Source: Candidatus Woesearchaeota archaeon
GTDB lineage: Archaea > Nanobdellota > Nanobdellia > Woesearchaeales > UBA525
Length of the DNA stretch: 64,000 nt
Assembly: GCA_027371725.1 (NCBI GenBank)
Contig: DAHXMN010000001.1
Coordinates: 400-64,399, forward strand
Reading direction: 5' to 3'
Part shown: piece by piece, positions 1 to 64,000 of the stretch
Layout: every line of letters begins with the position of its first letter
Numbering within the stretch: the first letter of the stretch is position 1
Position numbers and translations under genes: made by a program
Notes under the pieces: generated by a model
Seen by the model: the letters and a program-made list of their open reading frames with translations, nothing else
The model's database searches: none
What the model was told of the DNA's origin: nothing

Positions 1-595
1 CCTTCAATTGATCAAGACGGTCATTCATTTCAATATCACTACTGAGACCGGTCTCGATCGCGTAGATGTGCATCTTCTCCTCGTGGAAGCACTCCTCGAT
101 CGAGTCGAAGCCGCTGTTCGAGCCGAACAGCGAGAACCACGGCGTCCATGCATGGGCGGGGATGATCTCGATGTCGCCGCTGATCGCTTTCAAGTCCTTG
201 ACGAACTTCCACGCGGGGATCTTGAAGATAGGCCGTCCGTCGTAGTCTATCCGCCCGTAGCCCGATAAATACGTCGTGATCCTGTCCACGACGTCGAAGC
301 CCGGCGCGAGGACGACGAGGTGGATCCGCCTGCCTCGCCCTTCCGTGTAGATGAGCGAGATCTCCGTCTGGAGGACGAACGGCTGACCGGTCTTCGTGTA
401 GTGGATGCCGTCCTTCTCTCTCACGAGTTCCGCTTTGAGCTCCTTGATCCATTCCGGATGCGTGAAGTCGCCCGTGCCGAGGACGTCGATGCCCTTGATC
501 CGCGCCCACTTCTCCAGGTTCTGGATGGTGATGTCCTTGCTGCACGCCTGCGCGAAGCGCGAGTGGACGTGGAGGTCGCAGAGGAAGCGGGCCAT
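1..595 (-). CDS. endoQ: Endonuclease Q (EndoQ), N-terminal part; the 3' end of the gene lies beyond the window start
   Basis: Hand translation of the minus strand from ATG at 595: MARFLCDLHVHSRFAQACSKD...GTGD...IPAHAWTPWFS...ETGLSSDIEM. This matches the EndoQ/PHP-like motifs DLHIHS, GTGD, GPAHAFTPW and ELGLSADSDM recalled from Pyrococcus EndoQ. The frame is not in the ORF track because it runs off the window. Confidence 0.7.
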   Translation of the reverse strand, partial: MARFLCDLHVHSRFAQACSKDITIQNLEKWARIKGIDVLGTGDFTHPEWIKELKAELVREKDGIHYTKTGQPFVLQTEISLIYTEGRGRRIHLVVLAPGFDVVDRITTYLSGYGRIDYDGRPIFKIPAWKFVKDLKAISGDIEIIPAHAWTPWFSLFGSNSGFDSIEECFHEEKMHIYAIETGLSSDIEMNDRLDQLK

Positions 596-682
596 CCTGG
601 GAGACCCCTTCTCCGGTTTATTTAGTTTTAGTTATTTTACCATATCTTTTATAAATCGTTTTAGTTCTTCACGTCTATCCAC

Positions 683-783
683 AGCCCCGTGGTGTAGCGG
701 TCAATCATTCCAGCCTTTGGCGGCGGCGACCTTCCTCGCCCCGAAGAAAGCTGGGGACCTCGGTTCGAATCCGAGCGGGGCTA
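683..783 (+). tRNA. tRNA-Gln(TTG) with a canonical 28-nt intron (721..748) after anticodon-loop position 37
   Basis: Acceptor AGCCCCG pairs with CGGGGCT and the discriminator is A. Anticodon stem CCAGC/GCTGG with loop CT-TTG-G[intron]A. T-arm CTCGG-TTCGAAT-CCGAG. It is near-identical in its arms to the second tRNA-Gln at 8655. Confidence 0.8.
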
Positions 784-785
784 TA

Positions 786-1662
786 ATGGAGATTTATCCT
801 TCAATTAATGAATGGACTGCTGAAGTAGTTACTCATTTAGTGAACGCTCGAACAGAAGAAAATCAGTATTTGGAATATAAACGTGTACTTGACTCGCAGA
901 ATTCAAAGACTTTTCGTCGGAACATAGAACAAACTTTGTGTTCATTTGCGAATGCAAAGGGAGGGTTTGTTCTCTTTGGCATTGACGATAAAGATCGGTC
1001 TGTTTCGGGAATTACTATAAAACCGGAGGACGAAATGGAGTTATATATTGGTCAAATAGTAGCTAATGTCATCCCAACTATTGTTTTTCAGACTAAGACA
1101 ATCAATATTGATAACAAGCAGGTCTTAGTAGTTCATGTTGAAGAAAGTGTTGACCAACCCGTACAATGGCTCTGATGGTACATTCTATATTCGTGTGGGG
1201 AGTCAATCCGCACCCATTAGCAGAGATTTCTTAAGAGATATGTTTCTTACGCGAGATTTCAAACGACAGAAATATTTGCGACTTGTTTATGAACGAGAAT
1301 ATATCTACGATTTAATAAAGTCTGACGATCAGATTTACAATTCTCTTCCTCAGTATCACGCTCTGCGAATCGAGGAGTTACAGAAAGCAGTCATGGAGTA
1401 TGTTGGTTATTTCAAACCGGGTGCTCAAGATCACATCAAGAATATCAATAAACATCTTAGGGATCTAAAGCGACAGAAACAGTTATTTCAGTTGTCAATA
1501 GATATTATACTAAAAGAACATTACGGACAAAACTGGACGAGTTTTGATTCATTCATTCAACACGCTTGTTCAAAAGCGAACTTCTTTAATTACAACTCAC
1601 TTATTTTCTCGACGTTAAATAATTTGAAGTCTGAGCTTGATGAACTCTGGAAGTATATTTAG
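786..1662 (+). pseudogene. AlbA_2 (Schlafen-like putative DNA-binding) domain protein with a +1 frameshift near 1165-1175; lies in an AT-rich island directly 3' of tRNA-Gln(TTG)
   Basis: Frame 0 (786..1175) encodes ...FANAKGGFVLFGIDDKDRSVSGI...VVHVEESVDQPVQWL*. Frame +1 (1135..1662) continues ...DGTFYIRVGSQSAPISRDFLRDMF, the expected continuation of an AlbA_2 core. Local GC is about 38% against about 65% for the flanks. Confidence 0.55.
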
Positions 1663-1881
1663 TTCAAATCAAAAGTAAGATCAGCAATATTCTTTACAAA
1701 GTCAGAGAACTTCATACTCGCTGTTTCTAATAGAATAGTACTCTCTCTCATTATTGTTGTGTCATGAATTCCTTCCGATAAACACCGTCATATATATGAG
1801 GTCTTAATTCTTGAGAATTTTTCCGTCACCTTTTTAATCTCTCGTGCCGAGGGGGCCGTATCGTTCGTTCCGGAGGGGATC

Positions 1882-2172
1882 GTGATGGAGCGGAAGGCTG
1901 CGGGTTCGAAGAAGGGTTTCAAGAAGGAGTTCAAGGACGAGTGGAAGAAGGACTGGAGGCAGGAGATGAGGGACGTGAAGGAGATGAAGAGGATGAACGT
2001 CTGCGCGCCGCATCACGCGTGCGGAGCCGGGGGCGCGCTCTATTTCGTCGGGTTCATCGGCGCGGCCGTCTACTACGTCCAGCAGGCCACCGGGTTCTGG
2101 TACGGCGTCCTCGGGATATTGAAGGCGCTCGTCTGGCCGGCGTTCCTCGTCTACAAGCTCCTCGGCCTCTGA
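1882..2172 (+). CDS. small membrane protein (lysine-rich N-terminus, two hydrophobic helices)
   Basis: 96-aa ORF with GC3-rich codon usage and a hydrophobic C-terminal half. It is preferred over the 398-aa antisense ORF 1834..3030. Confidence 0.45.
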   Translation: MMERKAAGSKKGFKKEFKDEWKKDWRQEMRDVKEMKRMNVCAPHHACGAGGALYFVGFIGAAVYYVQQATGFWYGVLGILKALVWPAFLVYKLLGL

Positions 2173-2214
2173 GGGGCCGATACCTTTTTGAACGGGGGCG
2201 AGTGAGCGGCAGCC

Positions 2215-2772
2215 ATGTTCGCGCAGCTCTTCGTCGCGTGCTGGGTCGCCCTGGGGATCGTCTGGCTCGTCGCCCGGCTCTCCCAGAAACGGACCGCGGA
2301 GCGGCAGGACTTCTGGGGCTCGGTCTCCTGGCTCCCCCTCTACCTCCTCGGCTTCGTCCTCCTCTGGCTCGGCATACGCGGCCCCCTCGACGCGAGGATC
2401 CTGCCCGCGACGACGGCCATACAGGCCACGGGCCTCCTCCTCACCATAACCGGCCTCGTCCTCGCGACTTGGGCGCGGATCATCCTCGGCCGGAACTGGA
2501 GCGCCACCGTCGCCCTGAAAGAGGGCCACGAGCTCATCCAGGAAGGGCCGTACGCCCTCGTCCGCCACCCCATCTACACCGCGCTCATCCTCATGTACCT
2601 CGGCACTGCGCTCGCCCTCGGCACCGGCCCTGCTCTTCTTGGCTTCCTCCCCTTCGCGGTCAGCTTCTGGATCAAGCTCAAGGCGGAGGAACGCCTCATG
2701 CTGAAAGCCTTCGGCAAGCGGTACGAGGCCTACAAGCAAGCGGTCAAGGCCCTCGTCCCGGGCCTCTTCTAG
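2215..2772 (+). CDS. isoprenylcysteine carboxyl methyltransferase (ICMT)/PEMT-family membrane methyltransferase
   Basis: Multi-TM protein carrying the C-terminal ICMT-family signature EGHELIQEGPYALVRHPIYTALIL. Confidence 0.65.
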   Translation: MFAQLFVACWVALGIVWLVARLSQKRTAERQDFWGSVSWLPLYLLGFVLLWLGIRGPLDARILPATTAIQATGLLLTITGLVLATWARIILGRNWSATVALKEGHELIQEGPYALVRHPIYTALILMYLGTALALGTGPALLGFLPFAVSFWIKLKAEERLMLKAFGKRYEAYKQAVKALVPGLF

Positions 2773-2809
2773 CGATGCATTTTTAAACGCCGTCCGGGAG
2801 AGAGAAACC

Positions 2810-3244
2810 ATGGCCTCGTATTCCTGGCTCGTCTTTGCCCTCCTCTCCGCCTTCTTCGCGGCTCTCGTCGCGATCTTCGGCAAGATCGGGCTGCAGGGCG
2901 TCGACACGAACCTCGCCACCGCGATTCGCGCTGTCATCATGGCTGCGTTCCTGGTCGGCGTCGTCGCGCTCCAGGGCCGTCTCGAGAACCTCGGCACCGT
3001 CTTCGCGAACCATAAGGCGTTGTTCTTCATCGTCCTGAGCGGCGTCGCGGGCGCGGTCTCGTGGCTCTGCTACTTCCTCGCCCTTCGGATGGGCGACGTC
3101 TCGAAAGTGGCGCCCATCGACCGGCTGAGCGTCGTCTTCGCGATCGTCTTCGCCCTGGTCTTCCTCGGCGAGAAGCTGAGCTGGAAGGCGGGCATCGGCG
3201 CCGCCCTGATGGCCGCGGGCGCGGTCATTCTCGCGATGGGCTAG
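2810..3244 (+). CDS. EamA-domain (DMT superfamily) small 4-TM membrane protein
   Basis: 144 aa and hydrophobic throughout, with EamA-like helices. Confidence 0.55.
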   Translation: MASYSWLVFALLSAFFAALVAIFGKIGLQGVDTNLATAIRAVIMAAFLVGVVALQGRLENLGTVFANHKALFFIVLSGVAGAVSWLCYFLALRMGDVSKVAPIDRLSVVFAIVFALVFLGEKLSWKAGIGAALMAAGAVILAMG

Positions 3245-3248
3245 CAGT

Positions 3249-3917
3249 TTACCTTTTCTCCCCTATTGCTTCAAGCTCTTCTCGGAAGAGATCTCTCTGT
3301 TCAAAGAAGCCGACGTCTCTCAGCTGAAGGCCGCTTCGCCCGAAAGGATGCTCTAGAATCTTAAACATTTCACTTATGGCTTTCTTTGTTAGTGGTATCT
3401 TGTAGTGATGCGCTAAGACCAGAATGAGAATGATCTGCGTGTCTTCTGTGACGTAATGCGTCGTGCCGCGGGGGTTCGAATGTATGAAGTTATTCCGTTG
3501 GAGGAAAAAATGATCGAGGATGTCGCTTAACCGTTCGTATTGTTCTTCTGAGTATTCTTCTTTGACGTCGGAGAGGACTCTCTTCTTGAGAAATGAGAAT
3601 GCTATCTTACGCTTGTTCTTCTGATATTCGGTCCAGAATCCAATCCAATCCTTCTGCATAAGACAGAGCGCGAGAAGCTTCTCCACCCCTATGCAGAGAA
3701 TCGCGATGTTGGTATTCATCTCGGGAAACGAGATATTCCTCTCAATTGGCTGCAAGGCCTTAATGATGTGTGTCGAGACGATATCGGCGTGGATCTTCAG
3801 GAATGATTCTCGTTGGATGTCCTTGAACCTTATGATATCGTCTACATCTCGCTCATAGAAGTCCGATATTTCTTTGTTGATTTCCTTGAGAGAGAGGAAC
3901 GGGGAGTCTTCATTCAT
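3249..3917 (-). CDS. hypothetical protein in an AT-rich islet with a possible HEPN-like Rx4H motif
   Basis: 222-aa ORF at about 40% GC within a 65% GC context. It contains RNNFIH (R-x4-H), which is reminiscent of HEPN/Abi-type RNase motifs. Otherwise unrecognised. Confidence 0.45.
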   Translation of the reverse strand: MNEDSPFLSLKEINKEISDFYERDVDDIIRFKDIQRESFLKIHADIVSTHIIKALQPIERNISFPEMNTNIAILCIGVEKLLALCLMQKDWIGFWTEYQKNKRKIAFSFLKKRVLSDVKEEYSEEQYERLSDILDHFFLQRNNFIHSNPRGTTHYVTEDTQIILILVLAHHYKIPLTKKAISEMFKILEHPFGRSGLQLRDVGFFEQRDLFREELEAIGEKR

Positions 3918-3932
3918 CGGACGTCATTCTCT

Positions 3933-4307
3933 CTAGCCGTGCATCCTGACGAGGTGGCACGCGTCGACGCGCTTGCAGTACCGCGCGGCGTCCGCACCAT
4001 CCGCCTCGACGTGCAGCAGGACCGTCCCGTTCTCGACGCTGACGACGAAGGTGTGGCGCTCGCTCCCGTTCGCGGCCGTGACGATGAGGGCGTTGTCGCG
4101 GATGCCGCCGCGCGTCGAGAAGGTGTAGTTCCCGTCGGGGAGCGCGGCCTGCGCGGCGCCCAGCGCACTATCGGCCTGCGCCTGCGTCGGCTTCTGCCAG
4201 TCCCGGTACACGTCCCGGACGATGCCTGCGATGACGATGATGATGAAGAGCGCCACGATGGCGATCGAGACGATCCTGAGGGTCCTTCTCTTCTTGTCCG
4301 CCTTCAT
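3933..4307 (-). CDS. small membrane-anchored protein (N-terminal TM, extracytoplasmic domain)
   Basis: Start chosen at MKADKKRRTLRIVSIAIVALFIIIVIAGI. The upstream part of the ORF looks like frame read-through. Confidence 0.4.
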   Translation of the reverse strand: MKADKKRRTLRIVSIAIVALFIIIVIAGIVRDVYRDWQKPTQAQADSALGAAQAALPDGNYTFSTRGGIRDNALIVTAANGSERHTFVVSVENGTVLLHVEADGADAARYCKRVDACHLVRMHG

Positions 4308-4927
4308 GCTTTCGCCTCCGTTGTCCCGCCGAAGAGCAGCGTACCGATGACGAATGTGCCGTACGTGATGAAGTACGCGCTCGCCACGTCGATGGAGTAA
4401 TGGACATGCATCAGCAATACCGTGGCCGCCAGGATGATCGACGAGGCGAGCATGAACCGCTTCATCCACGGATGCGTGAAGACGAGGTAGCCGAGGAACG
4501 GCAGCCCCGTGTGCCCGGAGAAGAAGAGGTCGTTCGAGTAGGAGAGGACGCTCAGGAAGCCGGGCGTGGCGACGTTGATCGCGCCGATCGGCGCCCGGAG
4601 ATGCGTCAGCACGACGAACCCGGAACGCACCAGGAGGAAGAGGCCGAGCATGCCCAGCGCGTAGTGGAACCGCTTCGGCTCGAACACGAGCGGATACAGC
4701 AAGTACACGACGAAGACGAGGACGGCGCCCCAGATGAAGAGGAAACTGAGGTTCACCACGGGCAGCGCGTCAAGCAACAAGTCCGGCACCGGCGCCGTCC
4801 GCGTCTCGTCCACGTAGTTGCTCGATACGACGGTCGAGACGATGGCGAGGGCGAAGAAGAAGAGCGCGAGGAGGATCTCTCCTTTGTGGTGCAGGATGTC
4901 GTCCTTCCACTCCCGGAACGCGGTCAT
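4304..4927 (-). CDS. PAP2-superfamily (PAP2_C / sphingomyelin-synthase-like) integral membrane protein
   Basis: 6-TM protein with FFSGHTG and MHVHYSIDV, resembling the PAP2 motifs PSGH and SRx5Hx3D. Confidence 0.5.
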   Translation of the reverse strand: MTAFREWKDDILHHKGEILLALFFFALAIVSTVVSSNYVDETRTAPVPDLLLDALPVVNLSFLFIWGAVLVFVVYLLYPLVFEPKRFHYALGMLGLFLLVRSGFVVLTHLRAPIGAINVATPGFLSVLSYSNDLFFSGHTGLPFLGYLVFTHPWMKRFMLASSIILAATVLLMHVHYSIDVASAYFITYGTFVIGTLLFGGTTEAKA

Positions 4928-5061
4928 GCCGGGAGTCCCCCGTCAGGAGTTATAAATCTATTGCCTGTGGACGGCGGGCGCATATCTTCTTTTCATCCCG
5001 CTTATAATTTTCCGGTCTTTGAGCACAATCATTTTATAGGGCCTCTTCCCCTACAGCCTCA

Positions 5062-5679
5062 ATGGTCCCGCGGAAGAACCTCTACCCGTACGCGGCCTTC
5101 CTCCTCCTCTATGCCGCGCTCTTCGCGTATAATCTCTCCGACGGGTCGAAGGGGGCGTGGGACAACGTCGCCTCGCTCTTCATCGTCACGGCCATCTTCC
5201 TCCTGAGCGGCTGGGCGGACCTCGGCCCCGGCCTCTTCCTCCTCGCCAACCTGCCCCTGCTGGCGCACAACCTCGGCACCGTCGGCACCGCCGTCCTCTA
5301 CGGGACGCACCTCGGCCCGCTGCCCTACGACAAGTTCATCCATCTCTTCTCCACGATCGTCTTCGCCGCGCTCCTCTTCCGCACGCTTCTCCGGCACAGG
5401 ATGCTCCGCAGCGTCGCGGCGGCCGCCTTCTTCGCCTTCACCGTCGTCTCCTTCTTCGGCGTGATGACCGAGATTGTCGAATACGAGGGCTATCTCCACC
5501 TCCCGTCGAGCTCCGGCTTCTTCAACAGCCAGCAGGGGCCCGCCCCCGAGACGGGGACGCTCCTCTACGCCGACACGGTCACTGACCTCATCGCGAACGA
5601 GGCCGGTGCGCTCGCCGGCGTCCTCCTCTTCCTGCCTGCGCTCGGCCGCAGTACGCGAGGCAGGGCCAAGCCCTCCTGA
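5062..5679 (+). CDS. integral membrane protein (possibly DUF2238/YjdF-like)
   Basis: 205 aa with multiple TM helices. Preferred over the 467-aa antisense ORF 5059..6462. Confidence 0.4.
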   Translation: MVPRKNLYPYAAFLLLYAALFAYNLSDGSKGAWDNVASLFIVTAIFLLSGWADLGPGLFLLANLPLLAHNLGTVGTAVLYGTHLGPLPYDKFIHLFSTIVFAALLFRTLLRHRMLRSVAAAAFFAFTVVSFFGVMTEIVEYEGYLHLPSSSGFFNSQQGPAPETGTLLYADTVTDLIANEAGALAGVLLFLPALGRSTRGRAKPS

Positions 5680-5887
5680 CGGCCGTTCTCCCCCGGAGCG
5701 CTCCCGCGCATTCCTCCGGCTCTTCGGCGGTTGGGCTGCGCCCTCGGGACGGTCCTTCGGCGGAACGAGCAATCCCCCCGACCCGGCCGCACAGCGACTC
5801 TCGCTGCGGGGACTGACGGGGCGCGGTACGGAAGCGATTCGCCGAAGGGCCCATCTCTCCTCAAACTTTAAATAGCCTCCCTGAGTC

Positions 5888-6862
5888 TTGATGTCCATGG
5901 AGACGATCAGCGTCCGCAAGCTCACAAAGCGGTACGGCAAGCTCCTCGCCGTGGACGGCATCAGCCTCGACATCCGGAAGGGCGAGATCTTCGGCCTGCT
6001 GGGCCCGAACGGCGCGGGAAAGTCCACCACTCTGCTGATGCTCTCCACGCTCCTCGCGCCGACGAGCGGAAGCGCGACCGTGAACGGCCATGACATCCGT
6101 ACGGAACCTGCCGCGGTCCGGGACTCGATCGGCATGGTCTTCCAGGACCCGAGCAGCGACGAGCTCCTCACCGCGTACGAGAACCTCAAGCTCCACGCGC
6201 TCATGTACGACGTCCCGCTCCGCGAGATCGACAGGCGCATCGATGACGCGCTCGGTCTCGTCGACCTCCGCGGCCGAAAGAACGACCAGGTGAAGAAGTA
6301 CTCGGGCGGGATGCGGCGCCGCATGGAGATCGCACGGGGGCTGCTCCACGAACCCGCAGTCCTCTTCCTCGACGAGCCCACCATCGGCCTCGACCCGCAG
6401 ACGCGGAAGCACATCTGGGAGTACATCCGCGGCCTCGCCTCGCGGCGGGAGATGACGATCATCCTGACGACGCATTACATGGAGGAAGCGGACCAATTGT
6501 GCGACCGCGTCGCGATCATCGACGGCGGCCGCATCGTCGCGCTCGGCGCGCCGGCGGAGCTGAAGGCAGGGATCAAAGGGGATCTCGTCACGCTCACCGG
6601 GAAGGCGCTGAAGCTGAGCGGGGTGCAGAAGCTCCCCTTCGTCCAGGCGGTAGAGCGGAACGGCGGGAAAGCATGCATCCATGTCACGGACGCGGCGAAG
6701 AACCTGCCGCGCCTCCTGCGGGTGGCGGGCGCAGTCGACTCCGTCGAGGTCCACTCCCCCGATTTCGATGACGTCTTCCTCCGGTACACGGGCAAGGCGA
6801 TACGCGACGGCGACGCGGACGCGACCGAGTACATGCGCACCATGGCGAGGGCGAAGAAATGA
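5888..6862 (+). CDS. ABC transporter ATP-binding protein (ABC-2/DrrA-like)
   Basis: Walker A GPNGAGKST, signature YSGGMRRRMEIA and Walker B LFLDEPTIGLD. Confidence 0.9.
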   Translation: MMSMETISVRKLTKRYGKLLAVDGISLDIRKGEIFGLLGPNGAGKSTTLLMLSTLLAPTSGSATVNGHDIRTEPAAVRDSIGMVFQDPSSDELLTAYENLKLHALMYDVPLREIDRRIDDALGLVDLRGRKNDQVKKYSGGMRRRMEIARGLLHEPAVLFLDEPTIGLDPQTRKHIWEYIRGLASRREMTIILTTHYMEEADQLCDRVAIIDGGRIVALGAPAELKAGIKGDLVTLTGKALKLSGVQKLPFVQAVERNGGKACIHVTDAAKNLPRLLRVAGAVDSVEVHSPDFDDVFLRYTGKAIRDGDADATEYMRTMARAKK

Positions 6863-7614
6863 GCGCGCGCAAGATAGCCAAAGGGATATACGCGCTCTGG
6901 TACCGCGAGTTCAAGGTCTTCCTCCGAGAGCGGAGCAGGATCATCTCCTCGATCTTCCTGCCGCTCCTCTGGTTCGTCATCTTCGGCGAAGGGATCGGCA
7001 CGATCGCGAACGTCGGCGCTGACTACAACGCCTTCATCTTCCCCGGCTTCCTCGCCATGACGATCATCTTCAGCTCGCTCTTCAACGGCGCCTACCTCGT
7101 CTGGGACCGGAAGATCGACTTCCTCAAAGAAGTGCTCGTCGCGCCCCTCTCACGGACGACGACGTTCGTCGGCAAGGCGCTCGGCGGCGTCACGGATGCG
7201 ATGCTCCAGGCGTGTATCCTCCTCGTCGTCGGCATCGCGATCGGGATGCCCTTCACGTTCTTCAACGTGCCGCTCGTCCTGGTGATGCTGATAGCGTTGG
7301 CGATCGGCTTGGTGAGCCTCGGCCTCATCATCGGCTCATTCATGGAGAGCCCGGAAGGGTTCGGCCTCGTCTCGAGCTTCGCCGTCTACCCGCTCTTCCT
7401 GCTTTCCGGCGCGCTCTACCCCCTCGATAAGCTGCCGGCCTGGATGAAGGTCGTGACGCACCTGGATCCGGCGACGTACGCGGTGGACGGTCTGCGGAGC
7501 GTGACGATCCACGCCTCCTCGCTCCCTTTCGTCACGGATTTAGTCATCGTGCTGGCGTTCGACGTCGTGCTGATAGCGGTCGGGACGTGGGCATTCAATC
7601 GGATGAAGCTCTAG
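6859..7614 (+). CDS. ABC-2 type transporter permease
   Basis: 6-TM permease with an ATGA overlap to the upstream ABC ATPase. Confidence 0.8.
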   Translation: MSARKIAKGIYALWYREFKVFLRERSRIISSIFLPLLWFVIFGEGIGTIANVGADYNAFIFPGFLAMTIIFSSLFNGAYLVWDRKIDFLKEVLVAPLSRTTTFVGKALGGVTDAMLQACILLVVGIAIGMPFTFFNVPLVLVMLIALAIGLVSLGLIIGSFMESPEGFGLVSSFAVYPLFLLSGALYPLDKLPAWMKVVTHLDPATYAVDGLRSVTIHASSLPFVTDLVIVLAFDVVLIAVGTWAFNRMKL

Positions 7615-7841
7615 AGCGCATCGAGGAACGCGACGATGTCCCCTGACTCGCCGATCCAACGGTCGCCGGCTTTCAGCACCGGCACCGTCCACACGCCCGC
7701 CTTCTCGTGTAGGAGGTTCCACATCAAGTCGTCGTCGCGCGGCACCTCGACCTTAGAGTACTTCAGGCGCTTCTCCGCGAGCTTCGCCCGCACCTTGGCG
7801 CAGAATGGGCACCCTTCGAATTGGTACAGCGTCAGTTCCAT
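7611..7841 (-). CDS. glutaredoxin-like protein (CPFC active site)
   Basis: 76 aa containing YQFEGCPFCAKV and WTVPVL. Confidence 0.75.
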   Translation of the reverse strand: MELTLYQFEGCPFCAKVRAKLAEKRLKYSKVEVPRDDDLMWNLLHEKAGVWTVPVLKAGDRWIGESGDIVAFLDAL

Positions 7842-7979
7842 CCGCGGACGGACGCTCGCGACGATTATAAACGTTGCCTTTGAGGGTCGAGAACAGACGT
7901 CCCTTCTTCCGCAGTGACCCTGTCGACTGTGATCGGCCGAGGAGAGGTTTTATAAAACTCGCCGGGTCCACGCACCGTC

Positions 7980-8624
7980 ATGTCGTTCGTCTCTGCCGCC
8001 TTCGCCTGGCTCGGCTCGTTCGCGGTGAACATCATCGCCGCGCTCGGCTACACCGGCGTCTTCCTTCTTATGCTCCTCGAGAGCACGGCGGTTCCAATCC
8101 CTGCGGAGGTCGTCATGCCTTTCGCCGGCTTCCTCGCCGTGTCAGGACGGTTCAACCTCTGGATCGTCATCCTCGTCGCCGGCCTCGGCAGCGTCGCGGG
8201 AACGCTCCTTTCCTACGCGCTCGGCCGCTACGGCGGCGAGCCGCTCCTCCACCGCTACGGACGATACCTCCTCCTCGAGACAGAGGACCTCCGCCGCACC
8301 GAACGATGGTTCGCGCGCCGAGGCGACACCACCGTCTTCTTCGCCCGCTTCATCCCTGTGGTGCGTCATCTCATCGGTATCCCTGCAGGAATCGGGAAGA
8401 TGCGTCTCCGGACGCTCTGCATCTACACCTTTCTCGGCGCGAGCATCTGGAACGGCTTCCTCGCAGGGCTCGGCTACTTCCTCGGCCAACACTGGGGCGA
8501 GGTGCGGCAGTACAGCGAGCCGTTCTCGTACGCGGTCGCAGCGCTCCTCGTCATCGGTCTCATATGGTCGCTCGGGCACCACCTCCGGCGACGGCTCGCC
8601 GCGCGCCACCGACGAAACCTTTAA
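7980..8624 (+). CDS. DedA/VTT-domain (SNARE-associated) membrane protein
   Basis: LLESTAVPIPAEVVMPFAGFL and ARFIPVVRHLIGIPAG are typical of the DedA family. Confidence 0.75.
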   Translation: MSFVSAAFAWLGSFAVNIIAALGYTGVFLLMLLESTAVPIPAEVVMPFAGFLAVSGRFNLWIVILVAGLGSVAGTLLSYALGRYGGEPLLHRYGRYLLLETEDLRRTERWFARRGDTTVFFARFIPVVRHLIGIPAGIGKMRLRTLCIYTFLGASIWNGFLAGLGYFLGQHWGEVRQYSEPFSYAVAALLVIGLIWSLGHHLRRRLAARHRRNL

Positions 8625-8654
8625 AAAAGCCCTCCGGTCCCTCCACCGCTCCGC

Positions 8655-8727
8655 AGCCCCGTAGTGTAGCGGCCAATCATTCAGCCCTCTGGAGGCTGAG
8701 ACCTCGGTTCGAATCCGGGCGGGGCTA
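8655..8727 (+). tRNA. tRNA-Gln(CTG), intron-less; the target of the integrated element
   Basis: Acceptor AGCCCCG/CGGGGCT plus A. Anticodon stem CAGCC/GGCTG with loop CT-CTG-GA. T-arm CTCGG-TTCGAAT-CCGGG. Confidence 0.8.
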
Positions 8728-8731
8728 TTAT
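8715..8731. repeat. attL: 17-bp core CCGGGCGGGGCTATTAT overlapping the tRNA-Gln(CTG) 3' end
   Basis: An identical 17-mer recurs at 30614..30630, and a 14/17 degenerate copy at 36044..36060. Confidence 0.8.
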
Positions 8732-8904
8732 TGTTTTTTCCATCTAGAGGACTCAACCGCGCCAGTATCGTATATTCCAGTATATACTTCCTCTCTGTTC
8801 TTCAGAGCTGCGAGGCGTTTCTCGAGAAGTTCGAGGACTTGGGCGATTGTCTCGCAGCGATATTCGCGCAGCAACCGTTCTTTCTCTTGTTCGAGGAGAT
8901 CCAT
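8728..8904 (-). CDS. small integrase-downstream ORF (58 aa) whose stop codon lies inside the att core/tRNA 3' end
   Basis: MDLLEQEKERLLREYRCETIAQVLELLEKRLAALKN... A paralogue (MDLLEQEKERLLRKYGCQTIQEV...) sits just past attR at 30556..30759. Confidence 0.45.
   Translation of the reverse strand: MDLLEQEKERLLREYRCETIAQVLELLEKRLAALKNREEVYTGIYDTGAVESSRWKKQ
8732..8740 (+). terminator. oligo-T tract (TGTTTTTTC) immediately after the tRNA; an archaeal-type terminator
   Basis: T6 run 3' of the tRNA discriminator. Confidence 0.4.
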
Positions 8905-8909
8905 GCCTC

Positions 8910-10253
8910 TTACGGGGCTTCATTGATAATTGTGACTGCCTCGGAGGATGTATGACGTTTTAGTTCTCTCTCGACGCGAAGGGTTTGGAGGATCGCTTGG
9001 ACTTCTTTGAGTGCCTCGTCTTGATTCTTGACTTGTTCTTGAAGTAAGACGATGTCGTTGGTTTTCTCTTGTAGTTGGCGCTCGAGCTCAGTCTTGGTCA
9101 CATCGACGTAGAGGTCGTCCTCTTGGATGGTGTCTTTCATGCCGAGGAGCTCTGTGTAGTAGTGGATCATGTCGGATTTCTTCCAACCGAAGCGGTACTT
9201 CAGAGCCGACTCGCTTTTGTAACGTGGCAGCCAGTAGCAAGCGCTCGCGTGGCGGAAGTCATACATGGTTAGTCCGTCGGCAATGATGTAGTATTTTCCG
9301 TTCTTCATCTGGGTTGTGCCTTTGAACTGACCGATTTTCAGAATTTTGAACCCCATGTTCTTGAGATATTTGTTGACGTTCGCGGGCGTCTTGGTGAACA
9401 AAGGAGTCTCAGGCCTGAGGCGTCTGTTGACGATGAACTCGCGGAGAAACCCACTGCAGAGCAGGAGTTTGATGCGTCGCCCGAAGGTCTTGCTCACTTC
9501 CTCCCGGATGGTAAGCGTATAGTGGCCGTCCTTCTCATTCCATTCGAGGTCGCTAACCCGGATGTTCATCATCTCCGTCGGGGCGCGGATACCGCTATCG
9601 AACAAGAAGAGCATCATAGTGCGATAGTAGAAGTTCGCTTCAGCACAGAGCTTGTTCAGATCGTCGATGGTAAAGTAGTTGAACTTTGGTTTGTCATCCC
9701 GACCATCCAGGTCCACTGTGACGTCGATTACAGCGACTCCTTTCTTGCGCTGTGTGCGCTCATACCAGTGCCAGAACGCCTTGAACGCCTTGACATACGT
9801 TCCCGCCGCCTTGATGGGAATGTGGCCCTTCGAACGCCCTCTAATCTCGCCTTCTCGCATCCGCTTGAGAAGGACCATGAGATCGCGCTCTCGGTCTGCC
9901 ATCTCGGGGATGTATGTAACGCCTAGCTGATCCTGGAGAATGATTGCCCAACTGTGTAGCTTGGTCTTGACGTTCCGGAGTCGGATGTAGGATCGTGGTC
10001 CTTTCGCGCTCTCGGGGCTGACATTTGCGCCGACTTCCATATCATCGAGATACTGGCGAAGCAGAGCAGCATTCTCTTCGGTGAGTTGTTCGAAGGGGCC
10101 GCCAAGCTCATAGCGCCAGTGGCGATAGGCTCGTTCGCTGTTGTGCGGGTCAATCTTTACCAAGGGCTTTACCTTCATCTTATCGACGGTACAGGGAGGG
10201 GGAGTTTTTAAAGACAGTCGAGGACGAATGGATATTTTCGAGTCGACGACCAC
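8910..10253 (-). CDS. int: tyrosine recombinase / integrase
   Basis: 447 aa. C-terminal catalytic signature YDFRHASACYWL (HxxR) ... MIHYYTE (nucleophile Tyr). Adjacent to attL. Confidence 0.8.
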   Translation of the reverse strand: MVVDSKISIRPRLSLKTPPPCTVDKMKVKPLVKIDPHNSERAYRHWRYELGGPFEQLTEENAALLRQYLDDMEVGANVSPESAKGPRSYIRLRNVKTKLHSWAIILQDQLGVTYIPEMADRERDLMVLLKRMREGEIRGRSKGHIPIKAAGTYVKAFKAFWHWYERTQRKKGVAVIDVTVDLDGRDDKPKFNYFTIDDLNKLCAEANFYYRTMMLFLFDSGIRAPTEMMNIRVSDLEWNEKDGHYTLTIREEVSKTFGRRIKLLLCSGFLREFIVNRRLRPETPLFTKTPANVNKYLKNMGFKILKIGQFKGTTQMKNGKYYIIADGLTMYDFRHASACYWLPRYKSESALKYRFGWKKSDMIHYYTELLGMKDTIQEDDLYVDVTKTELERQLQEKTNDIVLLQEQVKNQDEALKEVQAILQTLRVERELKRHTSSEAVTIINEAP

Positions 10254-10415
10254 CCTTCTGTGACATTTCTTCCACCGTCGACACCTAGCTCAGGTATTTA
10301 AAAAGCCCCTCTCGGAGAACGTATATCGCGGCGGTGTGTTACCATTTCCGTGACCCTGCCGGGCTACGACGCCGTTGCCTAAGCCCTCTTCTACGATGAC
10401 GACCACTCAGAAAGT

Positions 10416-10562
10416 ATGGTCAAAACGAAGATGCTCGTCATCAGGATCACGGAGAAGCAAGAGCAAACGCTCCGGGAGATGATGCTTACGCTCGGTTTCA
10501 GAAAGAAATCGGAGTACATCCGCTCAGCACTCTTCAAAAACACCGGGGTGACGAAGAAATGA
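10416..10562 (+). CDS. small ribbon-helix-helix (CopG-like) protein, 48 aa
   Basis: MVKTKMLVIRITEKQEQTLREMMLTLGFRKKSEYIRSALFKN. Not in the ORF track (under 60 aa). ATGA overlap with the next ORF. Confidence 0.5.
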   Translation: MVKTKMLVIRITEKQEQTLREMMLTLGFRKKSEYIRSALFKNTGVTKK

Positions 10563-10753
10563 ACGAATTCGAACTCCTCAGGGGCGAACGCCGCAGCTTC
10601 TTCTGTCCGAACAAACTCTGGAAAGAGCTCCTCGCACAGACGGATGACTGCGTTAGCGTTAGCACCTTTATACGACAAGCGATAATTGAGAAGATGTCGA
10701 AGGAATCGCCTGAACGCGAAGAATATTTTCAGAGTCTGCTTACAAGTGATTGA
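10559..10753 (+). CDS. small putative DNA-binding (RHH-like) protein
   Basis: 64 aa ... STFIRQAIIEKM. Preferred over the antisense ORF 10391..10678. Confidence 0.45.
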   Translation: MNEFELLRGERRSFFCPNKLWKELLAQTDDCVSVSTFIRQAIIEKMSKESPEREEYFQSLLTSD

Positions 10754-10767
10754 GAATAAAACATTCT

Positions 10768-11808
10768 TTATCTTGTTTTAATCTCTCCAATCGTGACAAT
10801 TTCAGGATTTAGTTCTTTGATTGTCTCGGCGATGTCTTTGAGAGTGTTTTTGACAAGATCGCCAGTATTGTTCTTTGCAGTGACTTTATCCATTTCTTGT
10901 TCGAGAACTTTCTCGGATGCTGATTTTCCCACTATGCTCTTTATTTTTTCTAAATCTTTTTCACGGTCATCTAATATATCTGCGAATTTAAGCATCTTTG
11001 CCTGTAGTTTAATTATCTCCGACGGTGTTTTCTTTATTTCGTGAGCATAGTCCTTCGCATCTAGGTCGATTGTCTTCGCGTATAACCTGAATGCATCGGC
11101 CATCTCTTTATAATTTTCTACACCGACGGTGATTGACCCGCCGAAGTATGAAAGTTTCGCAACAATTGTCTTTTTCAGTTCATTCTCGAATGCTTCTTTC
11201 TCCTCGGTCCCTAAGGATGTTTTTTCGGAGAGGTTCTGAAGTGATATGCCGAGTAAAATCGGATTTTCTGTCGTGAAGGTCAACGTTTTCTGTCTTCCAT
11301 CAACAGCAATTCTCACCGAATCGCTGAACGGCTCTATGCTAAGGAGCTTTTTGTAGGAATAGTTATAGCTCTTGAATTGACCAGCATAGATAACTCTTTT
11401 TGAGGTTATATACAAGATTCCTGAGTCGATTTTGCGGAGTTCACCATGTGATTCAGCTTGACCGGAACCCATGTTGAACCACCAGCCCTTTGCAATTCTG
11501 ATACTGTGCCCAGTCCTGACATAATTTCTTATCGCGCGCTCTTCATAGAGGCTTGAAGGTTGGGCATACGTGATAATCTCATCTTTAGGGAGAATCAGCT
11601 TTGCTCGAGCATTCTTGACGTCTTCCTTCATTTCAATATACTTCTCGAATTGCATCACCGGCGATTCTTTCTTTTTTGAGTTGATTGCCCAGCTAACCAA
11701 GTAAATGATAAGACAGATGATGCCTATTGGCCATAAAACAATCAAAAGAATAATGATAAGTATTCTGAGCCAGATATTCAGCCCATCAAACCACGACTTG
11801 AAGGACAT
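10768..11808 (-). CDS. membrane-anchored hypothetical protein
   Basis: N-terminal TM (ILIIILLIVLWPIGIICLIIYLVSWAI) followed by a soluble domain. AT-rich codon usage like the rest of the element. Confidence 0.55.
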   Translation of the reverse strand: MSFKSWFDGLNIWLRILIIILLIVLWPIGIICLIIYLVSWAINSKKKESPVMQFEKYIEMKEDVKNARAKLILPKDEIITYAQPSSLYEERAIRNYVRTGHSIRIAKGWWFNMGSGQAESHGELRKIDSGILYITSKRVIYAGQFKSYNYSYKKLLSIEPFSDSVRIAVDGRQKTLTFTTENPILLGISLQNLSEKTSLGTEEKEAFENELKKTIVAKLSYFGGSITVGVENYKEMADAFRLYAKTIDLDAKDYAHEIKKTPSEIIKLQAKMLKFADILDDREKDLEKIKSIVGKSASEKVLEQEMDKVTAKNNTGDLVKNTLKDIAETIKELNPEIVTIGEIKTR

Positions 11809-11826
11809 GATTTTTGCCTCATCTTG

Positions 11827-12597
11827 TTATTTATAAAACATTTTCTTTTTTGTCATTTTCAGCATCTTTTTGCTCTGTTTTCTTATGGTGACCTCTATCA
11901 CGCCAGTCGTGTTTGCCACCTGTCTCTGTGTTCTCAATTCGCTGTTCTCCTTCGCTGCGAGGTAGAGGGCTGCCGCTACGATGGTCTCGGGGCGTTGTCC
12001 CCTACTCTTTTGCCGCTCTACAATCTCGGCGGCCCGGCTGATGGTCTCTGCTTTGAGTTCAAGGCGTGAGCCGAAGCGCTGGACGAGATCTACGGGCTTA
12101 ATCGGGCTCAAGCGCAGGCCGAGCCCCCTAGTGAGGAGTCTGTAGGCTCTGAGCATCTTCGTCTTGCTGACGCTGCTGTAGGCCGTAATCTCCAGCGGTG
12201 TCTTGGGGATGTCGTGGAGGAGACAGGCGGCGTAGACGCTCGCGTAGAGGAGGCTCTGGTTGTCCCGTCCCCGATTGAGGCCTTTCTCGGCTGCTTGGGT
12301 GAAGATGAGGAAGGACTCGGTGGTAATCCGGTCTGGGAGCTTGAGCTTGCCCGTCAGGAGGCTAATCTGTGCCTTGGCGGCCTGGAGGTTCTTCTGCTTC
12401 GTGCTGAAGAGCCAGGCGGTTTTGACAATCCTGCCATCGTATTGGAACGTTCCGGCTGTCGCTACAGCGGGCTGCGCAGGGCGGTTTATTTCGCCTTGGT
12501 GCTCGGTTGGGCTGTCTTCGGTGATGAGGCCGCAGGCTATGCAGACGACCTCGTATCCGGCTTCTTTGAGGGTTCCGCCGCATTCAGGGCATCTCAT
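11827..12597 (-). CDS. tfb: transcription factor B (TFIIB) homologue encoded on the element
   Basis: N-terminal Zn ribbon MRCPECGG...VVCIACG, two cyclin-like repeats, and C-terminal HTH RTQRQVANTTGVIEVTIRK as in TFB. Confidence 0.75.
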   Translation of the reverse strand: MRCPECGGTLKEAGYEVVCIACGLITEDSPTEHQGEINRPAQPAVATAGTFQYDGRIVKTAWLFSTKQKNLQAAKAQISLLTGKLKLPDRITTESFLIFTQAAEKGLNRGRDNQSLLYASVYAACLLHDIPKTPLEITAYSSVSKTKMLRAYRLLTRGLGLRLSPIKPVDLVQRFGSRLELKAETISRAAEIVERQKSRGQRPETIVAAALYLAAKENSELRTQRQVANTTGVIEVTIRKQSKKMLKMTKKKMFYK

Positions 12598-12896
12598 GAT
12601 TCCACCTCCTCCGTGAAGTACAGGAGCACTGGCATGATCTTCTTTTCGTGGAGTTCCTTGACCCTTGCCAGTGCCTGTTCGACGCTGAGGCAGAGCTCCA
12701 TCTTGTAGCCTACCGGCTTGTCCCCTTCGAAAAGGTTCCTGATGGGCTTCTTCAGGTCTATTCTTCGTCTTCTATCGTTGTAGAAGACCTTGCCAGCGAC
12801 GCTGATAATTTTATCCTGCGTGGTGACTGGCTGCTGCATACAACACCCCCTTTGGCTTGTTGCTGTTGTTGCACTCCCAGCCGAATCAGAATTCAC
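12594..12896 (-). CDS. hypothetical small protein (start uncertain; could begin at MQQPVTT)
   Basis: ATGA overlap with tfb. No recognisable domain. Confidence 0.4.
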   Translation of the reverse strand: MNSDSAGSATTATSQRGCCMQQPVTTQDKIISVAGKVFYNDRRRRIDLKKPIRNLFEGDKPVGYKMELCLSVEQALARVKELHEKKIMPVLLYFTEEVES

Positions 12897-13356
12897 ACAC
12901 TAGGTGTTATTCTGCCTCCGGCGGGGACACGGATGCACTTAGCCTAGTACGGCAAGCGCATATCCCGGGGCTCGCAGCCGTAGCTAACACGGTGCTTCCA
13001 GAATTCGATGCCATTCGTGTTAGCCATAATAATCACTCCTTTGGAATGGTAGTAATTCGTTCCCCTATATAAATTTTCGCCGCCGTTGTCCGAAAGATTT
13101 TCGGATTCACTTGATTCGCTCCCAGCCGGACTGATCCTGCTGTGCGAGCCATGCTTCGAACTCTTCAGCGGTTACCACGAACCATTTCTCCATACGTTCC
13201 GGTTGCTTGTTCTGGTTCATATGTGTTCACCTCGTTCCGACGAAGGATTTTCGCGCCCCCGACGATTAGGACCCTATATTGGAGCCAATGGTGCCCGAAT
13301 TCGACGTTTATAGCCAGTATTAGGACCCTAAATCCGCCCATAATGTATGTTCTCCC

Positions 13357-16305
13357 TTACCGGGAGGTTTGGGTCCTAATGAACTCCTGGAGTTCGGTGC
13401 GGACGAGGAGGCGGACGCCCGGAGCGATGCGCTCGTAGTGCGGTCTGAAATCGCTGTCCGCGAGGATGATGACGAGTCGCTTCCCGTATTGGTTCTTGAG
13501 TTCTGCGAACTTCTTTTCAAGTCGAGATTTGTGCTTCTTGAATCCGAGACCAGTTTCTACCTCTACCGCGATCTCTTTTCCGGCCTTGTTCTTGAAGAGC
13601 AGGTCGACTTTGTCAGTCACGCTCACGTCAACTGCAAGCCCGCGTTTCATGAGTTCGTCTTTGAGGTTTAGAACGATGAACGTATGCTCTGGGCTCTCAA
13701 TGTTGTTGTCCTTAATCCAGCATTCTTCCTGGCGCGGCTTCCCAATCGGCATGAACATTCCTGGCGAGTAGCCTTGATTGGTGAGGAAATTCTTCTCATC
13801 TATGGTGAGATCTGCACCGTAGTAGAGCCCTTGCTTCGGATCAAGGGTGATGTTGACCTCGCGCCGCTCATCGGGAACGACTTTGCTCTCAGATTCGTTC
13901 GGGTTCGTGGTGACCAGAAGGTGCTCTTTCTCGGATGCGATGACGGTGAGTTCCTGGTGGTCGTTGTCCAGAATCAAGATGCCCCTGCCTTGCGTGGCGG
14001 TAAGGAGGTATTCGCGTTCCGGGTTGCTCAGATGGAACGTTCTGACGACCGAATCGATGATCGCGGCTTTCTGGCGGAGGAGGAAGCTGTAGCTGCTGTT
14101 CGCAAGGACTGCGTGTCCCGCGCCGCTGTTGATGAGGTCAGCCACATCCTGCGTGATGAGCAGGAGGCCCATGTTGAACTTTCGGCACGTCTTGACAATC
14201 TCGAAGAGGTAGCTCGCTTCTTCTGTGTGGCTGAGGAGGCTCCACGCTTCGTCCACCACCAGGAGTTTTTTGCCGGGGCGGCGCTTCATGGTCATGTAGG
14301 CGTAGTCCAGGATGAGGAACATGACGACGGGCTTGACTTGCTTGGGCATATCCCCTATGTTGAAGCAGACGAAGTCCTTGCCGTAGTTGATGTTGCTCTG
14401 CTTGTTCAGGAAGCCGAAGACACCCTCGGTGTAGAGGTAGAGGCGGTTGATGAGCGCCCGGTACGTGACCTTCTCAGACTGCGCCGCCTGGGAGTCCATG
14501 CTCACGAGAGTGTGGTACAGGTCGCCCAGGATTGGCGGCTTCTTGTTCTTGTACACGTCAGCCGTGATGCCCTTCTTGGCGTAGGTGACGTTGACTGCCC
14601 GGTCCAGGATGCTCTTCTGGATCTCGCTGAGCTCGCCGAACATGATTCGGAACAAGTCCATGAGCGCCAGGCGTTTTTCGACGTAATCGTGGCCCATGAG
14701 GTCGAGGGGGTTGATGATGGTCGCGCTGGTTCGGCTTATGGTGACGTGCTCGCCGCCACAGGCCTGGACGAGCCCTGCATACTCGCCTTGCGGGTCCACG
14801 ACCGTGACGCACGTGCCGTTCATGAGCTGGCGGCTGATCATGAGCTTGGTGAAGTAGCTCTTTCCTGCACCACTGGTGGCGAGGACGATGCCGTTCGCGT
14901 TGCTCAGGCTGAATAGGTCCTTGATGTAGGGCACCCCGTTCTTGTTCAGGCCGAGGAGGGTTCCGGTCTCCTCCATGGTGAGGAAGGGGCTGGTGCATGG
15001 GAAGAACGCGCTCAGAGCCCCGGTGGTGACGTTGCGTTTGAGGCCGAGCCAATCCTTGCCCAGGGGCATCATGGCTTTGTACGCCGCTGCCTGGCGAAAC
15101 AGGGGCGTTGTCGGGATAATCATGATGCTCTGGAGCTCTGCCTCTACTTTGCGGGTCAGGAGGTCCAGGTCGGCCTTATTCGCGGCTTTACACGCGATTA
15201 AGAGGCTGACATTGAAGAGCTTCTCCTCGCCCTTCTGGAGCGCCTCGAGGACCTTGAGGGTGTCCTTGTACTTAATCTCCAGGGAGGGGTTGACGCTGTG
15301 GTGCTGTTCCTCCGCATACAGGTCGGCTCGTTGCTTCTGGAGCTCCCGGTTCAGGAGGACCATCGTTGATTCGATGGTGAATGGCTCAATCTGGATGCTC
15401 AGGTCGTAGTTCTCATTGCTGCTGATGAGCTTGTCCAGGAAGCCACTTTCCACGAGGCGCGGGTACCCGTCAGCCGCGATGACCCTGATGAGCTGGCCGT
15501 CGACTTGGAGGTGGTCGATGTTGTCCCTGACCCTGCCTGGCGCCAGGAGGTAGTGGAGGCCGGAAACCCCGATCGGAGGCTCCCGGTCCGACGCCCGGTA
15601 GTATCGCTTGAGCATCTCCAGTAGCGCCTTGTCGTTCAGCCGGACGGCGTGCAGGCCGAGCCCTTTGAGTCGGTCAAGGCAGACCCTGCATTGGATGTCC
15701 AAGCTGCTCCGTTCCGGGATGATGAGGTAGAACTCCCGGTTGCGTTGCGTCGCCATCCGGCTCTTCGTGAACGCGGCGAACTCGTCATAGAGCGTCTCGT
15801 TCTTCGTCCGTTTCTTGAGGCTCTCCAGGTAGGGTTCGAGACTGAGCTCTTGCGTCGTCACGATGAACTGGACGGGGAACTCGAGGCTATTCAGGAACTT
15901 CTGGAACCCGATGATAATCGACTCCTGTTCTTCATTCGTTTTGATCCCGAAGTTCAAGGGCGTAATCCGAAGCAGGGCGACCTTCTCTTCGGAGACGATG
16001 GTGTTGTTCTCAATCTTCTTGACCGGGACGAGGCGCTCCATCCGCTTCGTGCCGAGACGGGACTCGCGGAACTGGAGGTATCGGGAGGCGTTCCGCAGCC
16101 AGATGCCGAGGTCGAAGAAGATGAACATCATTCCCAGGACGAAGGGGATGATGGCGAGGCAGAGCTTCAGGTCCATGCTCAGATTGCTCGTCAGGACCAT
16201 CAGGGTGAGGGTGCCGAAGAGGGCTGCCCAGCCGAGTTGGACGAAGGTCAAGCCGAACATGATGCGCTCTTTGTGCTGGAGTTGCTGGGGAATTTCGTAG
16301 GCCAT
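13357..16305 (-). CDS. VirB4/TrbE/TraC-like conjugation ATPase (AAA-like, DUF87-type) with N-terminal TM segments and a C-terminal nuclease-like domain
   Basis: 982 aa. Walker A TSGAGKSYFTKLM, Walker B LLVVDEAWSLL and N-terminal hydrophobic helices. Confidence 0.7.
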   Translation of the reverse strand: MAYEIPQQLQHKERIMFGLTFVQLGWAALFGTLTLMVLTSNLSMDLKLCLAIIPFVLGMMFIFFDLGIWLRNASRYLQFRESRLGTKRMERLVPVKKIENNTIVSEEKVALLRITPLNFGIKTNEEQESIIIGFQKFLNSLEFPVQFIVTTQELSLEPYLESLKKRTKNETLYDEFAAFTKSRMATQRNREFYLIIPERSSLDIQCRVCLDRLKGLGLHAVRLNDKALLEMLKRYYRASDREPPIGVSGLHYLLAPGRVRDNIDHLQVDGQLIRVIAADGYPRLVESGFLDKLISSNENYDLSIQIEPFTIESTMVLLNRELQKQRADLYAEEQHHSVNPSLEIKYKDTLKVLEALQKGEEKLFNVSLLIACKAANKADLDLLTRKVEAELQSIMIIPTTPLFRQAAAYKAMMPLGKDWLGLKRNVTTGALSAFFPCTSPFLTMEETGTLLGLNKNGVPYIKDLFSLSNANGIVLATSGAGKSYFTKLMISRQLMNGTCVTVVDPQGEYAGLVQACGGEHVTISRTSATIINPLDLMGHDYVEKRLALMDLFRIMFGELSEIQKSILDRAVNVTYAKKGITADVYKNKKPPILGDLYHTLVSMDSQAAQSEKVTYRALINRLYLYTEGVFGFLNKQSNINYGKDFVCFNIGDMPKQVKPVVMFLILDYAYMTMKRRPGKKLLVVDEAWSLLSHTEEASYLFEIVKTCRKFNMGLLLITQDVADLINSGAGHAVLANSSYSFLLRQKAAIIDSVVRTFHLSNPEREYLLTATQGRGILILDNDHQELTVIASEKEHLLVTTNPNESESKVVPDERREVNITLDPKQGLYYGADLTIDEKNFLTNQGYSPGMFMPIGKPRQEECWIKDNNIESPEHTFIVLNLKDELMKRGLAVDVSVTDKVDLLFKNKAGKEIAVEVETGLGFKKHKSRLEKKFAELKNQYGKRLVIILADSDFRPHYERIAPGVRLLVRTELQEFIRTQTSR

Positions 16306-16306
16306 G

Positions 16307-18331
16307 TTACATCATCGCTCCAATGTATTTTGCCGCTTGCATCATGCTCTGGGCCCCGTCGCTCATTCCGGACTTGGTCACGATGTGCTTGGCGAGCAGG
16401 AGGAATAGGAGGTCGATCATGAGGAAGCAGGTGATCATGACGACGATCTTGTACCCGGCAAAGAGGGGTAGGCTAATCATCTGGCTGCAGCCGAGGATGA
16501 TGACTGCGTCCAGGAACGTGACGAAGATGCACAGCCCCAGGAGATTCATGATGAGGTGGCCGTAGCTCCGTAGCGGTGGCATGAAGTAGCAGAACACCCC
16601 GATGGGTGCGAAGAGGACGCCGAACGCCACGATGAGGTAGCGCATGGCCAGGAAGAGCATCGTCACCAGCAAGACCAAGGCATACAGCCCGACCAGGAGG
16701 AGTTCCAAGCCGATGTTGCTGATGTTGTCCGCTGTCAGGAGGAAGAACTGCGGATTGACCAGGCTGAGAACTGCCTGGGTCATGAGGCCGCCGATATCGA
16801 CGATGAGTCCGTAGAGGTAGTAGCTGGCTTGGACGAGGACGATCATGATGACGGTGTTTTTGAGCCATTCCTTGGCCATTTCCCGCTTCAGGACGTTGTG
16901 GCCGCTGGTGAGGAACTGGTACCCGGCATAGAGGAACAGGAACCCGTAGAAGAGGCTCAGGCAGTAGACGATGATTACCCAGACGCCCTGGAAGAGGCTG
17001 ATGCTCGGGGAGGCCTCCAATAAGTCCTTTACGAGGCTCAGAAGCGGCTCCAGCGGGGCGTTGATGATGCTCAGGAGGAAGCTGTAGAGCGCCCCTGGGA
17101 GGCAACTGCCGAGGTTTGTGAGGCCACAATCCTCCGCCCGGACCATCGGCAAGGCCAAGAGGACGCCGAGGCCGATTCCGGGGAGCTTCCGCCAGTACTT
17201 ACGGGAAACCCGGTACGCGGCGACCAGGATGCCCGCGATGACGGCCATTTTGAGGATGAAGACCCAATCTACGGTGACGCTGGGCGGGGTGAACGCCGCG
17301 CTGGGAGGGGCTGAGAGGTTCTGGGCGCAGGGCTTGGTCTGGTTCGTGAAGAAGTCCTCAGCCCTGACCGTGCAGTTTGAGGCATTCGGCACGAAGAACG
17401 TCCCGTTGTACCAGCGGAGGTTCTGCGCCGTTTGGACCTCGAGCTTCTCCGCGTGAAGCTCCAGGAGGTAGAAGGGCTTCTTCGTGAAGTTCGCCGTGTA
17501 CACCCATTCCGTGGCGGAGTAGTTGCTTTGCCCCATGCTGAGCCAGACGCTCGTATTCGCATCATGGACCAGGAACGCCTTCGTAGTGCCCGAGTAGTTC
17601 GTGGCTAGGGTGAATGTGGCGTTCAGGGCGTGGCGGTCATACGTCGTGTTGAGGCTGTCGTTCAGGAGGAGGGTGTCCGTCGTGTAGTTTGTCTTGGTCT
17701 TTGGGCAGCGCCAGCAGTACCGGACGCAGACGCCGTTCCGGGTTCGACAGCAGTACTTCTGCCAGGTGTAGTAGTCGTTCTTGATTGTGGCACGGATGCT
17801 CAACTCCTCTCTGATATTCGCGTCAAAGATCAGGATGTTGATCGGGACGACTTTTCCGGTGCCCATCGTGATGTTGTTCGCCTTCGTTGTGAGGGTGCTC
17901 GTGTTCTCGGTGAGGTAGTGGAGTATCTTGCACGTTGCCCCATTGCTCTGCGAAGGATTAGTGTAATTTGCTGGCACCTTGATCCAGTAGCTCGCCTCGG
18001 AACGGACGGCCACCTTGGCCGGACAGTAGCGAGTCTTGTTGAGCAGGACGCTCGGCTGGATTGTCAAGAGGGCGACCCAGGCATCCATGATGACACCCTT
18101 CTGAATTTTAGTATAACCGAACGGCGCATTGTTGACGACGATGCCCTGATTGTAGGCGGCGATGGCTGCGTGGTCCGGGTGACTCGTGTTCGTGTAGATT
18201 AGGTTGGCGATGAGGTCTTCATTCACCGTCAAAGCGGCGAGGCAGTTCGTCTGGTTCTGGAAGTAGCTGCAGTTGAAGGCAGCGGTAGCTGGGACGAAAG
18301 CGAGAAATAAAAGGAGAAAAAGAGGTTTCAT
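16307..18331 (-). CDS. large polytopic membrane protein with a signal peptide and a heavily N-glycosylated ectodomain (VirB6/TrbL-like candidate)
   Basis: 674 aa. Signal MKPLFLLLFLAFVPATAA. About 25 N-x-S/T sequons in the first 350 aa. At least 6 C-terminal TM helices. Confidence 0.6.
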   Translation of the reverse strand: MKPLFLLLFLAFVPATAAFNCSYFQNQTNCLAALTVNEDLIANLIYTNTSHPDHAAIAAYNQGIVVNNAPFGYTKIQKGVIMDAWVALLTIQPSVLLNKTRYCPAKVAVRSEASYWIKVPANYTNPSQSNGATCKILHYLTENTSTLTTKANNITMGTGKVVPINILIFDANIREELSIRATIKNDYYTWQKYCCRTRNGVCVRYCWRCPKTKTNYTTDTLLLNDSLNTTYDRHALNATFTLATNYSGTTKAFLVHDANTSVWLSMGQSNYSATEWVYTANFTKKPFYLLELHAEKLEVQTAQNLRWYNGTFFVPNASNCTVRAEDFFTNQTKPCAQNLSAPPSAAFTPPSVTVDWVFILKMAVIAGILVAAYRVSRKYWRKLPGIGLGVLLALPMVRAEDCGLTNLGSCLPGALYSFLLSIINAPLEPLLSLVKDLLEASPSISLFQGVWVIIVYCLSLFYGFLFLYAGYQFLTSGHNVLKREMAKEWLKNTVIMIVLVQASYYLYGLIVDIGGLMTQAVLSLVNPQFFLLTADNISNIGLELLLVGLYALVLLVTMLFLAMRYLIVAFGVLFAPIGVFCYFMPPLRSYGHLIMNLLGLCIFVTFLDAVIILGCSQMISLPLFAGYKIVVMITCFLMIDLLFLLLAKHIVTKSGMSDGAQSMMQAAKYIGAMM

Positions 18332-18660
18332 CCGACCAGGTATTGCACGACGAGCGGTGCAACCCAGATGATGATGAGGCCCACCACGATGTACCCCGCC
18401 ATGGTCTTGGCGGACTCGCGTTTGGCCGTGTCGTCGCCGCTCATGATGAACGTGACACCCGCAAAGACGAGGAACAGCACGGCAAGGACCGTGGCCGCGT
18501 ACTTCACGAAGTTGTACACCTTCATCACAGGGCTCAATATCTGGTCGAACGTCGCTTGGTCCTGGGGCGAGATCGTCTGATTGAACTCGACCGCCATGAC
18601 GAGCGGCGTGATGCTCAGGAAGAGCATCACCAACAGCAAGGCAGTTTTCATTCTTGGCAC
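18328..18660 (-). CDS. pilin-like small membrane protein (VirB2/TrbC-like candidate)
   Basis: 110 aa with a signal peptide plus two hydrophobic helices. Overlaps the upstream gene (ATGA). Confidence 0.5.
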   Translation of the reverse strand: MPRMKTALLLVMLFLSITPLVMAVEFNQTISPQDQATFDQILSPVMKVYNFVKYAATVLAVLFLVFAGVTFIMSGDDTAKRESAKTMAGYIVVGLIIIWVAPLVVQYLVG

Positions 18661-18838
18661 CTCCGCGCTTCGAATGCCTCGAGACTACCGTACTTCCACT
18701 CGATGAAGGTGCGGCACGACTCGCACAGCTCCTCCTCGGGTGTGTCCTTCAGGCATAAGACGCAAATCATGCTAGAACAAGGCGCCTGAAAAGCCTAGAA
18801 AGGATGTCGGAGAACGTATTACATCGTTTGATGTTAGC

Positions 18839-20533
18839 TCATCTTGTGAGCTTAGCTATGAGATTCACAGAATATAATGCCAGAAGATGACGCAAGGGAA
18901 CGCCCCCTCGGGGAGGTTCTCCGCGATCAAACTGTATGTGATTGCCAAGGGGCAATATCACTGCTCCATATTTTTGTTCGGGGAAGTGTTTGTCGACTAG
19001 AGATTTGACCTTCGACAATGCTTCTCTCGGCGTGAAGTGTTGAGAATCTGGCTTAACCAAACAATATTGTTCCTGAAATTTCATCGCTGTAGGTATTCGT
19101 CCTGAGAATGTCCTCTCTACTTGCACCATAAATTCGTTCAGTTTTTCTTCATCCACATCCTTCAGGACTGCCTTGATTTGACTCTGAGTAGGAAGCGCTT
19201 TTTTCATACTGTCTTTTCCTGTTGCATGATGTATGCTCGCTTCCCATCTTATCTTCTTGTTCTGTTTATTCAGTGAGTTAGTGAGCTCGACTCTATAGTT
19301 CCCTTGCTTCAAGTCGGGTACAATCTCTGCAAATGTTGAGTAGATATCACGATTTCGTGATTTCTTAAGAGATGGCTGCTTTTCTCTGAGATTCGCAATT
19401 AGTTTCTCTTTCTCGGGCCGGTGTATAAATGCCTCTGAAGGTGTTCGTTTTTTATGCTCGATAAGTATTGCTCTGGCAAAAGCAGCCGACATCTTTGGGC
19501 ACACCGCATTTCCGACTAGCCGATACTTAGTCGATTCATTGCTTCCTTGAAAGAGATATGTGAGAGGAAACGACATTAAAGCGGCAACTTCTCGAATAGT
19601 TGGCGATCGATATATTTCTGGATGACCATTACGAAGAATCATTGATTCTCTCGACACTACCGATTTGGTCGCCATTACAGTCCTACTCGGTTTTGATTCG
19701 TCTTCTGGGAAGCTCATCCGACCATAGTATCTTGCTTGAAGCTTCTTGTTTCTTGCGTCTTCCCACTCGAAACGAGGTATCGTGGTGTCATAGAAATGAT
19801 CTGTAATCTGGATATTGGAGATAAGGATGCCGTAATTTGGATCTTTAATCTGCGACGCGGTTGAACGTAGGGCATCGAGCACATGTCCAAGAGTGACCCA
19901 GTCCTCTTGCGTCGGAGTCGTCGGGGTTGGTTTGATGAACTGACCACAAATGAATCGCTCTCTTCGTTGAGGAACTCCGAAGTGAACTGCGTTATGGACA
20001 TTCTCAAGAGATTTATCGATTCTCAAAGCAACGTCATTCTCGCTAAAATCAATTTTTAGGGCGCGAAGAGTCTTGTTGTCCAGCCCTAGCATCTTGAATG
20101 TGTACTCATCTTTGACATAATTGCGAGAATTTGGCACGTTCTCCATCAACCAATACTTCAATCGAGAGCCTTTCTTGTGCTTCTTAAGAGCGACAATCTG
20201 CAGATACTTCTCTATTAGTTGTATGCCAATCGTTTTGTTGGCGTTGCCTGCACGGTTTGATCCTGAAAATGCTACGCAAGGAGGACTGCCGACTATGACA
20301 TCAACATCGGGAATCATATCATGGGCGATGATTTGTTCAGGACTAAGTTCGAGTACGTCTGTGAGAAGTGTTTGCGCTCCCGGATGATTAAGCTTGAATG
20401 TATTTATGGCTGGTTTCCAATAATCCAGACCAAACTTCACTTCGAAGCCCATCTGTCTGAATCCCTCTGAGAAACCGCCCGCCCCGCAGAAGAAGTCGGC
20501 AACCGTCAGTTTATCTTCGGTCCTTTGCACCAT
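18839..20533 (-). CDS. DNA (cytosine-5)-methyltransferase with a roughly 200-aa C-terminal extension
   Basis: Motif I FCGAGGFSEGF, motif IV GSPPCVAFSGSN and motif VI LMENVPN. Confidence 0.85.
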   Translation of the reverse strand: MVQRTEDKLTVADFFCGAGGFSEGFRQMGFEVKFGLDYWKPAINTFKLNHPGAQTLLTDVLELSPEQIIAHDMIPDVDVIVGSPPCVAFSGSNRAGNANKTIGIQLIEKYLQIVALKKHKKGSRLKYWLMENVPNSRNYVKDEYTFKMLGLDNKTLRALKIDFSENDVALRIDKSLENVHNAVHFGVPQRRERFICGQFIKPTPTTPTQEDWVTLGHVLDALRSTASQIKDPNYGILISNIQITDHFYDTTIPRFEWEDARNKKLQARYYGRMSFPEDESKPSRTVMATKSVVSRESMILRNGHPEIYRSPTIREVAALMSFPLTYLFQGSNESTKYRLVGNAVCPKMSAAFARAILIEHKKRTPSEAFIHRPEKEKLIANLREKQPSLKKSRNRDIYSTFAEIVPDLKQGNYRVELTNSLNKQNKKIRWEASIHHATGKDSMKKALPTQSQIKAVLKDVDEEKLNEFMVQVERTFSGRIPTAMKFQEQYCLVKPDSQHFTPREALSKVKSLVDKHFPEQKYGAVILPLGNHIQFDRGEPPRGGVPLRHLLALYSVNLIAKLTR

Positions 20534-20651
20534 TCTGATCCACTAATTCTTAAACGATCTCCTAATCCCTTTATTTAAATGTTGTCACAGTCGATTCATT
20601 TTTAAAGATGCTGAGAATCAGAAGCCGCATCTGACGCAAGTGTTTGGACGC

Positions 20652-21563
20652 TTATTTCCAGTGCTTTTTGATATAGGCTGTTGCTTCTTTCGTGTTAAGT
20701 TGCTGAGTGGAATTGCCCGTACGTATGAAGAAGTGGGTGGTATCTTTGTTCTCGACATACACTGGTTCGGACGCTTTTTTGACTTGTACTGATGCGACTT
20801 TCTTCCCGTCATAATCTTCAAATGATGTCGAGATAAGCTGTGCATGCTCTTTACCAATATAGTTGCTGACGATTTCCCCTATTTTTAGCTGGAAACCATC
20901 CTCGTTCTGCTTTTTCAAGAGAGAGATGTCCTTTTCCAGTCCCAAGATATTCTTGTCATCATCTATCCCGATTATTAGTCTTCCACCGTCAGCATTCATG
21001 AACCCGGCGATGGTCTTCGCAATGGAGACAATCAAATCCTTGTTCGGTTTGTTTTGTTTATAGTCCCATTCTATAGACGATTTGAATTCGACTGTCTCAT
21101 CCTCGCGTAATGCTTCGAGGCCGGTTTTCTTCTCTCGAATCATTTCTCCTGCGAGTTTTGATGCTTCATTCATCTTTTGTTCCAGAAGAAGCATGAAATT
21201 CTCAGATGTTCTGTACTCCTCGATGAGTAGCTGTAACTCACTCAGGCCAGCTATGGAGTATTCCTCCGCAATCTTCTTGACCTCATTCATGTCCTTAAGG
21301 ATGAGCATATCGCCCGTCTCAGCGACCGCAATTGAGGTAATTAACCAGAGATCCGCGTCAGAAAAACTGTCTGTATTCAGCAAAGGATAGCGTTTGATTT
21401 CTTTTCGTTTCAGTCTCTTCACAAATGCAAGAGACATGCAAAGCATGAAAATGTGCTTTGCTTTCATATTCTGGAAGATGAATCCTTGCTCAAGGTCGTC
21501 GTATATCTTACGAGCGTCCCTGGTTATGTTCAGGTTCCTTCCAAAAAGTTCTCTTAGTTCCAA
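20652..21563 (-). CDS. AlbA_2 (Schlafen-like) domain protein with a DndE-like N-terminal region
   Basis: The C-terminal half (...ADGGRLIIGIDDDKN...FFIRTGNSTQ) is an AlbA_2 core. The N-terminal half (ITRDARKIYDDL...HIFMLCMSL) resembles, from memory, the DndE pattern (TGLxPNLLCRIGFCxSL). Overlaps the SMC-like gene. Confidence 0.5.
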   Translation of the reverse strand: MELRELFGRNLNITRDARKIYDDLEQGFIFQNMKAKHIFMLCMSLAFVKRLKRKEIKRYPLLNTDSFSDADLWLITSIAVAETGDMLILKDMNEVKKIAEEYSIAGLSELQLLIEEYRTSENFMLLLEQKMNEASKLAGEMIREKKTGLEALREDETVEFKSSIEWDYKQNKPNKDLIVSIAKTIAGFMNADGGRLIIGIDDDKNILGLEKDISLLKKQNEDGFQLKIGEIVSNYIGKEHAQLISTSFEDYDGKKVASVQVKKASEPVYVENKDTTHFFIRTGNSTQQLNTKEATAYIKKHWK

Positions 21564-23545
21564 CTCCGCACCTCAGTCACACCATGGCTCATCACGAAAC
21601 GAGATTCCTGAGCTATACGCTTAGAAAGCAAGTCTCTGATTGTGGCAGTATATTCCTGATCCTTCATCAGAAGGACAACCTGTGTTCCTTTGAGATAGTC
21701 TGGCAACTTCCGCGCCACATTCTCTCTTTGTTCATTATCTATGTTTGCTAGGGGCGTGTCGATGAATACTGGGAACTTGAATCCGGAGACCTCGCTCAAA
21801 GCAGCAATGAATGACAACAATAGGAGCTGTTTCGGACCACTTGCGAGATTGTGCATCCAGTTTGTTCCTTTGCCGTCGGTAAGTCTGAGGTCATAATCAT
21901 GATTGATTGTGAACTCAGTATATTTCTCTTTGTCCCAATGGAGTGTTTTGAAGTATTCCCATGTCTTCTCTTGCACTTGTTCTCTGACTTCCTGTAGAAT
22001 CTCTACCTCAATTTTATTCAGTGCATTTGATGCGCGATCAATAAACTCAGCGGTGACCTTCTTTCTTTCTCCGCCTTTCTTCTTCACACCTTCTTGATTG
22101 AGACTTTGTCGTAGTTGACTCAGTTGTCCAGTTCGTAGATTTATGGCGGCAGTCAATCTCGAGACGGAAGCTATTTGAGACTCTCTGTTTGTCATAAGAG
22201 ACTCGCGTTGATTTGTCTGTTGAATTATGTCGTCTTCTTTAGTGTCCTTAAGATTCTTTGATATTTCTTGAAGATCTTTATCGTGCTTTTTATTAAGTTC
22301 CACTAGTTTTTCGAGTTTCTTGTTCAGAGTGGCTATCTCGTTGAGTGATTGAGGGATTTCGCGCTCTAGAATATCGGTGATTCTGAATTTACCTTCTGAA
22401 AGCGTGGCCTTGAATTCATTGAAATTATTCTCTCTAATCTTTTCTTTTAAGAGAGTCACACATTCTTGGTCGTGAGTAGTGTTGAGCGTCCTCCCGCAGA
22501 CGCATTTCTTTTGTCGCAACAGTTCTTCAAGATATTTGTTGTCGATATTTGGCTGGAACTTATCCCTCTCTAATTCAGCATTTATTAGATTGATAAAGTT
22601 CTGCAACGCACCAGATGCGATGGCCAGAGGAGCGGATGATATGGCAATCGTTCTCAACTGTTTCTTGATTTGATCTATTTCTTGGTTATTGGAAGCAATC
22701 TTTTCACGGATATCGCGTTCTTGTCTCGCCCATTCTCGTATGAGTGGGATGTTATAGTCAGAGAGGAACTTCTCGATTCTGTCAATCTCCTCCTTTGCTT
22801 TGGCGATTTCTCCTTTTCGAGTTTCAATAGCTTCCGTATTTCTCGCTATATACTCCTCCGCCTCTTCAATCTCATGGTTCAATTTCGCCATTCCTGCATC
22901 GTATTCGTCGTCTTTATCGGAGGTCCATATCTGATCTCGGACTTTCTGGAGATGCTCTATCGCCAGCTTGACCTGTTTGATTTGAGAGGTTCTTTCGATT
23001 GCTTGGCGGATGTTCTCGTTGTTATTGAATGAGAAGTGCTTTTCGAGCTTCTCACCTTCAAACATGAAAAAGAGGTGGATTTCCCTCGGCAATATGCTGT
23101 TTATTACATTAGTAAAATTATACTCGGGAACGGGTCTACAGTCGTTCTTTTCCCATTCCATTATTGAGCCGGTCGGCTCTTTTAAGATGTGCATCTTGTT
23201 ATTGAGCTTCTGGTACATTGCATCCCGTTTAATCACATAAATGGGCAAATCCGTTTCATCGTCGTTCAAGGTGATTTCAACATAGACGCTATCAATCTCC
23301 TTCTCCTTCATATCGTGTTGTCTGGCGACAGTAAATGCGGGCAAAGTGTGGTCATGACCTGAACTGGTCTCCTCACCATACAAACACCAAGCAATAGCTG
23401 AGAGGAAAGTGGTCTTACCAACGTCAGATTTAGCTTCAATCACAGAAAACTTGTTTTTTGCCTCTTTCTTGAACGTTACAACTATTGGCTTCTCCGGATT
23501 GCTGAACGGACGGAAGTTCTTGAGTTTGATTTCAGAGATCCACAT
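21554..23545 (-). CDS. DndD/SbcC/SMC-like coiled-coil ATPase
   Basis: 663 aa. N-terminal Walker A KSDVGKTTFLSAIAWCLYGE, a long coiled-coil middle, and a C-terminal ABC-type signature/Walker B region ...FPVFIDTPLANID. Confidence 0.7.
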   Translation of the reverse strand: MWISEIKLKNFRPFSNPEKPIVVTFKKEAKNKFSVIEAKSDVGKTTFLSAIAWCLYGEETSSGHDHTLPAFTVARQHDMKEKEIDSVYVEITLNDDETDLPIYVIKRDAMYQKLNNKMHILKEPTGSIMEWEKNDCRPVPEYNFTNVINSILPREIHLFFMFEGEKLEKHFSFNNNENIRQAIERTSQIKQVKLAIEHLQKVRDQIWTSDKDDEYDAGMAKLNHEIEEAEEYIARNTEAIETRKGEIAKAKEEIDRIEKFLSDYNIPLIREWARQERDIREKIASNNQEIDQIKKQLRTIAISSAPLAIASGALQNFINLINAELERDKFQPNIDNKYLEELLRQKKCVCGRTLNTTHDQECVTLLKEKIRENNFNEFKATLSEGKFRITDILEREIPQSLNEIATLNKKLEKLVELNKKHDKDLQEISKNLKDTKEDDIIQQTNQRESLMTNRESQIASVSRLTAAINLRTGQLSQLRQSLNQEGVKKKGGERKKVTAEFIDRASNALNKIEVEILQEVREQVQEKTWEYFKTLHWDKEKYTEFTINHDYDLRLTDGKGTNWMHNLASGPKQLLLLSFIAALSEVSGFKFPVFIDTPLANIDNEQRENVARKLPDYLKGTQVVLLMKDQEYTATIRDLLSKRIAQESRFVMSHGVTEVRSWN

Positions 23546-23732
23546 CTTTGTGCTCCTTCTGGCTGTATCCGTCCGCCCACTGTTTGTAGGAGTCGGTGTA
23601 TCTTCCTTTGGCCGCCGAGAGGTTCTTTAATTCATTCTCAAGAACATCGAGCAGAAACGATTTCAAATGCTCGCTTTCGTCTAATTCGGAGATTTTCCTT
23701 GTGATTATCTTATTCAGTTCTGATCGTCTCAT
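23532..23732 (-). CDS. small helical protein (66 aa) embedded in the operon
   Basis: Its start overlaps the helicase stop (ATGA at 23729-23732) and its 3' end overlaps the SMC start. Confidence 0.45.
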   Translation of the reverse strand: MRRSELNKIITRKISELDESEHLKSFLLDVLENELKNLSAAKGRYTDSYKQWADGYSQKEHKDVDL

Positions 23733-25873
23733 TGTGGTACGCTCAACAGGGCTTGATATTTAGTCAGATTATTCTTTACGGTCAAGGGGTTCCTTGCTGA
23801 CTGCAGGAACTCGTCAACCCTCAATAACTCCCGCCTTAACGCTGAACGCTCTGACTCCGATATTTTTAAAGGTATTCTTTCCCAAGGGAAAACCAAGACG
23901 TCATGTATAATCGAGAACTCTTTTCCCGGCGAGCGTCTCAGTATTCTCCCTCTTCTTTGAATAAACTCTACCGGATTCCCGCTACTCGCCAAAATAATTG
24001 CTCTTTCAATTCCTGGGACGTCGATACCTTCATCTAGGACCTTCATAGCAATCACTGCTTGATATTTGTCCTCCTGGAACAACCTTATGATTTCTTGCCT
24101 ATATTCAAGGCTTTCTTCATGAGTTATCTGATGAGCCCTAATTTTCTTGTCGTGCAGTATCTCCTTGACCCGTTCTATCTGTTTATCGGAACAATAGATT
24201 AGTGTTCGTTTAATATCTGGTATTGAAGAAAGGATTTTCTCAAAAGCAGCCCATTTTGCCTCAGCATTAACGAGTATTCTTGACCGCTCAAGAATCATCA
24301 TGAATATTTTATCGTCGACTTTTCCCTTGTTGGCGTGTATTGCTCGTGCTATCCGAGTTGAAAGCGACTCATATTTTTCTCTTTCTTCATCAGTCAATAT
24401 AGCAATTTCCGCATAATATTCGTATTCGGTCAGAAACTCAGGTATGGCCTGTTTCATGCTGAATTCAAAACATATCCCTTCAAAGTAGTCGAGTAGTTCC
24501 TGTGTCCCTTCGGGGTCCATGTATATCTCTGGTGTGGCGCTCAGACCAAGACGACCGATAAACTCCGGAAGCATCCCTTTCCTTGTCTCAGGTGCCCACG
24601 CGTGATGTACTTCGTCGCAGACCAATAGCTTGGTCTCTTCAGTTTTATTCACGAAATCTATTAAATCCTTCGAACAGAATGAATCATATGTTGCTACAGC
24701 AAAAAGATTCTCGGCTCTTCCTAGACGAAGCTTCAGAATCCCCGTCTTCAAGTCGGCAGCCCACACGGATTTGTTCTGCATGACTGGAATTATGTTTTTG
24801 AAACCTTCCGCCTCTAGGTTTTCTATCCATTGGGAGACGAGTAGCTGTGTTGGTGCAACAATCACTACCAACGACTTAGGATATCTTTTCAGGAAGGCGT
24901 CTATGGCGCGTAGAGCAGTGAATGTCTTTCCCGTTCCAGTCGCCATCTTCAATATGCCCTTAAAATTCTTCGACCAGTTCCTGATGGCCTCTTCTTGGTA
25001 CTCCCTGAGCTCCCTTCTCGAAGGTTCTTTCTGCTCCCGTCTAAATGAGTATCTCCCTTTGTACTCGTCCTTGGCTCTCCTCAGACAGTATTCTGAGAGC
25101 GTGTTGAATTCTTCTTCGGTCTTCGGTGATCGCTGTATTAGTTGTTTTTTGAAAGCATCACTAATCGGATAAACGCGCATATTCCCTGTCAAGTCATTCC
25201 AGAGCTCTTCGAAGTCCTCAAGATCGTGTTTTAGGTGTCGCTCTTTGTCGGATTCCACCCACCCTAGGTAGACGTGGAATTTTTCGTGGTTAAATAACCA
25301 TCCAGATGCGGTCTCGTTATCTGACCCGAAAAACTCAATCATGTTTCCGGAGGAATCTTCAAGAATGCCATATTTCTGGTGTTCTATTCCTTTGTTGCCA
25401 CCAGGAACTGCTATGCGAATTTCCAGACGACCACTTCTTACCATCCATCCAAGCATCTTTAGATGATCTTTCTTTAATTCATCTTCGCTGCAATCAATTT
25501 CGGTGATGATGCTCTTTTCAGCTTCACTGATTGCTCTTGCTATTGTCTCCGCGTCGACTTCACTCAGCTTCACACTCGTAATCAGTTGCATACGACCGCC
25601 ATTCTTGATGAACTCAGCCATCCCTTTTGCTGCTACGGCCAGAGAGCTAGAAGAGAAGAACCCTGAGACGCGCTTGTAGGTTACTGCCCGGGACAAAGCA
25701 GGAATATAGAATGAGTCCAGAACGTCTTCTTTCGCAGAGTCATAGACTCCTTTGCTTTCCAAGCCTAAATCCCTGAGGCTCATGCTCGAGCTAATTGATT
25801 CGCTTTTAAAAAGGTATCTCGATAAATTCCAGTTTACGCACACGTTCAACAGCAAAATGGGCGTATTTTGCAT
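23729..25873 (-). CDS. fusion of a phospholipase-D (HKD) nuclease domain and an SF2 helicase (ResIII/DEAH-like)
   Basis: HKD motif HQKYGILED. Helicase motif I ATGTGKTF, motif II LLVCDEVHHAW, motif III SATP and motif VI QRRGRILRR. Confidence 0.75.
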   Translation of the reverse strand: MQNTPILLLNVCVNWNLSRYLFKSESISSSMSLRDLGLESKGVYDSAKEDVLDSFYIPALSRAVTYKRVSGFFSSSSLAVAAKGMAEFIKNGGRMQLITSVKLSEVDAETIARAISEAEKSIITEIDCSEDELKKDHLKMLGWMVRSGRLEIRIAVPGGNKGIEHQKYGILEDSSGNMIEFFGSDNETASGWLFNHEKFHVYLGWVESDKERHLKHDLEDFEELWNDLTGNMRVYPISDAFKKQLIQRSPKTEEEFNTLSEYCLRRAKDEYKGRYSFRREQKEPSRRELREYQEEAIRNWSKNFKGILKMATGTGKTFTALRAIDAFLKRYPKSLVVIVAPTQLLVSQWIENLEAEGFKNIIPVMQNKSVWAADLKTGILKLRLGRAENLFAVATYDSFCSKDLIDFVNKTEETKLLVCDEVHHAWAPETRKGMLPEFIGRLGLSATPEIYMDPEGTQELLDYFEGICFEFSMKQAIPEFLTEYEYYAEIAILTDEEREKYESLSTRIARAIHANKGKVDDKIFMMILERSRILVNAEAKWAAFEKILSSIPDIKRTLIYCSDKQIERVKEILHDKKIRAHQITHEESLEYRQEIIRLFQEDKYQAVIAMKVLDEGIDVPGIERAIILASSGNPVEFIQRRGRILRRSPGKEFSIIHDVLVFPWERIPLKISESERSALRRELLRVDEFLQSARNPLTVKNNLTKYQALLSVPQ

Positions 25874-26540
25874 CGAGTTCGCAACCGAGGAATTGTCTGC
25901 CTGTCTGGCGTGCCGCTACGGCTGTGCTGCCGACCCCCATGAATGGGTCTAAAACCACATCTCCGGGCTTGCTAGAGGCCTCTATGAGGCGTTTAAGCAC
26001 CGCCAGGGGTTTCTGAGTGGGGTGAACTGAGCCGCCTTCTGGGCTGCGGAGTCGTTCTGCCCCGGTCAGGATTGGGGTGATGAAGAGGTTCTTCATGGCC
26101 CCTTGGCTGGGGAAGTTGAAGGTAATCTTGTTGAGCTTGACCTTCTCGTTGACGGCGTAGACGATGTATTCGTTGGCGAAGACCCAGTTGGTCTTGCTCA
26201 GGCGGGGTGGCGGGTTGGTCTTGCTCCAAACGAGGAGGTTGCGGAAGAACCAGGCCTCCTGGAAGATGCGCATGTAGATGGGGATTTGTTCGGTGCTGCA
26301 GAACACGTAGATCTGCCCGGTCGGCTTCAGGACGCGCTTGAGCTCCTTCATGACCGGGACGGGGTCGAAGCCATAGTCCCAGTCGCCGAAGTCCTTCCGG
26401 ATATGCCGTCCATCGTAGACGAGGTTTTGTTTTCTGGAGATGTTGTAGGGTGGGTCGGTCACGACGAGATCGACGCTGTTGTCAGGCAGTTCTTTGAGAT
26501 ATTCGAGGCAATCCATGCAGGCGATGGTGTTCAGTTTCAT
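25806..26540 (-). CDS. beta-class DNA methyltransferase (N6-adenine or N4-cytosine; DPPY type)
   Basis: DLVVTDPPYNI near the N-terminus. Its 3' end overlaps the helicase start. Confidence 0.8.
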   Translation of the reverse strand: MKLNTIACMDCLEYLKELPDNSVDLVVTDPPYNISRKQNLVYDGRHIRKDFGDWDYGFDPVPVMKELKRVLKPTGQIYVFCSTEQIPIYMRIFQEAWFFRNLLVWSKTNPPPRLSKTNWVFANEYIVYAVNEKVKLNKITFNFPSQGAMKNLFITPILTGAERLRSPEGGSVHPTQKPLAVLKRLIEASSKPGDVVLDPFMGVGSTAVAARQTGRQFLGCELDAKYAHFAVERVRKLEFIEIPF

Positions 26541-26604
26541 GCCCTGTAACGGGTTGCACTTTCAGAAATTCGGGACTCGGAAAATGTACATCAAAAAAGA
26601 AGTT

Positions 26605-26736
26605 TTAGTCACGGCCCTCATTAGCACCATCTTCGAACCCGTCCTGGTAGAGCTTGTTTAGGACGGTGTCGAGCTCTTCCTTCGTCTTGGCCGTCTTGAC
26701 CGCTTTCCGATACCCCTGTAAGTACTTGTCCGCCAT
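26605..26736 (-). CDS. tiny conserved ORF (43 aa), copy 1
   Basis: MADKYLQGYRKAVKTAKTKEELDTVLNKLYQDGFEDGANEGRD. A 41/43-identical paralogue is at 33222..33353. Confidence 0.45.
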   Translation of the reverse strand: MADKYLQGYRKAVKTAKTKEELDTVLNKLYQDGFEDGANEGRD

Positions 26737-26748
26737 GTCATTCACCCC

Positions 26749-26877
26749 CTATTCTCGCAATAGATCGTCGAAATCGACGTAGTCATGCGGGTTCTCCACG
26801 TTCCGGAACTGGCGCAGCCGATCATCCCGGAAGAACCGCTTCCCTTTCATTTCCACTATTGGTAGTTGGGTTACCAT
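26749..26877 (-). CDS. tiny conserved ORF (42 aa), copy 1
   Basis: MVTQLPIVEMKGKRFFRDDRLRQFRNVENPHDYVDFDDLLRE. A paralogue with one substitution is at 33367..33495. Confidence 0.45.
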   Translation of the reverse strand: MVTQLPIVEMKGKRFFRDDRLRQFRNVENPHDYVDFDDLLRE

Positions 26878-27424
26878 AGGTTATCGCCTCCTTAGAAAGC
26901 CCGAGCCTGAACGAGGCGATTATTCTGTCTCGGAGAATGTATGACATCTGAAGCCACTGGTCAACCGCGCGCAGCGCATTTAAGCCGATCTCACCTTCTT
27001 CGTGAGTGGCGCTTCACATCCTCAAGGGCAACGGGAGGGCGCTCGATCACGACGTCGTCCGGTTCGCGTTAGCGTACACGCCATGCCTCCTCGTAGATTG
27101 TGCAGACGCGGCCGACCCATACCAACACCCAGACACAGATGTTGCGACGTTCCTTGCAGTTCATGTGGTTCAGGCGGAACTCCTGTACCGGCTCCGAGAC
27201 ATCCTCCGCGCCCTGCCGCAGACCGTGCGGCGGCTCGGCGTCAAACGTGTCGTCATCACGCAATTCACGCGCCTTTTCCATTATCACGATGAGGCGGAGA
27301 ACGCGGATATTTACGAGGAAGTGTGGCGGCGGATCGGCGAAGCTGCAAAGGAGCTCGACGTCGTTGTCGGCGTTCCGGAGGGATCAGTCCATGAGGCGTA
27401 TGCGGAACGCCTCGGAGGGTTAAG

Positions 27425-27745
27425 ATGGGACACACGGTCAGCAGCCAACGACACGTCACCGACGTCCTCCTCGAAGAGTTCAAGGCCTATGGGAGCAGCT
27501 TGCGACAGGATGAGCGCGTCATGTATGAGCGTCTTGTCAAGCAGGCGTTGAAACACGTGGGGAGCGTCACGTACACGAGCAGCACCGAAGCATGGGCGTT
27601 CGTCCTCCTCAGCATGATGCTCGAACAAGAAAAACGGATTAGCGCCTTGGAGGGACAGAATGAAAGCGTGGTTCATGGACGCGTACCGACACCAGAGCAA
27701 CCTCATCCTCTGGTTCAAGACGCCGGACGAGAACATACGACTTGA
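27425..27745 (+). CDS. hypothetical helical protein (106 aa); may be frameshift-fused to the upstream ORF 27006..27551
   Basis: Plausible K/E-rich sequence. Overlaps the PolB start. Confidence 0.35.
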   Translation: MGHTVSSQRHVTDVLLEEFKAYGSSLRQDERVMYERLVKQALKHVGSVTYTSSTEAWAFVLLSMMLEQEKRISALEGQNESVVHGRVPTPEQPHPLVQDAGREHTT

Positions 27746-29831
27746 GCGACCACTCCGCACCACCATCTACCTCGAAGCAACCCAACAAGCAGAAGAATAC
27801 CTCACTCACCAGACAATCCCGTTTCGTCGTGTCCGGCGACAGAACTATCGCAGGGAATGGCAGGACGTCTTCGAGATTGTCGTCCCTCATCTGGCCATGT
27901 TCGAGCGCTTCGTCCGATGGATCGAAGAAGGTACGAAGCACCAGGTCGCCCTCTACAACGCAGACATCACCCCGGAACAACGCTTCCTTTACGAGCACGG
28001 CCTCAGCGCCGGAACAACCGTCCTCCTCGACGGCGAGGAGTTCCACGTTCTTGACTCCAACGAAGCGGCCCCTTTCACCGTCGCACGGCTCACCGTCAGA
28101 ACTGACAAGCCCGTGGCGGCGGCAGAAGATACGCCGATACGCGGAATAGAACTAAACGAGACCCGGTTCGACGGGGAAGAACACTCGGTTCTTGAACGGT
28201 TCGCGGCGGCGTTTGTTCGTCTTGATCCGGACATCATCATCCTCGAACACGGCTACGCAGTCCTACCACACCTTGTTCGCCGCCTAGCAGCCCACAAGCT
28301 CTCAGTCGCGTTTCACCGTTGGGACGACACGCCAATCACTTACAAGGGTGGCAGGACGTTCTTCACCTACGGCAGGGTCCGTTACCAAGACTACGCCCTC
28401 GTCCTCCACGGACGGTTCCTCATTGACACGATGACGACCGTGGGAAGCACGTGCTCGCCGGATGGCATCCTCGAACTCTGCCAGCTCAGCGGGGTCCGGT
28501 TTCCGCAGGTCTGCGCCCGGAGCTTCGGAGCAGCCTTCCAAGGCGCACTCGTCAAGCAACTCCTTGCCCACCACTTCCTCGTTCCGTTCAAAGAGAAGCC
28601 CATCGACGAGCCCTTGAGCTTCATCGACCTTGTCAAAGGCGATCGAGCAGGCCAGTACCTTGATCCGGTCCTTGGCTTCCATCAGAACGTGGCAGAAATC
28701 GATTTCTCCTCGATGTATCCGTGGCTCATGTTCAACTACAACATCAGCGCTGAAGCCCTCCAATCAAAAGAAGAACCCCTCGTCGATGTACCAGGGCTTC
28801 CGCTCACGGTCTCGCACCGGCATAAAGGACTCGTCCCGCTGGCGATTAAGCCGTTCTTGGAGCGGCGTATGGCGTACAAGCGCACCCCAACCCCTGTTCA
28901 CAAGGAGCGTGCAGCTGCGCTGAAATGGGTCCTCGTGAGCAGCAACGGCTACCTGCGTTTCCGCGAGTTCAAGCTCGGCCTCCACACGAGCCATATGGCG
29001 CTCTGCGCCTACGCCCGCGAAACACTCCTCGCCTCGATGCGGCTCGCCGAAGAACAAGGATTCCGAGTCCTGCACGGCATCGTCGACAGCCTCTACCTCA
29101 CCAAACCAGGCATGACTGAGGAAGACGTCCGACGCTTCGCCAAAGACCTCGAAATCCTGACGGGCATCCCGGTCAGCATGGACGGCATCTTCAAATGGGT
29201 CGTCTTCCTCCCCAGCATCAACGACGACGACCGGGCACTCCCGGCACGGTACTACGGCGTCTTCACGGATGGCGAGATCAAAGCGCGTGGCCTTGAAGTC
29301 CGACAACTCAGCAGCGCACGCGTCGTCCAAGAATTCCAACACGAAATCCTCCAAGCCTTGAGCACCTGCTCCACCGCCGAGGAGATCAGAGAGGCGGCGC
29401 CCTTGCTCTGTCGGTTGCTTCGGCGGTTGCTCGGACGACTCGACCACGTCCCCCCGGAGTGGCTGACAATAAAGGTCTGTCTGAGCAAGACCGAGTACAA
29501 GCACAACGTCCCGCAAAAAGCCGTCGTCGAAGCCTACGCGAAACGAGGAATCCCTATCCAGCCTGGCCAATTCGTTCGCTACCTCTACCAAGAATCAGGT
29601 CCAGTCATCCCCGAGGACTACACCGGACCACCCGACGCAGACCGCTACGAAGCCCTATTGACCCGCGCCCTCTTCATCGTCCTCCAGCCCTTCGGTTTCA
29701 GCCGCGAATGGATTAGGGACCACACCCAACAAAGCCGACAGACGAGAGTCCCCGAATATGGAGAGATATTCGATAATACATTAAAGCTGCACGACCTTCC
29801 TGGTGCCTCATGTGCGGACGCTTCACCCTGA
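27660..29831 (+). CDS. family-B DNA polymerase, compact and apparently exonuclease-deficient
   Basis: Motif A EIDFSSMYPWLM (DxxSxYP), motif B-like LVSSNGYLRF, motif C HGIVDSLYL (a YGDTDS variant) and KxRG as IKARG. No recognisable ExoI DxE. Confidence 0.65.
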   Translation: MKAWFMDAYRHQSNLILWFKTPDENIRLERPLRTTIYLEATQQAEEYLTHQTIPFRRVRRQNYRREWQDVFEIVVPHLAMFERFVRWIEEGTKHQVALYNADITPEQRFLYEHGLSAGTTVLLDGEEFHVLDSNEAAPFTVARLTVRTDKPVAAAEDTPIRGIELNETRFDGEEHSVLERFAAAFVRLDPDIIILEHGYAVLPHLVRRLAAHKLSVAFHRWDDTPITYKGGRTFFTYGRVRYQDYALVLHGRFLIDTMTTVGSTCSPDGILELCQLSGVRFPQVCARSFGAAFQGALVKQLLAHHFLVPFKEKPIDEPLSFIDLVKGDRAGQYLDPVLGFHQNVAEIDFSSMYPWLMFNYNISAEALQSKEEPLVDVPGLPLTVSHRHKGLVPLAIKPFLERRMAYKRTPTPVHKERAAALKWVLVSSNGYLRFREFKLGLHTSHMALCAYARETLLASMRLAEEQGFRVLHGIVDSLYLTKPGMTEEDVRRFAKDLEILTGIPVSMDGIFKWVVFLPSINDDDRALPARYYGVFTDGEIKARGLEVRQLSSARVVQEFQHEILQALSTCSTAEEIREAAPLLCRLLRRLLGRLDHVPPEWLTIKVCLSKTEYKHNVPQKAVVEAYAKRGIPIQPGQFVRYLYQESGPVIPEDYTGPPDADRYEALLTRALFIVLQPFGFSREWIRDHTQQSRQTRVPEYGEIFDNTLKLHDLPGASCADASP

Positions 29832-30469
29832 TAACGCCGATGAACGAGCTCGTCCAACGCTTCCGAGTAGAAGCACCCAGCAAAGAATGGAAAGCACGGT
29901 ACAACGCGGCACCCACGCAGGAACTCCTCATCATCCCCCAGGATTACCCTGAGAAGATCGTGGCGGCGCGATGGGGCCTCGTTCCGCATTGGGCGAAGGA
30001 CACGAGCATCGGCTACAAAATGATCAACGCCAAAGCAGAAACCCTCGCAGAAAAACCCTCCTACAAGCCCCTCCTCGGACAAAAACGGTGCCTCGTCCTC
30101 GCCGACGGGTTCTACGAATGGAAACACGTCGGCAAGACAAAAACCCCCTTCAGAATCACCAAGCCCGACGGCAAGGCATTCGCCTTTGCCGGTCTCTACG
30201 ACGACTGGAAGCACGACGGCGAAACCCTCCGCAGCTTCACCATCATCACCACCGAACCAAACCCAATCATGAAGCCGATTCACGACCGCATGCCAGCAAT
30301 CCTCCCCGCAGAAAAGGAGCAAGAATGGCTCACAGGCGAGTCAGCCTCCGCCCTCAAACTCCTCAAGCCATTTGCAGGCAAACTCGCCCTACAGCAAGTC
30401 TCGGAGAAAGTCAACATTCCCGCAAATGACGACCCATCCGTCCTCAAAGGACCGCAACTACTCCGATAG
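29810..30469 (+). CDS. SOS-response-associated peptidase (SRAP/YedK/HMCES family)
   Basis: N-terminal MCGRF (catalytic Cys2). About 220 aa with a family-like sequence throughout (…WGLVPHW…). Confidence 0.8.
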   Translation: MCGRFTLITPMNELVQRFRVEAPSKEWKARYNAAPTQELLIIPQDYPEKIVAARWGLVPHWAKDTSIGYKMINAKAETLAEKPSYKPLLGQKRCLVLADGFYEWKHVGKTKTPFRITKPDGKAFAFAGLYDDWKHDGETLRSFTIITTEPNPIMKPIHDRMPAILPAEKEQEWLTGESASALKLLKPFAGKLALQQVSEKVNIPANDDPSVLKGPQLLR

Positions 30470-30474
30470 ATAGT

Positions 30475-30630
30475 CATTCTCCGAGGCAAGCTAACAAACA
30501 ATCGCAGACATTCTCATGGCATGAACGAGAATTTTATAAACCGCATCACACCCATTCACACTAGCACGCTGGAGGACTGGTGGAGTCCTCTCGATACCGG
30601 GAACGGCTCACCGCCGGGCGGGGCTATTAT
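30475..30630. repeat. element right-end repeat A (about 155 bp) ending in the attR 17-mer (30614..30630)
   Basis: About 75% identical to 35900..36060. Contains catgaacgagaattttataaa, atcacacccattca and gagtcctctcgatac blocks. Confidence 0.7.
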
Positions 30631-30759
30631 CACTTTTGATGATTTCAAGGGGCTCTCTAAGATTTTCAGCCTGGATTCGATCAGAATAATCACTTCTTGG
30701 ATGGTCTGACAGCCATATTTGCGCAGAAGACGCTCTTTTTCCTGTTCGAGGAGATCCAT
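30556..30759 (-). CDS. paralogue of the integrase-downstream small ORF (spans attR)
   Basis: MDLLEQEKERLLRKYGCQTIQEVIILIESRL... is homologous to 8728..8904. Confidence 0.4.
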   Translation of the reverse strand: MDLLEQEKERLLRKYGCQTIQEVIILIESRLKILESPLKSSKVIIAPPGGEPFPVSRGLHQSSSVLV

Positions 30760-30868
30760 GCACTCGAAAGCCAACGTCCCGAGCCGGTTGTAGCCGTACC
30801 TCTCGAAGACGTGCTTGGGCATCGTGATTAAATTTATATAGGCCGTTAGATTTTATGTTCTTGGGGGG

Positions 30869-33019
30869 ATGTTCATGAAAGGTGCTGTCGTATCCATTGC
30901 GTTCTGTATCGCGATCGCATTGCTTCTGTTCGCGGATTCCGCGGCGGCGCTGAATACAGTGCCGATGCGGACGGTCACGGTTCTCCCGTCGACAATGCCT
31001 ATCCTGACGCTCAACACGACCAACACGAGCATCGCTCCGCGGCCGGTCTTCTTCGCGGCGACCACGACCCTGAGCCCGGCGGCCATCACCGCGGCGCTCG
31101 AGGCGCTCAAGACCGGACCGATGGTCTACGTCGCCGGCCGGCCGGCGCAGGTGATTGACTCCTCGGCACGCGAGGCCGTCGCCACCATACGTTCGGACGA
31201 GCCGGACAGCAGCATCCCGGCCATAGGGGTCTCGCCGGACGGGCAGTATGTCTACATCGCGATCGCCTGGTCGGTGACCGCGCAGGATTCGCTCGGCCCG
31301 TACAACGAGGCGCATTGCGCGGTCGTGCGCCTCAATGCCAGCACGCAGGTGCCGATCGACCATTTCTCCTTTGACTGGATCCGGCCGGAGCACATGGCGG
31401 TCGCGCCGGACGGCAAGGTCTATCTCGGCTACCAGGAAGCGAGATATCCTGACCATGCGGGCGTGGAGATCCTCGACTTCTCGCAGAAGAAGAGATGGTA
31501 TCTCACGTACGAGCAGGCCATGATCATGAACGTCTTCGCATTCTCGCCGGACGGCGGCCACGTCTACTACGCGGGCTGGTGGAGCTCTCCTGGGATCTAC
31601 GACCTCGATTGGAGCGTGAACAATGTCCACTACTACCCCCTGCCGGGGGACGACAGCGTCTCGGCAAGCTACACGAGATCCATCGCGGTCGGCGCCGGCG
31701 GCAGGATGGTCTACGCCGTCGTGAACCGGAACAAGGGCATCTTCGCGATGAACACGGAGGACAAGAACAAGCAGGTGATTCCGACGGACTACGTCCCGGT
31801 CACGCTCGCGACGTCTCCCGACAGGAGCACGCTCTACGTCATCGGCTATTTCTACAACCAGGACAACCAGCCGGTCTACGTCATGCACAAGTACACCGGC
31901 TTGAAGGCGGTCGGCCCGTTCTACACGAGCCAGCTCGACTACTCGGTCACGGACAAAGCGATGTTCTACACGACCGATGCCATGGACTACCTCACACCGA
32001 GCGAAGGCTATCCATCGTACATGGCCGTGACCGCTGACGGGAAATACGCCTACATCACGCTCGGGAAGGGCGACGGCGTCAGCGACGGGCACGGCAGCTC
32101 GGTCATGGTGTACGACCTCGAGTACCTGCATCAGGTCTCGGAGATCCCGGTCAAGAACGCGTACATGGACGTCGCCGCCTCGCCCGCGAAGATCCTCTTC
32201 ACGCCCGAGAACGAGCTTCAGCCCGACACGAACACCCCTGCGCCGGACGACCCTCACGCGTTCCTCGTCAAGAAGACCTACCCGGCGAACGGCTCCTACG
32301 CGAGCCTCTATCAAAAGGACTTCTTCAACGTCAACGCCATCTTCACGGCCAAGCTCGACAACATGACGGTGAGCAACGCCACGTTCACGGTTGCTGAGAA
32401 GTCCGGAACGCCGGTCGCCGGCAAGGTGAGCTCGGCGCAGAACATCGTCATCTTCATGCCGACGAGCCAGCTCAAGCCGAACACGGATTACGTCGCCACT
32501 ATCACCACAGGACTCAAGTCCGTCGACGGGTACGCGCTCGCCGCGCCGCTCCATTGGACGTTCACCACGAGGGCCGGCCTCATCGGGTTCACGAACCTTT
32601 CTATCGCGACGTCGAACGTGACGCTGATCCGGCCGTCACAGCCCAGGACCTTCCCCATCATCTTCCCGAACCAGACGAACGACCAATTAGACCCGTCGAA
32701 CCAACCCAACCAGACCATCCCTCAAACGAGTAATCCGATCGTCCCGCAGCAGCGGCAAGGAACCCTGCATGGCGGGGTCGATGGCGGCTCACAGACCGAC
32801 AGCGGCACGCCGAGCAACGCGCGAAACACCTCGCCATCGAAGAACGTCACGGCGTCGGCGAACCGGATCCCTCCCGCCGGAGGGGAGACAGTCCCCGCCA
32901 CGCTCAACGAGCGGCAGGACATCAACCGCATTAATCCGCAGCCCGAACCCCCGAACGCGAGCCCCGGTTTCCTCGGTCGTATCGCAGCCCTCTTACGGTC
33001 GCTTTTCGGGATGAAATGA
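30869..33019 (+). CDS. secreted YVTN-type beta-propeller repeat protein with an Ig-like domain, a Pro/Thr/Asn/Gln-rich linker and a possible PGF-CTERM-like tail
   Basis: Signal peptide. Repeats SPDGQYVYIA, APDGKVYLGY, SPDGGHVYYAG, SPDRSTLYVIGY and TADGKYAYITLG. C-terminus ...NASPGFLGRIAALLRSLFGMK. Confidence 0.65.
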   Translation: MFMKGAVVSIAFCIAIALLLFADSAAALNTVPMRTVTVLPSTMPILTLNTTNTSIAPRPVFFAATTTLSPAAITAALEALKTGPMVYVAGRPAQVIDSSAREAVATIRSDEPDSSIPAIGVSPDGQYVYIAIAWSVTAQDSLGPYNEAHCAVVRLNASTQVPIDHFSFDWIRPEHMAVAPDGKVYLGYQEARYPDHAGVEILDFSQKKRWYLTYEQAMIMNVFAFSPDGGHVYYAGWWSSPGIYDLDWSVNNVHYYPLPGDDSVSASYTRSIAVGAGGRMVYAVVNRNKGIFAMNTEDKNKQVIPTDYVPVTLATSPDRSTLYVIGYFYNQDNQPVYVMHKYTGLKAVGPFYTSQLDYSVTDKAMFYTTDAMDYLTPSEGYPSYMAVTADGKYAYITLGKGDGVSDGHGSSVMVYDLEYLHQVSEIPVKNAYMDVAASPAKILFTPENELQPDTNTPAPDDPHAFLVKKTYPANGSYASLYQKDFFNVNAIFTAKLDNMTVSNATFTVAEKSGTPVAGKVSSAQNIVIFMPTSQLKPNTDYVATITTGLKSVDGYALAAPLHWTFTTRAGLIGFTNLSIATSNVTLIRPSQPRTFPIIFPNQTNDQLDPSNQPNQTIPQTSNPIVPQQRQGTLHGGVDGGSQTDSGTPSNARNTSPSKNVTASANRIPPAGGETVPATLNERQDINRINPQPEPPNASPGFLGRIAALLRSLFGMK

Positions 33020-33044
33020 GCGAGATCATTTCGGTGCATAAGGA

Positions 33045-33165
33045 TGTTGTTGGGGATGCTGTATGGCTGGTCGGTCACGACGAGATCGACGCCGCTATTG
33101 GACAACTCCTTGAGATACTCTAGGCAATCCCTACAGGCGATGGTGTTCAGTTCCATGCCCTGCAA
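33045..33165 (-). pseudogene. 5' remnant of a beta-class MTase (DQPY instead of DPPY), truncated at the duplication boundary
   Basis: MELNTIACRDCLEYLKELSNSGVDLVVTDQPY is homologous to the N-terminus of 25806..26540. Homology stops at about 33057. Confidence 0.6.
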
Positions 33166-33221
33166 CGGGTTGCACTTTCAGAAATCCGGGACTCGGAAAA
33201 TGTACATCAAAAAAAGAAGTT

Positions 33222-33353
33222 TTAGTCACGACCCTCATTAGCACCATCCTCGAACCCGTCCTGGTAGAGCTTGTTCAGGACGGTGTCAAGCTCCTCCTTC
33301 GTCTTGGCCGTCTTGACTGCTTTCCGATATCCCTCAAGGTATTTATCAGCCAT
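33222..33353 (-). CDS. tiny conserved ORF (43 aa), copy 2
   Basis: MADKYLEGYRKAVKTAKTKEELDTVLNKLYQDGFEDGANEGRD. Confidence 0.45.
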   Translation of the reverse strand: MADKYLEGYRKAVKTAKTKEELDTVLNKLYQDGFEDGANEGRD

Positions 33354-33366
33354 GGCGTTCACCCCC

Positions 33367-33495
33367 TTATTCTCGCAGCAGATCGTCGAAATCGACGTAG
33401 TCATGCGGATTCTCCACGTTCCGGAACTGGCGCAGCCGATCATCCCGGAAAAACCACTTTCCCTTCATCTCCACTATCGGTAGTTGGGTCACCAT
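33367..33495 (-). CDS. tiny conserved ORF (42 aa), copy 2
   Basis: MVTQLPIVEMKGKWFFRDDRLRQFRNVENPHDYVDFDDLLRE. Confidence 0.45.
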   Translation of the reverse strand: MVTQLPIVEMKGKWFFRDDRLRQFRNVENPHDYVDFDDLLRE

Positions 33496-33616
33496 AGGTT
33501 ATCGCCTCCTGAGAAAGAACAAGGACGCGGGAGAGCATTAGTGTTGCTCGGAGATTGTATGACGAAGGGTGTTTTAGGCGAAAAATTGATAAATATTAGC
33601 GTATTCTAATATTCTT

Positions 33617-33913
33617 ATGGATGAGATGTATCAGCGTCATGCCGAGCTGTGCAAGGTGTTCGCCAGCCCCACCCGACTGGAGATCGTGGATCTCTTGCGA
33701 AGCAAAGAACTCTCCGTCACGGCGCTTGTGGAAAAGACCAAGATGGGTCAGGCCAACATCTCACAGCATCTTGCGATTATGAAGTACAAAGGGATTGTGA
33801 CCTCGCGTCGGAGCGGGACGAACGTCTACTATGCGCTCGCAGATTCCCGGATTGTGGCGGCGTTCGACATCATCTGCGAGGTGCTCGCGAAGAAGCGAAT
33901 GATCGGAGCGTGA
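33617..33913 (+). CDS. ArsR/SmtB-family transcriptional regulator
   Basis: FASPTRLEIVDLL ... ANISQHLAIMKYKGIV HTH. Confidence 0.85.
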   Translation: MDEMYQRHAELCKVFASPTRLEIVDLLRSKELSVTALVEKTKMGQANISQHLAIMKYKGIVTSRRSGTNVYYALADSRIVAAFDIICEVLAKKRMIGA

Positions 33914-33918
33914 ACAGC

Positions 33919-34206
33919 ATGGAGAAAGACCAACAAATCCTCGTGTGGGTGCTCATCGGCGTCGTGGCGCTCCTCCTGCTCGGCAGCGGGACGATGATGG
34001 GCGGGTATGGCATGATGGGCTACGGCATGGGCATCGGATTCCTCTTCATGCTCCTTTTCATCGGCGTCGTCATCTGGCTCATCGTCACCCTCGTCAATGC
34101 CGCTAAGAAGGATGAGACGACCCCCTTGACTGTGCTCAAGAAGCGGTACGCCGCAGGAGAGATCTCCAAGAAGCAGTATGCGACGATGAAAAAAGAGTTG
34201 GAGTGA
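33919..34206 (+). CDS. SHOCT-domain small membrane protein
   Basis: Two TM helices followed by LKKRYAAGEISKKQYATMKKEL (SHOCT). Confidence 0.65.
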   Translation: MEKDQQILVWVLIGVVALLLLGSGTMMGGYGMMGYGMGIGFLFMLLFIGVVIWLIVTLVNAAKKDETTPLTVLKKRYAAGEISKKQYATMKKELE

Positions 34207-34209
34207 ACG

Positions 34210-34608
34210 GTGCGACTGATGAACCCTGACGAGTTCTCCTACGCGGTCGAGACAGAGAAGAGTTTCGATGACGCCGTGATCGCGGTGCTCAGATCGGTGG
34301 AACAGCGAGGATGGGCCCTCTTCCAAGTCTACGATATCAAAGAGCGCATGGCGGCCAAAGGATTCACGCACCCGCCACTGAAAATTATTGAGCTCTGCGC
34401 GGCCAAGCACGCGAACCAGCTTCTCAAACAGAACAGGCTCGTATCCCTGTGCATGCCCTGCAAGATCAACGTGCTCCAGGACGGCGCGACGGTACGCATC
34501 GTCACCCTGAAACCCGCCATGATGACGCAGATTTTCCCCGGCATCAGCTTGGAGGACGCGAAGAACATCGAGAAAGACGTTATCGAGATCGTCAACGGGG
34601 CAAGGTGA
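34210..34608 (+). CDS. DUF302-family protein
   Basis: 132 aa with a DUF302-like pattern (...LCMPCKINVLQDGATVRI...). Confidence 0.55.
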   Translation: MRLMNPDEFSYAVETEKSFDDAVIAVLRSVEQRGWALFQVYDIKERMAAKGFTHPPLKIIELCAAKHANQLLKQNRLVSLCMPCKINVLQDGATVRIVTLKPAMMTQIFPGISLEDAKNIEKDVIEIVNGAR

Positions 34609-34612
34609 ACTC

Positions 34613-34936
34613 ATGAACATCGGTATCATCCTCAACACGAACGACGCGGAAACCTGCTGGAACTGCTTCCGATTCGCCAACGAAGCCCGTGCACGCCACG
34701 ACGTGAAGGTCTTCCTCCTCGGCAAAGGGGTAGAGCTCGACAACGTCCAGGACGCGAAGTTCCCCCTCCTCCAAGCCATGATCAAGAAGTTCACGACGAA
34801 CAACGGGACGATTCTCGCCTGTGGCACCTGCCTCAAACTGCGCGACAAGCCCGGAAGCGAGATATGTCCCGTCTCAACGATGGCCGAACTCCTCCGGCTC
34901 GTCGAGGAATCAGAGCGAATCATCACTTTCGGTTAG
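34613..34936 (+). CDS. DsrE/DsrF-like (sulfur-relay/peroxiredoxin-like fold) family protein
   Basis: 107 aa with GTILACGTCLKLR. Confidence 0.55.
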   Translation: MNIGIILNTNDAETCWNCFRFANEARARHDVKVFLLGKGVELDNVQDAKFPLLQAMIKKFTTNNGTILACGTCLKLRDKPGSEICPVSTMAELLRLVEESERIITFG

Positions 34937-34996
34937 ATTGGTCCTTCTAGCAAACATTCGTGAATCTTTATAAGCGGTTGTTGCCGTCATCGGTGC

Positions 34997-35887
34997 ATGT
35001 CCCACCATTGGGGGTATGTCTACGCGCTTGGAGCGGCGTTGCTCTTTGGCGTGAGCGCGACGCTTAACAAGCTCGTGCTTGCAACGGTGCACCCGCTCAT
35101 CGTCTCCGCAATCATCTACGGTTGCGCAGGACTTGTGCTTGGCGCGGTGCGGTTCTCCCCACTCTATCCTCTCGTCGCGTCGTCGCTGCACCTGAGACAT
35201 GAGTCTGTGCGGCTTACGAGGCGTGATTGGGTGCTCATCGTCCTGATCGCCATATTTGGTGCGGTGCTCGGACCGCTCTTATTCCTCTCTGGCTTGCAGG
35301 TTGCCTCAGCTTCGAGCGCGTCCTTGCTGCTTAACGCCGAGGTTCTCTTCACCGCCTTGCTCGCGATGCTTTTCTTGCGTGAGCGTGCGCGTCCGCGTGA
35401 GTACGTCGCGCTCGTCCTGCTCTTTCTCGGTGCGGTCGTCGTCACGACGAACCTTCAGTTCGGCGGTGCGAGCATGGCGGGAAGCTTGCTCATCGTCGCT
35501 GGCACGTTCTGCTGGGCGGTCGACAACACGCTGAGCAAGAAACTGAGCATTGAGAGCGATGTGATGAAGGTCGCGGCACTCAAAGGCCTCATCGGCAGCG
35601 CCATCCTGCTCGTCCTCGCGTTCTTCCTCGGCCTCCCGCTCACGATTCCGCCGCTCGCGATCCCGTATCTGCTCTTCGTCGGCTGCTTGAGCATCGGCGC
35701 GTCCTTGCTCCTGTTCCTGTCGGCGATGCGCATCATCGGTTCGATGCGCACCGTCGCGATCTTCGCGACTTCTTCGCTTTTCGGCGTCCTCGCCGCGTTT
35801 TTCCTCCTTCACGAGACGGTCTCGTTCGTGCAACTCGGAGCGGGAGCCGTGATGATCTACGCCGTTTACTTGCTAGCCAATAAATGA
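34997..35887 (+). CDS. EamA/DMT-family transporter (10 TM)
   Basis: Duplicated EamA domains. Confidence 0.8.
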   Translation: MSHHWGYVYALGAALLFGVSATLNKLVLATVHPLIVSAIIYGCAGLVLGAVRFSPLYPLVASSLHLRHESVRLTRRDWVLIVLIAIFGAVLGPLLFLSGLQVASASSASLLLNAEVLFTALLAMLFLRERARPREYVALVLLFLGAVVVTTNLQFGGASMAGSLLIVAGTFCWAVDNTLSKKLSIESDVMKVAALKGLIGSAILLVLAFFLGLPLTIPPLAIPYLLFVGCLSIGASLLLFLSAMRIIGSMRTVAIFATSSLFGVLAAFFLLHETVSFVQLGAGAVMIYAVYLLANK

Positions 35888-35899
35888 CGGACGCTTTGT

Positions 35900-36060
35900 A
35901 AAACATTCTCCGAGACAAGCTAATGCGCTCTCGAGGACTTTCGAATAGCATGAACGAGAATTTTATAAATGGTATCACACCCATTCATACCGGCGCCGCA
36001 GGAGGAATCGTAGAGTCCTCTCGATACTCAGAACGGCTCAGCGCCGGGCGGGGTCATTCT
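35900..36060. repeat. element right-end repeat B ending in the degenerate att (CCGGGCGGGGtCATTcT, 36044..36060)
   Basis: About 75% identical to 30475..30630. Confidence 0.65.
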
Positions 36061-36072
36061 TAGTGAGCGTTT

Positions 36073-36549
36073 TCACCTCGCTGCCTTCTTCACGAGGGCC
36101 GCGATTCGCTTCTCGTCCGTCGGCGTCAGTTCCGTCAGCGCGTAGGCGGTCGGCCACATCCTGTCCTCGTCGAGATTCGCTTTGTCGCTGAAGCCGAGCG
36201 TCGCGTACCGTGCCTTGAACTTCGCCGCGTCCTGGAAGAAGCAGAGGATCTTGCCGTCCTTGGCGTACGCGGGCATGCCGTACCAGAGCCGCGGCGTCAG
36301 CGACGGCGCGCTCTTCATGACGAGGCTGTGGATCCGCTCGCCCAGGACGCGATCAGTCCCTTTCATCGCGGCGATCCTCGCGAGGACGGCTTGCTCTCCC
36401 TCCCCTGCTCCTTTCATCTCCTGGATGCGCTCCCGCATCGCGGCCCGTTCCTCGGCAGTGAATCCTCCGTTCCCGGTCGGTTTGGCCATGTGGTTCGTCC
36501 CGCACCCGTGTTGTCCCTTCTTTTTATCATTCTTGTCCTTGTCCCTCAA
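36073..36549 (-). CDS. DUF1801/YdhG-like protein
   Basis: ...[32 protein letters not shown]... The start may be the internal MAKPTG. Confidence 0.55.
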
Positions 36550-36674
36550 ACTTCCCTTGATGCGGGCTGCTTGCCGGCCGATCGCCAGGATTCATCGGTT
36601 CCGGAGACGTCTCGGCTGCCGCGGCCGGGCTATCCGCCCTTCCAGCATCATCCACCGCCCGGCGCTCCATGCGC

Positions 36675-39455
36675 TCACGCGGTCGCGGCGTCGTGGCTTG
36701 CGGCTGTCCGCGCGCGCCGCCGCTTCGCGGCCGTCACGCCTTCGTGGATGGCGAGGAAGAGCAGCGCCCCGCCGAACGCGCAGCCCCAGTCCTGGAGCCT
36801 GAGCGGCGCCATGTGCAGGAAGGCGTTGAAGAGCGGGACGTACACCAACGCCAGGACGAGGAGGAAGGAGATGGCGAAGCCCCAGAGGAGGCGTTTGTTG
36901 GACCAGAGGTACGGGCTGAAGACCGATTCGTCGTCGTCCACCCGCTTCGCGAGCAGGTTCGCGAACGAGATGAGGACGAGCGTCACGTAGGTGAGCGTGG
37001 TCGCTTCCGCGTAGAGGATGGTGTCGGTCTGGATGTGCAGGGGAGAGACCCCGTTCCGGGAGAAGATGAAGAGGAAGTTCACGAAGGCGATCAGCCCCAT
37101 GAGGAAGCCGGTCCAGACCATGTTCCTGAACGTGGGCCCGTTCAGGATGTGCTCGTCAGGGTCGCGCGGGCGCCGCGTCATGGTTTCCTTCTGCGAAGGG
37201 TCCCAGGTCAGGAACGTGACGGGGAGCAGCTGGCCGATGAGGTCGACGGAGAGGATCTGGAGCGTCAGCATGGCGAGAGGGATGCCGAAGAAGGCGCTCG
37301 CCGCGAGGCTCAGGAGGACGACGGTGAGCTCGCCGGTGTTCGTCGTCAGCGAGGAGCGGACCGTCTTCGTGATGTTCTGGAAGATGGTGCGTCCTTCGCG
37401 TATCGCCGTCACGAGCGTCCCGATGCTGTCGTCCTGGAGGACGATCTCCGACGACTCCTTCGCCACTTCCGTCCCGGTCCGGCCCATGGCGACGCCGATG
37501 TCCGCCTTCTTGAGGGCTGGCGCGTCGTTCACCCCGTCGCCCGTCACCGCCACCACCTTGTCCGACCGCTTGAGGAGGCTGACGATGCGCAGCTTGTCCT
37601 CGGGCGAGGTCCGGGCGAAGATGAGGCCGTCCTTCTCGAGCGTGTGGATGAGGCTGGCGTCCGACATCGCGCTCAGGTCAGCGCCGGTGATGACGGTGCA
37701 TCTCCCTTCCGCGTCTCCGACGCCTATCCGTTTCGCGATCGCCTCGGCGGTGGGGGCGAAATCGCCGGTGATGATGATGACGCGTATGTGCGCCCTTTCC
37801 GCGACCGCCAGGGCTTCCTTGACGTCTTCCCGCGGAGGGTCGAGCATGGCCGCCATCCCGAGGAAGACGAGGTCCCTCTCGGCGTCTCTCATGGATGTCG
37901 GCACCGCCTGCGAGTCGAGCTCGCGGTAGGCGAGCGCGATGTTGCGGTACGCCGAGGACGCGAACTCCTCTTCCTTCCCCTTGAGGAACGCCTTGTCCTC
38001 CTCGGTGAGGGGGCGGATGCGTGCGCCGTCCCAGATGCGGGAAGACTGCTCGAGGATGCTCTGCGGGGCCCCTTTCGCGTAGAGGATGAAGCGTCCGTCC
38101 CTGCGGCGGACGGAGGACATGCGCTTGCGCGTGGCGTCGAACGCGAACTCCTTTATTTCCGGGTAGCGCTTGTCCATGTCGCCGGGCTTCAGGCCGGCTT
38201 TCTCGCCCAGCGTTATGAGCGCGGCCTCGGTCGGGTCCCCGATCGAGTACCAGTCCGGGTGCTCCTCGTCCGGCGGAGAGACCCTCGCGTTCGACGCGAA
38301 CACCCCGGTCTCGAAGAAGATCCTGTACCGTTCCTTCTCCATGGGTTTCCCGGTTCTCGTCTCGATCTCGCCCTCGGGCCTGTACCCGATGCCCGTCACC
38401 TCGAACTCGTCCTCGCCGATGAGGATCCGCTGGACGGTCATCTCGTTCTTCGTCAGGGTCCCCGTCTTGTCGGTGCAGATGATGTGCGTCGAGCCGAGCG
38501 TCTCCACGGACGAGAGCCTCTTGACGATCGCCTTCTTCCTCGCCAGCCGCGACGCGGCTAGGGAGAGCGCGATGGATACCTCGGCGGGCAGCCCCTCGGG
38601 CACCATGCAGGCGGCCACGCTCACCGAGAAGAGGAACGCTCCCTGCAAGGTGAAATGGATGAGGAGGGCGATGCCGAAGAGCACCGAGGCGATGGCGAGC
38701 GTCACGATGGTCAGCCGCTTCGCGAGGTTGTTCATCTCCTTCTGCAGGGGGGAAAGCCCGTCGGAGGTGCTCTGGCTCAGGTGCGCGATGCGTCCGATCT
38801 CCGTCTGCATGCCTGTGTGGATGACGATGCCGACGGCGTTGCCCGTGGCGACGGTCGTCCCCATGAATGCGATGTTGTTCCGGTCGCCGAGGAGCACGTC
38901 CCCTCCGATCTCGTGGGTGAACTTCCGCGTCGGGTTGGATTCCCCGGTCAGGGCGAAATCGTTCGTCGAAAGCTCGTGCTCCTCGAAGAGACGCACATCC
39001 GCGGGGACCGCGTCGCCCTCTTCCAGCTTGACGATGTCGCCCGGGACGAGGTCCTCGCTGTGGATCTCCTTGACCTGCCGGTCCCTGATGACTTTCGCCT
39101 CCTCGGTGATCATCATCTTCAGGGAGTTGATGAGCCGTTCCGCCTTGTACTCCTGGAAGAAACCGATGATCGCGTTGAGCGCGACGATGAGGAACATGAC
39201 CGTGGCGCTCCGGTAGTCGTCCATGTAGATGGCGAGGGCGCCCGCCACGAGGAGGACGATGACGAGGAGGTCCTTGAACTGACGCAACACCCTGAGAACG
39301 ACCGATTCCCCCTTCACCGGGGAGAGCCGGTTCTTGCCGTAGAGATCCAGCCGACTGCTCGCTTCCTTCTCTGAGAGCCCTTCCTGGCGTGATCGCAAGA
39401 CGTCGAACGCCCTGTCAGCAGGGTACTGGTAATACGGGATGGTGGGGTCGTCCAT
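36675..39455 (-). CDS. cation-transporting P-type ATPase (type II, Ca2+/Mg2+-like)
   Basis: ICTDKTGTLT phosphorylation motif, TGDGVNDAPALKKADIGVAMG and 10 TM helices. Confidence 0.9.
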   Translation of the reverse strand: MDDPTIPYYQYPADRAFDVLRSRQEGLSEKEASSRLDLYGKNRLSPVKGESVVLRVLRQFKDLLVIVLLVAGALAIYMDDYRSATVMFLIVALNAIIGFFQEYKAERLINSLKMMITEEAKVIRDRQVKEIHSEDLVPGDIVKLEEGDAVPADVRLFEEHELSTNDFALTGESNPTRKFTHEIGGDVLLGDRNNIAFMGTTVATGNAVGIVIHTGMQTEIGRIAHLSQSTSDGLSPLQKEMNNLAKRLTIVTLAIASVLFGIALLIHFTLQGAFLFSVSVAACMVPEGLPAEVSIALSLAASRLARKKAIVKRLSSVETLGSTHIICTDKTGTLTKNEMTVQRILIGEDEFEVTGIGYRPEGEIETRTGKPMEKERYRIFFETGVFASNARVSPPDEEHPDWYSIGDPTEAALITLGEKAGLKPGDMDKRYPEIKEFAFDATRKRMSSVRRRDGRFILYAKGAPQSILEQSSRIWDGARIRPLTEEDKAFLKGKEEEFASSAYRNIALAYRELDSQAVPTSMRDAERDLVFLGMAAMLDPPREDVKEALAVAERAHIRVIIITGDFAPTAEAIAKRIGVGDAEGRCTVITGADLSAMSDASLIHTLEKDGLIFARTSPEDKLRIVSLLKRSDKVVAVTGDGVNDAPALKKADIGVAMGRTGTEVAKESSEIVLQDDSIGTLVTAIREGRTIFQNITKTVRSSLTTNTGELTVVLLSLAASAFFGIPLAMLTLQILSVDLIGQLLPVTFLTWDPSQKETMTRRPRDPDEHILNGPTFRNMVWTGFLMGLIAFVNFLFIFSRNGVSPLHIQTDTILYAEATTLTYVTLVLISFANLLAKRVDDDESVFSPYLWSNKRLLWGFAISFLLVLALVYVPLFNAFLHMAPLRLQDWGCAFGGALLFLAIHEGVTAAKRRRARTAASHDAATA

Positions 39456-39747
39456 GACTCGTCATCCTCAGGCGCGGATGCATGCGCAGGCCGTCATGAC
39501 CCATCGGTTCGGCCAGAGGGTATTTAAATGGTTCTATTCCTGTCCTTACTGGCTGCACGCCTCGCGGATAGTGACGCCGTCTCTTCTTCGTCGTCGAGGA
39601 TTCGTCGACGGATCATCACTCTTGCGGCGCAAGGCGATGTTCATGGCCGAGGCAATCTCATGCGATCGTATTCTTGGCCGGAGGTCTCTCGCCGCCATCC
39701 TCCTCCCCGCCAGAAGAACCGCTGTTGACCGGCGGAAGGGTCCATCC

Positions 39748-40209
39748 TCACTCTACGGTCGCCCTCCTGATGGTTATTCTCGTCAACGGCCGGTCGTTCC
39801 GGTCGCGGGGCGAGGTGGCGATCGCGTCGACGATGTCCATACCGCTGACGACCTTGCCGAAGGTCGGGTGCTTCGTGTCGAGGAAATTGTTGTCCGCGAC
39901 GTTGATGAAGAACTGGCTGCCGCCCGTGTCCGGGCCGGCGTTCGCCATGCTGATCGTGCCGCGTTCGTTCCGGTTCCGGCGGCGGAACTCGTCCTTGATC
40001 GCGTAGCCCGGGCCGCCCGTGCCGTTGCCGCGCGGGTCGCCGCCCTGGATCATGAACCCGGGGATGACGCGATGGAAGACGGTGCCGTCGTAGAACCCTT
40101 TCTCGACGAGCGAGCGGAAGTTGTCCGCGGTGACAGGCGTGTCGGCGAAGAGCTCGATGGCGATGTCGCCTTTCGTGGTCTCCAGATGCACGGTCGCCAT
40201 GGCGTTCAC
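39748..40209 (-). CDS. ppiB: cyclophilin-type peptidyl-prolyl cis-trans isomerase
   Basis: FHRVIPGFMIQGGDP and related motifs. Confidence 0.9.
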   Translation of the reverse strand: MNAMATVHLETTKGDIAIELFADTPVTADNFRSLVEKGFYDGTVFHRVIPGFMIQGGDPRGNGTGGPGYAIKDEFRRRNRNERGTISMANAGPDTGGSQFFINVADNNFLDTKHPTFGKVVSGMDIVDAIATSPRDRNDRPLTRITIRRATVE

Positions 40210-40394
40210 ATCTGTCCGGTCTCGATGAACTTCTTCATGAGACGCTCGACGACGACCTGCGGCGCGTACGTGTGCTGGCTGCAGATGCGGACGAACTGGT
40301 CGTACGTCTGCTTGTCGATGCTGTAGTCGATCCTCACTTTCTGCGGTCCTTTCGGGGTCGATGCCATGCGATCACCTCGATCCGTCGCGAACAC
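40206..40394 (-). CDS. small hypothetical protein
   Basis: 62 aa with an ATGA overlap to the cyclophilin gene. Confidence 0.35.
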   Translation of the reverse strand: MFATDRGDRMASTPKGPQKVRIDYSIDKQTYDQFVRICSQHTYAPQVVVERLMKKFIETGQM

Positions 40395-40484
40395 CCCGCG
40401 GTTTAAAAGTCCTTCTACGGGCCTGGGAGATAACGTTTATAAACGGTCGTCCGTCTCTCGCCCCGCTCACAAGGAGGGTCGCCG

Positions 40485-41963
40485 ATGCTGAAGAACATCC
40501 ACGACAGGATCCATTCCACGTTCGACTACAAGTGGATCGTCCTCACCGTCACGACCATCGGCACGCTCATGGCGGCGATCGACAGCACGATCGTCATCCT
40601 CGGCCTGCCGGACATGATGGCGAGCCTGCACGCAGACCTCATCCAGATGGTCTGGGTCATCATGGGGTACTTCCTCGTGAGCACGGTCTTCCTCCTCATT
40701 CTCGGCCGGGTCGCGGACCTCTTCGGACGCGTACGCCTCTACAATCTCGGCTTCGTCGTCTTCACGTTCGGCTCGGCCCTGTGCGGCTTCGCCGGCAACG
40801 CGCCGCTCCTCATCGCGTTCCGGCTGCTCCAGGGCGTCGGCGCCGCCATGATGGTGGTGAACAGCGTCGCGATCATCACCGAGGCGTTCCCGCCGAACGA
40901 GCGCGGCACCGCCCTCGGCATCAACGCGATCACTTTCGCCGCGGGCGGCGTCCTCGGCCCGGTCCTCGGCGGTTTCATCCTCACCGTGAGCGACTGGCAC
41001 TGGCTCTTCTTCATCAACATCCCGATCGGCCTGGTCGGCACGGTCTGGGGTTACATCATCCTCAAGGAGCTCGCCATCAAGAAACGCGAGACCATGGACT
41101 TCGCGGGCGCGCTCTTCTTCAGCATCGGCCTCGTCTCCCTCCTCCTGGCCCTCACCCTCGGCATCGATCTGACTTTCACCTCCCCGCCCATCATCGCCCT
41201 CTTCGCCCTCTTCTTCATCTTCCTCGCGATCTTCATCTGGTGGGAGCGGCACCACGCCTATCCCCTGCTCGACTTCTCCCTCTTCCGGCACCGGGTCTAC
41301 ACGTTCTCAGTCCTCTCCGCGATGGCGCAGTCCCTCGCGCTCTATGCGGTGAACTTCCTCATCGTCTTCTACCTCATGGGCGTCCGGGGCTATGACGCCC
41401 TGACCGCGGCGTTCCTCCTCATCCCCTTGCCGCTGATGATTTCGGTCATGGCGCCTATCGCGGGCCGCATTTCCGACCGTATCGGCGCGCGGATCCCCGC
41501 GACCGTCGGCCTGGTCATCCAGGCGGTGGCGCTCGCCCTCCTCGCCTTCCTCACCACAGCGACGCCGTACTGGCAGATCGCGGTGGCGCTCGGCCTCCTT
41601 GGCCTGGGCGGCGGCCTCTTCTTCCCGCCGAACACGAGCGCGGCGATGAACTCGTCGCCGAAGGAGCGGCTCGGCGTCGCTTCCGGCACCTTGGCGACGC
41701 TGCGTCAGGTCGGTATCGTGACGAGCTTCGCGCTCTCCCTCGCCGTCGCGGCGGAGAGCCTGCCGCACGACGTGATGATGCGGCTCTTCGTCGGCACGAA
41801 CGTGCAGCTCGGCTCGGCGATCGCCTCCGAGTTCGTCATCGGCATGCGGAGCGCGTTCTATGTCTCCGTCGTCCTGTGCCTCGTCGCGGCCGTCCTCTCC
41901 ATGATGCGGGGGGAGGAGGACCGGGGACGTCATGCGGTGCCGGTTCAGGACCGTCAACAGTAA
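40485..41963 (+). CDS. MFS transporter, DHA2 (EmrB-like, 14 TM) family
   Basis: LIAFRLLQGVGAAMMVVNSVAIITEAFPPNERGTALG. Confidence 0.85.
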   Translation: MLKNIHDRIHSTFDYKWIVLTVTTIGTLMAAIDSTIVILGLPDMMASLHADLIQMVWVIMGYFLVSTVFLLILGRVADLFGRVRLYNLGFVVFTFGSALCGFAGNAPLLIAFRLLQGVGAAMMVVNSVAIITEAFPPNERGTALGINAITFAAGGVLGPVLGGFILTVSDWHWLFFINIPIGLVGTVWGYIILKELAIKKRETMDFAGALFFSIGLVSLLLALTLGIDLTFTSPPIIALFALFFIFLAIFIWWERHHAYPLLDFSLFRHRVYTFSVLSAMAQSLALYAVNFLIVFYLMGVRGYDALTAAFLLIPLPLMISVMAPIAGRISDRIGARIPATVGLVIQAVALALLAFLTTATPYWQIAVALGLLGLGGGLFFPPNTSAAMNSSPKERLGVASGTLATLRQVGIVTSFALSLAVAAESLPHDVMMRLFVGTNVQLGSAIASEFVIGMRSAFYVSVVLCLVAAVLSMMRGEEDRGRHAVPVQDRQQ

Positions 41964-42090
41964 TCACTGCGGTTCCGTCCGCATCCGTTCTGATTACCTG
42001 TCTGCCCTGTTGGGTCTGCCCTGTTGGCGCGGGGCGCAGGTGCGTGACGCCCGACGAGAAGGGTTGTGGCGCCGGGACCAGGGGCATGAT

Positions 42091-42774
42091 TCAGTATGCC
42101 ACTCCGTGCCGCTCCTTGTACCAGAGGAGGACGATCAGCTCGATCGCGAGGAGGAGCGCGAACTCGCAGAGGACGCTCGGGAACTGCGTCTTGAACGCGG
42201 GGAGGAAGATGAGGAAGATGAACGTGGGGATGGTGAAGATGCCCATGCCGAGCATGCCCAGGTTGAGGATAATCTTCTCCTCCTTCCGTTTCGCCTGCTG
42301 TGAGAACAGGTAGAAGAGGATCGCGGCGCCAGCGATGTAGACGAGGTAGTACAGGCCGTAGAAGTCGCCCAGCAGCCCGGTGCCGGGGTACTCGATGAAG
42401 ACTGTCCGGCAGACCGCGGAATCGGCGTACGGCCGTATCACCGAGAACATCACGATGAAGAACGCCGCCGGAACATAGATGAGGAGGTGCCAGTAATACC
42501 CGATCCGCTTACGGGCCATGATGAGCGCGAGGCTGATCCCGATCGCGGGCAGGATCGCCGTGGTGATCATCGCCAGGCGCGTGAAGACGCCCTGCTGCGT
42601 CGTGCAGATGAGGAACTCGTTCAGCTGGTAGACGCCGAGGAGGAGGGTGAGGAGCGCGACGACCTGGTGGAGCCGGTCCTTCGGCTTCGTCAGCAGGAAA
42701 TAGAATGCGAGCAGGAACTCGATGGTGAACGTGCTGATCGAGACGTACGGCGCGAAGCACATGGCTGTCGGCAC
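42091..42774 (-). CDS. polytopic membrane protein, unknown function
   Basis: 227 aa with about 7 TM helices. Confidence 0.5.
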   Translation of the reverse strand: MPTAMCFAPYVSISTFTIEFLLAFYFLLTKPKDRLHQVVALLTLLLGVYQLNEFLICTTQQGVFTRLAMITTAILPAIGISLALIMARKRIGYYWHLLIYVPAAFFIVMFSVIRPYADSAVCRTVFIEYPGTGLLGDFYGLYYLVYIAGAAILFYLFSQQAKRKEEKIILNLGMLGMGIFTIPTFIFLIFLPAFKTQFPSVLCEFALLLAIELIVLLWYKERHGVAY

Positions 42775-42871
42775 TCTTCGTCGATTTTTAAATCTTTATG
42801 CGTCGAACAGGCCGAATCTTTCACATCTTTTTTAAACGTGTCCTCGTTCTCTGTCGAGAGAGGTGGTCTCC

Positions 42872-43882
42872 ATGGAGTATGTCAATCTCGGCAGCAGCGG
42901 CGTGAAGGTCTCGAAGTTCTGTTTCGGCACGATGACGTTCGGCTCCGGCTTCCGCGGCGTCGGCGCGGTCTCGCAGCAGGACGCGAACGCGATGGTGAAG
43001 TACGCGCTCGATCACGGCGTCAACTTCTTCGACACCGCGGATGTCTACTCGCGCGGCGAGTCAGAGCAGGTCTTGGGCAAGGCCTTGAAAGCGGCGGGCG
43101 TCCCGCGCGACCAGGTCATCATCGCGACGAAGGTGCGCGGCCGGATGGGCGACGACGTCAACGACGTCGGCCTCTCGCGGAAGCACATCCTCGACTCTGC
43201 GGAGAAGAGCCTGAAACGACTGCAGGTCGAGTACATCGACCTCTACCAGGTGCATGGCTGGGACCCCTCCACCCCGCTGAAGGAGACGATGGAGGCCTTG
43301 AACGACCTCGTCCGATGGGGAAAGGTCCGGTACCTCGGCGCGTCGAATCTCGCGGCCTGGCAGCTCGCCAAGGCGAACGCGATCGCGCGGAAGCACGGCT
43401 GGGCCCGCTTCGTCACGTACCAAGGGTATTACAGCCTCGTCGGCCGCGACATCGAGCACGAGGTCGTGCCGCTCTGCCTCGACCAGGGGATGGGCGTCCT
43501 GACGTGGAGCCCGCTCGCAGGGGGCCTCCTCACCGGGAAGTACCGGAAAGGGGCGCCGAAAGGGACGCGGCTCAGCGGCGAGCTCAAGGGCTTCATCCCA
43601 GCCGACGAGCGGCTCCTCGGCAAGGTCCTCGACGCGCTCGATACCGTCAGCAAGGCGCACAAGACGACGCTCGCGACGGCGGCGCTCGCCTGGCTCGCGC
43701 AACGGCCCGGCGTGACGTCAGTCATCATCGGCGCGCGCACCGAGGAGCAGCTCGAGCAGAATCTCGCTGCCAGCGAACTGGAGATGAACGCGAAAGAACT
43801 GGCTGCGCTGGATGCGGCGAGCGCGACACCCTTGCCGTACCCGCAATGGATGATCGAGCGGCAGAAGGCCTACCACAAGTAG
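42872..43882 (+). CDS. aldo/keto reductase
   Basis: MEYVNLGSSGVKVSKFCFGTMTFG... AKR family pattern. A GTG at 42863 is an alternative start. Confidence 0.85.
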   Translation: MEYVNLGSSGVKVSKFCFGTMTFGSGFRGVGAVSQQDANAMVKYALDHGVNFFDTADVYSRGESEQVLGKALKAAGVPRDQVIIATKVRGRMGDDVNDVGLSRKHILDSAEKSLKRLQVEYIDLYQVHGWDPSTPLKETMEALNDLVRWGKVRYLGASNLAAWQLAKANAIARKHGWARFVTYQGYYSLVGRDIEHEVVPLCLDQGMGVLTWSPLAGGLLTGKYRKGAPKGTRLSGELKGFIPADERLLGKVLDALDTVSKAHKTTLATAALAWLAQRPGVTSVIIGARTEEQLEQNLAASELEMNAKELAALDAASATPLPYPQWMIERQKAYHK

Positions 43883-43947
43883 ATCGCGGAGGTCTGAACG
43901 GGGCCATGAATAGAATCTTTAAATAGCGACGACGCTTCTCGGGCCTG

Positions 43948-44817
43948 ATGAAGGATGCCCTTTCCGTCCTCGTAGCTTTCGCGTTCCTCTCGGCGTTCTC
44001 CCTCGCGCTCTTTCCCTCCGCGCACGCGGTCGTGGAGCGTCAATCGGTGGACGTGGTGCTGCACAGCAACGGCGTCGCGGAAGAGCGGATCACCCTCGCC
44101 ATCCGCTCGGACGCCGCGTACGGCGCCATCGACTACCGCGTCGACCGGCAGCCGCTCGCCGTCCTCTCCGATAAGGGCTACAGCGAAGAGACGCTCACGG
44201 ACGGCGTCCTCATCACGCTCAACCAGAGCCTCGTCCCCGGTGAGAACAACGTCTCCTTCACGCTCCTCTTCGACGGCCTCGTCACGCAGCAGGGCTCCTC
44301 GCGCGCCTTCGCCCTCCGTCTCCGGCCCGTCGACAACGCGACGCTCGACGTGAACGTCACGCTGCCTGAGGGCTTCGTCCTCGCGCGCACCGACGCGGCG
44401 GTGAGCCCGACGCCCGACGCTATCGTCACCGACGGCCGCGCCATCACGCTCCGTTGGCACGAGGAGGGCGTGAGCGAACTCCCGATCATCGTCCTCTACG
44501 ACGGCCCCTCGTTCCCGTGGCTGGCCGTCGCGATCGGTGTCCTCCTCTTCGTGGCCCTCGCCGTCCTCGGCGTCGTCTGGCGGCGGCGCCACGCTGTCGA
44601 GAAGAAGGCCCTGCTCGGCGCCCTCGGCGAGGACGAGACGCTCATCGTCTCGCTCGTCAAGCGCGGTATCGATCGGCAGAAGGCGCTCTGCGCCGAGACC
44701 GGCTTCTCGAAGTCGAAGATGAGCAAGGTGGTGCGGAAGCTGGAAGAGAAAGGGGTCGTGCGGAAGGAGCCGTTCTACAAGACGAACCGGCTCAAGCTCC
44801 TGCCTGGCTGGGAATGA
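43948..44817 (+). CDS. membrane-anchored protein with an N-terminal signal, an extracytoplasmic domain, one TM and a C-terminal winged-helix (TrmB/MarR-like) domain
   Basis: ...TM GVLLFVALAVLGVVW followed by IVSLVKRGIDRQKALCAETGFSKSKMSKVVRKLEEKGVVRK. Confidence 0.55.
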   Translation: MKDALSVLVAFAFLSAFSLALFPSAHAVVERQSVDVVLHSNGVAEERITLAIRSDAAYGAIDYRVDRQPLAVLSDKGYSEETLTDGVLITLNQSLVPGENNVSFTLLFDGLVTQQGSSRAFALRLRPVDNATLDVNVTLPEGFVLARTDAAVSPTPDAIVTDGRAITLRWHEEGVSELPIIVLYDGPSFPWLAVAIGVLLFVALAVLGVVWRRRHAVEKKALLGALGEDETLIVSLVKRGIDRQKALCAETGFSKSKMSKVVRKLEEKGVVRKEPFYKTNRLKLLPGWE

Positions 44818-44822
44818 GTGAT

Positions 44823-46328
44823 TCAGCCACCGCCATGGCCGTTGCTCTTGCCGTTGCCCTCGTTGTCATTGCCTCCGCCATTGTTGCCCCGGGCAACCTC
44901 CTGTGCGCCCTGCTGTCCGCCGACGTCATAATGCCTCGCCAGCCCTGGCGGCGTGCCGCCGTTCCCGCGGCCGGAAGCGGAGGCCGCGTTCCCCTGACCG
45001 TCCTCCTTCTTCATCAGGCCGGGAGCGGCCGACGGGCCGTGGGCCGTGCGTTCCTGCGCGCGCGCCTGGAGGCCGTGCTTGAGCTTCGCGCTCACCGAGG
45101 GCGAGATGTCGTTCTGGGTGAGGAGCTGCGCCTCCTGGTCGTCGGTGAGGTTGTACTGCTCGGCGAGCTGGTCCTTGGGCGTCGCGAAGCGGAACCCGAA
45201 GAACCCGAGGATACGCTGGAAGATGCCGGGCGGCGCGCTCTGCGTCGCGATGATGGCGTCGATCGACTCGTTCCCGAGCTTCCCCGTCTTGATCAGCCTG
45301 TTCAGGATGCCGGGGTTCAGGCGATTCGCGCGGATGATCGCTGCGAGCTCGTCGTCGGTGATGTTGCCTGATGCGACGAGCTGCGGCAGGTGCTCGAAGC
45401 CGAGGCTGAAGCGCGGCTGGCCGCTCTCGTTCCCGGTCTCGTTGGTCTCGTTCTCCGTCCCGTTCTCCTGGTTCGTGGCGTTCACGACGCTGAAGACGAC
45501 GGTGGCGTTCACCGACTGGTTCTGCGCGGCCGCGAACACCGCCAGCGTGTGGTCGCCCTCCCCGAGAGCCTGGCTCGTTGCGTAGCCGGTGCAATTGGTG
45601 CATGCCTGCACGGTCGTGTTGTCGAGCGTGTAACTGATCGTGGCGGGCAGGTTGGTCAGGAAGCTGAGCTGGACCGGGCTCATGTACGCCTGCGCCAATG
45701 GACTGGCGACGGCGAGCGTCAGCGCTGCCGGCTGGGCCGGCTGCTGCACGGTGAAGTCCGCTGCCGCGCTCTCGGTCTCGTTGCCGAACGTCCCTCTCGC
45801 AGTGAAGGTGTGGTTGCCGTCGCTCTCGTTGAGCATCGTGGCGAAGCCGCTGCAGTTGGTGCACGCCTGCTGGAACGAGCCGTTGTCCACCTGGTACTCC
45901 AGCGCGTCCACGGTCGTGGTCATGGTGATGTTGAGGGGGACGTCGCTCGTGTTGAAGGACTGGCCGTCCGTCGGCTCGACGATGGAGATGTTGAACGCGG
46001 GCAGCGGCGGGAGCACCTCGAAGGAGACGTTCTCCTGCTCGGTCTCGTTCCCGAGCGTCGCCTGCGCGCTGAGGGTGTAGTTCCCCGCGTCGAGCTGCTC
46101 GCTCGCCGTCAAGGCGGTGCAGTTCGTGCACGTCTCGGACGCGTTCCCGGGCATGATCGTATAGGAGAGCGTGTCCTGGGTCGCGTTCGCGCTGATGTTG
46201 ACTGTGACCGGCGACTCGTACTGTCCGGGCGCCGGGCTCACGATCGTGAGCGCCGACACCGCAGTCGCGAGCGCCGCAAGCCCGAAGAGGAGGGCAAGCA
46301 CTGTTCCGATCCTGGTTGCGGTTACCAT
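44823..46328 (-). CDS. secreted/surface protein with three cysteine-containing Ig-like repeats (CTNC motifs) and N-glycosylation sequons
   Basis: Signal peptide. Repeats CTNCTALTASEQLDAGNYTL, CTNCSGFATMLNESDGNHTF and CTNCTGYATSQALGEGDHTL. Confidence 0.6.
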   Translation of the reverse strand: MVTATRIGTVLALLFGLAALATAVSALTIVSPAPGQYESPVTVNISANATQDTLSYTIMPGNASETCTNCTALTASEQLDAGNYTLSAQATLGNETEQENVSFEVLPPLPAFNISIVEPTDGQSFNTSDVPLNITMTTTVDALEYQVDNGSFQQACTNCSGFATMLNESDGNHTFTARGTFGNETESAAADFTVQQPAQPAALTLAVASPLAQAYMSPVQLSFLTNLPATISYTLDNTTVQACTNCTGYATSQALGEGDHTLAVFAAAQNQSVNATVVFSVVNATNQENGTENETNETGNESGQPRFSLGFEHLPQLVASGNITDDELAAIIRANRLNPGILNRLIKTGKLGNESIDAIIATQSAPPGIFQRILGFFGFRFATPKDQLAEQYNLTDDQEAQLLTQNDISPSVSAKLKHGLQARAQERTAHGPSAAPGLMKKEDGQGNAASASGRGNGGTPPGLARHYDVGGQQGAQEVARGNNGGGNDNEGNGKSNGHGGG

Positions 46329-46465
46329 GCCCCCGGATAAGACGTTGAGATATAAAAGAAATTCCGGGAAACCGAGTGGAAACCGTCAGATTCATATGAT
46401 GTCATGAGAGCTCCTTCCCGTTTCCGGACCACTGGAGGCGCGGCGCGGTCCGCGGAACGGGATGT

Positions 46466-46852
46466 CTAGCGGGACGGTGCGTTGTCGGCACGGAGCGCCT
46501 CGAGATAAAGCCCGTAACGCGCAGGCTGCCAGAGCTCGTAATGGTCCTCCAGTCGGACGAGGCACGCCTCTTCCTTGATGCCTGCACGCGCCGCCTGCTT
46601 TTCCGGGAGGCTGAGCAGGATGCCCTTGTTTATCGGCACCCCGATTGCGCTCCCGCATACAGTCCCCCTCGGCGCCTTCCCTCTCGCGTAGAGCTCGATG
46701 TGGAGGAAGAGCTGTCGCGGGAAGGTGACGAGGTCGTCGCAGCAGAGCGCAGCATCTACCTGTCCTTCGAGCGTTCCGCTCGGCACCAGGACGCCGTGCG
46801 AGGTGATCTTGCAGACGGTCTCTTTTCGCGGTCCTGTTCGCATCTTCGGCAC
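46466..46852 (-). CDS. hypothetical protein
   Basis: 128 aa. Not assigned to a family with confidence. Confidence 0.4.
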   Translation of the reverse strand: MPKMRTGPRKETVCKITSHGVLVPSGTLEGQVDAALCCDDLVTFPRQLFLHIELYARGKAPRGTVCGSAIGVPINKGILLSLPEKQAARAGIKEEACLVRLEDHYELWQPARYGLYLEALRADNAPSR

Positions 46853-46907
46853 CCCGGCACAAGATATTAATTATCTATAAGTAGTTAATTAGATAATATT
46901 TATAAAT

Positions 46908-47423
46908 TTGCGCCTTCTCCGAATAGTGATGGAACGACCCGCAATCTCACCGATCGTCAAGCCCGGCCACTACACGCACGTCTCAGCCTCGGAGATGCTC
47001 GACCAGCTCCTCACCGAGAACCTGGGACTCGCCGTCGCCGTGGCCACGTTCAAGCCGGACCCGTTCAATCCGCTCTTCAACGAGTACGGGCTCGGCCATC
47101 TCACGCACCCGTTCCTCGTCAATGACGCCACGAACCGCGCGTACAGCCGCTTCCTCTCAGAACATGCTGTCGGCGCCTCGGCCATCATCATTCCCGGCAC
47201 CGCACCAAGCGCACAGGATCTCGTGGTGCCGACCGCTCAATGGCTGAAGAGGCTCGGCCTGAATGCGGAACCTTTCCCCCAGGCATCTTATTCAGACCGC
47301 GATGTCAACCGTTCGGTCATGCTCTTCCGGGATGGCCGCATGGAGATCAAGACGCAGTACGCCCGCAAAGACCCCCGTCTCGCACCGATCCTCTTCGATT
47401 TCAGGGAGCGACGGTTCGCGTAA
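46908..47423 (+). CDS. hypothetical protein
   Basis: 171 aa. Confidence 0.4.
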   Translation: MRLLRIVMERPAISPIVKPGHYTHVSASEMLDQLLTENLGLAVAVATFKPDPFNPLFNEYGLGHLTHPFLVNDATNRAYSRFLSEHAVGASAIIIPGTAPSAQDLVVPTAQWLKRLGLNAEPFPQASYSDRDVNRSVMLFRDGRMEIKTQYARKDPRLAPILFDFRERRFA

Positions 47424-47609
47424 CCCTCTTGGGCACGACAAGCCCTGTCGGCATCATCGCCGTGGGCTGCTCGCGTATCGCTCTAGCGACTGAATGGCCT
47501 CCTCCCCGTAGGGGGCAACCCCCTCGTCGGCCTTCGCCGTTCTCTTCGTCACGCTCGCCCTTTGGTCGACGGCGATGATGATGTCGACACGCCTGGCACG
47601 ACAAAAAGA

Positions 47610-47617
47610 TTTATAAA
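47610..47617 (+). promoter_or_regulatory. TATA box (TTTATAAA) about 27 nt upstream of the rpoL ATG; implies a leaderless mRNA
   Basis: Archaeal TATA consensus at the appropriate spacing. Confidence 0.5.
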
Positions 47618-47639
47618 GCGTTCCCAGTTCACGCGACGC

Positions 47640-47909
47640 ATGGAACTGAACGTTCTCGAAAAGAAGAAATACCGACTCATCTTCGAGTTGCCGGGCGCAG
47701 ACCACACGCTCTGCAACGCCCTCAAGACTGAGCTGTGGAACGATGGCGACGTCAAGGTGGCGACGTACACGATCAACCACCCTCTGGTCGCCGTGCCCAA
47801 GTTCATCCTCGAGACGAAGGGCAAGGATGCGGCCGAGGCGCTCGTCGAGGCGATTGGCCGGCTCCAGAAGCAGTTCAAGTCCTTCGCGACCGTGCTCGCC
47901 AAGGTCTGA
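47640..47909 (+). CDS. rpoL: DNA-directed RNA polymerase subunit L (Rpo11)
   Basis: MELNVLEKKKYRLIFELPGADHTLCNALK...ATYTINHPL matches the Rpo11/L pattern. Confidence 0.8.
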   Translation: MELNVLEKKKYRLIFELPGADHTLCNALKTELWNDGDVKVATYTINHPLVAVPKFILETKGKDAAEALVEAIGRLQKQFKSFATVLAKV

Positions 47910-48217
47910 GGCCTGCCGTCCACTACGTTCTTTGTTCTCTCCGTTCTTCTCTTCTTGCTCTACGTTCTTCACGTCCATCCTTACTGCGTCCGTTCTCGTT
48001 TCCGGGAATGCCGCCTTGGAACAATGCCCCGCGGCGCGCTTGGCACCGCAGTGCCAATCCGCTACGCGCGTTGCGGACAATCTGCCCGGACCGGAGGGAG
48101 AGCAATATCTCCGCGGCACTCCCGGAAACGTCTTTTTCCCCGTTTCCTGTCATTTTCATCAACTGTTGGCCGTCCTTTAGCAGAACATTTTTTAAGGCGG
48201 GAAGCAATAGACCTCCT

Positions 48218-48778
48218 ATGGATGAACGAGTCGGTACGCTCTTGATACGCTTGGCGCGACAGGCCATCGAGACCGCATTCACGAAGCGCGAAATCGACCT
48301 CTCGCAGTACAAGACTGAGAAACAGCTGGCTGGACGGCTCGGCGTCTTCGTCACCCTCACGAAGGACGAGGAATTACGCGGGTGCATCGGCTTCGTCGAA
48401 GGCGAACTTCCCCTGTATGGGGGTGTCGTCCACGCCGCCAGGGCGGCCGCGTTCGACGACCCACGGTTCCCCTCGCTCGAGCCCGAGGAGCTCGGCGAGG
48501 TCAGGGTCGAGGTGAGCGTCCTCACCCCGCCCAAGCGGATCAAGGTTCGGAACCCGGAAGAGTACCTGGGGAAGGTCCGTGTCGGCCGCGACGGCCTCAT
48601 CATCCGGAAAGGATTCTACTCGGGACTGCTGCTGCCGCAGGTGCCGGCCGAGTACGGGTGGAGCGTCGAGACGTATCTCGAGCACCTCTGCCTGAAAGCG
48701 GGGCTGGAGCCGAAGGCGTGGAAGGAGAAAGGCGTCGAAATAGAGGCGTTCCAGGCAGAGATCTTCTCAGAGAAGTAA
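48218..48778 (+). CDS. AMMECR1-domain protein
   Basis: GVFVTL ... LRGCIG hallmark. Confidence 0.8.
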   Translation: MDERVGTLLIRLARQAIETAFTKREIDLSQYKTEKQLAGRLGVFVTLTKDEELRGCIGFVEGELPLYGGVVHAARAAAFDDPRFPSLEPEELGEVRVEVSVLTPPKRIKVRNPEEYLGKVRVGRDGLIIRKGFYSGLLLPQVPAEYGWSVETYLEHLCLKAGLEPKAWKEKGVEIEAFQAEIFSEK

Positions 48779-48996
48779 GCGTCTTGAGCATTCTCTGACT
48801 CATCCGGAATATGCTGGTGATGTCTGCTGCCGTACTGTTTATTGATAATTTCCTGCAACACAGATATCGCGAAGAGAATAATGGGTGGGGTGTAGATTCC
48901 TTTTCGGTTCTTTCCAAGATAGTCTATGACTCTTCGGAACCCCGAAATATGCCCTGAATCCACATCATCAAGGAATCTATGGCGCACAAGAGATGC

Positions 48997-49659
48997 CTAC
49001 TCCGCGTCCCGGACGCAAGACGAGCAGACGAGCAGCCCGCGTATCGTCGAGAGCCTGTTCGAGAAATTGCCGCAGAGGTTGCATTCGCCCTGCTTGAACT
49101 CCGCGACGGGCTTCCGGTGGGCCTCGCGGATCTCGTACTTGTCCACGATGAGGTCGAACAATTCCGGTTCGATGCGGAGGATGTCCTTGACGGTGATGAA
49201 ACCGACGAGGTTCCCGTCATCCAGCACGGGCAGGTGACGGACGTCGAGCTCTCGCATCAGGTTGAGGGCGTCGAAGACGTCCATGCCCGGGCCGGCAGTC
49301 GCCATCTCGGACGCAGGCGTCATGATCCGGCTGACCGGCGTCTTCTGGACGTCCATCGCCTCCACCATGGCTTTCCGCACCAGGTCGAACTCGGTCACGA
49401 TGCCCGCAAGTTCCTCGCCTCGCTTGAGGAGGACGCTGCCTACCTTCTTCTCTTTCATCAGCCGTGCGACGGCGTGGAGCGAGTCCTCGGCCGCGGCCGT
49501 AATCGGCCGCGTCGTCATGGCGTCGATGACCTTGTACCCTGTCCGCATGGCAACTACCCCGTCCGAATATCCTGTCCGTGCACAGGGAAGCATCTTATTT
49601 AAAGTTGCCGCCGGCCGGCTTCCCGACGGAGAAAGGGATGAACGGACGAAGAGCGCCAT
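48997..49659 (-). CDS. CBS-pair domain protein with a C-terminal zinc ribbon
   Basis: Two CBS motifs and C-terminal CNLCGN...CSSC. Confidence 0.65.
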   Translation of the reverse strand: MALFVRSSLSPSGSRPAATLNKMLPCARTGYSDGVVAMRTGYKVIDAMTTRPITAAAEDSLHAVARLMKEKKVGSVLLKRGEELAGIVTEFDLVRKAMVEAMDVQKTPVSRIMTPASEMATAGPGMDVFDALNLMRELDVRHLPVLDDGNLVGFITVKDILRIEPELFDLIVDKYEIREAHRKPVAEFKQGECNLCGNFSNRLSTIRGLLVCSSCVRDAE

Positions 49660-49700
49660 TCAGAAGATCGCGCCGTTGAAGCCGTCGATGAACGGCGTGC

Positions 49701-49949
49701 CTAGAACGCGAGATGCAGGAAATGGAGTATCAGTACCGCGGCGAAGCCGAAGATGCCGAAGACCGCAGTGAGGAGGACGCTCCACACGTCGATGATGAGT
49801 GAGGGCACCACGAGCTGGATCGCATAGAGCGCGAAGAACCCGATGATCGAGTTGACGGCGAGGAGCAGGCCGGTCTTGATCCCCCACCAGAGCAGTCCGA
49901 GGAGCAGGAAGAGGAGGACGATGCCGACAAGGATCAGCCAGAGGTACAT
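49701..49949 (-). CDS. small 2-TM membrane protein
   Basis: 82 aa, hydrophobic. Confidence 0.4.
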   Translation of the reverse strand: MYLWLILVGIVLLFLLLGLLWWGIKTGLLLAVNSIIGFFALYAIQLVVPSLIIDVWSVLLTAVFGIFGFAAVLILHFLHLAF

Positions 49950-50055
49950 GGTTACGGTTTGCCGACAGTGGTTTATATTTCTTTCCCCAATCCGCTCACA
50001 AGAGTCCTCTCAACAAACTAAAAAATTTATATACTATTCATGAGTAATTACAATT

Positions 50056-50463
50056 ATGCGTCTTTATCGAAGAATCGCACCCCATGCGCTCCTGCTCGGC
50101 GCTGCAGGGCTCGGTCTCGTCGGTTGCTCTGAGCAATCCGCTCAGAGACGACCAATGGCCGAAAACAAGCCGAAACCGATGGAATCGATGTATATGCGCG
50201 GAACCCTCAAATCCGAGCGCTTCCAGAAGAACCCGGCTGACCCGAATGAGTATTTCTTCACGCTCACGACCGAGAACGGATTCAAGATGTTTGAATGCTA
50301 TGGTGATGAGGAGGCTCAGATGATGGATGCCTTGCTCGATCCGGGAGATGAAGTTAAGATCGAGATCCCCGAAAGGGAACGGAAGTACAATCGTTTTTGT
50401 ATCGATCTCGGCGATATCGTCGAGCTCAATGGGAAGCAGCCTTTCCCTCGGAGAACATCATAG
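50056..50463 (+). CDS. putative lipoprotein (lipobox LVGC)
   Basis: Signal peptide plus lipobox. Confidence 0.45.
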   Translation: MRLYRRIAPHALLLGAAGLGLVGCSEQSAQRRPMAENKPKPMESMYMRGTLKSERFQKNPADPNEYFFTLTTENGFKMFECYGDEEAQMMDALLDPGDEVKIEIPERERKYNRFCIDLGDIVELNGKQPFPRRTS

Positions 50464-50489
50464 CCTTACGTTCTTAAGCGCTCCGGTTC

Positions 50490-51251
50490 TTAAGCGCTCT
50501 GACGCAGTCTCGTCCACAGCAGCGCTACCGTCCGTCGCGCGAGCGGCTCGAGGTTCCGGCAGTCCGCTTCGTTGTACTGGATGAGGAGGTCGAGCAGCTC
50601 CTTCTCCTCGGTGACACGGTACTCGTACCACAGGAGGGCGGCGTCAGCGCCGCTGAACCCTTCGATCTCCTCCCCTCGGCGTATATCGAAGACGCGCTCG
50701 ATCGTCTTGAGGCCGCCGGCCAGGCCGAGGCGGGCGCAGACGTGACGGAGGTCGACGTGGATCGCGTCCGGCGGCAGGACGCCGCCGAAGTACCGCTCGA
50801 TGATCGGCAGGTCGAAGCTGCTCCCGTTGAACGTTATGAAGACCTTATAATGCGAGAAGAGATCCCGTACGAGTTCCTTCTCGAGATTCGTCCCTTTGAC
50901 GAAGCAGTAGTACCTCTGGCCGTCCCACGCGCCGAGCACGGTGATGTCGCCGTACCGCTCGGCGGTCTCGATGTCGACGTAGAGGCACTCCTCGCTGAAG
51001 AGGTGATAGAGCCGCCAGTGCTCGTTCCGTGGCAGGAGCGCGGCGAGGGCACGATGGTCCTTCTCTTCGAGCAGTCCTTCGAACTCCTTGATCTTGAGCT
51101 CATAGAACGTCTTCCGGGACATCCCGATGCCCCGTATCCGTTTCCGTTCGCGGAACGAGTTCCAATCGGCTATCCCTTCGTCCCAGAGTTTCCGTTCCAT
51201 CGCCCGGCTCACCCGGTCGAGGAAGATGAATGATTGCGTGAGCGGCTCCAT
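50490..51251 (-). CDS. RNase H-like 3'-5' exonuclease family protein (YprB-like)
   Basis: ...YVDIETAE...FITFNGSSFDLP...YNEADC. Start chosen at MEPLTQ, about 25 nt after a TTTATAA box. Confidence 0.55.
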   Translation of the reverse strand: MEPLTQSFIFLDRVSRAMERKLWDEGIADWNSFRERKRIRGIGMSRKTFYELKIKEFEGLLEEKDHRALAALLPRNEHWRLYHLFSEECLYVDIETAERYGDITVLGAWDGQRYYCFVKGTNLEKELVRDLFSHYKVFITFNGSSFDLPIIERYFGGVLPPDAIHVDLRHVCARLGLAGGLKTIERVFDIRRGEEIEGFSGADAALLWYEYRVTEEKELLDLLIQYNEADCRNLEPLARRTVALLWTRLRQSA

Positions 51252-51274
51252 CCGGGAAACACGGAAAAAACCGT

Positions 51275-52300
51275 TTATAACTGCTGTGCCTGGCTGTCCA
51301 GTGGCTTCGCGAACGTCGCCGCCATGAGGAGCGGGAACACGATCGTGGCGTCGCAGTGGACCTTGACTGCAGGGGTGCGGGGCTTGATCTTCCCCCACGT
51401 GATGGCTTCGTCGATCCTTGCACCGGAGTCGGAGCCGTCATACTCCTCGGCGGTGTTGATATAGACCGCGTAGTCCAGCCCTTCGCGGAAGATGCACGCG
51501 TTGAGGATGTAGTGCTTCGCCACGCCCGCGCCCAGGATGATCGCGCCGGCCTTCTCCGCGTTCAGCGCGAGCTTCACGATGAGGTCGGTGTCCCGGCTCA
51601 CGTCGACGGTGAACTCCTTGTGCTGCTGCCGGAAGAAATGGATCAGGTCGCCGAGCGAGCCGTCCATCGGCGCCGGGCAGATGACTGGGATGCTGTTCTT
51701 CGCGGCCCAGTACAGGTAGGACTCCTCGTGGTTCGGCAGTTCCGCGACCGCTCCCCCCAGTGAGCGGTTCAACTCGTGCGTCGCGACCGCCGCAGGCAAT
51801 CCCTTGAGGACCTGCTGCATGAACTTGTCGAAATACGCGTACCTATCGTTCGGCACGAAGATGTTCCCTGTCCGGTTGATCCCGTTCTCGAAGAGCTGCT
51901 CGCCCGGCGCGTCGAAGCTGCCGACGACGAAGGGCTTCAGGCACTTGATGGCGTCCTCCTCGATGCCGCCGGCGGTGGTGACGATGCAGCTGACGAGCCC
52001 GTGCTTCGCGAGGAAGGTCAAGGCTTCCCGGTTGCCGCTGCTCACCATGTTGCTGGTGCAGCCGAGGAAAATCGTGGCTTTCTCGCGTCGCATGATGTTG
52101 ACGACGTCGATCGCCTTCGCGAGGTTCGCGGCCTGGAACCCGGTCGTCGCGAGCGCTTTGACGAACGCGTCCAGGTCGAAGCCGTCCGTGGCGTTGCGTT
52201 CGTAGCCGTATCCCCTGATCGCAGGGAGGTGGTCGAGGCTGGCGATGTTCCGCAGGCCGTCGTACTGCGCGTGTTTCCCTTTCTCTTTCGTGAGTTTCAT
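51275..52300 (-). CDS. dys: deoxyhypusine synthase
   Basis: 341 aa with a DHS family pattern (...GCTSNMVSSGNRE...TTAGGIEED...). Confidence 0.85.
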   Translation of the reverse strand: MKLTKEKGKHAQYDGLRNIASLDHLPAIRGYGYERNATDGFDLDAFVKALATTGFQAANLAKAIDVVNIMRREKATIFLGCTSNMVSSGNREALTFLAKHGLVSCIVTTAGGIEEDAIKCLKPFVVGSFDAPGEQLFENGINRTGNIFVPNDRYAYFDKFMQQVLKGLPAAVATHELNRSLGGAVAELPNHEESYLYWAAKNSIPVICPAPMDGSLGDLIHFFRQQHKEFTVDVSRDTDLIVKLALNAEKAGAIILGAGVAKHYILNACIFREGLDYAVYINTAEEYDGSDSGARIDEAITWGKIKPRTPAVKVHCDATIVFPLLMAATFAKPLDSQAQQL

Positions 52301-52570
52301 GGATGATCCCTCTGTGTTCTTCAGTCAGTTTTTATTCTTATACAACAAAACCCCGTTAATGACCGTCAAAAACCGATTAATCAGTTATTCTTAATTTTTT
52401 ATTAATTTATACAACGTTGACCGTCGTACTCAGAACTGGCGATGACTCGGCTCAGCTGCCGGACTTCCGCACGGAATCATGGGTCGCCATTCCCCTTGGG
52501 AAGTGTTGAGCTCCTTAAAAAAGTGATTGTTTATAAAGGAGGGGTTCCCTAATTCTTTTAGGATGGCCTG

Positions 52571-52810
52571 ATGCGGGATTCGGCTCGGAGGCGCGAGACG
52601 ATGAGGGACCGACGGACGATCATGGAAGTGGTCATGGGCTTCTGGCTGGGTGTTGGCCTGATGAGCATCATCAACGTATGGAAGATCACGCAGAGCGCGA
52701 ACCCGGTCCTCTACTCCTGGATCATGTTCGGCATCTCGATATTCTTCATCCTGATATGCCTGATCTATCTGATCGCCGCAAGGGCTGCGAAAAGCACGCA
52801 TAAGACATAA
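52571..52810 (+). CDS. small membrane protein
   Basis: 79 aa with two TM helices. Confidence 0.35.
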   Translation: MRDSARRRETMRDRRTIMEVVMGFWLGVGLMSIINVWKITQSANPVLYSWIMFGISIFFILICLIYLIAARAAKSTHKT

Positions 52811-52894
52811 GGGCCGAAAAATCCCCTGTCATCCTTTGGAGGGTTTCCGGGAATCCGCGGCATAGCTTCTTTAAAAGGGGCATCTTGAAGCGTA

Positions 52895-53350
52895 TTGATG
52901 CTCACGGACAACCACTTCGCCATCCTCGCCAAGCTCCGCGAAGACAGCAGGATGAGCCTCGCCAGGATCGGGCGGGAGACCGGCCTGCCGACCAGCACGG
53001 TCTTCGACCACTATCGGGACCTCCAGAAGCGGGCGATTGCGCGCCATGTCACTATCCCTGACTTCGGCCGGCTCGGCTACCCGCTCCGGAAACGGTACCT
53101 GCTCCGCACGGCCGACCGGAAACGGACGCTCGCCTGGCTCAAGGGTCATCCGAACGTGAACGACGTCTACCGCGTGGACAGCCATGACGCTTTTTTCGAG
53201 GCGTACTTCTCCGATGTCAACGCCGCGGAAGAGTTCAAAGCCAGCCTCCGGCAAGAGCTCAAGCCGCAGGAGCTGAAGGAGTTCGATATCCTCGAAGAGC
53301 TCAAGCATGAGGTGTTCGTCGTGAAGAACAGCGTTAGAGCTTCAGCGTAA
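52895..53350 (+). CDS. Lrp/AsnC-family transcriptional regulator
   Basis: HTH ...SLARIGRETGLPTSTVFDHYRDL plus a RAM-like C-terminus. Confidence 0.75.
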   Translation: MMLTDNHFAILAKLREDSRMSLARIGRETGLPTSTVFDHYRDLQKRAIARHVTIPDFGRLGYPLRKRYLLRTADRKRTLAWLKGHPNVNDVYRVDSHDAFFEAYFSDVNAAEEFKASLRQELKPQELKEFDILEELKHEVFVVKNSVRASA

Positions 53351-53744
53351 TCAGGTTCGTGTAGCCGTGCTTCCGTTTCTGGATGATGCCCCTGCTTTCC
53401 AGGGTCGCGATGACGCGGCTCGTCTTGACCGCGCTCAGTTGCGTCAGGGTGGCGAGGAACTTCTGCTCCACCTCCTTCCGCTCCATGAGAGTGCGGAGGA
53501 CCTTCCGCTCGTCCGTCGGCAGGACGGCGAGGAGCTTCTCGACGCGCCGGTCGTCCAGCTTGTCGCTGAAGAGGTAGACGACGAAGCCGCCGACGCCTAA
53601 AGCGAGCAGGGTGGTGCCGTAGAGGAAGAGCGGGTACTGGATCGAGCCGCCCATGTGCGCTAGGTGGTAGAGCGAGAACGCGGTGATCAGGACGCCCAGC
53701 CCGAGGACGAGGGCGCCGGAGATGAGGATCTTCTTGGTTTCCAT
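53334..53744 (-). CDS. membrane-anchored winged-helix protein (2 TM plus a C-terminal HTH)
   Basis: ...KVLRTLMERKEVEQKFLATLTQLSAVKTSRVIATLESRGIIQK. Confidence 0.5.
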   Translation of the reverse strand: METKKILISGALVLGLGVLITAFSLYHLAHMGGSIQYPLFLYGTTLLALGVGGFVVYLFSDKLDDRRVEKLLAVLPTDERKVLRTLMERKEVEQKFLATLTQLSAVKTSRVIATLESRGIIQKRKHGYTNLITLKL

Positions 53745-53775
53745 CGGTATCGCCGGAGAAAGAGGAGAAAGGTAT

Positions 53776-54129
53776 TTAAGGGTGATGGAGCTGGTGGAGC
53801 TGCCACGCCGCGTCGCTCAGGTTCGCGGGCTTCTCCGTCGGGAAGTCGCCGGTTGCCATCCACTGCTGCATGGTCTCGAAGTCCTGCAGTGAGATCCGGC
53901 CGGAGACGACCGCGTCATGCATCGGGCAGTCGAAGCCCGCCGGGTGGTAGGACGCCGCTTTCGCGTAGTCGCCGCTCGCCATCGCCTGCTGCATCGCCGA
54001 GAAGCCGTCGGCCGAGGCCATCTGCGCGTGCAGCTGGGCCATCGTGTAGTAGCCGCTCGCCGCGACGAGGGCGGCGCCGAGCGCGAGCGCCGCAATCACT
54101 GCGACGAGCACCTTCATCTTCCGTTCCAT
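53776..54129 (-). CDS. small secreted protein (signal peptide)
   Basis: Start chosen at MERKMKVLVAVIAALALGAALVAAS. Confidence 0.4.
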   Translation of the reverse strand: MERKMKVLVAVIAALALGAALVAASGYYTMAQLHAQMASADGFSAMQQAMASGDYAKAASYHPAGFDCPMHDAVVSGRISLQDFETMQQWMATGDFPTEKPANLSDAAWQLHQLHHP

Positions 54130-54276
54130 CGATACGCCTCCGGTCCGCGAGAGATGCGGGAAAGCCGACCGGCCATCCGCTCCCGGAACCTCTCTTGCCA
54201 CCATTTCATAAGATGAAACGAAGCATAAGATTACCTGAAATCAAAGAGAAAGGGGCGGAGCAAAGACGTCGCGTGT

Positions 54277-55185
54277 CTACATCTTCTCCAGCCGCTTGAT
54301 CCGTTCCTGTATGGGTGGGTGCGTGGAGAAGAGGTTCGTCCAGAAGCCGGTGCGGTCGCGGAAGGGTGTGCTGATGAAGAGGTGCGCGGTGGCGCGGTTC
54401 GCGTGGTCGACGAGCGGGTCCGGGTCCTTCGCGATCTTCTTCAGCGCGGAGGCGAGTCCGGGCGGGTAGCGCGTCAGCATCGCGCCGGACGCATCCGCGA
54501 GGTACTCGCGCTTCCGGCTGACCGCCAGCTTGATCAGCTGCCCGATCAAGGGAGAAAGTATCGCCAGGACCAGCCCGAGCACCATCAGGATGAGCTGCGC
54601 CTGGCCGCCTTCGCGGTCGCGGCGCCCGCCCCAGAGGAACGAGCGCAGCAATATGTCCGATAGCAGCGTCAGCACGGCGACGAGCACAGCCGTCAGGAGC
54701 ATGACTCTAATATCGTAATTCTTGATGTGACTCATCTCGTGCGCGATCACGCCTTCGAGCTCCTGACGGTTCATCGTCTTCAATAAGCCGGTCGTCACGC
54801 AGATCGCGCTGTTCGACGGGTCACGGCCGGTCGCGAACGCGTTCAACGCGCTATCGTCGATGACGTAGCACTTCGGCGTCGGCACGCCGGCAGCAAGAGC
54901 CAAGCCTTCAACGGTGTTGTACAAGTAGGGATACTCCTTCTTCGTCACCGCTCTCGCCCCTGTCGTCGAGAGCACCATGTCACTCCCGGCAAACCATGCG
55001 ATCAGGAAGTAGAGCCCGCCGACGACCAACGCCAGCACGACGCCGCCCAAGAACCCGCCGGGCGCGCCGCTGAACCAGTACCAGCCAATCACGCCGCCGA
55101 TCAGCAGCACGAAGACGAAGAAGAGGAGGATGATCGCTCCCGAGCGGAGCTTGTTCTTCCGCACCTCGTCGAAGAAGGTCGCCAT
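54277..55185 (-). CDS. htpX: HtpX-family M48 zinc metalloprotease
   Basis: HEMSH (HExxH) and TM helices. Confidence 0.85.
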   Translation of the reverse strand: MATFFDEVRKNKLRSGAIILLFFVFVLLIGGVIGWYWFSGAPGGFLGGVVLALVVGGLYFLIAWFAGSDMVLSTTGARAVTKKEYPYLYNTVEGLALAAGVPTPKCYVIDDSALNAFATGRDPSNSAICVTTGLLKTMNRQELEGVIAHEMSHIKNYDIRVMLLTAVLVAVLTLLSDILLRSFLWGGRRDREGGQAQLILMVLGLVLAILSPLIGQLIKLAVSRKREYLADASGAMLTRYPPGLASALKKIAKDPDPLVDHANRATAHLFISTPFRDRTGFWTNLFSTHPPIQERIKRLEKM

Positions 55186-55208
55186 CGAATCTCACCGAAA
55201 AAAACTGT

Positions 55209-55772
55209 TTAGAACTTCACCTTGACCGGCTCCTTGTCTTCGGGTGCGGCCTCGAAGCTCTGCTCCGACTTGAAGCCCATCATGTTGGCGAACATGTTCG
55301 TCGGGAAGACTTGGAGCTTCGTGTTGTACGTCATCACCATGTCGTTGTAGAACTGGCGCGCGTACGCAATCTTGCTCTCGGTCCCGCTCAGTTCCTCCTG
55401 GAGCTGCAGGAAGTTCTCGTTCGCCTTGAGCTGCGGATAGTTCTCCGCGACGGCGAACAATGACTTGAGCGTGTCGCCGAGCGCGTTCGAGGCCTTCGCT
55501 TTTTCGGCGACCGTGCCCGCTTTCATCATGTTCGCGCGCGCCTTCGTCACTTCCATGAAGACCTCGCGCTCGTGCTTCGCGTACCCTTTCACCGTCTCAA
55601 TCAGGTTCGGGATGAGATCCGCCCGCCGTTTCAGCTGCACGTCAATCTGCGCCCAGCTGTTCTTCACCTGGTTCCTCGTCCGGACAAGCCCGTTGAACAT
55701 CAGGACGAGCCAGAGCGCGACGACGATGACGACTATCAGTATGATCCATGCTATGCCGATCATCATGATCAC
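55209..55772 (-). CDS. lemA: LemA-family protein
   Basis: N-terminal TM plus LemA pattern. Commonly paired with htpX. Confidence 0.75.
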
Positions 55773-56109
55773 CTCAACCCTTTGAGCGGGTGGTTCCCGA
55801 GGACGTTTTTAAAGGTTGTGGACGTTTACGCCATCGTTGCGCTGCTCGGCAATCGCTTGTTCCGTCCGAAAGCCTCCTCCCCAGTTGGGGGCGGAGTCGC
55901 TTCGCTCCAAGGATTCCCTGGAGTACGGGGAAGCTGAGCGTTCCGTGTGCCGAACCATCCGAATCCGCGCGCCTCGGAGCCAATCTTCCCCTCGGCCTCC
56001 GTCGTTTTCCCCGTCCGTCTCGCCTTTTGGCGGGCAGCGATGAGCGACCATGCGACCATAAGTTTATAAGCCCCTTTCCATTAACACCGCCACTCAAGGG
56101 GGTGGTCCG

Positions 56110-56415
56110 ATGGGACTGTGGAAAGAGTTCAAGGAGTTTCTCGAAGAGTACAAGGTGATGGGCCTCGCGGTCGCGTTCATCATGGGCGTCGCGATCACCG
56201 CGCTCGTCCAGTCGCTCGTCAACAATATCGTCATGCCGATCATCACGCCGTTCATCCCTGGGGGAGGGTGGAAGGACGCGACGTTCAGCATTGGGCCGAT
56301 CGTCATCGGCTGGGGCGCGTTCCTCGCAGCGCTGATCAACTTCATCATCATCGCGTTCGTCGTCTTCTTGATCGCGAAGATGGTGTTCAAGGAGCAGAAA
56401 GTGACGAAGAAGTAG
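56110..56415 (+). CDS. mscL: large-conductance mechanosensitive channel
   Basis: MGLWKEFKEFLEEYKVMGLAVAFIMGVAI... Confidence 0.85.
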   Translation: MGLWKEFKEFLEEYKVMGLAVAFIMGVAITALVQSLVNNIVMPIITPFIPGGGWKDATFSIGPIVIGWGAFLAALINFIIIAFVVFLIAKMVFKEQKVTKK

Positions 56416-56449
56416 GGCTAACCTTTTTTATTCTCTTCTCTCCGAACAA

Positions 56450-58132
56450 TCATTCGTTCTTCCCGCTCTTTTTCCCGCTCTTTCTTCTCTTCCTTCCCGG
56501 TCCTCTGCCGTTCTTCCGGTCGCCCCGTCGGATCAGCCGGTCGCCGCGGGCGATCTCCCGGTGCAGCTCGGTCACGACTGCCTCGACCGGGTAGAAGCCG
56601 TGCCGCAGCAGGCCGGACGATGCCTCGAGCAGACGGTCGACGCGGTAGAAACCCGGCTTCGGCAGCGGCCGCCGCAACGCCTGCTCGACGGGGTAGAACC
56701 CCTGCTTGAGGAGCATCCCGGTCACGGTGAACGGCAGCGCCAGCCCCCTGACGAGCGGCTTCAGCGGCCGCGGCGCCTGGATTTCGAGGCGGTGGATCGC
56801 GCCCATCGTCGGCCCGACCGAGATGACATGGAAGAGCAACCGTTCGTACGAGATGCGCCGCACCTGCCGTATCTCCTTGAGCCGGGGCAGGTAGACGACC
56901 ATCACCGCCGCCCGCAGCAGGCCGCTCACGAGGAAGACGAGCAGGTAGGAGGACCAGAAGACGTGGTTGTAGCTGACGAGGAGGCCGCCGAGCACCGCAC
57001 CCAGGAAGATGAAGGTGCCGTTCAGCACGTTATAGTATGCGAGGAGCGACGTCCTCCTCCTGGGCTCGGCAGTGTCGAGGAGGAAGGTGAAGGAGGTCAG
57101 TTCCAGCCCCGCCCAGACGAAGCCCGAGTACGCTTGGATGAGGAGCAGGTACCAGATCTGCGTGGAGAAGAGCCAGAGGACCGGGACGAGCGGCATCATC
57201 GCCGCTGAGAGGACGAGCACTTTCCGCGCCCCGTACTTGTCGGCGGCCTTCCCCCAGACGGGCATCAATGCGTACTTGACGCCGAGCGCCGCCGCCGTGA
57301 CGATGGTGAACGTGAAGTAGCTCATCCGGAGGTCGTCCAGCATGTACGCCGCGAAGAACGGCGAAGCGAGATAGACTGCGAAATTCATCGCTGAGAGGAA
57401 GAGGACGAGGAGCCCGTAGTTCGTGCGTCGCGCCCCTTTCAGGAAGGAGATGAAGCCGTCGCGCTCCTCCTGCTCCGGCGGCCGGCATGGCTCGTGTTGA
57501 CGGATGAGGAAGGAGATGGAAACCACGCGCGCGAGGAGCGCGATCCCGAAGAGGAGCAGGAAGCCCGAATAGGCTGCCTGGTTGTCCTGGAAGATCTGGA
57601 GGATGAGGCCGCCGCCGAGGAAGGCGAGGAAGGTGATGGTGCCGACCACCTTGTTCCGCTTGCCGAAATAGATGCCGCGCTCATTCTCCTCGACGAGGTC
57701 GCCCATCCAGCTCCCCCACGCCGGGCTGACGAGAAGCCCGAAGATGAAGTAGGCGCTCACGGTGGCAATCAGCGCGACGACGCTGAACCTGCCGGCGAGG
57801 AAGACGAGGCCGATCGGGATGAGCATCAGGCCCTGCAGGGACGCGCCGGTCACCACCAACCGCTTCCGCGTCCCGAAGAGCTTCACCAAGCGGTTGCTGA
57901 AGAGCTGCGCGAGAGAGCCGAGGAACTGGGGCAGCGAGCCGAGCAGGCCGAGCTGGACGTCCGTCGCCTTGAGGAGGATGGCGAAGACGGAGTAGAACGA
58001 TTCGGCCAAGCCGACCATCACCGCGTAGAACGATCCGTCGAAGACCGAGAGCGTCCGCCCCTGCTTGCGGTTCTGCCGCTCCTGTTTGAGCGTCCGTTTC
58101 GGTTCGACGTCCTCCTTCCGTGGTCTTGTCAT
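56450..58132 (-). CDS. MFS transporter with an unusual cytoplasmic C-terminal tail (three GFYPVE repeats plus a basic terminus)
   Basis: 12-TM MFS core. Tail ...GFYPVEQ...GFYRVDR...GFYPVEA...RKRRKSGKKSGKNE. Confidence 0.7.
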   Translation of the reverse strand: MTRPRKEDVEPKRTLKQERQNRKQGRTLSVFDGSFYAVMVGLAESFYSVFAILLKATDVQLGLLGSLPQFLGSLAQLFSNRLVKLFGTRKRLVVTGASLQGLMLIPIGLVFLAGRFSVVALIATVSAYFIFGLLVSPAWGSWMGDLVEENERGIYFGKRNKVVGTITFLAFLGGGLILQIFQDNQAAYSGFLLLFGIALLARVVSISFLIRQHEPCRPPEQEERDGFISFLKGARRTNYGLLVLFLSAMNFAVYLASPFFAAYMLDDLRMSYFTFTIVTAAALGVKYALMPVWGKAADKYGARKVLVLSAAMMPLVPVLWLFSTQIWYLLLIQAYSGFVWAGLELTSFTFLLDTAEPRRRTSLLAYYNVLNGTFIFLGAVLGGLLVSYNHVFWSSYLLVFLVSGLLRAAVMVVYLPRLKEIRQVRRISYERLLFHVISVGPTMGAIHRLEIQAPRPLKPLVRGLALPFTVTGMLLKQGFYPVEQALRRPLPKPGFYRVDRLLEASSGLLRHGFYPVEAVVTELHREIARGDRLIRRGDRKNGRGPGRKRRKSGKKSGKNE

Positions 58133-58352
58133 GGCTATGGGACGTTGCGAGAGAGCAAGTTAAAATGGTTTCGGAGAGTCCTTAAGCCGTCCTACGCACG
58201 GAAAGGGTGTAACCACCATCGAATCCGTGTTGGCCCGGAATGCCGCCATCAGACGTTCCCGAGCGGTGAATCGCTTTGCCCTGCAGGGGAGAATTCGCGG
58301 CGATACTTACTTCTTACTCGGAATGCCACTTATCCGATGCTGAAGGGAATCC

Positions 58353-58775
58353 TCACTTGATCCGTTCCAGGAGTATCGTCGGGCATGTTCGCGTCACACC
58401 GGGCGTCTGTTCGACGCGTTTGACGAACGCCACGAGTTCGTCGCTGCTCGCGAACCGGCAGGAGAGGACAAGCATGTGGTCGCCGGTCGCACTCCATGCG
58501 TCCCGCACCTCGGGCCAGTCCTTCGCGAGGTGGCGGATCCGGATGTACGCCTCGGGCGCGGCGTCCACACCGACGTGCGCCAAGACGTAGCCGCCGGCCT
58601 TCTTCGGGTCCAGCTCGATCGAGTACTTGGCGATGATGCCCTCTCCCTCGAGCTGCTTCACACGTTTCCTGACCGCGGCCTCGCTCGTCCCGAGCCGTTT
58701 CGCCATCTCGACAAAACTGGCACGTCCATCCTTCTCGAGGAGCTGCAGCAGCTCATTAGAGGAAATTCGAACCAT
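58353..58775 (-). CDS. Lrp/AsnC-family transcriptional regulator
   Basis: MVRISSNELLQLLEKDGRASFVEMAKRLGTSEAAVRKRV... Confidence 0.75.
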   Translation of the reverse strand: MVRISSNELLQLLEKDGRASFVEMAKRLGTSEAAVRKRVKQLEGEGIIAKYSIELDPKKAGGYVLAHVGVDAAPEAYIRIRHLAKDWPEVRDAWSATGDHMLVLSCRFASSDELVAFVKRVEQTPGVTRTCPTILLERIK

Positions 58776-58874
58776 AAACTTTATATATTCGTATTGATTT
58801 ATATATTTATCGGAAGGGGTGGTTCTTAAAGTGATAAGAATCGCAACGAAGACCCCTTGCACAGAGGTGCGACC

Positions 58875-59438
58875 ATGATCGCCATAGGCGAACAGATGCC
58901 GGAACTCGGGCTCGAGATCTTCCAGAACGACAAGACCAAAAAAACGACGCTGCAGGACTACAAGGGCAAATGGCTCGTCCTCCTCTTCTACCCTGCAGAC
59001 TTCACGTTCGTCTGCCCGACCGAGCTGGAGGAGGCAGCGGAGCATTACGCCGAGTTCCAGAAGGAAGGTGCGGAGATCGTCAGCGTCAGCACAGACACCG
59101 TCTTCGTCCACAAGGCGTGGCACGACCACTCGAAAGCGATCAAGAAGATCGCCTACCCCATGGCCGCCGACCCGACAGGGAGACTCTGCCGCGCGTTCGG
59201 CACGTACCTAGAGAACGAGGGCGTCTCGCTCAGGGGAACGTTCATCATCGACCCTGACGGCAAGCTGATCGCGATGGACATCCACGACAACTCGATCGGC
59301 CGGAACACCGAAGAGATCCTCCGCAAGCTGCAGGCCGCGAAGTTCGTCCGCGAGAACAAGGGGCTGGTCTGTCCCGCATCGTGGAAGCCGGGCGGCAAGA
59401 CGCTCAAGCCAGGCATGGATCTCGTCGGCAAGATATGA
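58875..59438 (+). CDS. peroxiredoxin (AhpC/Prx1 type)
   Basis: FTFVCPTEL peroxidatic Cys motif. Confidence 0.85.
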   Translation: MIAIGEQMPELGLEIFQNDKTKKTTLQDYKGKWLVLLFYPADFTFVCPTELEEAAEHYAEFQKEGAEIVSVSTDTVFVHKAWHDHSKAIKKIAYPMAADPTGRLCRAFGTYLENEGVSLRGTFIIDPDGKLIAMDIHDNSIGRNTEEILRKLQAAKFVRENKGLVCPASWKPGGKTLKPGMDLVGKI

Positions 59439-59607
59439 GTATCCCAATAAGGGATTACCGTCCGCGTTTCCGTCGCGACAAAAAGGATCGTTGTTTTCCC
59501 CTCCGCCGCAACCGCGTCTTCACGGAGAGCGCAGAGCATCGTTCCTCCGCCAAGGCGACGGGGACGCCGAAGACGCAGAACACATCGACACAACCGAGGT
59601 GAACACC

Positions 59608-60222
59608 ATGGGATACCCGCATACGATACCTGACCTGCCGTACGCGTACGACGCGCTCGAACCCTACATCGACGCGGCGACGATGCACGAGCACCACGAC
59701 AAGCACCACCAGGCCTACGCGAACAACCTGAACAAGGCTCTGGAATCGCTGCCGGAACTGCAGAAGCTCTCTGTCGAGCAGCTCCTCAGAACACTCGACG
59801 AGGTGCCTGAAGCGAGCCGCACCGCCGTCAGGAACCACGGCGGCGGCGTCTGGAACCACAGCTTCTTCTGGCCCGTGATGGGGAAGTCCGGCACGAAGCC
59901 CGAAGGCGCGCTCAAGACCGCGCTCGAGCAGGCGTTCGGCTCCTATGATGCGTTCAAGGAGGCGTTCACGAAGGCGGCGATGGGCCGGTTCGGCAGCGGC
60001 TGGGCGTGGCTCGTCCTCGACAAGGGGAAGCTCGCGATCATGAGCACCGCGAACCAGGACAGCCCGATCAACGAAGGCAAGGCCCCGCTGCTCTGCATCG
60101 ACGTCTGGGAGCACGCGTACTACCTCAAGTACCAGAGCAAACGGGCGGCGTACGTCGAGGCGTTCTTCAACGTCATCAACTGGAAGAAGGTCGCGGAGCA
60201 CTACGCCGCCGCGAAGAAGTGA
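59608..60222 (+). CDS. sod: Fe/Mn superoxide dismutase
   Basis: MGYPHTIPDLPYAYDALEPYID...HHDKHH... Confidence 0.9.
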   Translation: MGYPHTIPDLPYAYDALEPYIDAATMHEHHDKHHQAYANNLNKALESLPELQKLSVEQLLRTLDEVPEASRTAVRNHGGGVWNHSFFWPVMGKSGTKPEGALKTALEQAFGSYDAFKEAFTKAAMGRFGSGWAWLVLDKGKLAIMSTANQDSPINEGKAPLLCIDVWEHAYYLKYQSKRAAYVEAFFNVINWKKVAEHYAAAKK

Positions 60223-60526
60223 ATATCCTACGACAGACTCCTTCGCATCACCGCCATAAAACCCTTTCCCATCAGCATTTTTCACTTTTTTCCACGACTG
60301 GCATCGCCGCTACCTTGGCACGATTGACGGGCGCGAACATGGCCGAGTGTTTCGAGACGCGTGTTCGAAGAACACGAGGACCGGGAACGACGCGAAGCGG
60401 CGTGACTGAGGCCATAATCGTGAGCGTCCGACGATCGCCCCGAGCTGAGCGAGGACAACTAGGCCGTAGCGGTGATGCACCAACGCATTTTAACATTTTC
60501 ATACAACTCAGCCCATGAGGTGAACC

Positions 60527-60997
60527 ATGATCGAGGTCGGGAAGAAGGCGCCGGCGTTCGCGCTGCCGGACCAGGATGGGAAGACGATCACGCTCGACAG
60601 CCTGAAAGGGAAATGGGCGGCGCTCTACTTCTACCCGAAGGACGACACGCCGGGCTGTACGATCGAAGGAATCGAGTTCAGCGCGCGCCAGACGGAATTC
60701 AAGGAGATCGGGGCGGTCGTCTACGGCATCTCGGGCGACGACGCGAAGAGCCACTGCGCCTTCCGGGCGAAGCACAAGCTAGGGATTCCGCTCCTCACCG
60801 ACAAGGACAAGAAGATGATGAAACAATACGGCGCGTTCAAGGAGAATCTGCTCTACGGACGCTCCTTCCTCGGCATCGTCCGCTCCACCGTCCTGCTCGA
60901 CCCGCAGGGCAAGATCGTCCACCGCTGGCCGAAGGTCAACGCGCAGGGCCACGCCGAGCAGGTCCTCAAGAAGCTCGGGGAACTGCAAAACAAATAA
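60527..60997 (+). CDS. bcp: thiol peroxidase Bcp (peroxiredoxin Q)
   Basis: FYPKDDTPGCT. Confidence 0.85.
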   Translation: MIEVGKKAPAFALPDQDGKTITLDSLKGKWAALYFYPKDDTPGCTIEGIEFSARQTEFKEIGAVVYGISGDDAKSHCAFRAKHKLGIPLLTDKDKKMMKQYGAFKENLLYGRSFLGIVRSTVLLDPQGKIVHRWPKVNAQGHAEQVLKKLGELQNK

Positions 60998-61115
60998 TAA
61001 TCAAAAACATTAAAACGAGTAATGAGTAATGATTGACAAAAAATAACGCAATGATTGACAAATACGAATAACGAATAATAACTACTACAAATAATAACGG
61101 AAGGAAGGTGAACCC

Positions 61116-61301
61116 ATGAAGAAGAACGTCGGAACGACAGACAAGGTCGTCAGGGTCGTGCTCGGCCTCGCCATCATCGCGCTCGGCATCTACTACGGCA
61201 GCTGGTGGGGCCTCCTCGGCCTCATCCTGCTCGCCACGGCGGCATTCAGCTGGTGCGGGCTCTACGCGCTCTTCGGCATCAGCACGACGAAGGCGAAATG
61301 A
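61116..61301 (+). CDS. DUF2892 (YgaP-like) small membrane protein
   Basis: 61 aa with two TM helices. Confidence 0.5.
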   Translation: MKKNVGTTDKVVRVVLGLAIIALGIYYGSWWGLLGLILLATAAFSWCGLYALFGISTTKAK

Positions 61302-61322
61302 GCCGCCTCTCCGGGAAGGCCC

Positions 61323-61880
61323 TCAACGGCGCCGGAGCCGCGTCCCCGTCTTGAGATAAGACGGCATGATGCCCGGTTCATGAGGTTCGAGACGCGCTTT
61401 CAGATAATCCATGACCCTCTCCGGAGAGACGTGGACAAGGAAGCCGAGAGGGCGCATCTTATCTTCCCTTGCGGGATCGAACAAGGTGAGGTCGGTCGCC
61501 AGGGCGCGGACCGTATAGGGATCGATCATGATCGGTGCCTCACGGGGCATCCAGTCTCCGCCGTTGCCGACGCAGTAGACTGCGTTCGGCGCCTCGATAC
61601 GCAGATGGTCGGACAGCACTCCATCCTCCCTCAGCCGGGGCACCAGCACCATCGTCTCGGGCCTGAGAGCGGCAAGCCAGAGCGTCTGGATGGGCCGCTG
61701 ATGGGTGTAGCCGCCTCTCCAATCGCTCACTTTCTGCTCGACCAGAAGGACGTTCATCTTCATAGCCTTCGCGGTCTCGAGGTCCTTGCCGAGCTGTCTG
61801 AGGCGCCGATCGAGGCTTTCCAATTGATAGTTGCTGCTCAGCGTTCCTGCCATTGTGCCTCGCGAAGAGACAACGCACAT
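61323..61880 (-). CDS. hypothetical protein
   Basis: 185 aa. The start may be the internal MAGTLSS. Confidence 0.4.
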   Translation of the reverse strand: MCVVSSRGTMAGTLSSNYQLESLDRRLRQLGKDLETAKAMKMNVLLVEQKVSDWRGGYTHQRPIQTLWLAALRPETMVLVPRLREDGVLSDHLRIEAPNAVYCVGNGGDWMPREAPIMIDPYTVRALATDLTLFDPAREDKMRPLGFLVHVSPERVMDYLKARLEPHEPGIMPSYLKTGTRLRRR

Positions 61881-62015
61881 ATAATGATTTCTATAAATGA
61901 GTAGTAAAAGACAAGCATTCCTGGTATGGACCTGACCGGAGAATGGCGCATAGTAGAAACAGAGTCTTTATAAAACTCCCCCTGTTGCCACCGGCATCAG
62001 CAGTCAGGTGATAGT

Positions 62016-62303
62016 ATGGGTACGATCAAGGGGGCGCAGGCCAACCAGAACCTCACGCTCGACGCAGTCCAAGTGACGAAGAAGGGCGACATCCGTGAAT
62101 TCAGCCGATACGGCAAGCTCGGCCGCGTCTGTACCTGCAAGGTCAAGGATGCGAGCGGCGAGATGGACCTCACCCTCTGGAACGATGAGGTGGACGCGGT
62201 CGAGGAAGGCCAGAAGATTAAGCTGACCGACGGCTGGTGCAAGGAATGGAACGGCAACCTCCAGGCCAGCACGGGCAAGAACGGCAAGATCGAGAAGCTG
62301 TAA
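62016..62303 (+). CDS. small OB-fold-like nucleic-acid-binding protein
   Basis: 95 aa with ...RVCTCKVKDASGEMDLTLWNDEV... Confidence 0.4.
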   Translation: MGTIKGAQANQNLTLDAVQVTKKGDIREFSRYGKLGRVCTCKVKDASGEMDLTLWNDEVDAVEEGQKIKLTDGWCKEWNGNLQASTGKNGKIEKL

Positions 62304-62849
62304 ACGCGTTTCGCCATTCTTCAATCATCTCCTCGTATCCCGAGGATAGGAACAAATAGGGGGACGCAACACCCCGATTTGATGAAGAAGCCGGACATCG
62401 CGGCCTCGTGCCGGACGACCGAGACGTGGAGAGCGCCCTGAAGGCGGATGTAAGCGACGACGGGGAATGCCACTTCCAACGGGGGTGGAAGACCTTGTCT
62501 GGCCGGCGTTGGAAGAGGGTCGAGCCCAGTGACGCCGAGCTCGGCGAGATCCTTCTCGTCCGCAGTGGCGGACCGGAGAAGACCGCGTTCTTCCACAGCT
62601 ACGACGGCCAGGAGCGCAAGACAACCGCGCCCGGATATGGATGAACCGGAGCAACGGCCACTGCACGTTCAAGGTGAAGGAATGCGTCAAGAGCCTCTCT
62701 GTCAGCGAGCAGCACGTCCTCCAGACGTCGCAGCAGCACGTCATCGCCCGATGAGCCTCACGCTCTGACTCAAGCCGATTCTTGAATCATCCAACAGATA
62801 TATAAAGAATCCTTCCTCTTCCTCAATCAAAAAAACGTGGGGTGAAACC

Positions 62850-63275
62850 GTGTACCTCCAGAGACTGAAGCAGTATTCTGCGTGGAGCCCGCTCGCAATC
62901 AGGGTCCTCGCAGGCATCATTTTCATCATGACTGGCTACATGAAGCTGAGCAACATCGCCGGTACGACGGCGCAGTTCATCAAGTGGGGCATCCCGCTCG
63001 CGGGCGTCGCGGTCTGGATCGTCGGAATCGTGGAACTGCTCGGCGGCATCGCGCTCATCATCGGCATAGGGACGCGCTGCGCCGCGCTCCTTCTCGGGAT
63101 CGTGATGCTCGTCGCCTCGATCGTGATGATCAGCCTCAACGGCCTGCCCGGCGCGATGACGCCGCTCTTCGGCTTCGCCGCCATGTTCAGCGTTCTCTTC
63201 ACGGGCGCAGGCGCGCTCTCGGTGGAGAAGCGCTTCTGCAAGAACAAGGACGCTGCCACGAAGGCGACGAAGTAA
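62850..63275 (+). CDS. DoxX-family membrane protein
   Basis: ...LAGIIFIMTGYMKL... Confidence 0.7.
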   Translation: MYLQRLKQYSAWSPLAIRVLAGIIFIMTGYMKLSNIAGTTAQFIKWGIPLAGVAVWIVGIVELLGGIALIIGIGTRCAALLLGIVMLVASIVMISLNGLPGAMTPLFGFAAMFSVLFTGAGALSVEKRFCKNKDAATKATK

Positions 63276-63426
63276 GACGAGCGTCAGGAAACCTTTTTTT
63301 CCGGTTTCTTCTTGTTCATTATTCATGACTATCTCGGGTTTCAGCCGGAGGGATGTCGTCGCAGAGCGGCGATGCTGGCAAGGCCGACGATCACCCTCAT
63401 AAGGCTGCAGGCGTTCTGTCGCAAGA

Positions 63427-64000
63427 TCATGATGGTTTCTTGCCGCGCCGGCCGAAACCGCTCCCTTCAGGGCGGGAGGGTTCATTCCCTGATTCTTCCT
63501 CTTCCTTCCGGCCCGGGACAGGCGCCGCTTCCGGCGCCGCCGCGCTCCTCCGGGTGAAGAGCCGCGCAGTCCATGTCGCCGCCGATCGCGCCTGCTGCTT
63601 CGCGTCGAGGAACTTGAAGAGATAGACCGTGCGCCAGAGCCACCACGCGAAGAACCCGTTGAGGAAGAGCGTACCGAGCGGGGTGGAGAGTTCGCCGACC
63701 GCGTTCCGCTGGCCGAGCGAGACGAGCGTCCCGCGGGAGCGGTACACGAACGTCCGGGTCTTCTTGCCGTCCATCGACGCGAGGATGTTCTCCGCGACGA
63801 CGGCCGCCTGCTGCACTGCGGCCTGCGCCAGGGCGGGCGTTCGGGGCAGCTTGAGCGCGGGGTCGTACATCGCGGCGTCGCCGAGCGCGAACGCGCCGGG
63901 CAGGCCGTTGACGGCGAGGTCCTGGCCGGTGACGTAACACCGCTGCCCGGCAGAATCTGGCGACAAGGGCACTTTGGCCGGCGTGATGCCTGCCACCCAG
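63427..64000 (-). CDS. NAD(P)H/FAD-dependent oxidoreductase (type II NADH dehydrogenase-like), C-terminal part; the 5' end lies beyond the window
   Basis: ...GDAAMYDP...AQAAVQQAAVVAENI... is typical of the NDH-2 C-terminus. Confidence 0.6.
   Translation of the reverse strand, partial: WVAGITPAKVPLSPDSAGQRCYVTGQDLAVNGLPGAFALGDAAMYDPALKLPRTPALAQAAVQQAAVVAENILASMDGKKTRTFVYRSRGTLVSLGQRNAVGELSTPLGTLFLNGFFAWWLWRTVYLFKFLDAKQQARSAATWTARLFTRRSAAAPEAAPVPGRKEEEESGNEPSRPEGSGFGRRGKKPS

Follow-up and report, generated by a model that had tools for sequence, protein, structure and literature searches.

Among the family-B DNA polymerases of archaea, PolB2 is understood least, and the multi-subunit mutasome in which it is placed is so far a computational model. 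Work by Makarova from 2014 is reportedly among the sources for the iRadA-PPB2-PolB2 operon that encodes it. The archaeal PolB2 (Dpo2) mutasome has been treated by Kazlauskas 2020 (PMC7544198), Feng 2020 and 2022 (PMC7390963, PMC8764526) and Timinskas 2025 (PMC11791011). Polymerases of this group (B2) carry a motif C with a single Asp and a D(K/R) motif upstream of motif A, and they have lost the exonuclease, ExoI being not conserved and ExoIII missing while the fold of the exonuclease domain is more or less kept (PMC7544198; PMC11791011). An operon with iRadA and PPB2 (arCOG07300) is the arrangement described for the group (PMC7544198; PMC11791011), and the mutasome model, published with a ranking score of about 0.8, unites the exonuclease-dead PolB, a single inactive paralogue of RadA and a PPB2 trimer (PMC11791011). 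PPB2 is a small helical protein of about 85–110 aa with an N-terminal 'MGRT' arm, encoded in the interval between iRadA and PolB2, and enrichment of SRAP genes near polB2 has already been published (PMC11791011). The Sulfolobus islandicus enzyme Dpo2, with IID in motif C, is reported to be an active translesion synthesis (TLS) extender required for targeted mutagenesis (PMC8764526; PMC11791011).

In the window, the whole 64,000-nt stretch of DNA analysed here, the segment 27006–30469 was found to hold the same three genes in the same order, followed by an SRAP gene (Table 1). We put the probability at roughly 80% that this segment is a four-gene operon, the iRadA-PPB2-PolB2 mutasome plus SRAP, carried as damage-tolerance cargo by an element integrated at tRNA-Gln. 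The initial annotation had described the two downstream open reading frames correctly and had offered, among other options, a translesion-like pair; the translesion option was right, but the two upstream genes had been overlooked and the unit is not a pair. No new enzyme class or system is involved, as this is the known PolB2 family with its usual partners and an SRAP protein.

Table 1 Features of the integrated element and of the PolB2 operon in the window.
Feature	Position	Strand	Description and basis
attL core	8715..8731	+	last 13 nt of tRNA-Gln (8655-8727) and the next 4 nt; CCGGGCGGGGCTATTAT
Tyrosine integrase	8910..10253	-	adjoins tRNA-Gln; phrog_1 integrase, 1.5e-12
Four-gene cassette iRadA-PPB2-PolB2-SRAP	26946..30474	+	3.5 kb; bounded by homology breaks between two related element backbones
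iRadA, inactivated RadA/Rad51 homologue	27006..27551	+	GTG start; RadA/Rad51 profile matches, without Walker A
PPB2, small partner protein	27425..27745	+	N-terminus MGHT; between iRadA and PolB2
PolB2 (B2-group family-B polymerase)	27660..29831	+	723 aa; sequence, motifs, AlphaFold model, Foldseek
SRAP (YedK/HMCES family), predicted abasic-site crosslinking protein	29810..30469	+	219 aa, MCGRF; Pfam, PDB matches
attR core	30614..30630	+	exact copy of tRNA-Gln 3'-end, 145 nt downstream of SRAP stop

The first two genes of the operon were identified, by profile comparison and position, as iRadA and PPB2. The homologous part of iRadA covers only about 147 aa and ends near 27446, the remaining tail overlapping PPB2 by 127 nt. 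The profile of the iRadA family (A2) matches the ATPase cores of DMC1, RadA and Rad51 with E values of 6e-6 to 4e-5, the matches beginning after the Walker A region, and nine of 45 family members also match Pfam Rad51 (best 8.7e-14). As in the published mutasome, iRadA is without Walker A: no GxxxxGK[ST] motif was found in the window sequence or in the family consensus. PPB2 overlaps PolB2 by 86 nt, overlaps of 16–113 nt being usual in the clade, and in homologous loci it is invariably flanked by iRadA and PolB2. An alignment of 39 PPB2 homologues (A3) displays a near-invariant N-terminal M-G followed by the pattern MG(H/R)T, so that the arm of the published protein is shared, although the window copy begins with MGHT and not with the MGRT of the described operons. 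In Nitrososphaeraceae loci PPB2 is duplicated and only one copy carries MGRT, in agreement with the publication (PMC11791011). Counted over genome loci with enough flank, iRadA and PPB2 are located upstream of PolB2 on the same strand in 32 of 36 close-clade and 19 of 29 distant loci. The presence of both genes upstream settles the identity of the polymerase, which on its motifs and its operon partners belongs to the archaeal PolB2 (B2/G2) group.

The last gene had been recognized initially as SRAP, and rightly so, as Pfam SRAP (PF02586) matches it at 1.3e-72 (244 bits, the cut-off being 27; positions 1–202 of the 214-position model). Among solved structures the matches include HMCES (6.5e-24) and YedK (1.3e-20). 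Cys2, directly after Met, Asn73, Glu103 (in FYEW) and His158 (in IHDRMP) align to the equivalent stretches of HMCES, PDB entry 2f20 and other solved SRAPs, and the counterparts of Glu103 and His158 are presumably the catalytic Glu and His of YedK/HMCES. The protein is thus of the same fold family as E. coli YedK and human HMCES, and thiazolidine crosslinking to single-stranded DNA at abasic positions is predicted for it; unlike these two, it is encoded at the end of an operon for a TLS polymerase. The overlap of its start with the end of PolB2, given initially as 20 nt, is real but measures 22 nt, which makes it most likely that SRAP is co-transcribed, and translationally coupled, with the polymerase gene. 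This junction, and the carriage of the whole unit as cargo of a tRNA-linked element, distinguish the locus from the published PolB2 operons. In 10 of 27 evaluable close-clade loci SRAP and PolB2 are no more than 2.5 kb apart, much more often than chance would give for a gene present in one copy. Since the linkage is found in only about one third of the related loci, and mostly with SRAP on the opposite strand (seven opposite against two same-strand cases within 1 kb downstream of PolB2), a functional partnership of the two proteins would not be obligatory.

The element had already been proposed in the initial annotation and is now delimited. The 17-mer CCGGGCGGGGCTATTAT occurs as two exact copies, at 8715 and 30614, and only 0.02 hits are expected even if up to two mismatches are allowed. 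The integrase adjoining the tRNA gene matches Pfam Phage_integrase weakly (1.3e-4). Besides this gene the element carries a VirB4/TraC-like ATPase, type IV secretion system (T4SS) pilins, TFB and a Pbe defence module. These data support an element of about 21.9 kb integrated into tRNA-Gln, with the cassette as cargo at its distal end, and the element may well be mobile. Judged by the matches of its deoxyhypusine synthase, the host would be a DPANN-like archaeon related to Woesearchaeota. Beyond attR a second, decayed element is present, with a degenerate att-like site at about 36044, pointing to a complex history at this tRNA gene.

Comparison of the two elements defines the cassette. A 510-nt backbone repeat ends at 26945/33563 and a right-end repeat begins at 30475/35904, so that the homology breaks 60 nt before the start of iRadA and 5 nt after the stop of SRAP, and the same slot of the decayed neighbour is occupied by a different cassette (33564–35903). 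The 510-nt direct repeats (26435–26945 and 33051–33563, 86–91% identical) were considered as att sites or target duplication and rejected, because the att core is the 17-nt tRNA 3'-end; they are backbone segments of two related elements and comprise the 5'-end of a methylase gene and two small ORFs. A relative of the element is present in GCA_964603995.1 as well. The 13-mer TCTCGGAGAATGT is present in inverted orientation at both cassette borders, but given that further copies precede a number of backbone genes by about 50–150 nt, both in the window and in a related element, it is unlikely to be a recombination site and more probably acts as a promoter or operator.

The segment had been noted as host-like in GC within an AT-rich element. 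Its GC content is indeed 58.3%, against 44.7% in the neighbouring methylase/Pbe block and 59–62% in the flanks; the T4SS part of the element, however, has 57.5%, and the resemblance of the cassette to the host is only superficial, as PolB2 and SRAP have a GC3 of only 0.71 and 0.70, far from the 0.90–0.92 of core host genes. A GC3 of 0.71 fits neither the host core nor the AT-rich backbone (0.48).

It was considered whether the operon could instead be ordinary chromosomal DNA that happens to lie where decayed elements accumulate in a tRNA-linked hotspot, with the adjacency of SRAP being incidental. The overall GC near that of the host would agree with this, as would the nearest relatives of the polymerase, which are from Woesearchaeota/Nanoarchaeota, like those of the host's deoxyhypusine synthase, and the degenerate att-like site shows that rearrangement was repeated here. 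Moreover, neither the integrase nor the T4SS genes of the element occur within 8 kb of any of 80 other PolB2 loci, and a scan of IMG/VR gave no homologue; the mobile context is therefore a peculiarity of the window locus. A viral origin was set aside, no relative being found in IMG/VR. Even so, the chromosomal reading is improbable, since the operon sits between two exact copies of the 17-nt tRNA 3'-end and the integrase marks the end next to the tRNA, the homology breaks tightly bracket just the four genes, the neighbour has another cassette in this slot, the GC3 departs from that of core genes, and the frequency of SRAP near PolB2 speaks against an incidental neighbour.

The state of the polymerase itself was analysed as well. 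Pfam DNA_pol_B matches the ORF at 2e-10, and in the PDB it matches Thermococcales PolB (4e-24). Alignment to the Deep Vent and 9N enzymes confirmed the initial reading of the polymerase motifs. Motif A (D348-FSSMYP) is intact, the B-like motif is K422-WVLVSSNGY, divergent in having Val426 in place of Asn and N429 where the family has Tyr, and K541-A-R-G544 is present. Motif C, H472-G-I-V-D476-S, stands opposite Y-I-D-T-D-G, so that the first Asp is replaced by Ile (I474) and the second is kept (D476), giving IVD where Dpo2 has IID. The D(K/R) motif is found as D328-R329, of which D328 never varies and R329 is kept in at least 90%, and lies 146 residues before motif C, close to the spacing of 148 between 253-DK-254 and 401-IID-403 in S. 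islandicus PolB2 (PMC11791011). The size of the protein, initially regarded as small for a PolB, is no anomaly, as the NCBIfam models that match it best are 665 and 717 positions long; the top one, the full-length model NF004416 'type B DNA-directed DNA polymerase', is matched with 331 bits, below its curated cut-off of 516 bits.

As DxD is without its first Asp, the ExoI/II residues are gone and motif B is divergent, an inactivated relic or a non-catalytic paralogue of purely structural function, which corresponds to the original view of the family from 2008 and was one of the initial suggestions, had to be weighed. Comparison with 32 homologues of about 45–50% identity showed D348, D476, K422, K541 and R543 to be invariant, and likewise H472 and I474; the window polymerase keeps all family-invariant residues, which argues for selection on the active site. 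The AlphaFold model is that of a complete and confidently predicted PolB (pLDDT 89.2, pTM 0.84), and Dpo2, with the same state of motif C, is reported to be active (PMC8764526; PMC11791011). On this family-wide conservation and the published activity the relic was rejected, and we regard it as very unlikely.

The initial annotation had found the ExoI and ExoII acidic residues unrecognizable, and a check for an intact exonuclease and DTD motif bore this out: in the profile alignment FDIET (ExoI) and NGDSFD (ExoII) of Deep Vent face non-acidic, unconserved positions. The exonuclease active site, as mapped at these two motifs, is therefore judged to be dead, as in the published mutasome, while the fold of the domain is retained, since the full-length Foldseek match of the model to 9N/KOD PolB (TM 0.72 over about 800 columns) takes in the N-terminal and exonuclease regions. 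PiPolBs and protein-primed PolBs, by contrast, keep the exonuclease active site. That the polymerase serves to replicate the element, be it as a pipolin-like primer-independent, a casposon-type or a protein-primed PolB as proposed initially, can be dismissed with near certainty in view of its affinities in sequence and fold and of its gene neighbourhood: as with pipolin piPolBs, its gene is inside an integrated element and the first Asp of motif C is missing (PMC7544198), but its top matches in sequence and fold are full-length archaeal PolBs of the RNA-primed type (B1-3-like), no phi29- or piPolB-type protein occurs among 57 PDB sequence matches or the best 50 fold matches, the alignment to 9N/KOD is contiguous, placing it outside the protein-primed/piPolB clade with its TPR1/TPR2 regions, the gene belongs to a conserved operon with PolB2-specific partners, Cas1 was not found among the genes with a Pfam annotation up to 10 kb away, and by far the most homologues are on chromosomes, without element genes in the vicinity, and none is in IMG/VR.

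PolB2 also carries a putative clamp-binding motif, a further likeness to the described mutasome. This PIP-like box (Q694-TRVPE-Y700) is kept in 26 of 32 family members, being missing mostly from bacterial ones, and is aligned with QTGLTAWL at the very C-terminal end of Thermococcales PolB, which we take to be the PCNA-binding box of that enzyme. On the published model, the complex of PolB2, iRadA and PPB2 would extend primers past lesions and mismatches in an error-prone form of damage tolerance, probably tethered to PCNA through this box, and the cassette as a whole would constitute a self-contained damage-tolerance module.

A further-reaching proposal, doubtful at present, is that SRAP belongs functionally to the mutasome as its fourth component, which would mark or shield abasic positions of single-stranded DNA before PCNA-tethered PolB2-iRadA-PPB2 acts at or past them, and that the cassette spreads among DPANN archaea by exchange between T4SS-type integrative elements. 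If true, archaea would have in it a family-B counterpart to mucAB and rumAB, which bacteria carry on plasmids and ICEs. Bacterial mobile TLS cassettes, namely mucAB, rumAB and impCAB, reside on plasmids and ICEs and relate to Pol V. Like them, the window cassette comprises a presumably error-prone polymerase, small accessory subunits and a RecA-family partner as cargo of a conjugative/integrative element; it differs in that the polymerase is of family B and not Y, a dedicated inactive RecA-family paralogue is encoded in the operon, and the host is archaeal. The locus indicates that the PolB2 module can travel as integrative-element cargo in small-genome DPANN archaea, and its four overlapping genes, 3.5 kb with their own upstream region, form a compact natural construct suited to a test of whether SRAP and PolB2 share a pathway.

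Last, the relatives of the polymerase were compared. The window PolB2 falls into a DPANN-centred subclade in which the closest homologue is only 50% identical, and it shares about 28–31% identity with the Nitrososphaeraceae and bacterial loci of the same scan. It lacks the C-terminal VRR-NUC domain found on many sister proteins. The iRadA-PPB2-PolB2 trio was also detected, in the same order, on an extrachromosomal replicon, the haloarchaeal plasmid pHOS100 (NZ_CP019069.1). Unlike at the window locus, the polymerase gene of pHOS100 has no annotated SRAP beside it, the PolB2 proteins of haloarchaeal plasmids being 25–28% identical to that of the window and the replicons large and non-mobilisable. 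The PPB2 of pHOS100 begins with MGRM, and its iRadA-like ORF matches profile A2 with an hhalign probability of 93%.

The locus appears, from its sequence, to be an ordinary member of a described system, namely a PolB2 TLS mutasome operon together with a known neighbour, SRAP. PolB2 was matched by Pfam DNA_pol_B (2e-10) and, in a PDB sequence search, by Thermococcales PolB structures (4e-24); a profile built from 32 homologues reached 6.6e-42. Residue-level alignments located motif A (D348-FSSMYP), a motif B-like stretch (K422-WVLVSSNGY), K541-A-R-G544 and a motif C, H472-G-I-V-D476-S, lying opposite Y-I-D-T-D-G with the first Asp replaced by Ile and the second retained, which bears out the motif reading of the initial annotation. 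Its statement that the ExoI and ExoII acidic residues are unrecognisable also held, as the Deep Vent polymerase residues of ExoI (FDIET) and ExoII (NGDSFD) face non-acidic, unconserved PolB2 positions in the profile alignment. The B2/G2 group is marked by a motif C with only one conserved Asp, an unconserved ExoI with ExoIII absent, and a group-specific D(K/R) motif (PMC7544198), and all three are recognised in the window sequence. Motif C reads I474-V-D476, compared with 401-IID-403 in S. islandicus; the D(K/R) motif is D328-R329, with D328 invariant and R329 conserved in at least 90% of the family, and its spacing to motif C is 146 residues versus 148 in S. islandicus. The nearest relatives, from Woesearchaeota/Nanoarchaeota, are ~50% identical. 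The top NCBIfam model, a full-length 'type B DNA-directed DNA polymerase', scored 331 bits against an equivalog cut-off of 516, as expected of a divergent subclade.

Directly upstream of PolB2 and on the same strand are two genes absent from the initial annotation, which are assigned from their sequences as iRadA and PPB2, the two mutasome partners of PolB2. The iRadA family profile matches the ATPase core of DMC1/RadA/Rad51, and 9 of 45 members individually match Pfam Rad51; neither a Walker A motif nor an N-terminal domain was found in the window sequence or the family alignment. PolB2, iRadA and PPB2 together constitute the predicted heteropentameric PolB2 mutasome (PMC11791011), and the products of the window genes would form such a complex and act by its mechanism. 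The iRadA/PPB2 and PPB2/PolB2 overlaps of 127 and 86 nt are no mark of decay, since long overlaps are usual in the clade, where those between PPB2 and PolB2 are commonly 16-113 nt. The function-unassigned phrog_30126 matches PPB2 over its full length (E 1.2e-6), so PPB2-like proteins are present in some virus/provirus genomes, although the IMG/VR scan yielded no relative of PolB2.

The PolB2 locus scan, taking one genome per species, gave 80 loci, and neighbours were counted by iterated HMM searches on six-frame ORFs. In the close clade (35-50% identical; Woesearchaeota, Nanoarchaeota, Omnitrophota, Brocadia) 32 of the 36 loci with sufficient flank have iRadA and PPB2 upstream of PolB2 in the same orientation, as do 19 of 29 among the distant loci (Nitrososphaeraceae, Bacteroidota, Ignavibacteriota, others). 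Nitrososphaeraceae loci carry a duplicated PPB2 with MGRT on one copy only, as published. A TFB gene, on the opposite strand and 0.2-1.9 kb past PolB2 on its downstream side, was found at several Nitrososphaeraceae/Thermoproteota loci and one Woesearchaeota locus (L046, L062, L066, L069, L070), and may encode a damage-response regulator tied to the operon.

Two other readings offered for the polymerase were rejected. An inactivated PolB relic is contradicted by the retention of all 67 family-invariant columns (alignment of 32 homologues), by a complete AlphaFold model computed from the family alignment (pLDDT 89.2, pTM 0.84, disorder limited to the last 23 residues) and by S. islandicus Dpo2, which has the same motif C state and is reported to be an active, damage-inducible TLS extender (PMC8764526). 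The model superposes on the 9N and KOD polymerases over ~800 columns with a TM of 0.72. A pipolin-like or element replication polymerase is dismissed because neither phi29-type nor piPolB-type structures occur among the 57 PDB sequence matches and the top 50 fold matches, the exonuclease is dead, the Pfam-annotated genes within 10 kb include no Cas1, and IMG/VR contains no relative. Towards the C-terminus of PolB2, the conserved Q694-TRVPE-Y700 matches Qxx[LIVM]xx[FYW], a motif that 26 of the 32 family members have, those without it being mainly bacterial. It aligns with QTGLTAWL at the extreme C-terminus of Thermococcales PolB, the PCNA-binding box of that enzyme, and PolB2 of the window may likewise bind PCNA.

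The downstream gene, called SRAP from its MCGRF start, was confirmed by a full-length Pfam match and by Cys2, Glu103 and His158 in the alignment. Its ORF does overlap that of PolB2, by 22 nt rather than the 20 bp first given. In the close clade, SRAP occurs within 2.5 kb of PolB2 at 10 of the 27 loci that could be evaluated, mostly in convergent orientation, and in the distant group at none of 22 such loci; these counts agree with the description of SRAP as 'enriched to some degree' near polB2 (PMC11791011). The same-strand overlap in the window is the tightest arrangement among the loci compared. Modestly new are this fusion of SRAP into the PolB2 operon and the fact that all four genes are packed together, as a discrete cassette, in an element of T4SS type that is integrated at a tRNA gene in a DPANN-like archaeon.

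Features of the PolB2 locus and of elements 1 and 2 (window coordinates)
Feature	Position	Strand	Remarks
tRNA-Gln	8655-8727		integration site
C5 methylase	18839-20533		flanks Pbe block
Dnd-associated / SLFN_AlbA_2 protein	20652-21563	-	
PbeC	21554-23545	-	2e-150
PbeA	23729-25873	-	3e-218
N6/N4 methylase	25806-26540		flanks Pbe block
iRadA	27006-27551	+	family profile matches at E 6e-6 to 4e-5
PPB2	27425-27745	+	N-terminus MGHT; small-protein family with conserved MG(H/R)T start
PolB2	27660-29831	+	723 aa, family-B polymerase
SRAP	29810-30469	+	219 aa; Pfam SRAP 1.3e-72
Small ORF by att site	8845-8906; 30700-30761		element 1; element 2
510-nt backbone segment	26435-26945; 33051-33563		86-91% identical
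Right end, ~155 nt	30475-30628; 35904-36058		degenerate att core at ~36044 in element 2
Methylase 5' remnant	32722-33165	-	element 2

The claim that the polymerase is element-borne is supported by the borders of element 1. The 17-nt CCGGGCGGGGCTATTAT across the tRNA-Gln 3' end (8715-8731) is repeated exactly at 30614-30630 (attR), with 0.02 matches expected by chance even allowing two mismatches; a tyrosine integrase (phrog_1, 1.5e-12) adjoins the tRNA, and the PolB2 operon ends 145 nt before attR. After the integrase follow a TFB paralogue, a VirB4/TraC-like ATPase, T4SS-pilin genes, the C5 methylase, the Pbe module, the N6/N4 methylase and the operon, an organisation that points to a mobile element. 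In this DPANN-like host, the minus-strand stretch 11827-18651 encodes the TFB paralogue, the ATPase (982 aa, VirB4/TraC/HerA-like), a membrane protein of 674 aa and a TrbC/T4SS pilin, and the element could be conjugative or represent a Ced/Ted-like system for DNA transfer. In a related element (L083, GCA_964603995.1) the VirB4-like ATPase and TFB share 90%-identity clusters with the window proteins. The AT-rich minus-strand block 20652-25873 is a Pbe-type DNA-phosphorothioation-dependent defence module, and the 64-kb window showed none of the dnd modification genes.

A decayed element 2 lies in tandem beyond attR (30631-36058) and has three segments in common with element 1. The backbone homology breaks 60 nt ahead of the iRadA start and 5 nt past the SRAP stop, and the equivalent slot of element 2 (33564-35903) holds ArsR-HTH, SHOCT, DUF302, DsrE and EamA genes, so that all four genes, with SRAP among them, behave as a single exchangeable cassette of 3.5 kb. 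The place expected for an integrase in element 2, after the small ORF near the att site and before the methylase remnant, is taken by a 716-aa secreted/surface protein (30869-33019, +; 62% GC) that has a Big_5 Ig-like domain and whose N-terminal half resembles a beta-propeller.

There is precedent for PolB2 on a mobile or accessory replicon: full-length relatives (25-28% identity) are encoded by 104 plasmids in PLSDB, nearly all of them haloarchaeal, and in the one inspected, pHOS100, iRadA-like and PPB2 (MGRM...) genes annotated only 'hypothetical protein' precede PolB2 as in the window. No homologue of the element 1 integrase or T4SS genes occurs within 8 kb of PolB2 at any of the other 80 loci. 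The host is archaeal, as the window encodes TFB and a deoxyhypusine synthase, whose best named relatives (Woesearchaeota and Nanoarchaeota, 55-62% identity) are of the same group as the nearest PolB2 relatives. The host-like GC noted earlier stands for overall GC (cassette 58.3%, flanks 59-62%, methylase/Pbe block 44.7%) but not for GC3, which at 0.71 for PolB2 and 0.70 for SRAP is below the core genes (0.90-0.92) and above PbeA (0.48), making the composition intermediate.

A VRR-NUC nuclease domain (PF08774, ~130 aa; columns ~790-940 of the family alignment) is present at the C-terminus of roughly half of the closest PolB2 homologues (Woesearchaeota/Nanoarchaeota) and absent from the window PolB2 in that alignment. 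VRR has no mention in the 2025 PolB2 mutasome paper (PMC11791011), and a full-text literature search found no report of an archaeal B-family polymerase with VRR-NUC; such a fusion of a TLS polymerase with a structure-specific nuclease may not have been described before.

The 13-mer TCTCGGAGAATGT has 10 matches with up to two mismatches (2.4 expected), all within the element region: 8939, 10310, 18805, 26575, 26928, 30399, 30474(-), 33191, 33546 and 35903(-). At the two cassette borders its copies stand exactly as an inverted pair. In the window and in the related element (5951, 9910, 22050) the motif also precedes backbone genes (the integrase, the pilin operon and small ORFs) by ~50-150 nt; it probably serves as a promoter or operator specific to the element. 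Finally, a 101-nt tRNA at 683-783 (+), detected by Rfam (48.6 bits) and uncalled by ARAGORN, presumably contains an intron, and its 3' end (771-787) is 2 nt off the tRNA-Gln att core.

Follow-up and report, generated by a model that had tools for sequence, protein, structure and literature searches.

The window, by which we mean the whole stretch of 64,000 nucleotides analysed, contains an intact tRNA-Gln(CUG) gene whose 3' end is part of the first of three att cores. The cores, all on the + strand, repeat the tRNA 3' end in direct orientation and mark the ends of two adjacent elements, element 1 (E1) and element 2 (E2). The tRNA, the cores and the main features of E1 are as follows.

8655-8727, +: tRNA-Gln(CUG), the integration target (ARAGORN; Rfam RF00005, 54.7 bits)
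8715-8731, +: att core copy 1, attL of E1 (CCGGGCGGGGCTATTAT, 17/17)
8728-30630: E1, 21.9 kb, ICE-like (Pfam; perfect 17-nt direct repeats at both ends)
8728-8904, -: E1 small ORF, 58 aa (translation; 3' of the integrase gene, reading toward the tRNA)
8910-10178, -: E1 tyrosine integrase, 422 aa, intact (PHROG_1 integrase, E 1.3e-12)
25806-26945, -: E1 operon of a 42-aa ORF, a 43-aa ORF and a full-length N6_N4 methylase
30475-30630, +: right arm A with core copy 2, the attR of E1, joined directly to the E2 left end
30614-30630, +: att core copy 2 (exact CCGGGCGGGGCTATTAT, 17/17)
36044-36060, +: att core copy 3, degenerate (CCGGGCGGGGTCATTCT, 14/17)

With up to three mismatches allowed, four core matches were observed against 0.29 expected, and none of 100 shuffles reached four; the fourth match, at 3215, falls within a host gene. 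The positions of the att cores coincide exactly with the boundaries of the homologous blocks described below, as site-specific recombination predicts. Copy 3 differs at three of 17 positions, and a tRNA ending in it as written would have a faulty acceptor end (A1-C72), which argues against its being merely the original tRNA end moved aside.

E1 is the intact element adjoining the tRNA. Its GC content is 0.51, compared with 0.62-0.65 in the flanks, and its genes encode the tyrosine integrase, TFIIB, two transfer-type proteins recognized by Pfam (a VirB4/TraC-like ATPase, P-loop_TraG, E 6e-27, and a TrbC/VirB2-like pilin, 9e-12), PolB, SRAP and the N6_N4 methylase, in addition to a low-GC defence island consisting of a C5 methylase, Schlafen AlbA_2, an SMC-like ATPase and a ResIII helicase. 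Neither a coupling ATPase of the VirD4 type nor a relaxase was found among the ORFs scanned. The match of the integrase to Pfam PF00589 (E 1.3e-4) falls under the gathering cut-off; residues R198, K230, R309, H310, W332, Y340 and Y341 are invariant across 18 relatives. Searches of plasmid, phage and PDB collections gave no match, and the relatives of the integrase come almost all from DPANN metagenome-assembled genomes. Among archaeal integrases, the pNOB8-type gene stays whole on integration and the SSV-type gene is split. An SSV-type element, with the att site inside the integrase, was ruled out by the unbroken ORF at 8910-10178. Like the pNOB8 type, E1 has a whole integrase gene that adjoins attL, the att core lying ~180 nt past the integrase stop and outside the gene; unlike that type, its integrase has no sequence match in the plasmid, phage and PDB entries searched, and the relatives of that integrase are nearly all in DPANN metagenome-assembled genomes. 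As the earlier note had stated, the small ORF follows the integrase, which is directly upstream of it. The TAA stop of this ORF is inside the att core, and its homologue in the related genome L067 is 88% identical in amino acids (dN 0.06, dS 0.33). Homologues also lie 3' of the integrase in L002, L003 and L004, the one in L002 stopping at a TGA just ahead of the core TAA.

Distal to the tRNA, E2 comprises the following features.

30631-36060: E2, a 5.4-kb integrase-less remnant
30556-30822, -: E2 small ORF, in which the N-terminal homology begins at the ATG at 30759
30869-33019, +: host-type gene for a Big_5-domain secreted protein, 716 aa (Pfam Big_5; GC 0.62)
33052-33156, -: N6_N4 methylase remnant, only the first 35 of 244 codons (alignment to the E1 methylase)
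33222-33353, -: 43-aa ORF, intact, one amino acid different from E1 (dN 0.020, dS 0.58)
33367-33495, -: 42-aa ORF, intact, one amino acid different from E1 (dN 0.010, dS 0.43)
33547-33562, -: motif TCATACAATCTCCGAG, bordering the module on its upstream side and pairing in inverted orientation with the start of arm B
33617-35887, +: cargo encoding ArsR, a SHOCT membrane protein, DUF302, a DsrE-like protein and an EamA transporter (Pfam, NCBIfam)
35904-36060, +: right arm B with degenerate core copy 3, the attR of E2

Similarity between the two elements extends beyond the 17-mer to four homologous blocks (blastn and alignment), which keep their order and orientation: the small ORF, a 0.5-kb block, a short motif and a right arm of 150 nt. 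The resulting colinear series runs core, small ORF, methylase, 43-aa ORF, 42-aa ORF, motif, non-homologous cargo, motif, arm, core. The 0.5-kb module proposed earlier as common to both elements is indeed present, with 87% identity over 513 nt (26435-26945 vs 33051-33563; blastn E 3e-179). On the E1 side it is the shared portion of the operon at 25806-26945; on the E2 side it holds the first 35 methylase codons and two intact small ORFs, the catalytic DPPY of the methylase having become DQPY, and the homology stops near 33046-33051. The E1 counterpart of motif TCATACAATCTCCGAG is at 26929-26944, and in each element the cargo segment is flanked on both sides by the element-specific motif CATTCTCCGAG in inverted copies. 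No other DNA similarity between E1 and E2 was detected by blastn. The right ends, for which an identity of about 75% had been estimated, agree in 125 of 161 columns, or 77.6% (30475-30630 vs 35900-36060), and in 80.7% over 150 nt by blastn (E 3e-33); arm A ends in the perfect core and arm B in the degenerate one, again as noted earlier. Arm B retains all conserved blocks of arm A, including a copy of GAGTCCTCTCGATAC and the 12 bases of CGCCGGGCGGGG.

Block identities span 64-91%, with the module, at 87-91%, above the others, and divergence decreases from the small ORF through the arms to the module. As dS is 0.4-0.6 in the module (0.43-0.58 for its two ORFs) and saturated in the small ORF, the pair is not a recent duplication; on these values we regard E2 as a diverged relative of E1 and no copy of it. 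The unequal divergence of the blocks implies that both are mosaics and not simply sibling elements.

The left end of E2 shows clear signs of decay. Its small ORF, 30556-30759 on the - strand, and the E1 paralogue at 8728-8904 both translate as the earlier note gave them and read toward the core; the two match over 62 nt at 82% identity (blastn E 5e-11). The E2 ORF lacks the conserved C-terminus and native stop, is out of frame with the core TAA that ends the E1 and L067 ORFs, and runs through the core into arm A; E1 has nothing that corresponds to its 21-codon extension at the N-terminus. The inverted-repeat copy beside the core, AGAGGACTC in E1 and L002, is degenerate in E2 (AAGGGGCTC). The left end itself, CACTTTT, is like that of the L002 type and unlike that of E1, which suggests that the lineages of E1 and E2 are separate.

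The integrase is also missing from E2, as had been claimed: Pfam found none, and a family HMM built from 18 sequences, run against the six-frame translation of 30400-36200, left no trace of one (best E 2, compared with 2.5e-174 for the E1 integrase as control). Pfam gave no T4SS or recombinase domains in E2 either. From the small ORF to methylase codon 35 the distance is 17.5 kb in E1 and 2.3 kb in the equivalent part of E2, so that the deletion probably extended well beyond the integrase and removed ~17.5 kb as measured on E1. The 2.2-kb Big_5 gene lies at the deletion junction. Homologues of its protein occur in ordinary chromosomal contexts in related archaea, and its presence inside E2 therefore needs an extra step of capture or rearrangement. 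The cargo at 33617-35887 has no similarity to E1 by blastn. To the right of arm B, a segment encoding an ATPase (36610-39587) is 94% identical to a segment of L145 that stands in a different context; the DNA there may itself be variable, so that the right-hand boundary with the chromosome placed at this point is provisional.

Related genomes show that the tRNA is used repeatedly. In L002, whose host flank is 87% identical, the orthologous tRNA-Gln is followed by a different two-element array, namely an element X, which encodes a PF00589 integrase of its own, then a 19-nt repeat and an E1-like element. In L067 an E1-like integrase and small ORF occupy the identical tRNA-Gln next to a different host flank. 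The survey thus yielded double-element and E1-like alleles; an empty attB or a single-element allele, including E2 alone, was not recovered, and the E1-type integrase was absent from the 69 metagenome loci with the tRNA 3' end. In the metagenome assembly, E1, E2 and the right flank are on a single 56-kb ENA contig, and a Logan contig runs through the right half of E2 and on into the flank. The region is made up of two ENA contigs whose overlap at the tRNA is exactly k = 141, a sign of a branch in the assembly graph at that point.

We conclude, with a probability of roughly 0.85, that two related integrative elements of one family lie in tandem at the 3' end of tRNA-Gln(CUG) and that E2 is decayed. 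Its decay is evident from the 35-codon methylase with DQPY, the loss of the small-ORF C-terminus and stop, the degenerate attR and the lack of an integrase. The earlier note proposed successive integrations at one tRNA followed by deletion of the older integrase; the array and the decay are borne out, and the order of events is our reconstruction. E2 would have integrated first through tyrosine-recombinase action, its attP crossing over with the 3' end of the tRNA. E1, with an attP of the same core, would then have entered the tRNA reconstituted by E2, coming to lie between the tRNA and E2 and creating the hybrid junction of arm A, core and E2 left end. Before or after the arrival of E1, an internal deletion in E2 from the 5' end of the small ORF to methylase codon 35 would have removed the integrase, TFIIB, the T4SS-like genes and the defence genes, and the host-type surface-protein gene would have come to occupy the junction. 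Read in this way, E2 appears to retain the att-proximal small ORF in C-terminally degenerate form, the 42- and 43-aa ORFs, a cargo cassette of its own and the right attP arm. It would be incapable of moving alone, and the most to be expected is excision in trans by the E1 integrase.

That possibility leads to an alternative we consider unlikely, in which E2 is a working CIME-like element that the E1 integrase excises alone or as an E1+E2 composite, the E2 cargo travelling with E1. Cotransfer of an ICE and a CIME has been documented for bacteria (PMC5704250), E2 has an attL core with all 17 bases intact, and arm B holds every conserved block of arm A, GAGTCCTCTCGATAC and CGCCGGGCGGGG included, the arms being 78-81% identical where ~64% is estimated for neutral sites from a module dS of ~0.5. 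The CATTCTCCGAG copies are kept, and the 42- and 43-aa ORFs are intact and record past strong purifying selection; that selection, however, mostly dates from the time preceding decay. The attR core is only 14/17, the left-end inverted-repeat copy is degenerate and the conserved C-terminus of the small ORF is gone, and no read or contig evidence speaks for a circle of E2 or of the composite.

A single arrival, either of an E1+E2 composite or of one 27-kb element with an internal att-like site and core copy 3 as attR, seems quite improbable. It agrees with the contiguity of E1 and E2 on the same contig and with the failure to recover an E2-alone allele, and in bacteria accreted composites are known to be transferred whole (PMC5704250). 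Yet two perfect cores followed by a degenerate one are what a recent E1 event within an older array is expected to leave, decay of this kind is seen in E2 and not in E1, and the CACTTTT end of E2 is of the L002 and not the E1 type. We give hardly any credence to the idea that the blocks stem from chromosomal segmental duplication, gene conversion or chimeric metagenome assembly instead of two integrations. The metagenomic source and the k = 141 overlap at the tRNA invite it, and gene conversion could explain why the module is closer than the other blocks, but identities of 64-91% and dS of at least 0.4 exclude a recent duplication, repeats of 150-500 nt at 80-90% identity do not collapse at k = 141, both the A-core-E2 and the E2/right-flank junctions are within one contig, and the att cores fall exactly on block edges.

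The preferred reading, tandem integration with decay of E2, has close precedents. Bacterial tRNA genes harbour decayed genomic islands with cryptic or missing integrases, and E2 resembles these in its degenerate repeats, lost integrase and retained accessory cargo; it differs in that the intact sibling E1 alongside allows the lost parts to be named block by block. The same evolutionary path has been described for bacteria (PMC5704250), where tandem accretion of an ICE and a CIME is known from the ICESt1/ICESt3-related islands of Streptococcus thermophilus (PMC5704250, citing Pavlovic 2004, Bellanger 2011). The S. thermophilus system shares with ours a single target gene and the sequence of integration, decay and second integration; here the host is archaeal, probably DPANN, the att core at the distal end has degenerated, any cis-mobilisation is hypothetical and the E1 integrase family has no sequence-level kinship to characterised integrases. 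Set beside the CIME definition of that work, E2 shows neither a trace of an integrase nor any T4SS or recombinase domain, and its blocks colinear with E1 and its methylase cut to 35 codons fit an origin by deletion from an ICE or IME. Of its att sites, attL has a perfect core with a degenerate inverted-repeat copy adjoining it, and attR has a conserved arm with a 14/17 core. For archaeal tyrosine-recombinase elements, arrays built through one re-used att site have been noted, and thaumarchaeal ICEs have VirB4 and TFIIB homologues (PMC6563490). Our locus is similar in its tRNA target, direct repeats of the tRNA 3' end, tandem occupation, VirB4-type ATPase, pilins and TFIIB; it differs in host lineage and integrase family, in having no VirD4-type ATPase among the scanned ORFs and in that one member is a clear deletion derivative.

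Integration, decay and build-up of genomic islands in this way are well known, and the locus reveals no new mechanism. It is a long shot that E2 is an archaeal equivalent of a CIME, can still be mobilised and has captured a stress cassette and a surface-protein gene (Big_5) that is chromosomal throughout the clade; the CATTCTCCGAG brackets of the E1 and E2 cargo would then hint at a defined cargo-exchange site or at shared regulation by E1-encoded machinery, and, if true, the E1 integrase and T4SS-like apparatus would carry host chromosomal genes between DPANN archaea. For annotation, the genes in 30631-36060 are best treated as island-borne and the methylase fragment as a pseudogene. The analysis sets the limits of an ICE-like element and locates its att site for an integrase family almost confined to DPANN metagenome-assembled genomes and, because the intact sibling alongside lets the relic be read block by block, provides a clean worked case of archaeal island growth and decay at a tRNA hotspot.

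We compared 30400-36100 with the remainder of the window and found exactly three blocks of similarity. Arm A (30475-30623) and arm B (35904-36053), the right-end repeats of element 1 (E1, 8728-30630) and the distal element 2 (E2, 30631-36060), are 80.7% identical over 150 nt (E 3e-33), 30700-30761 matches 8845-8906 at 82% over 62 nt (E 5e-11), and 33051-33563 matches 26435-26945 at 87% over 513 nt (E 3e-179). Significant similarity between the elements therefore extends beyond the 17-mer att core, as the earlier note had claimed; its coordinates, peptides and percentages were correct, the arms being 77.6% identical over the coordinates that it used. The homologous blocks have the same order and orientation in E2 as in E1.

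Features of the tRNA-Gln(CUG) array (window coordinates)
8655-8727, + strand: tRNA-Gln(CUG), called by ARAGORN and Rfam
8715-8731: att core copy 1, CCGGGCGGGGCTATTAT, a 17-mer made of the final 13 tRNA bases and 4 beyond
8728-8904: E1 small ORF, 58 aa, with its TAA stop inside the att core
8910-10178: E1 tyrosine integrase, intact, 422 aa
18839-25873: E1 defence-type block, GC 0.44 (C5 methylase, Schlafen AlbA_2 protein, SMC-like ATPase, ResIII helicase)
30614-30630: att core copy 2, exact CCGGGCGGGGCTATTAT
30759, or 30822 with a 21-codon extension: ATG of the E2 homologue of the small ORF
30869-33019: E2 gene for a 716-aa secreted Big_5-domain protein
33156-33052: first 35 codons of the E2 methylase, with DPPY changed to DQPY
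next to the methylase codons: E2 43-aa and 42-aa ORFs, both intact
33617-35887: E2 cassette (ArsR, SHOCT protein, DUF302, DsrE-like protein, EamA transporter)
right end of E2: arm B and the degenerate core
36044-36060: att core copy 3, CCGGGCGGGGTCATTCT, a 14/17 match to the core

At up to 3 mismatches, the window contains 4 matches to the core against 0.29 expected, a count reached by no shuffle; the fourth falls within a host transporter gene and we attribute it to chance. Copy 3 is the degenerate core noticed earlier at the B end. As a tRNA 3' end it would, on our reading of the sequence, give a mismatched acceptor end, so that it has mutated or was imperfect from the start, and it could still be working if the crossover falls inside CCGGGCGGGG. 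The bases that make it degenerate, TCATTCT (36054-36060), are identical to the start of arm A (30474-30480), which may be chance or the vestige of a further rearrangement.

E1 is an ICE-like element between perfect 17-nt repeats, with a GC content of 0.51 against 0.62-0.65 in the flanks. Reading leftward to the tRNA, the integrase is followed by a 6-nt gap and then by the 58-aa ORF, the arrangement that the earlier note had described. A homologue search with this ORF found P0002 as the sole relative besides the query. The integrase is a divergent tyrosine recombinase, matching PHROG_1 with an E value of 1.3e-12 and Pfam PF00589 with one of only 1.3e-4, under the cut-off. Its residues R198, K230, R309, H310, W332, Y340 and Y341 are invariant among 18 relatives of 37-59% identity, nearly all from metagenome-assembled genomes of Woese-, Pace-, Nano- and Iainarchaeota; in Y306-D-F-R309-H310, a Tyr replaces what we take to be the first His of the usual HxxR box. 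Across the window copy and loci L002-L065 in other genomes, the family is nearly confined to DPANN metagenome-assembled genomes. Searches of plasmids, phages and PDB sequences with the integrase found no match, nor did IMG/VR scans with the arm pattern and with the integrase. The further genes of E1 include TFIIB and, within 13357-18660, a 982-aa VirB4/TraC-like ATPase, a 674-aa protein with a weak pilin match and a TrbC/VirB2-like pilin. Past the defence-type block, 42-aa and 43-aa ORFs precede an N6_N4 methylase, followed by PolB and SRAP.

In E2, no trace of an integrase was found by six-frame translation and a profile HMM of the 18 integrases (best E 2, against 2.5e-174 for the E1 integrase as positive control), confirming the absence reported earlier. 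The homologue of the small ORF retains its N-terminal 34 residues, 23/34 of them identical, while the conserved C-terminal ...VESSR(W/S)KK of the E1, L067 and L002 small ORFs is gone; its reading frame is not that of the core TAA, and it runs through the core into arm A. Its N-terminal extension was considered as an integrase remnant and rejected, given a negligible gain in tblastn score, a stop in the L002 frame and the null HMM result. No plasmid or phage match was found for the E2 DNA. The Big_5 gene has homologues of 36-53% identity in ordinary chromosomal settings of related archaea, with neighbours that include carbamoyl-phosphate synthase, DNA ligase, AspRS and PCNA. Because of these chromosomal homologues and its host-like GC of 0.62, we regard it as a host-type gene at the E2 deletion junction.

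The ORFs common to the two elements differ in their divergence: dN and dS are 0.020 and 0.58 for the 43-aa ORF, 0.010 and 0.43 for the 42-aa ORF, and 0.118 and 0.67 for the 35-codon methylase stub, while the N-terminus of the small ORF has a dN of 0.30 and a saturated dS. From these values, E2 is a diverged relative of E1 and not a recent copy, and the differing ages of the blocks make both elements mosaics.

We reconstructed attP by joining arm A to the left end of E1. The reconstructed site carries GAGTCCTCT 22 nt left of the core and the inverse AGAGGACTC 14 nt right of it, and the first copy, GAGTCCTCT, pairs as a hairpin with an additional GGAGGACT in the arm. The right-hand inverted copy is kept in L002 and L067 and reads AAGGGGCTC in E2; all perfectly conserved blocks of arm A are present in arm B. 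These repeats are putative recombinase binding sites. The arms were also considered as structured RNA and rejected: there was no Rfam match, folding z-scores were -0.8 to -1.4, the predicted structures differed and no compensatory changes were seen. The motif CATTCTCCGAG (at most 1 mismatch) occurs 9 times in the window against 2.8 expected, at 8940, 10311, 26576, 26929, 30400, 30475, 33192, 33547 and 35904, all inside E1 or E2. Inverted pairs at 26929(-)/30475(+) in E1 and 33547(-)/35904(+) in E2 flank the cargo that has no homology between the elements; the homology ends and resumes at these bracketing copies, and those at the module edges follow TATA-like boxes at a distance of ~12-30 nt. 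The motif could serve as an operator or mark a boundary of cargo exchange.

Related elements were found at tRNA-Gln genes in other genomes. L002 is contig CAZRXH010000009.1. Its host genes share 87% identity with window 6034-7883; it therefore comes from a related archaeon, and the label Bacteroidota that it carries looks like a binning mistake. Its orthologous tRNA-Gln(CUG), which has an intron, is followed (11595-18806) by element X, which is 7 kb long and has an unrelated 372-aa PF00589 integrase of its own; a tRNA-end repeat of 19 nt then precedes an E1-like element, which has an integrase of 81% identity and, after it, a small ORF. The two elements of L002 form an independent array at the same site. 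In L067, an E1-like integrase end and small ORF (88% amino acid identity) lie beside an identical tRNA-Gln with a different host flank. L145 (GCA_014874255.1, JACWAN010000071.1), from a close relative, has a full-length methylase, the 43-aa ORF and a 41-aa counterpart of the 42-aa ORF adjoining tRNA-Gln(UUG), and L100 has the same layout. The methylase operon is a recurring module, of which only a stump is left in E2. The window has its own intron-containing tRNA-Gln(UUG) at 683-783, matched by Rfam and missed by ARAGORN, directly followed by a 1-kb islet of 36% GC (784-1833) whose AlbA_2/Schlafen-domain ORF (786-1175) begins 3 nt past the tRNA; a search for a direct repeat flanking the islet found none.

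The 28-nt tRNA 3' end was found at 69 metagenome loci, none with an E1-type integrase. The loci with two matches, L092, L108 and L129, were rejected as islands: both copies in L092 lie in tRNA-like genes, and in L108 and L129 one copy lies in tRNA-Gln(CUG) and the other is uncalled. The L139 tRNA was rejected as an orthologous site, being tRNA-Glu. A pattern search of JGI metagenomes for an empty site, in which the tRNA end meets the right flank, found none, and metagenome searches recovered no allele with E2 only.

In the ENA assembly, the left flank lies on a contig that ends at window 8728; E1, E2 and the right flank are on another, which begins at 8588. The two (k141_1152544 and k141_1422496) overlap at the tRNA over 8588-8728, exactly k = 141, and the assembly graph therefore branches at the tRNA 3' end, a hint that the sample contains more than one allele. 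To the right of B, a 3-kb segment with the P-type ATPase gene alone (36610-39587) is 94% identical in L145 (region 4510-8719), where it adjoins the methylase/43-aa/41-aa module beside tRNA-Gln(UUG) and both flanks differ. The gene looks like a mobile cassette and, given its other context in L145, the DNA right of B is not securely stable chromosome and is perhaps variable.

The named matches of the P-type ATPase are CPR bacteria and uninformative on host taxonomy. The Big_5 matches weakly suggest a high-GC DPANN archaeon as host, in agreement with where the integrase family occurs. Transfer of a DPANN-type integrase into a non-DPANN host was considered and dropped, since the sole named Big_5 homologue, from Candidatus Bilamarchaeum dharawalense, is itself DPANN (class Micrarchaeia).

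The earlier note read the locus as two successive integrations at one tRNA followed by deletion of the older integrase. Tandem integration is supported, but the deletion took far more than the integrase, as the distance from the small ORF to methylase codon 35 is ~17.5 kb in E1 and 2.3 kb in E2. The E2 relic is a diverged mosaic holding a host-type gene, and the order of events at the tRNA-Gln(CUG) array is one that we infer. The structure matches the accretion pathway of bacterial ICEs and IMEs, in which integration and decay to a CIME with att sites kept are followed by a second integration at the same site (PMC5704250); like a CIME, E2 has lost its mobility genes and derives by deletion. 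In archaea, tyrosine-recombinase elements form arrays, and ICEs with VirB4 and TFIIB homologues are known (PMC6563490). The integrase gene is unsplit, which sets the array apart from an SSV-type system. A full-text literature search gave no evident account of such a conjugation-like element in a DPANN host; the pilin and ATPase genes of E1, together with TFIIB, PolB and SRAP, suggest a conjugation-like apparatus in a probable DPANN host. The layouts of L002, L067, L145 and L100 make both tRNA-Gln genes hotspots for this family of elements.
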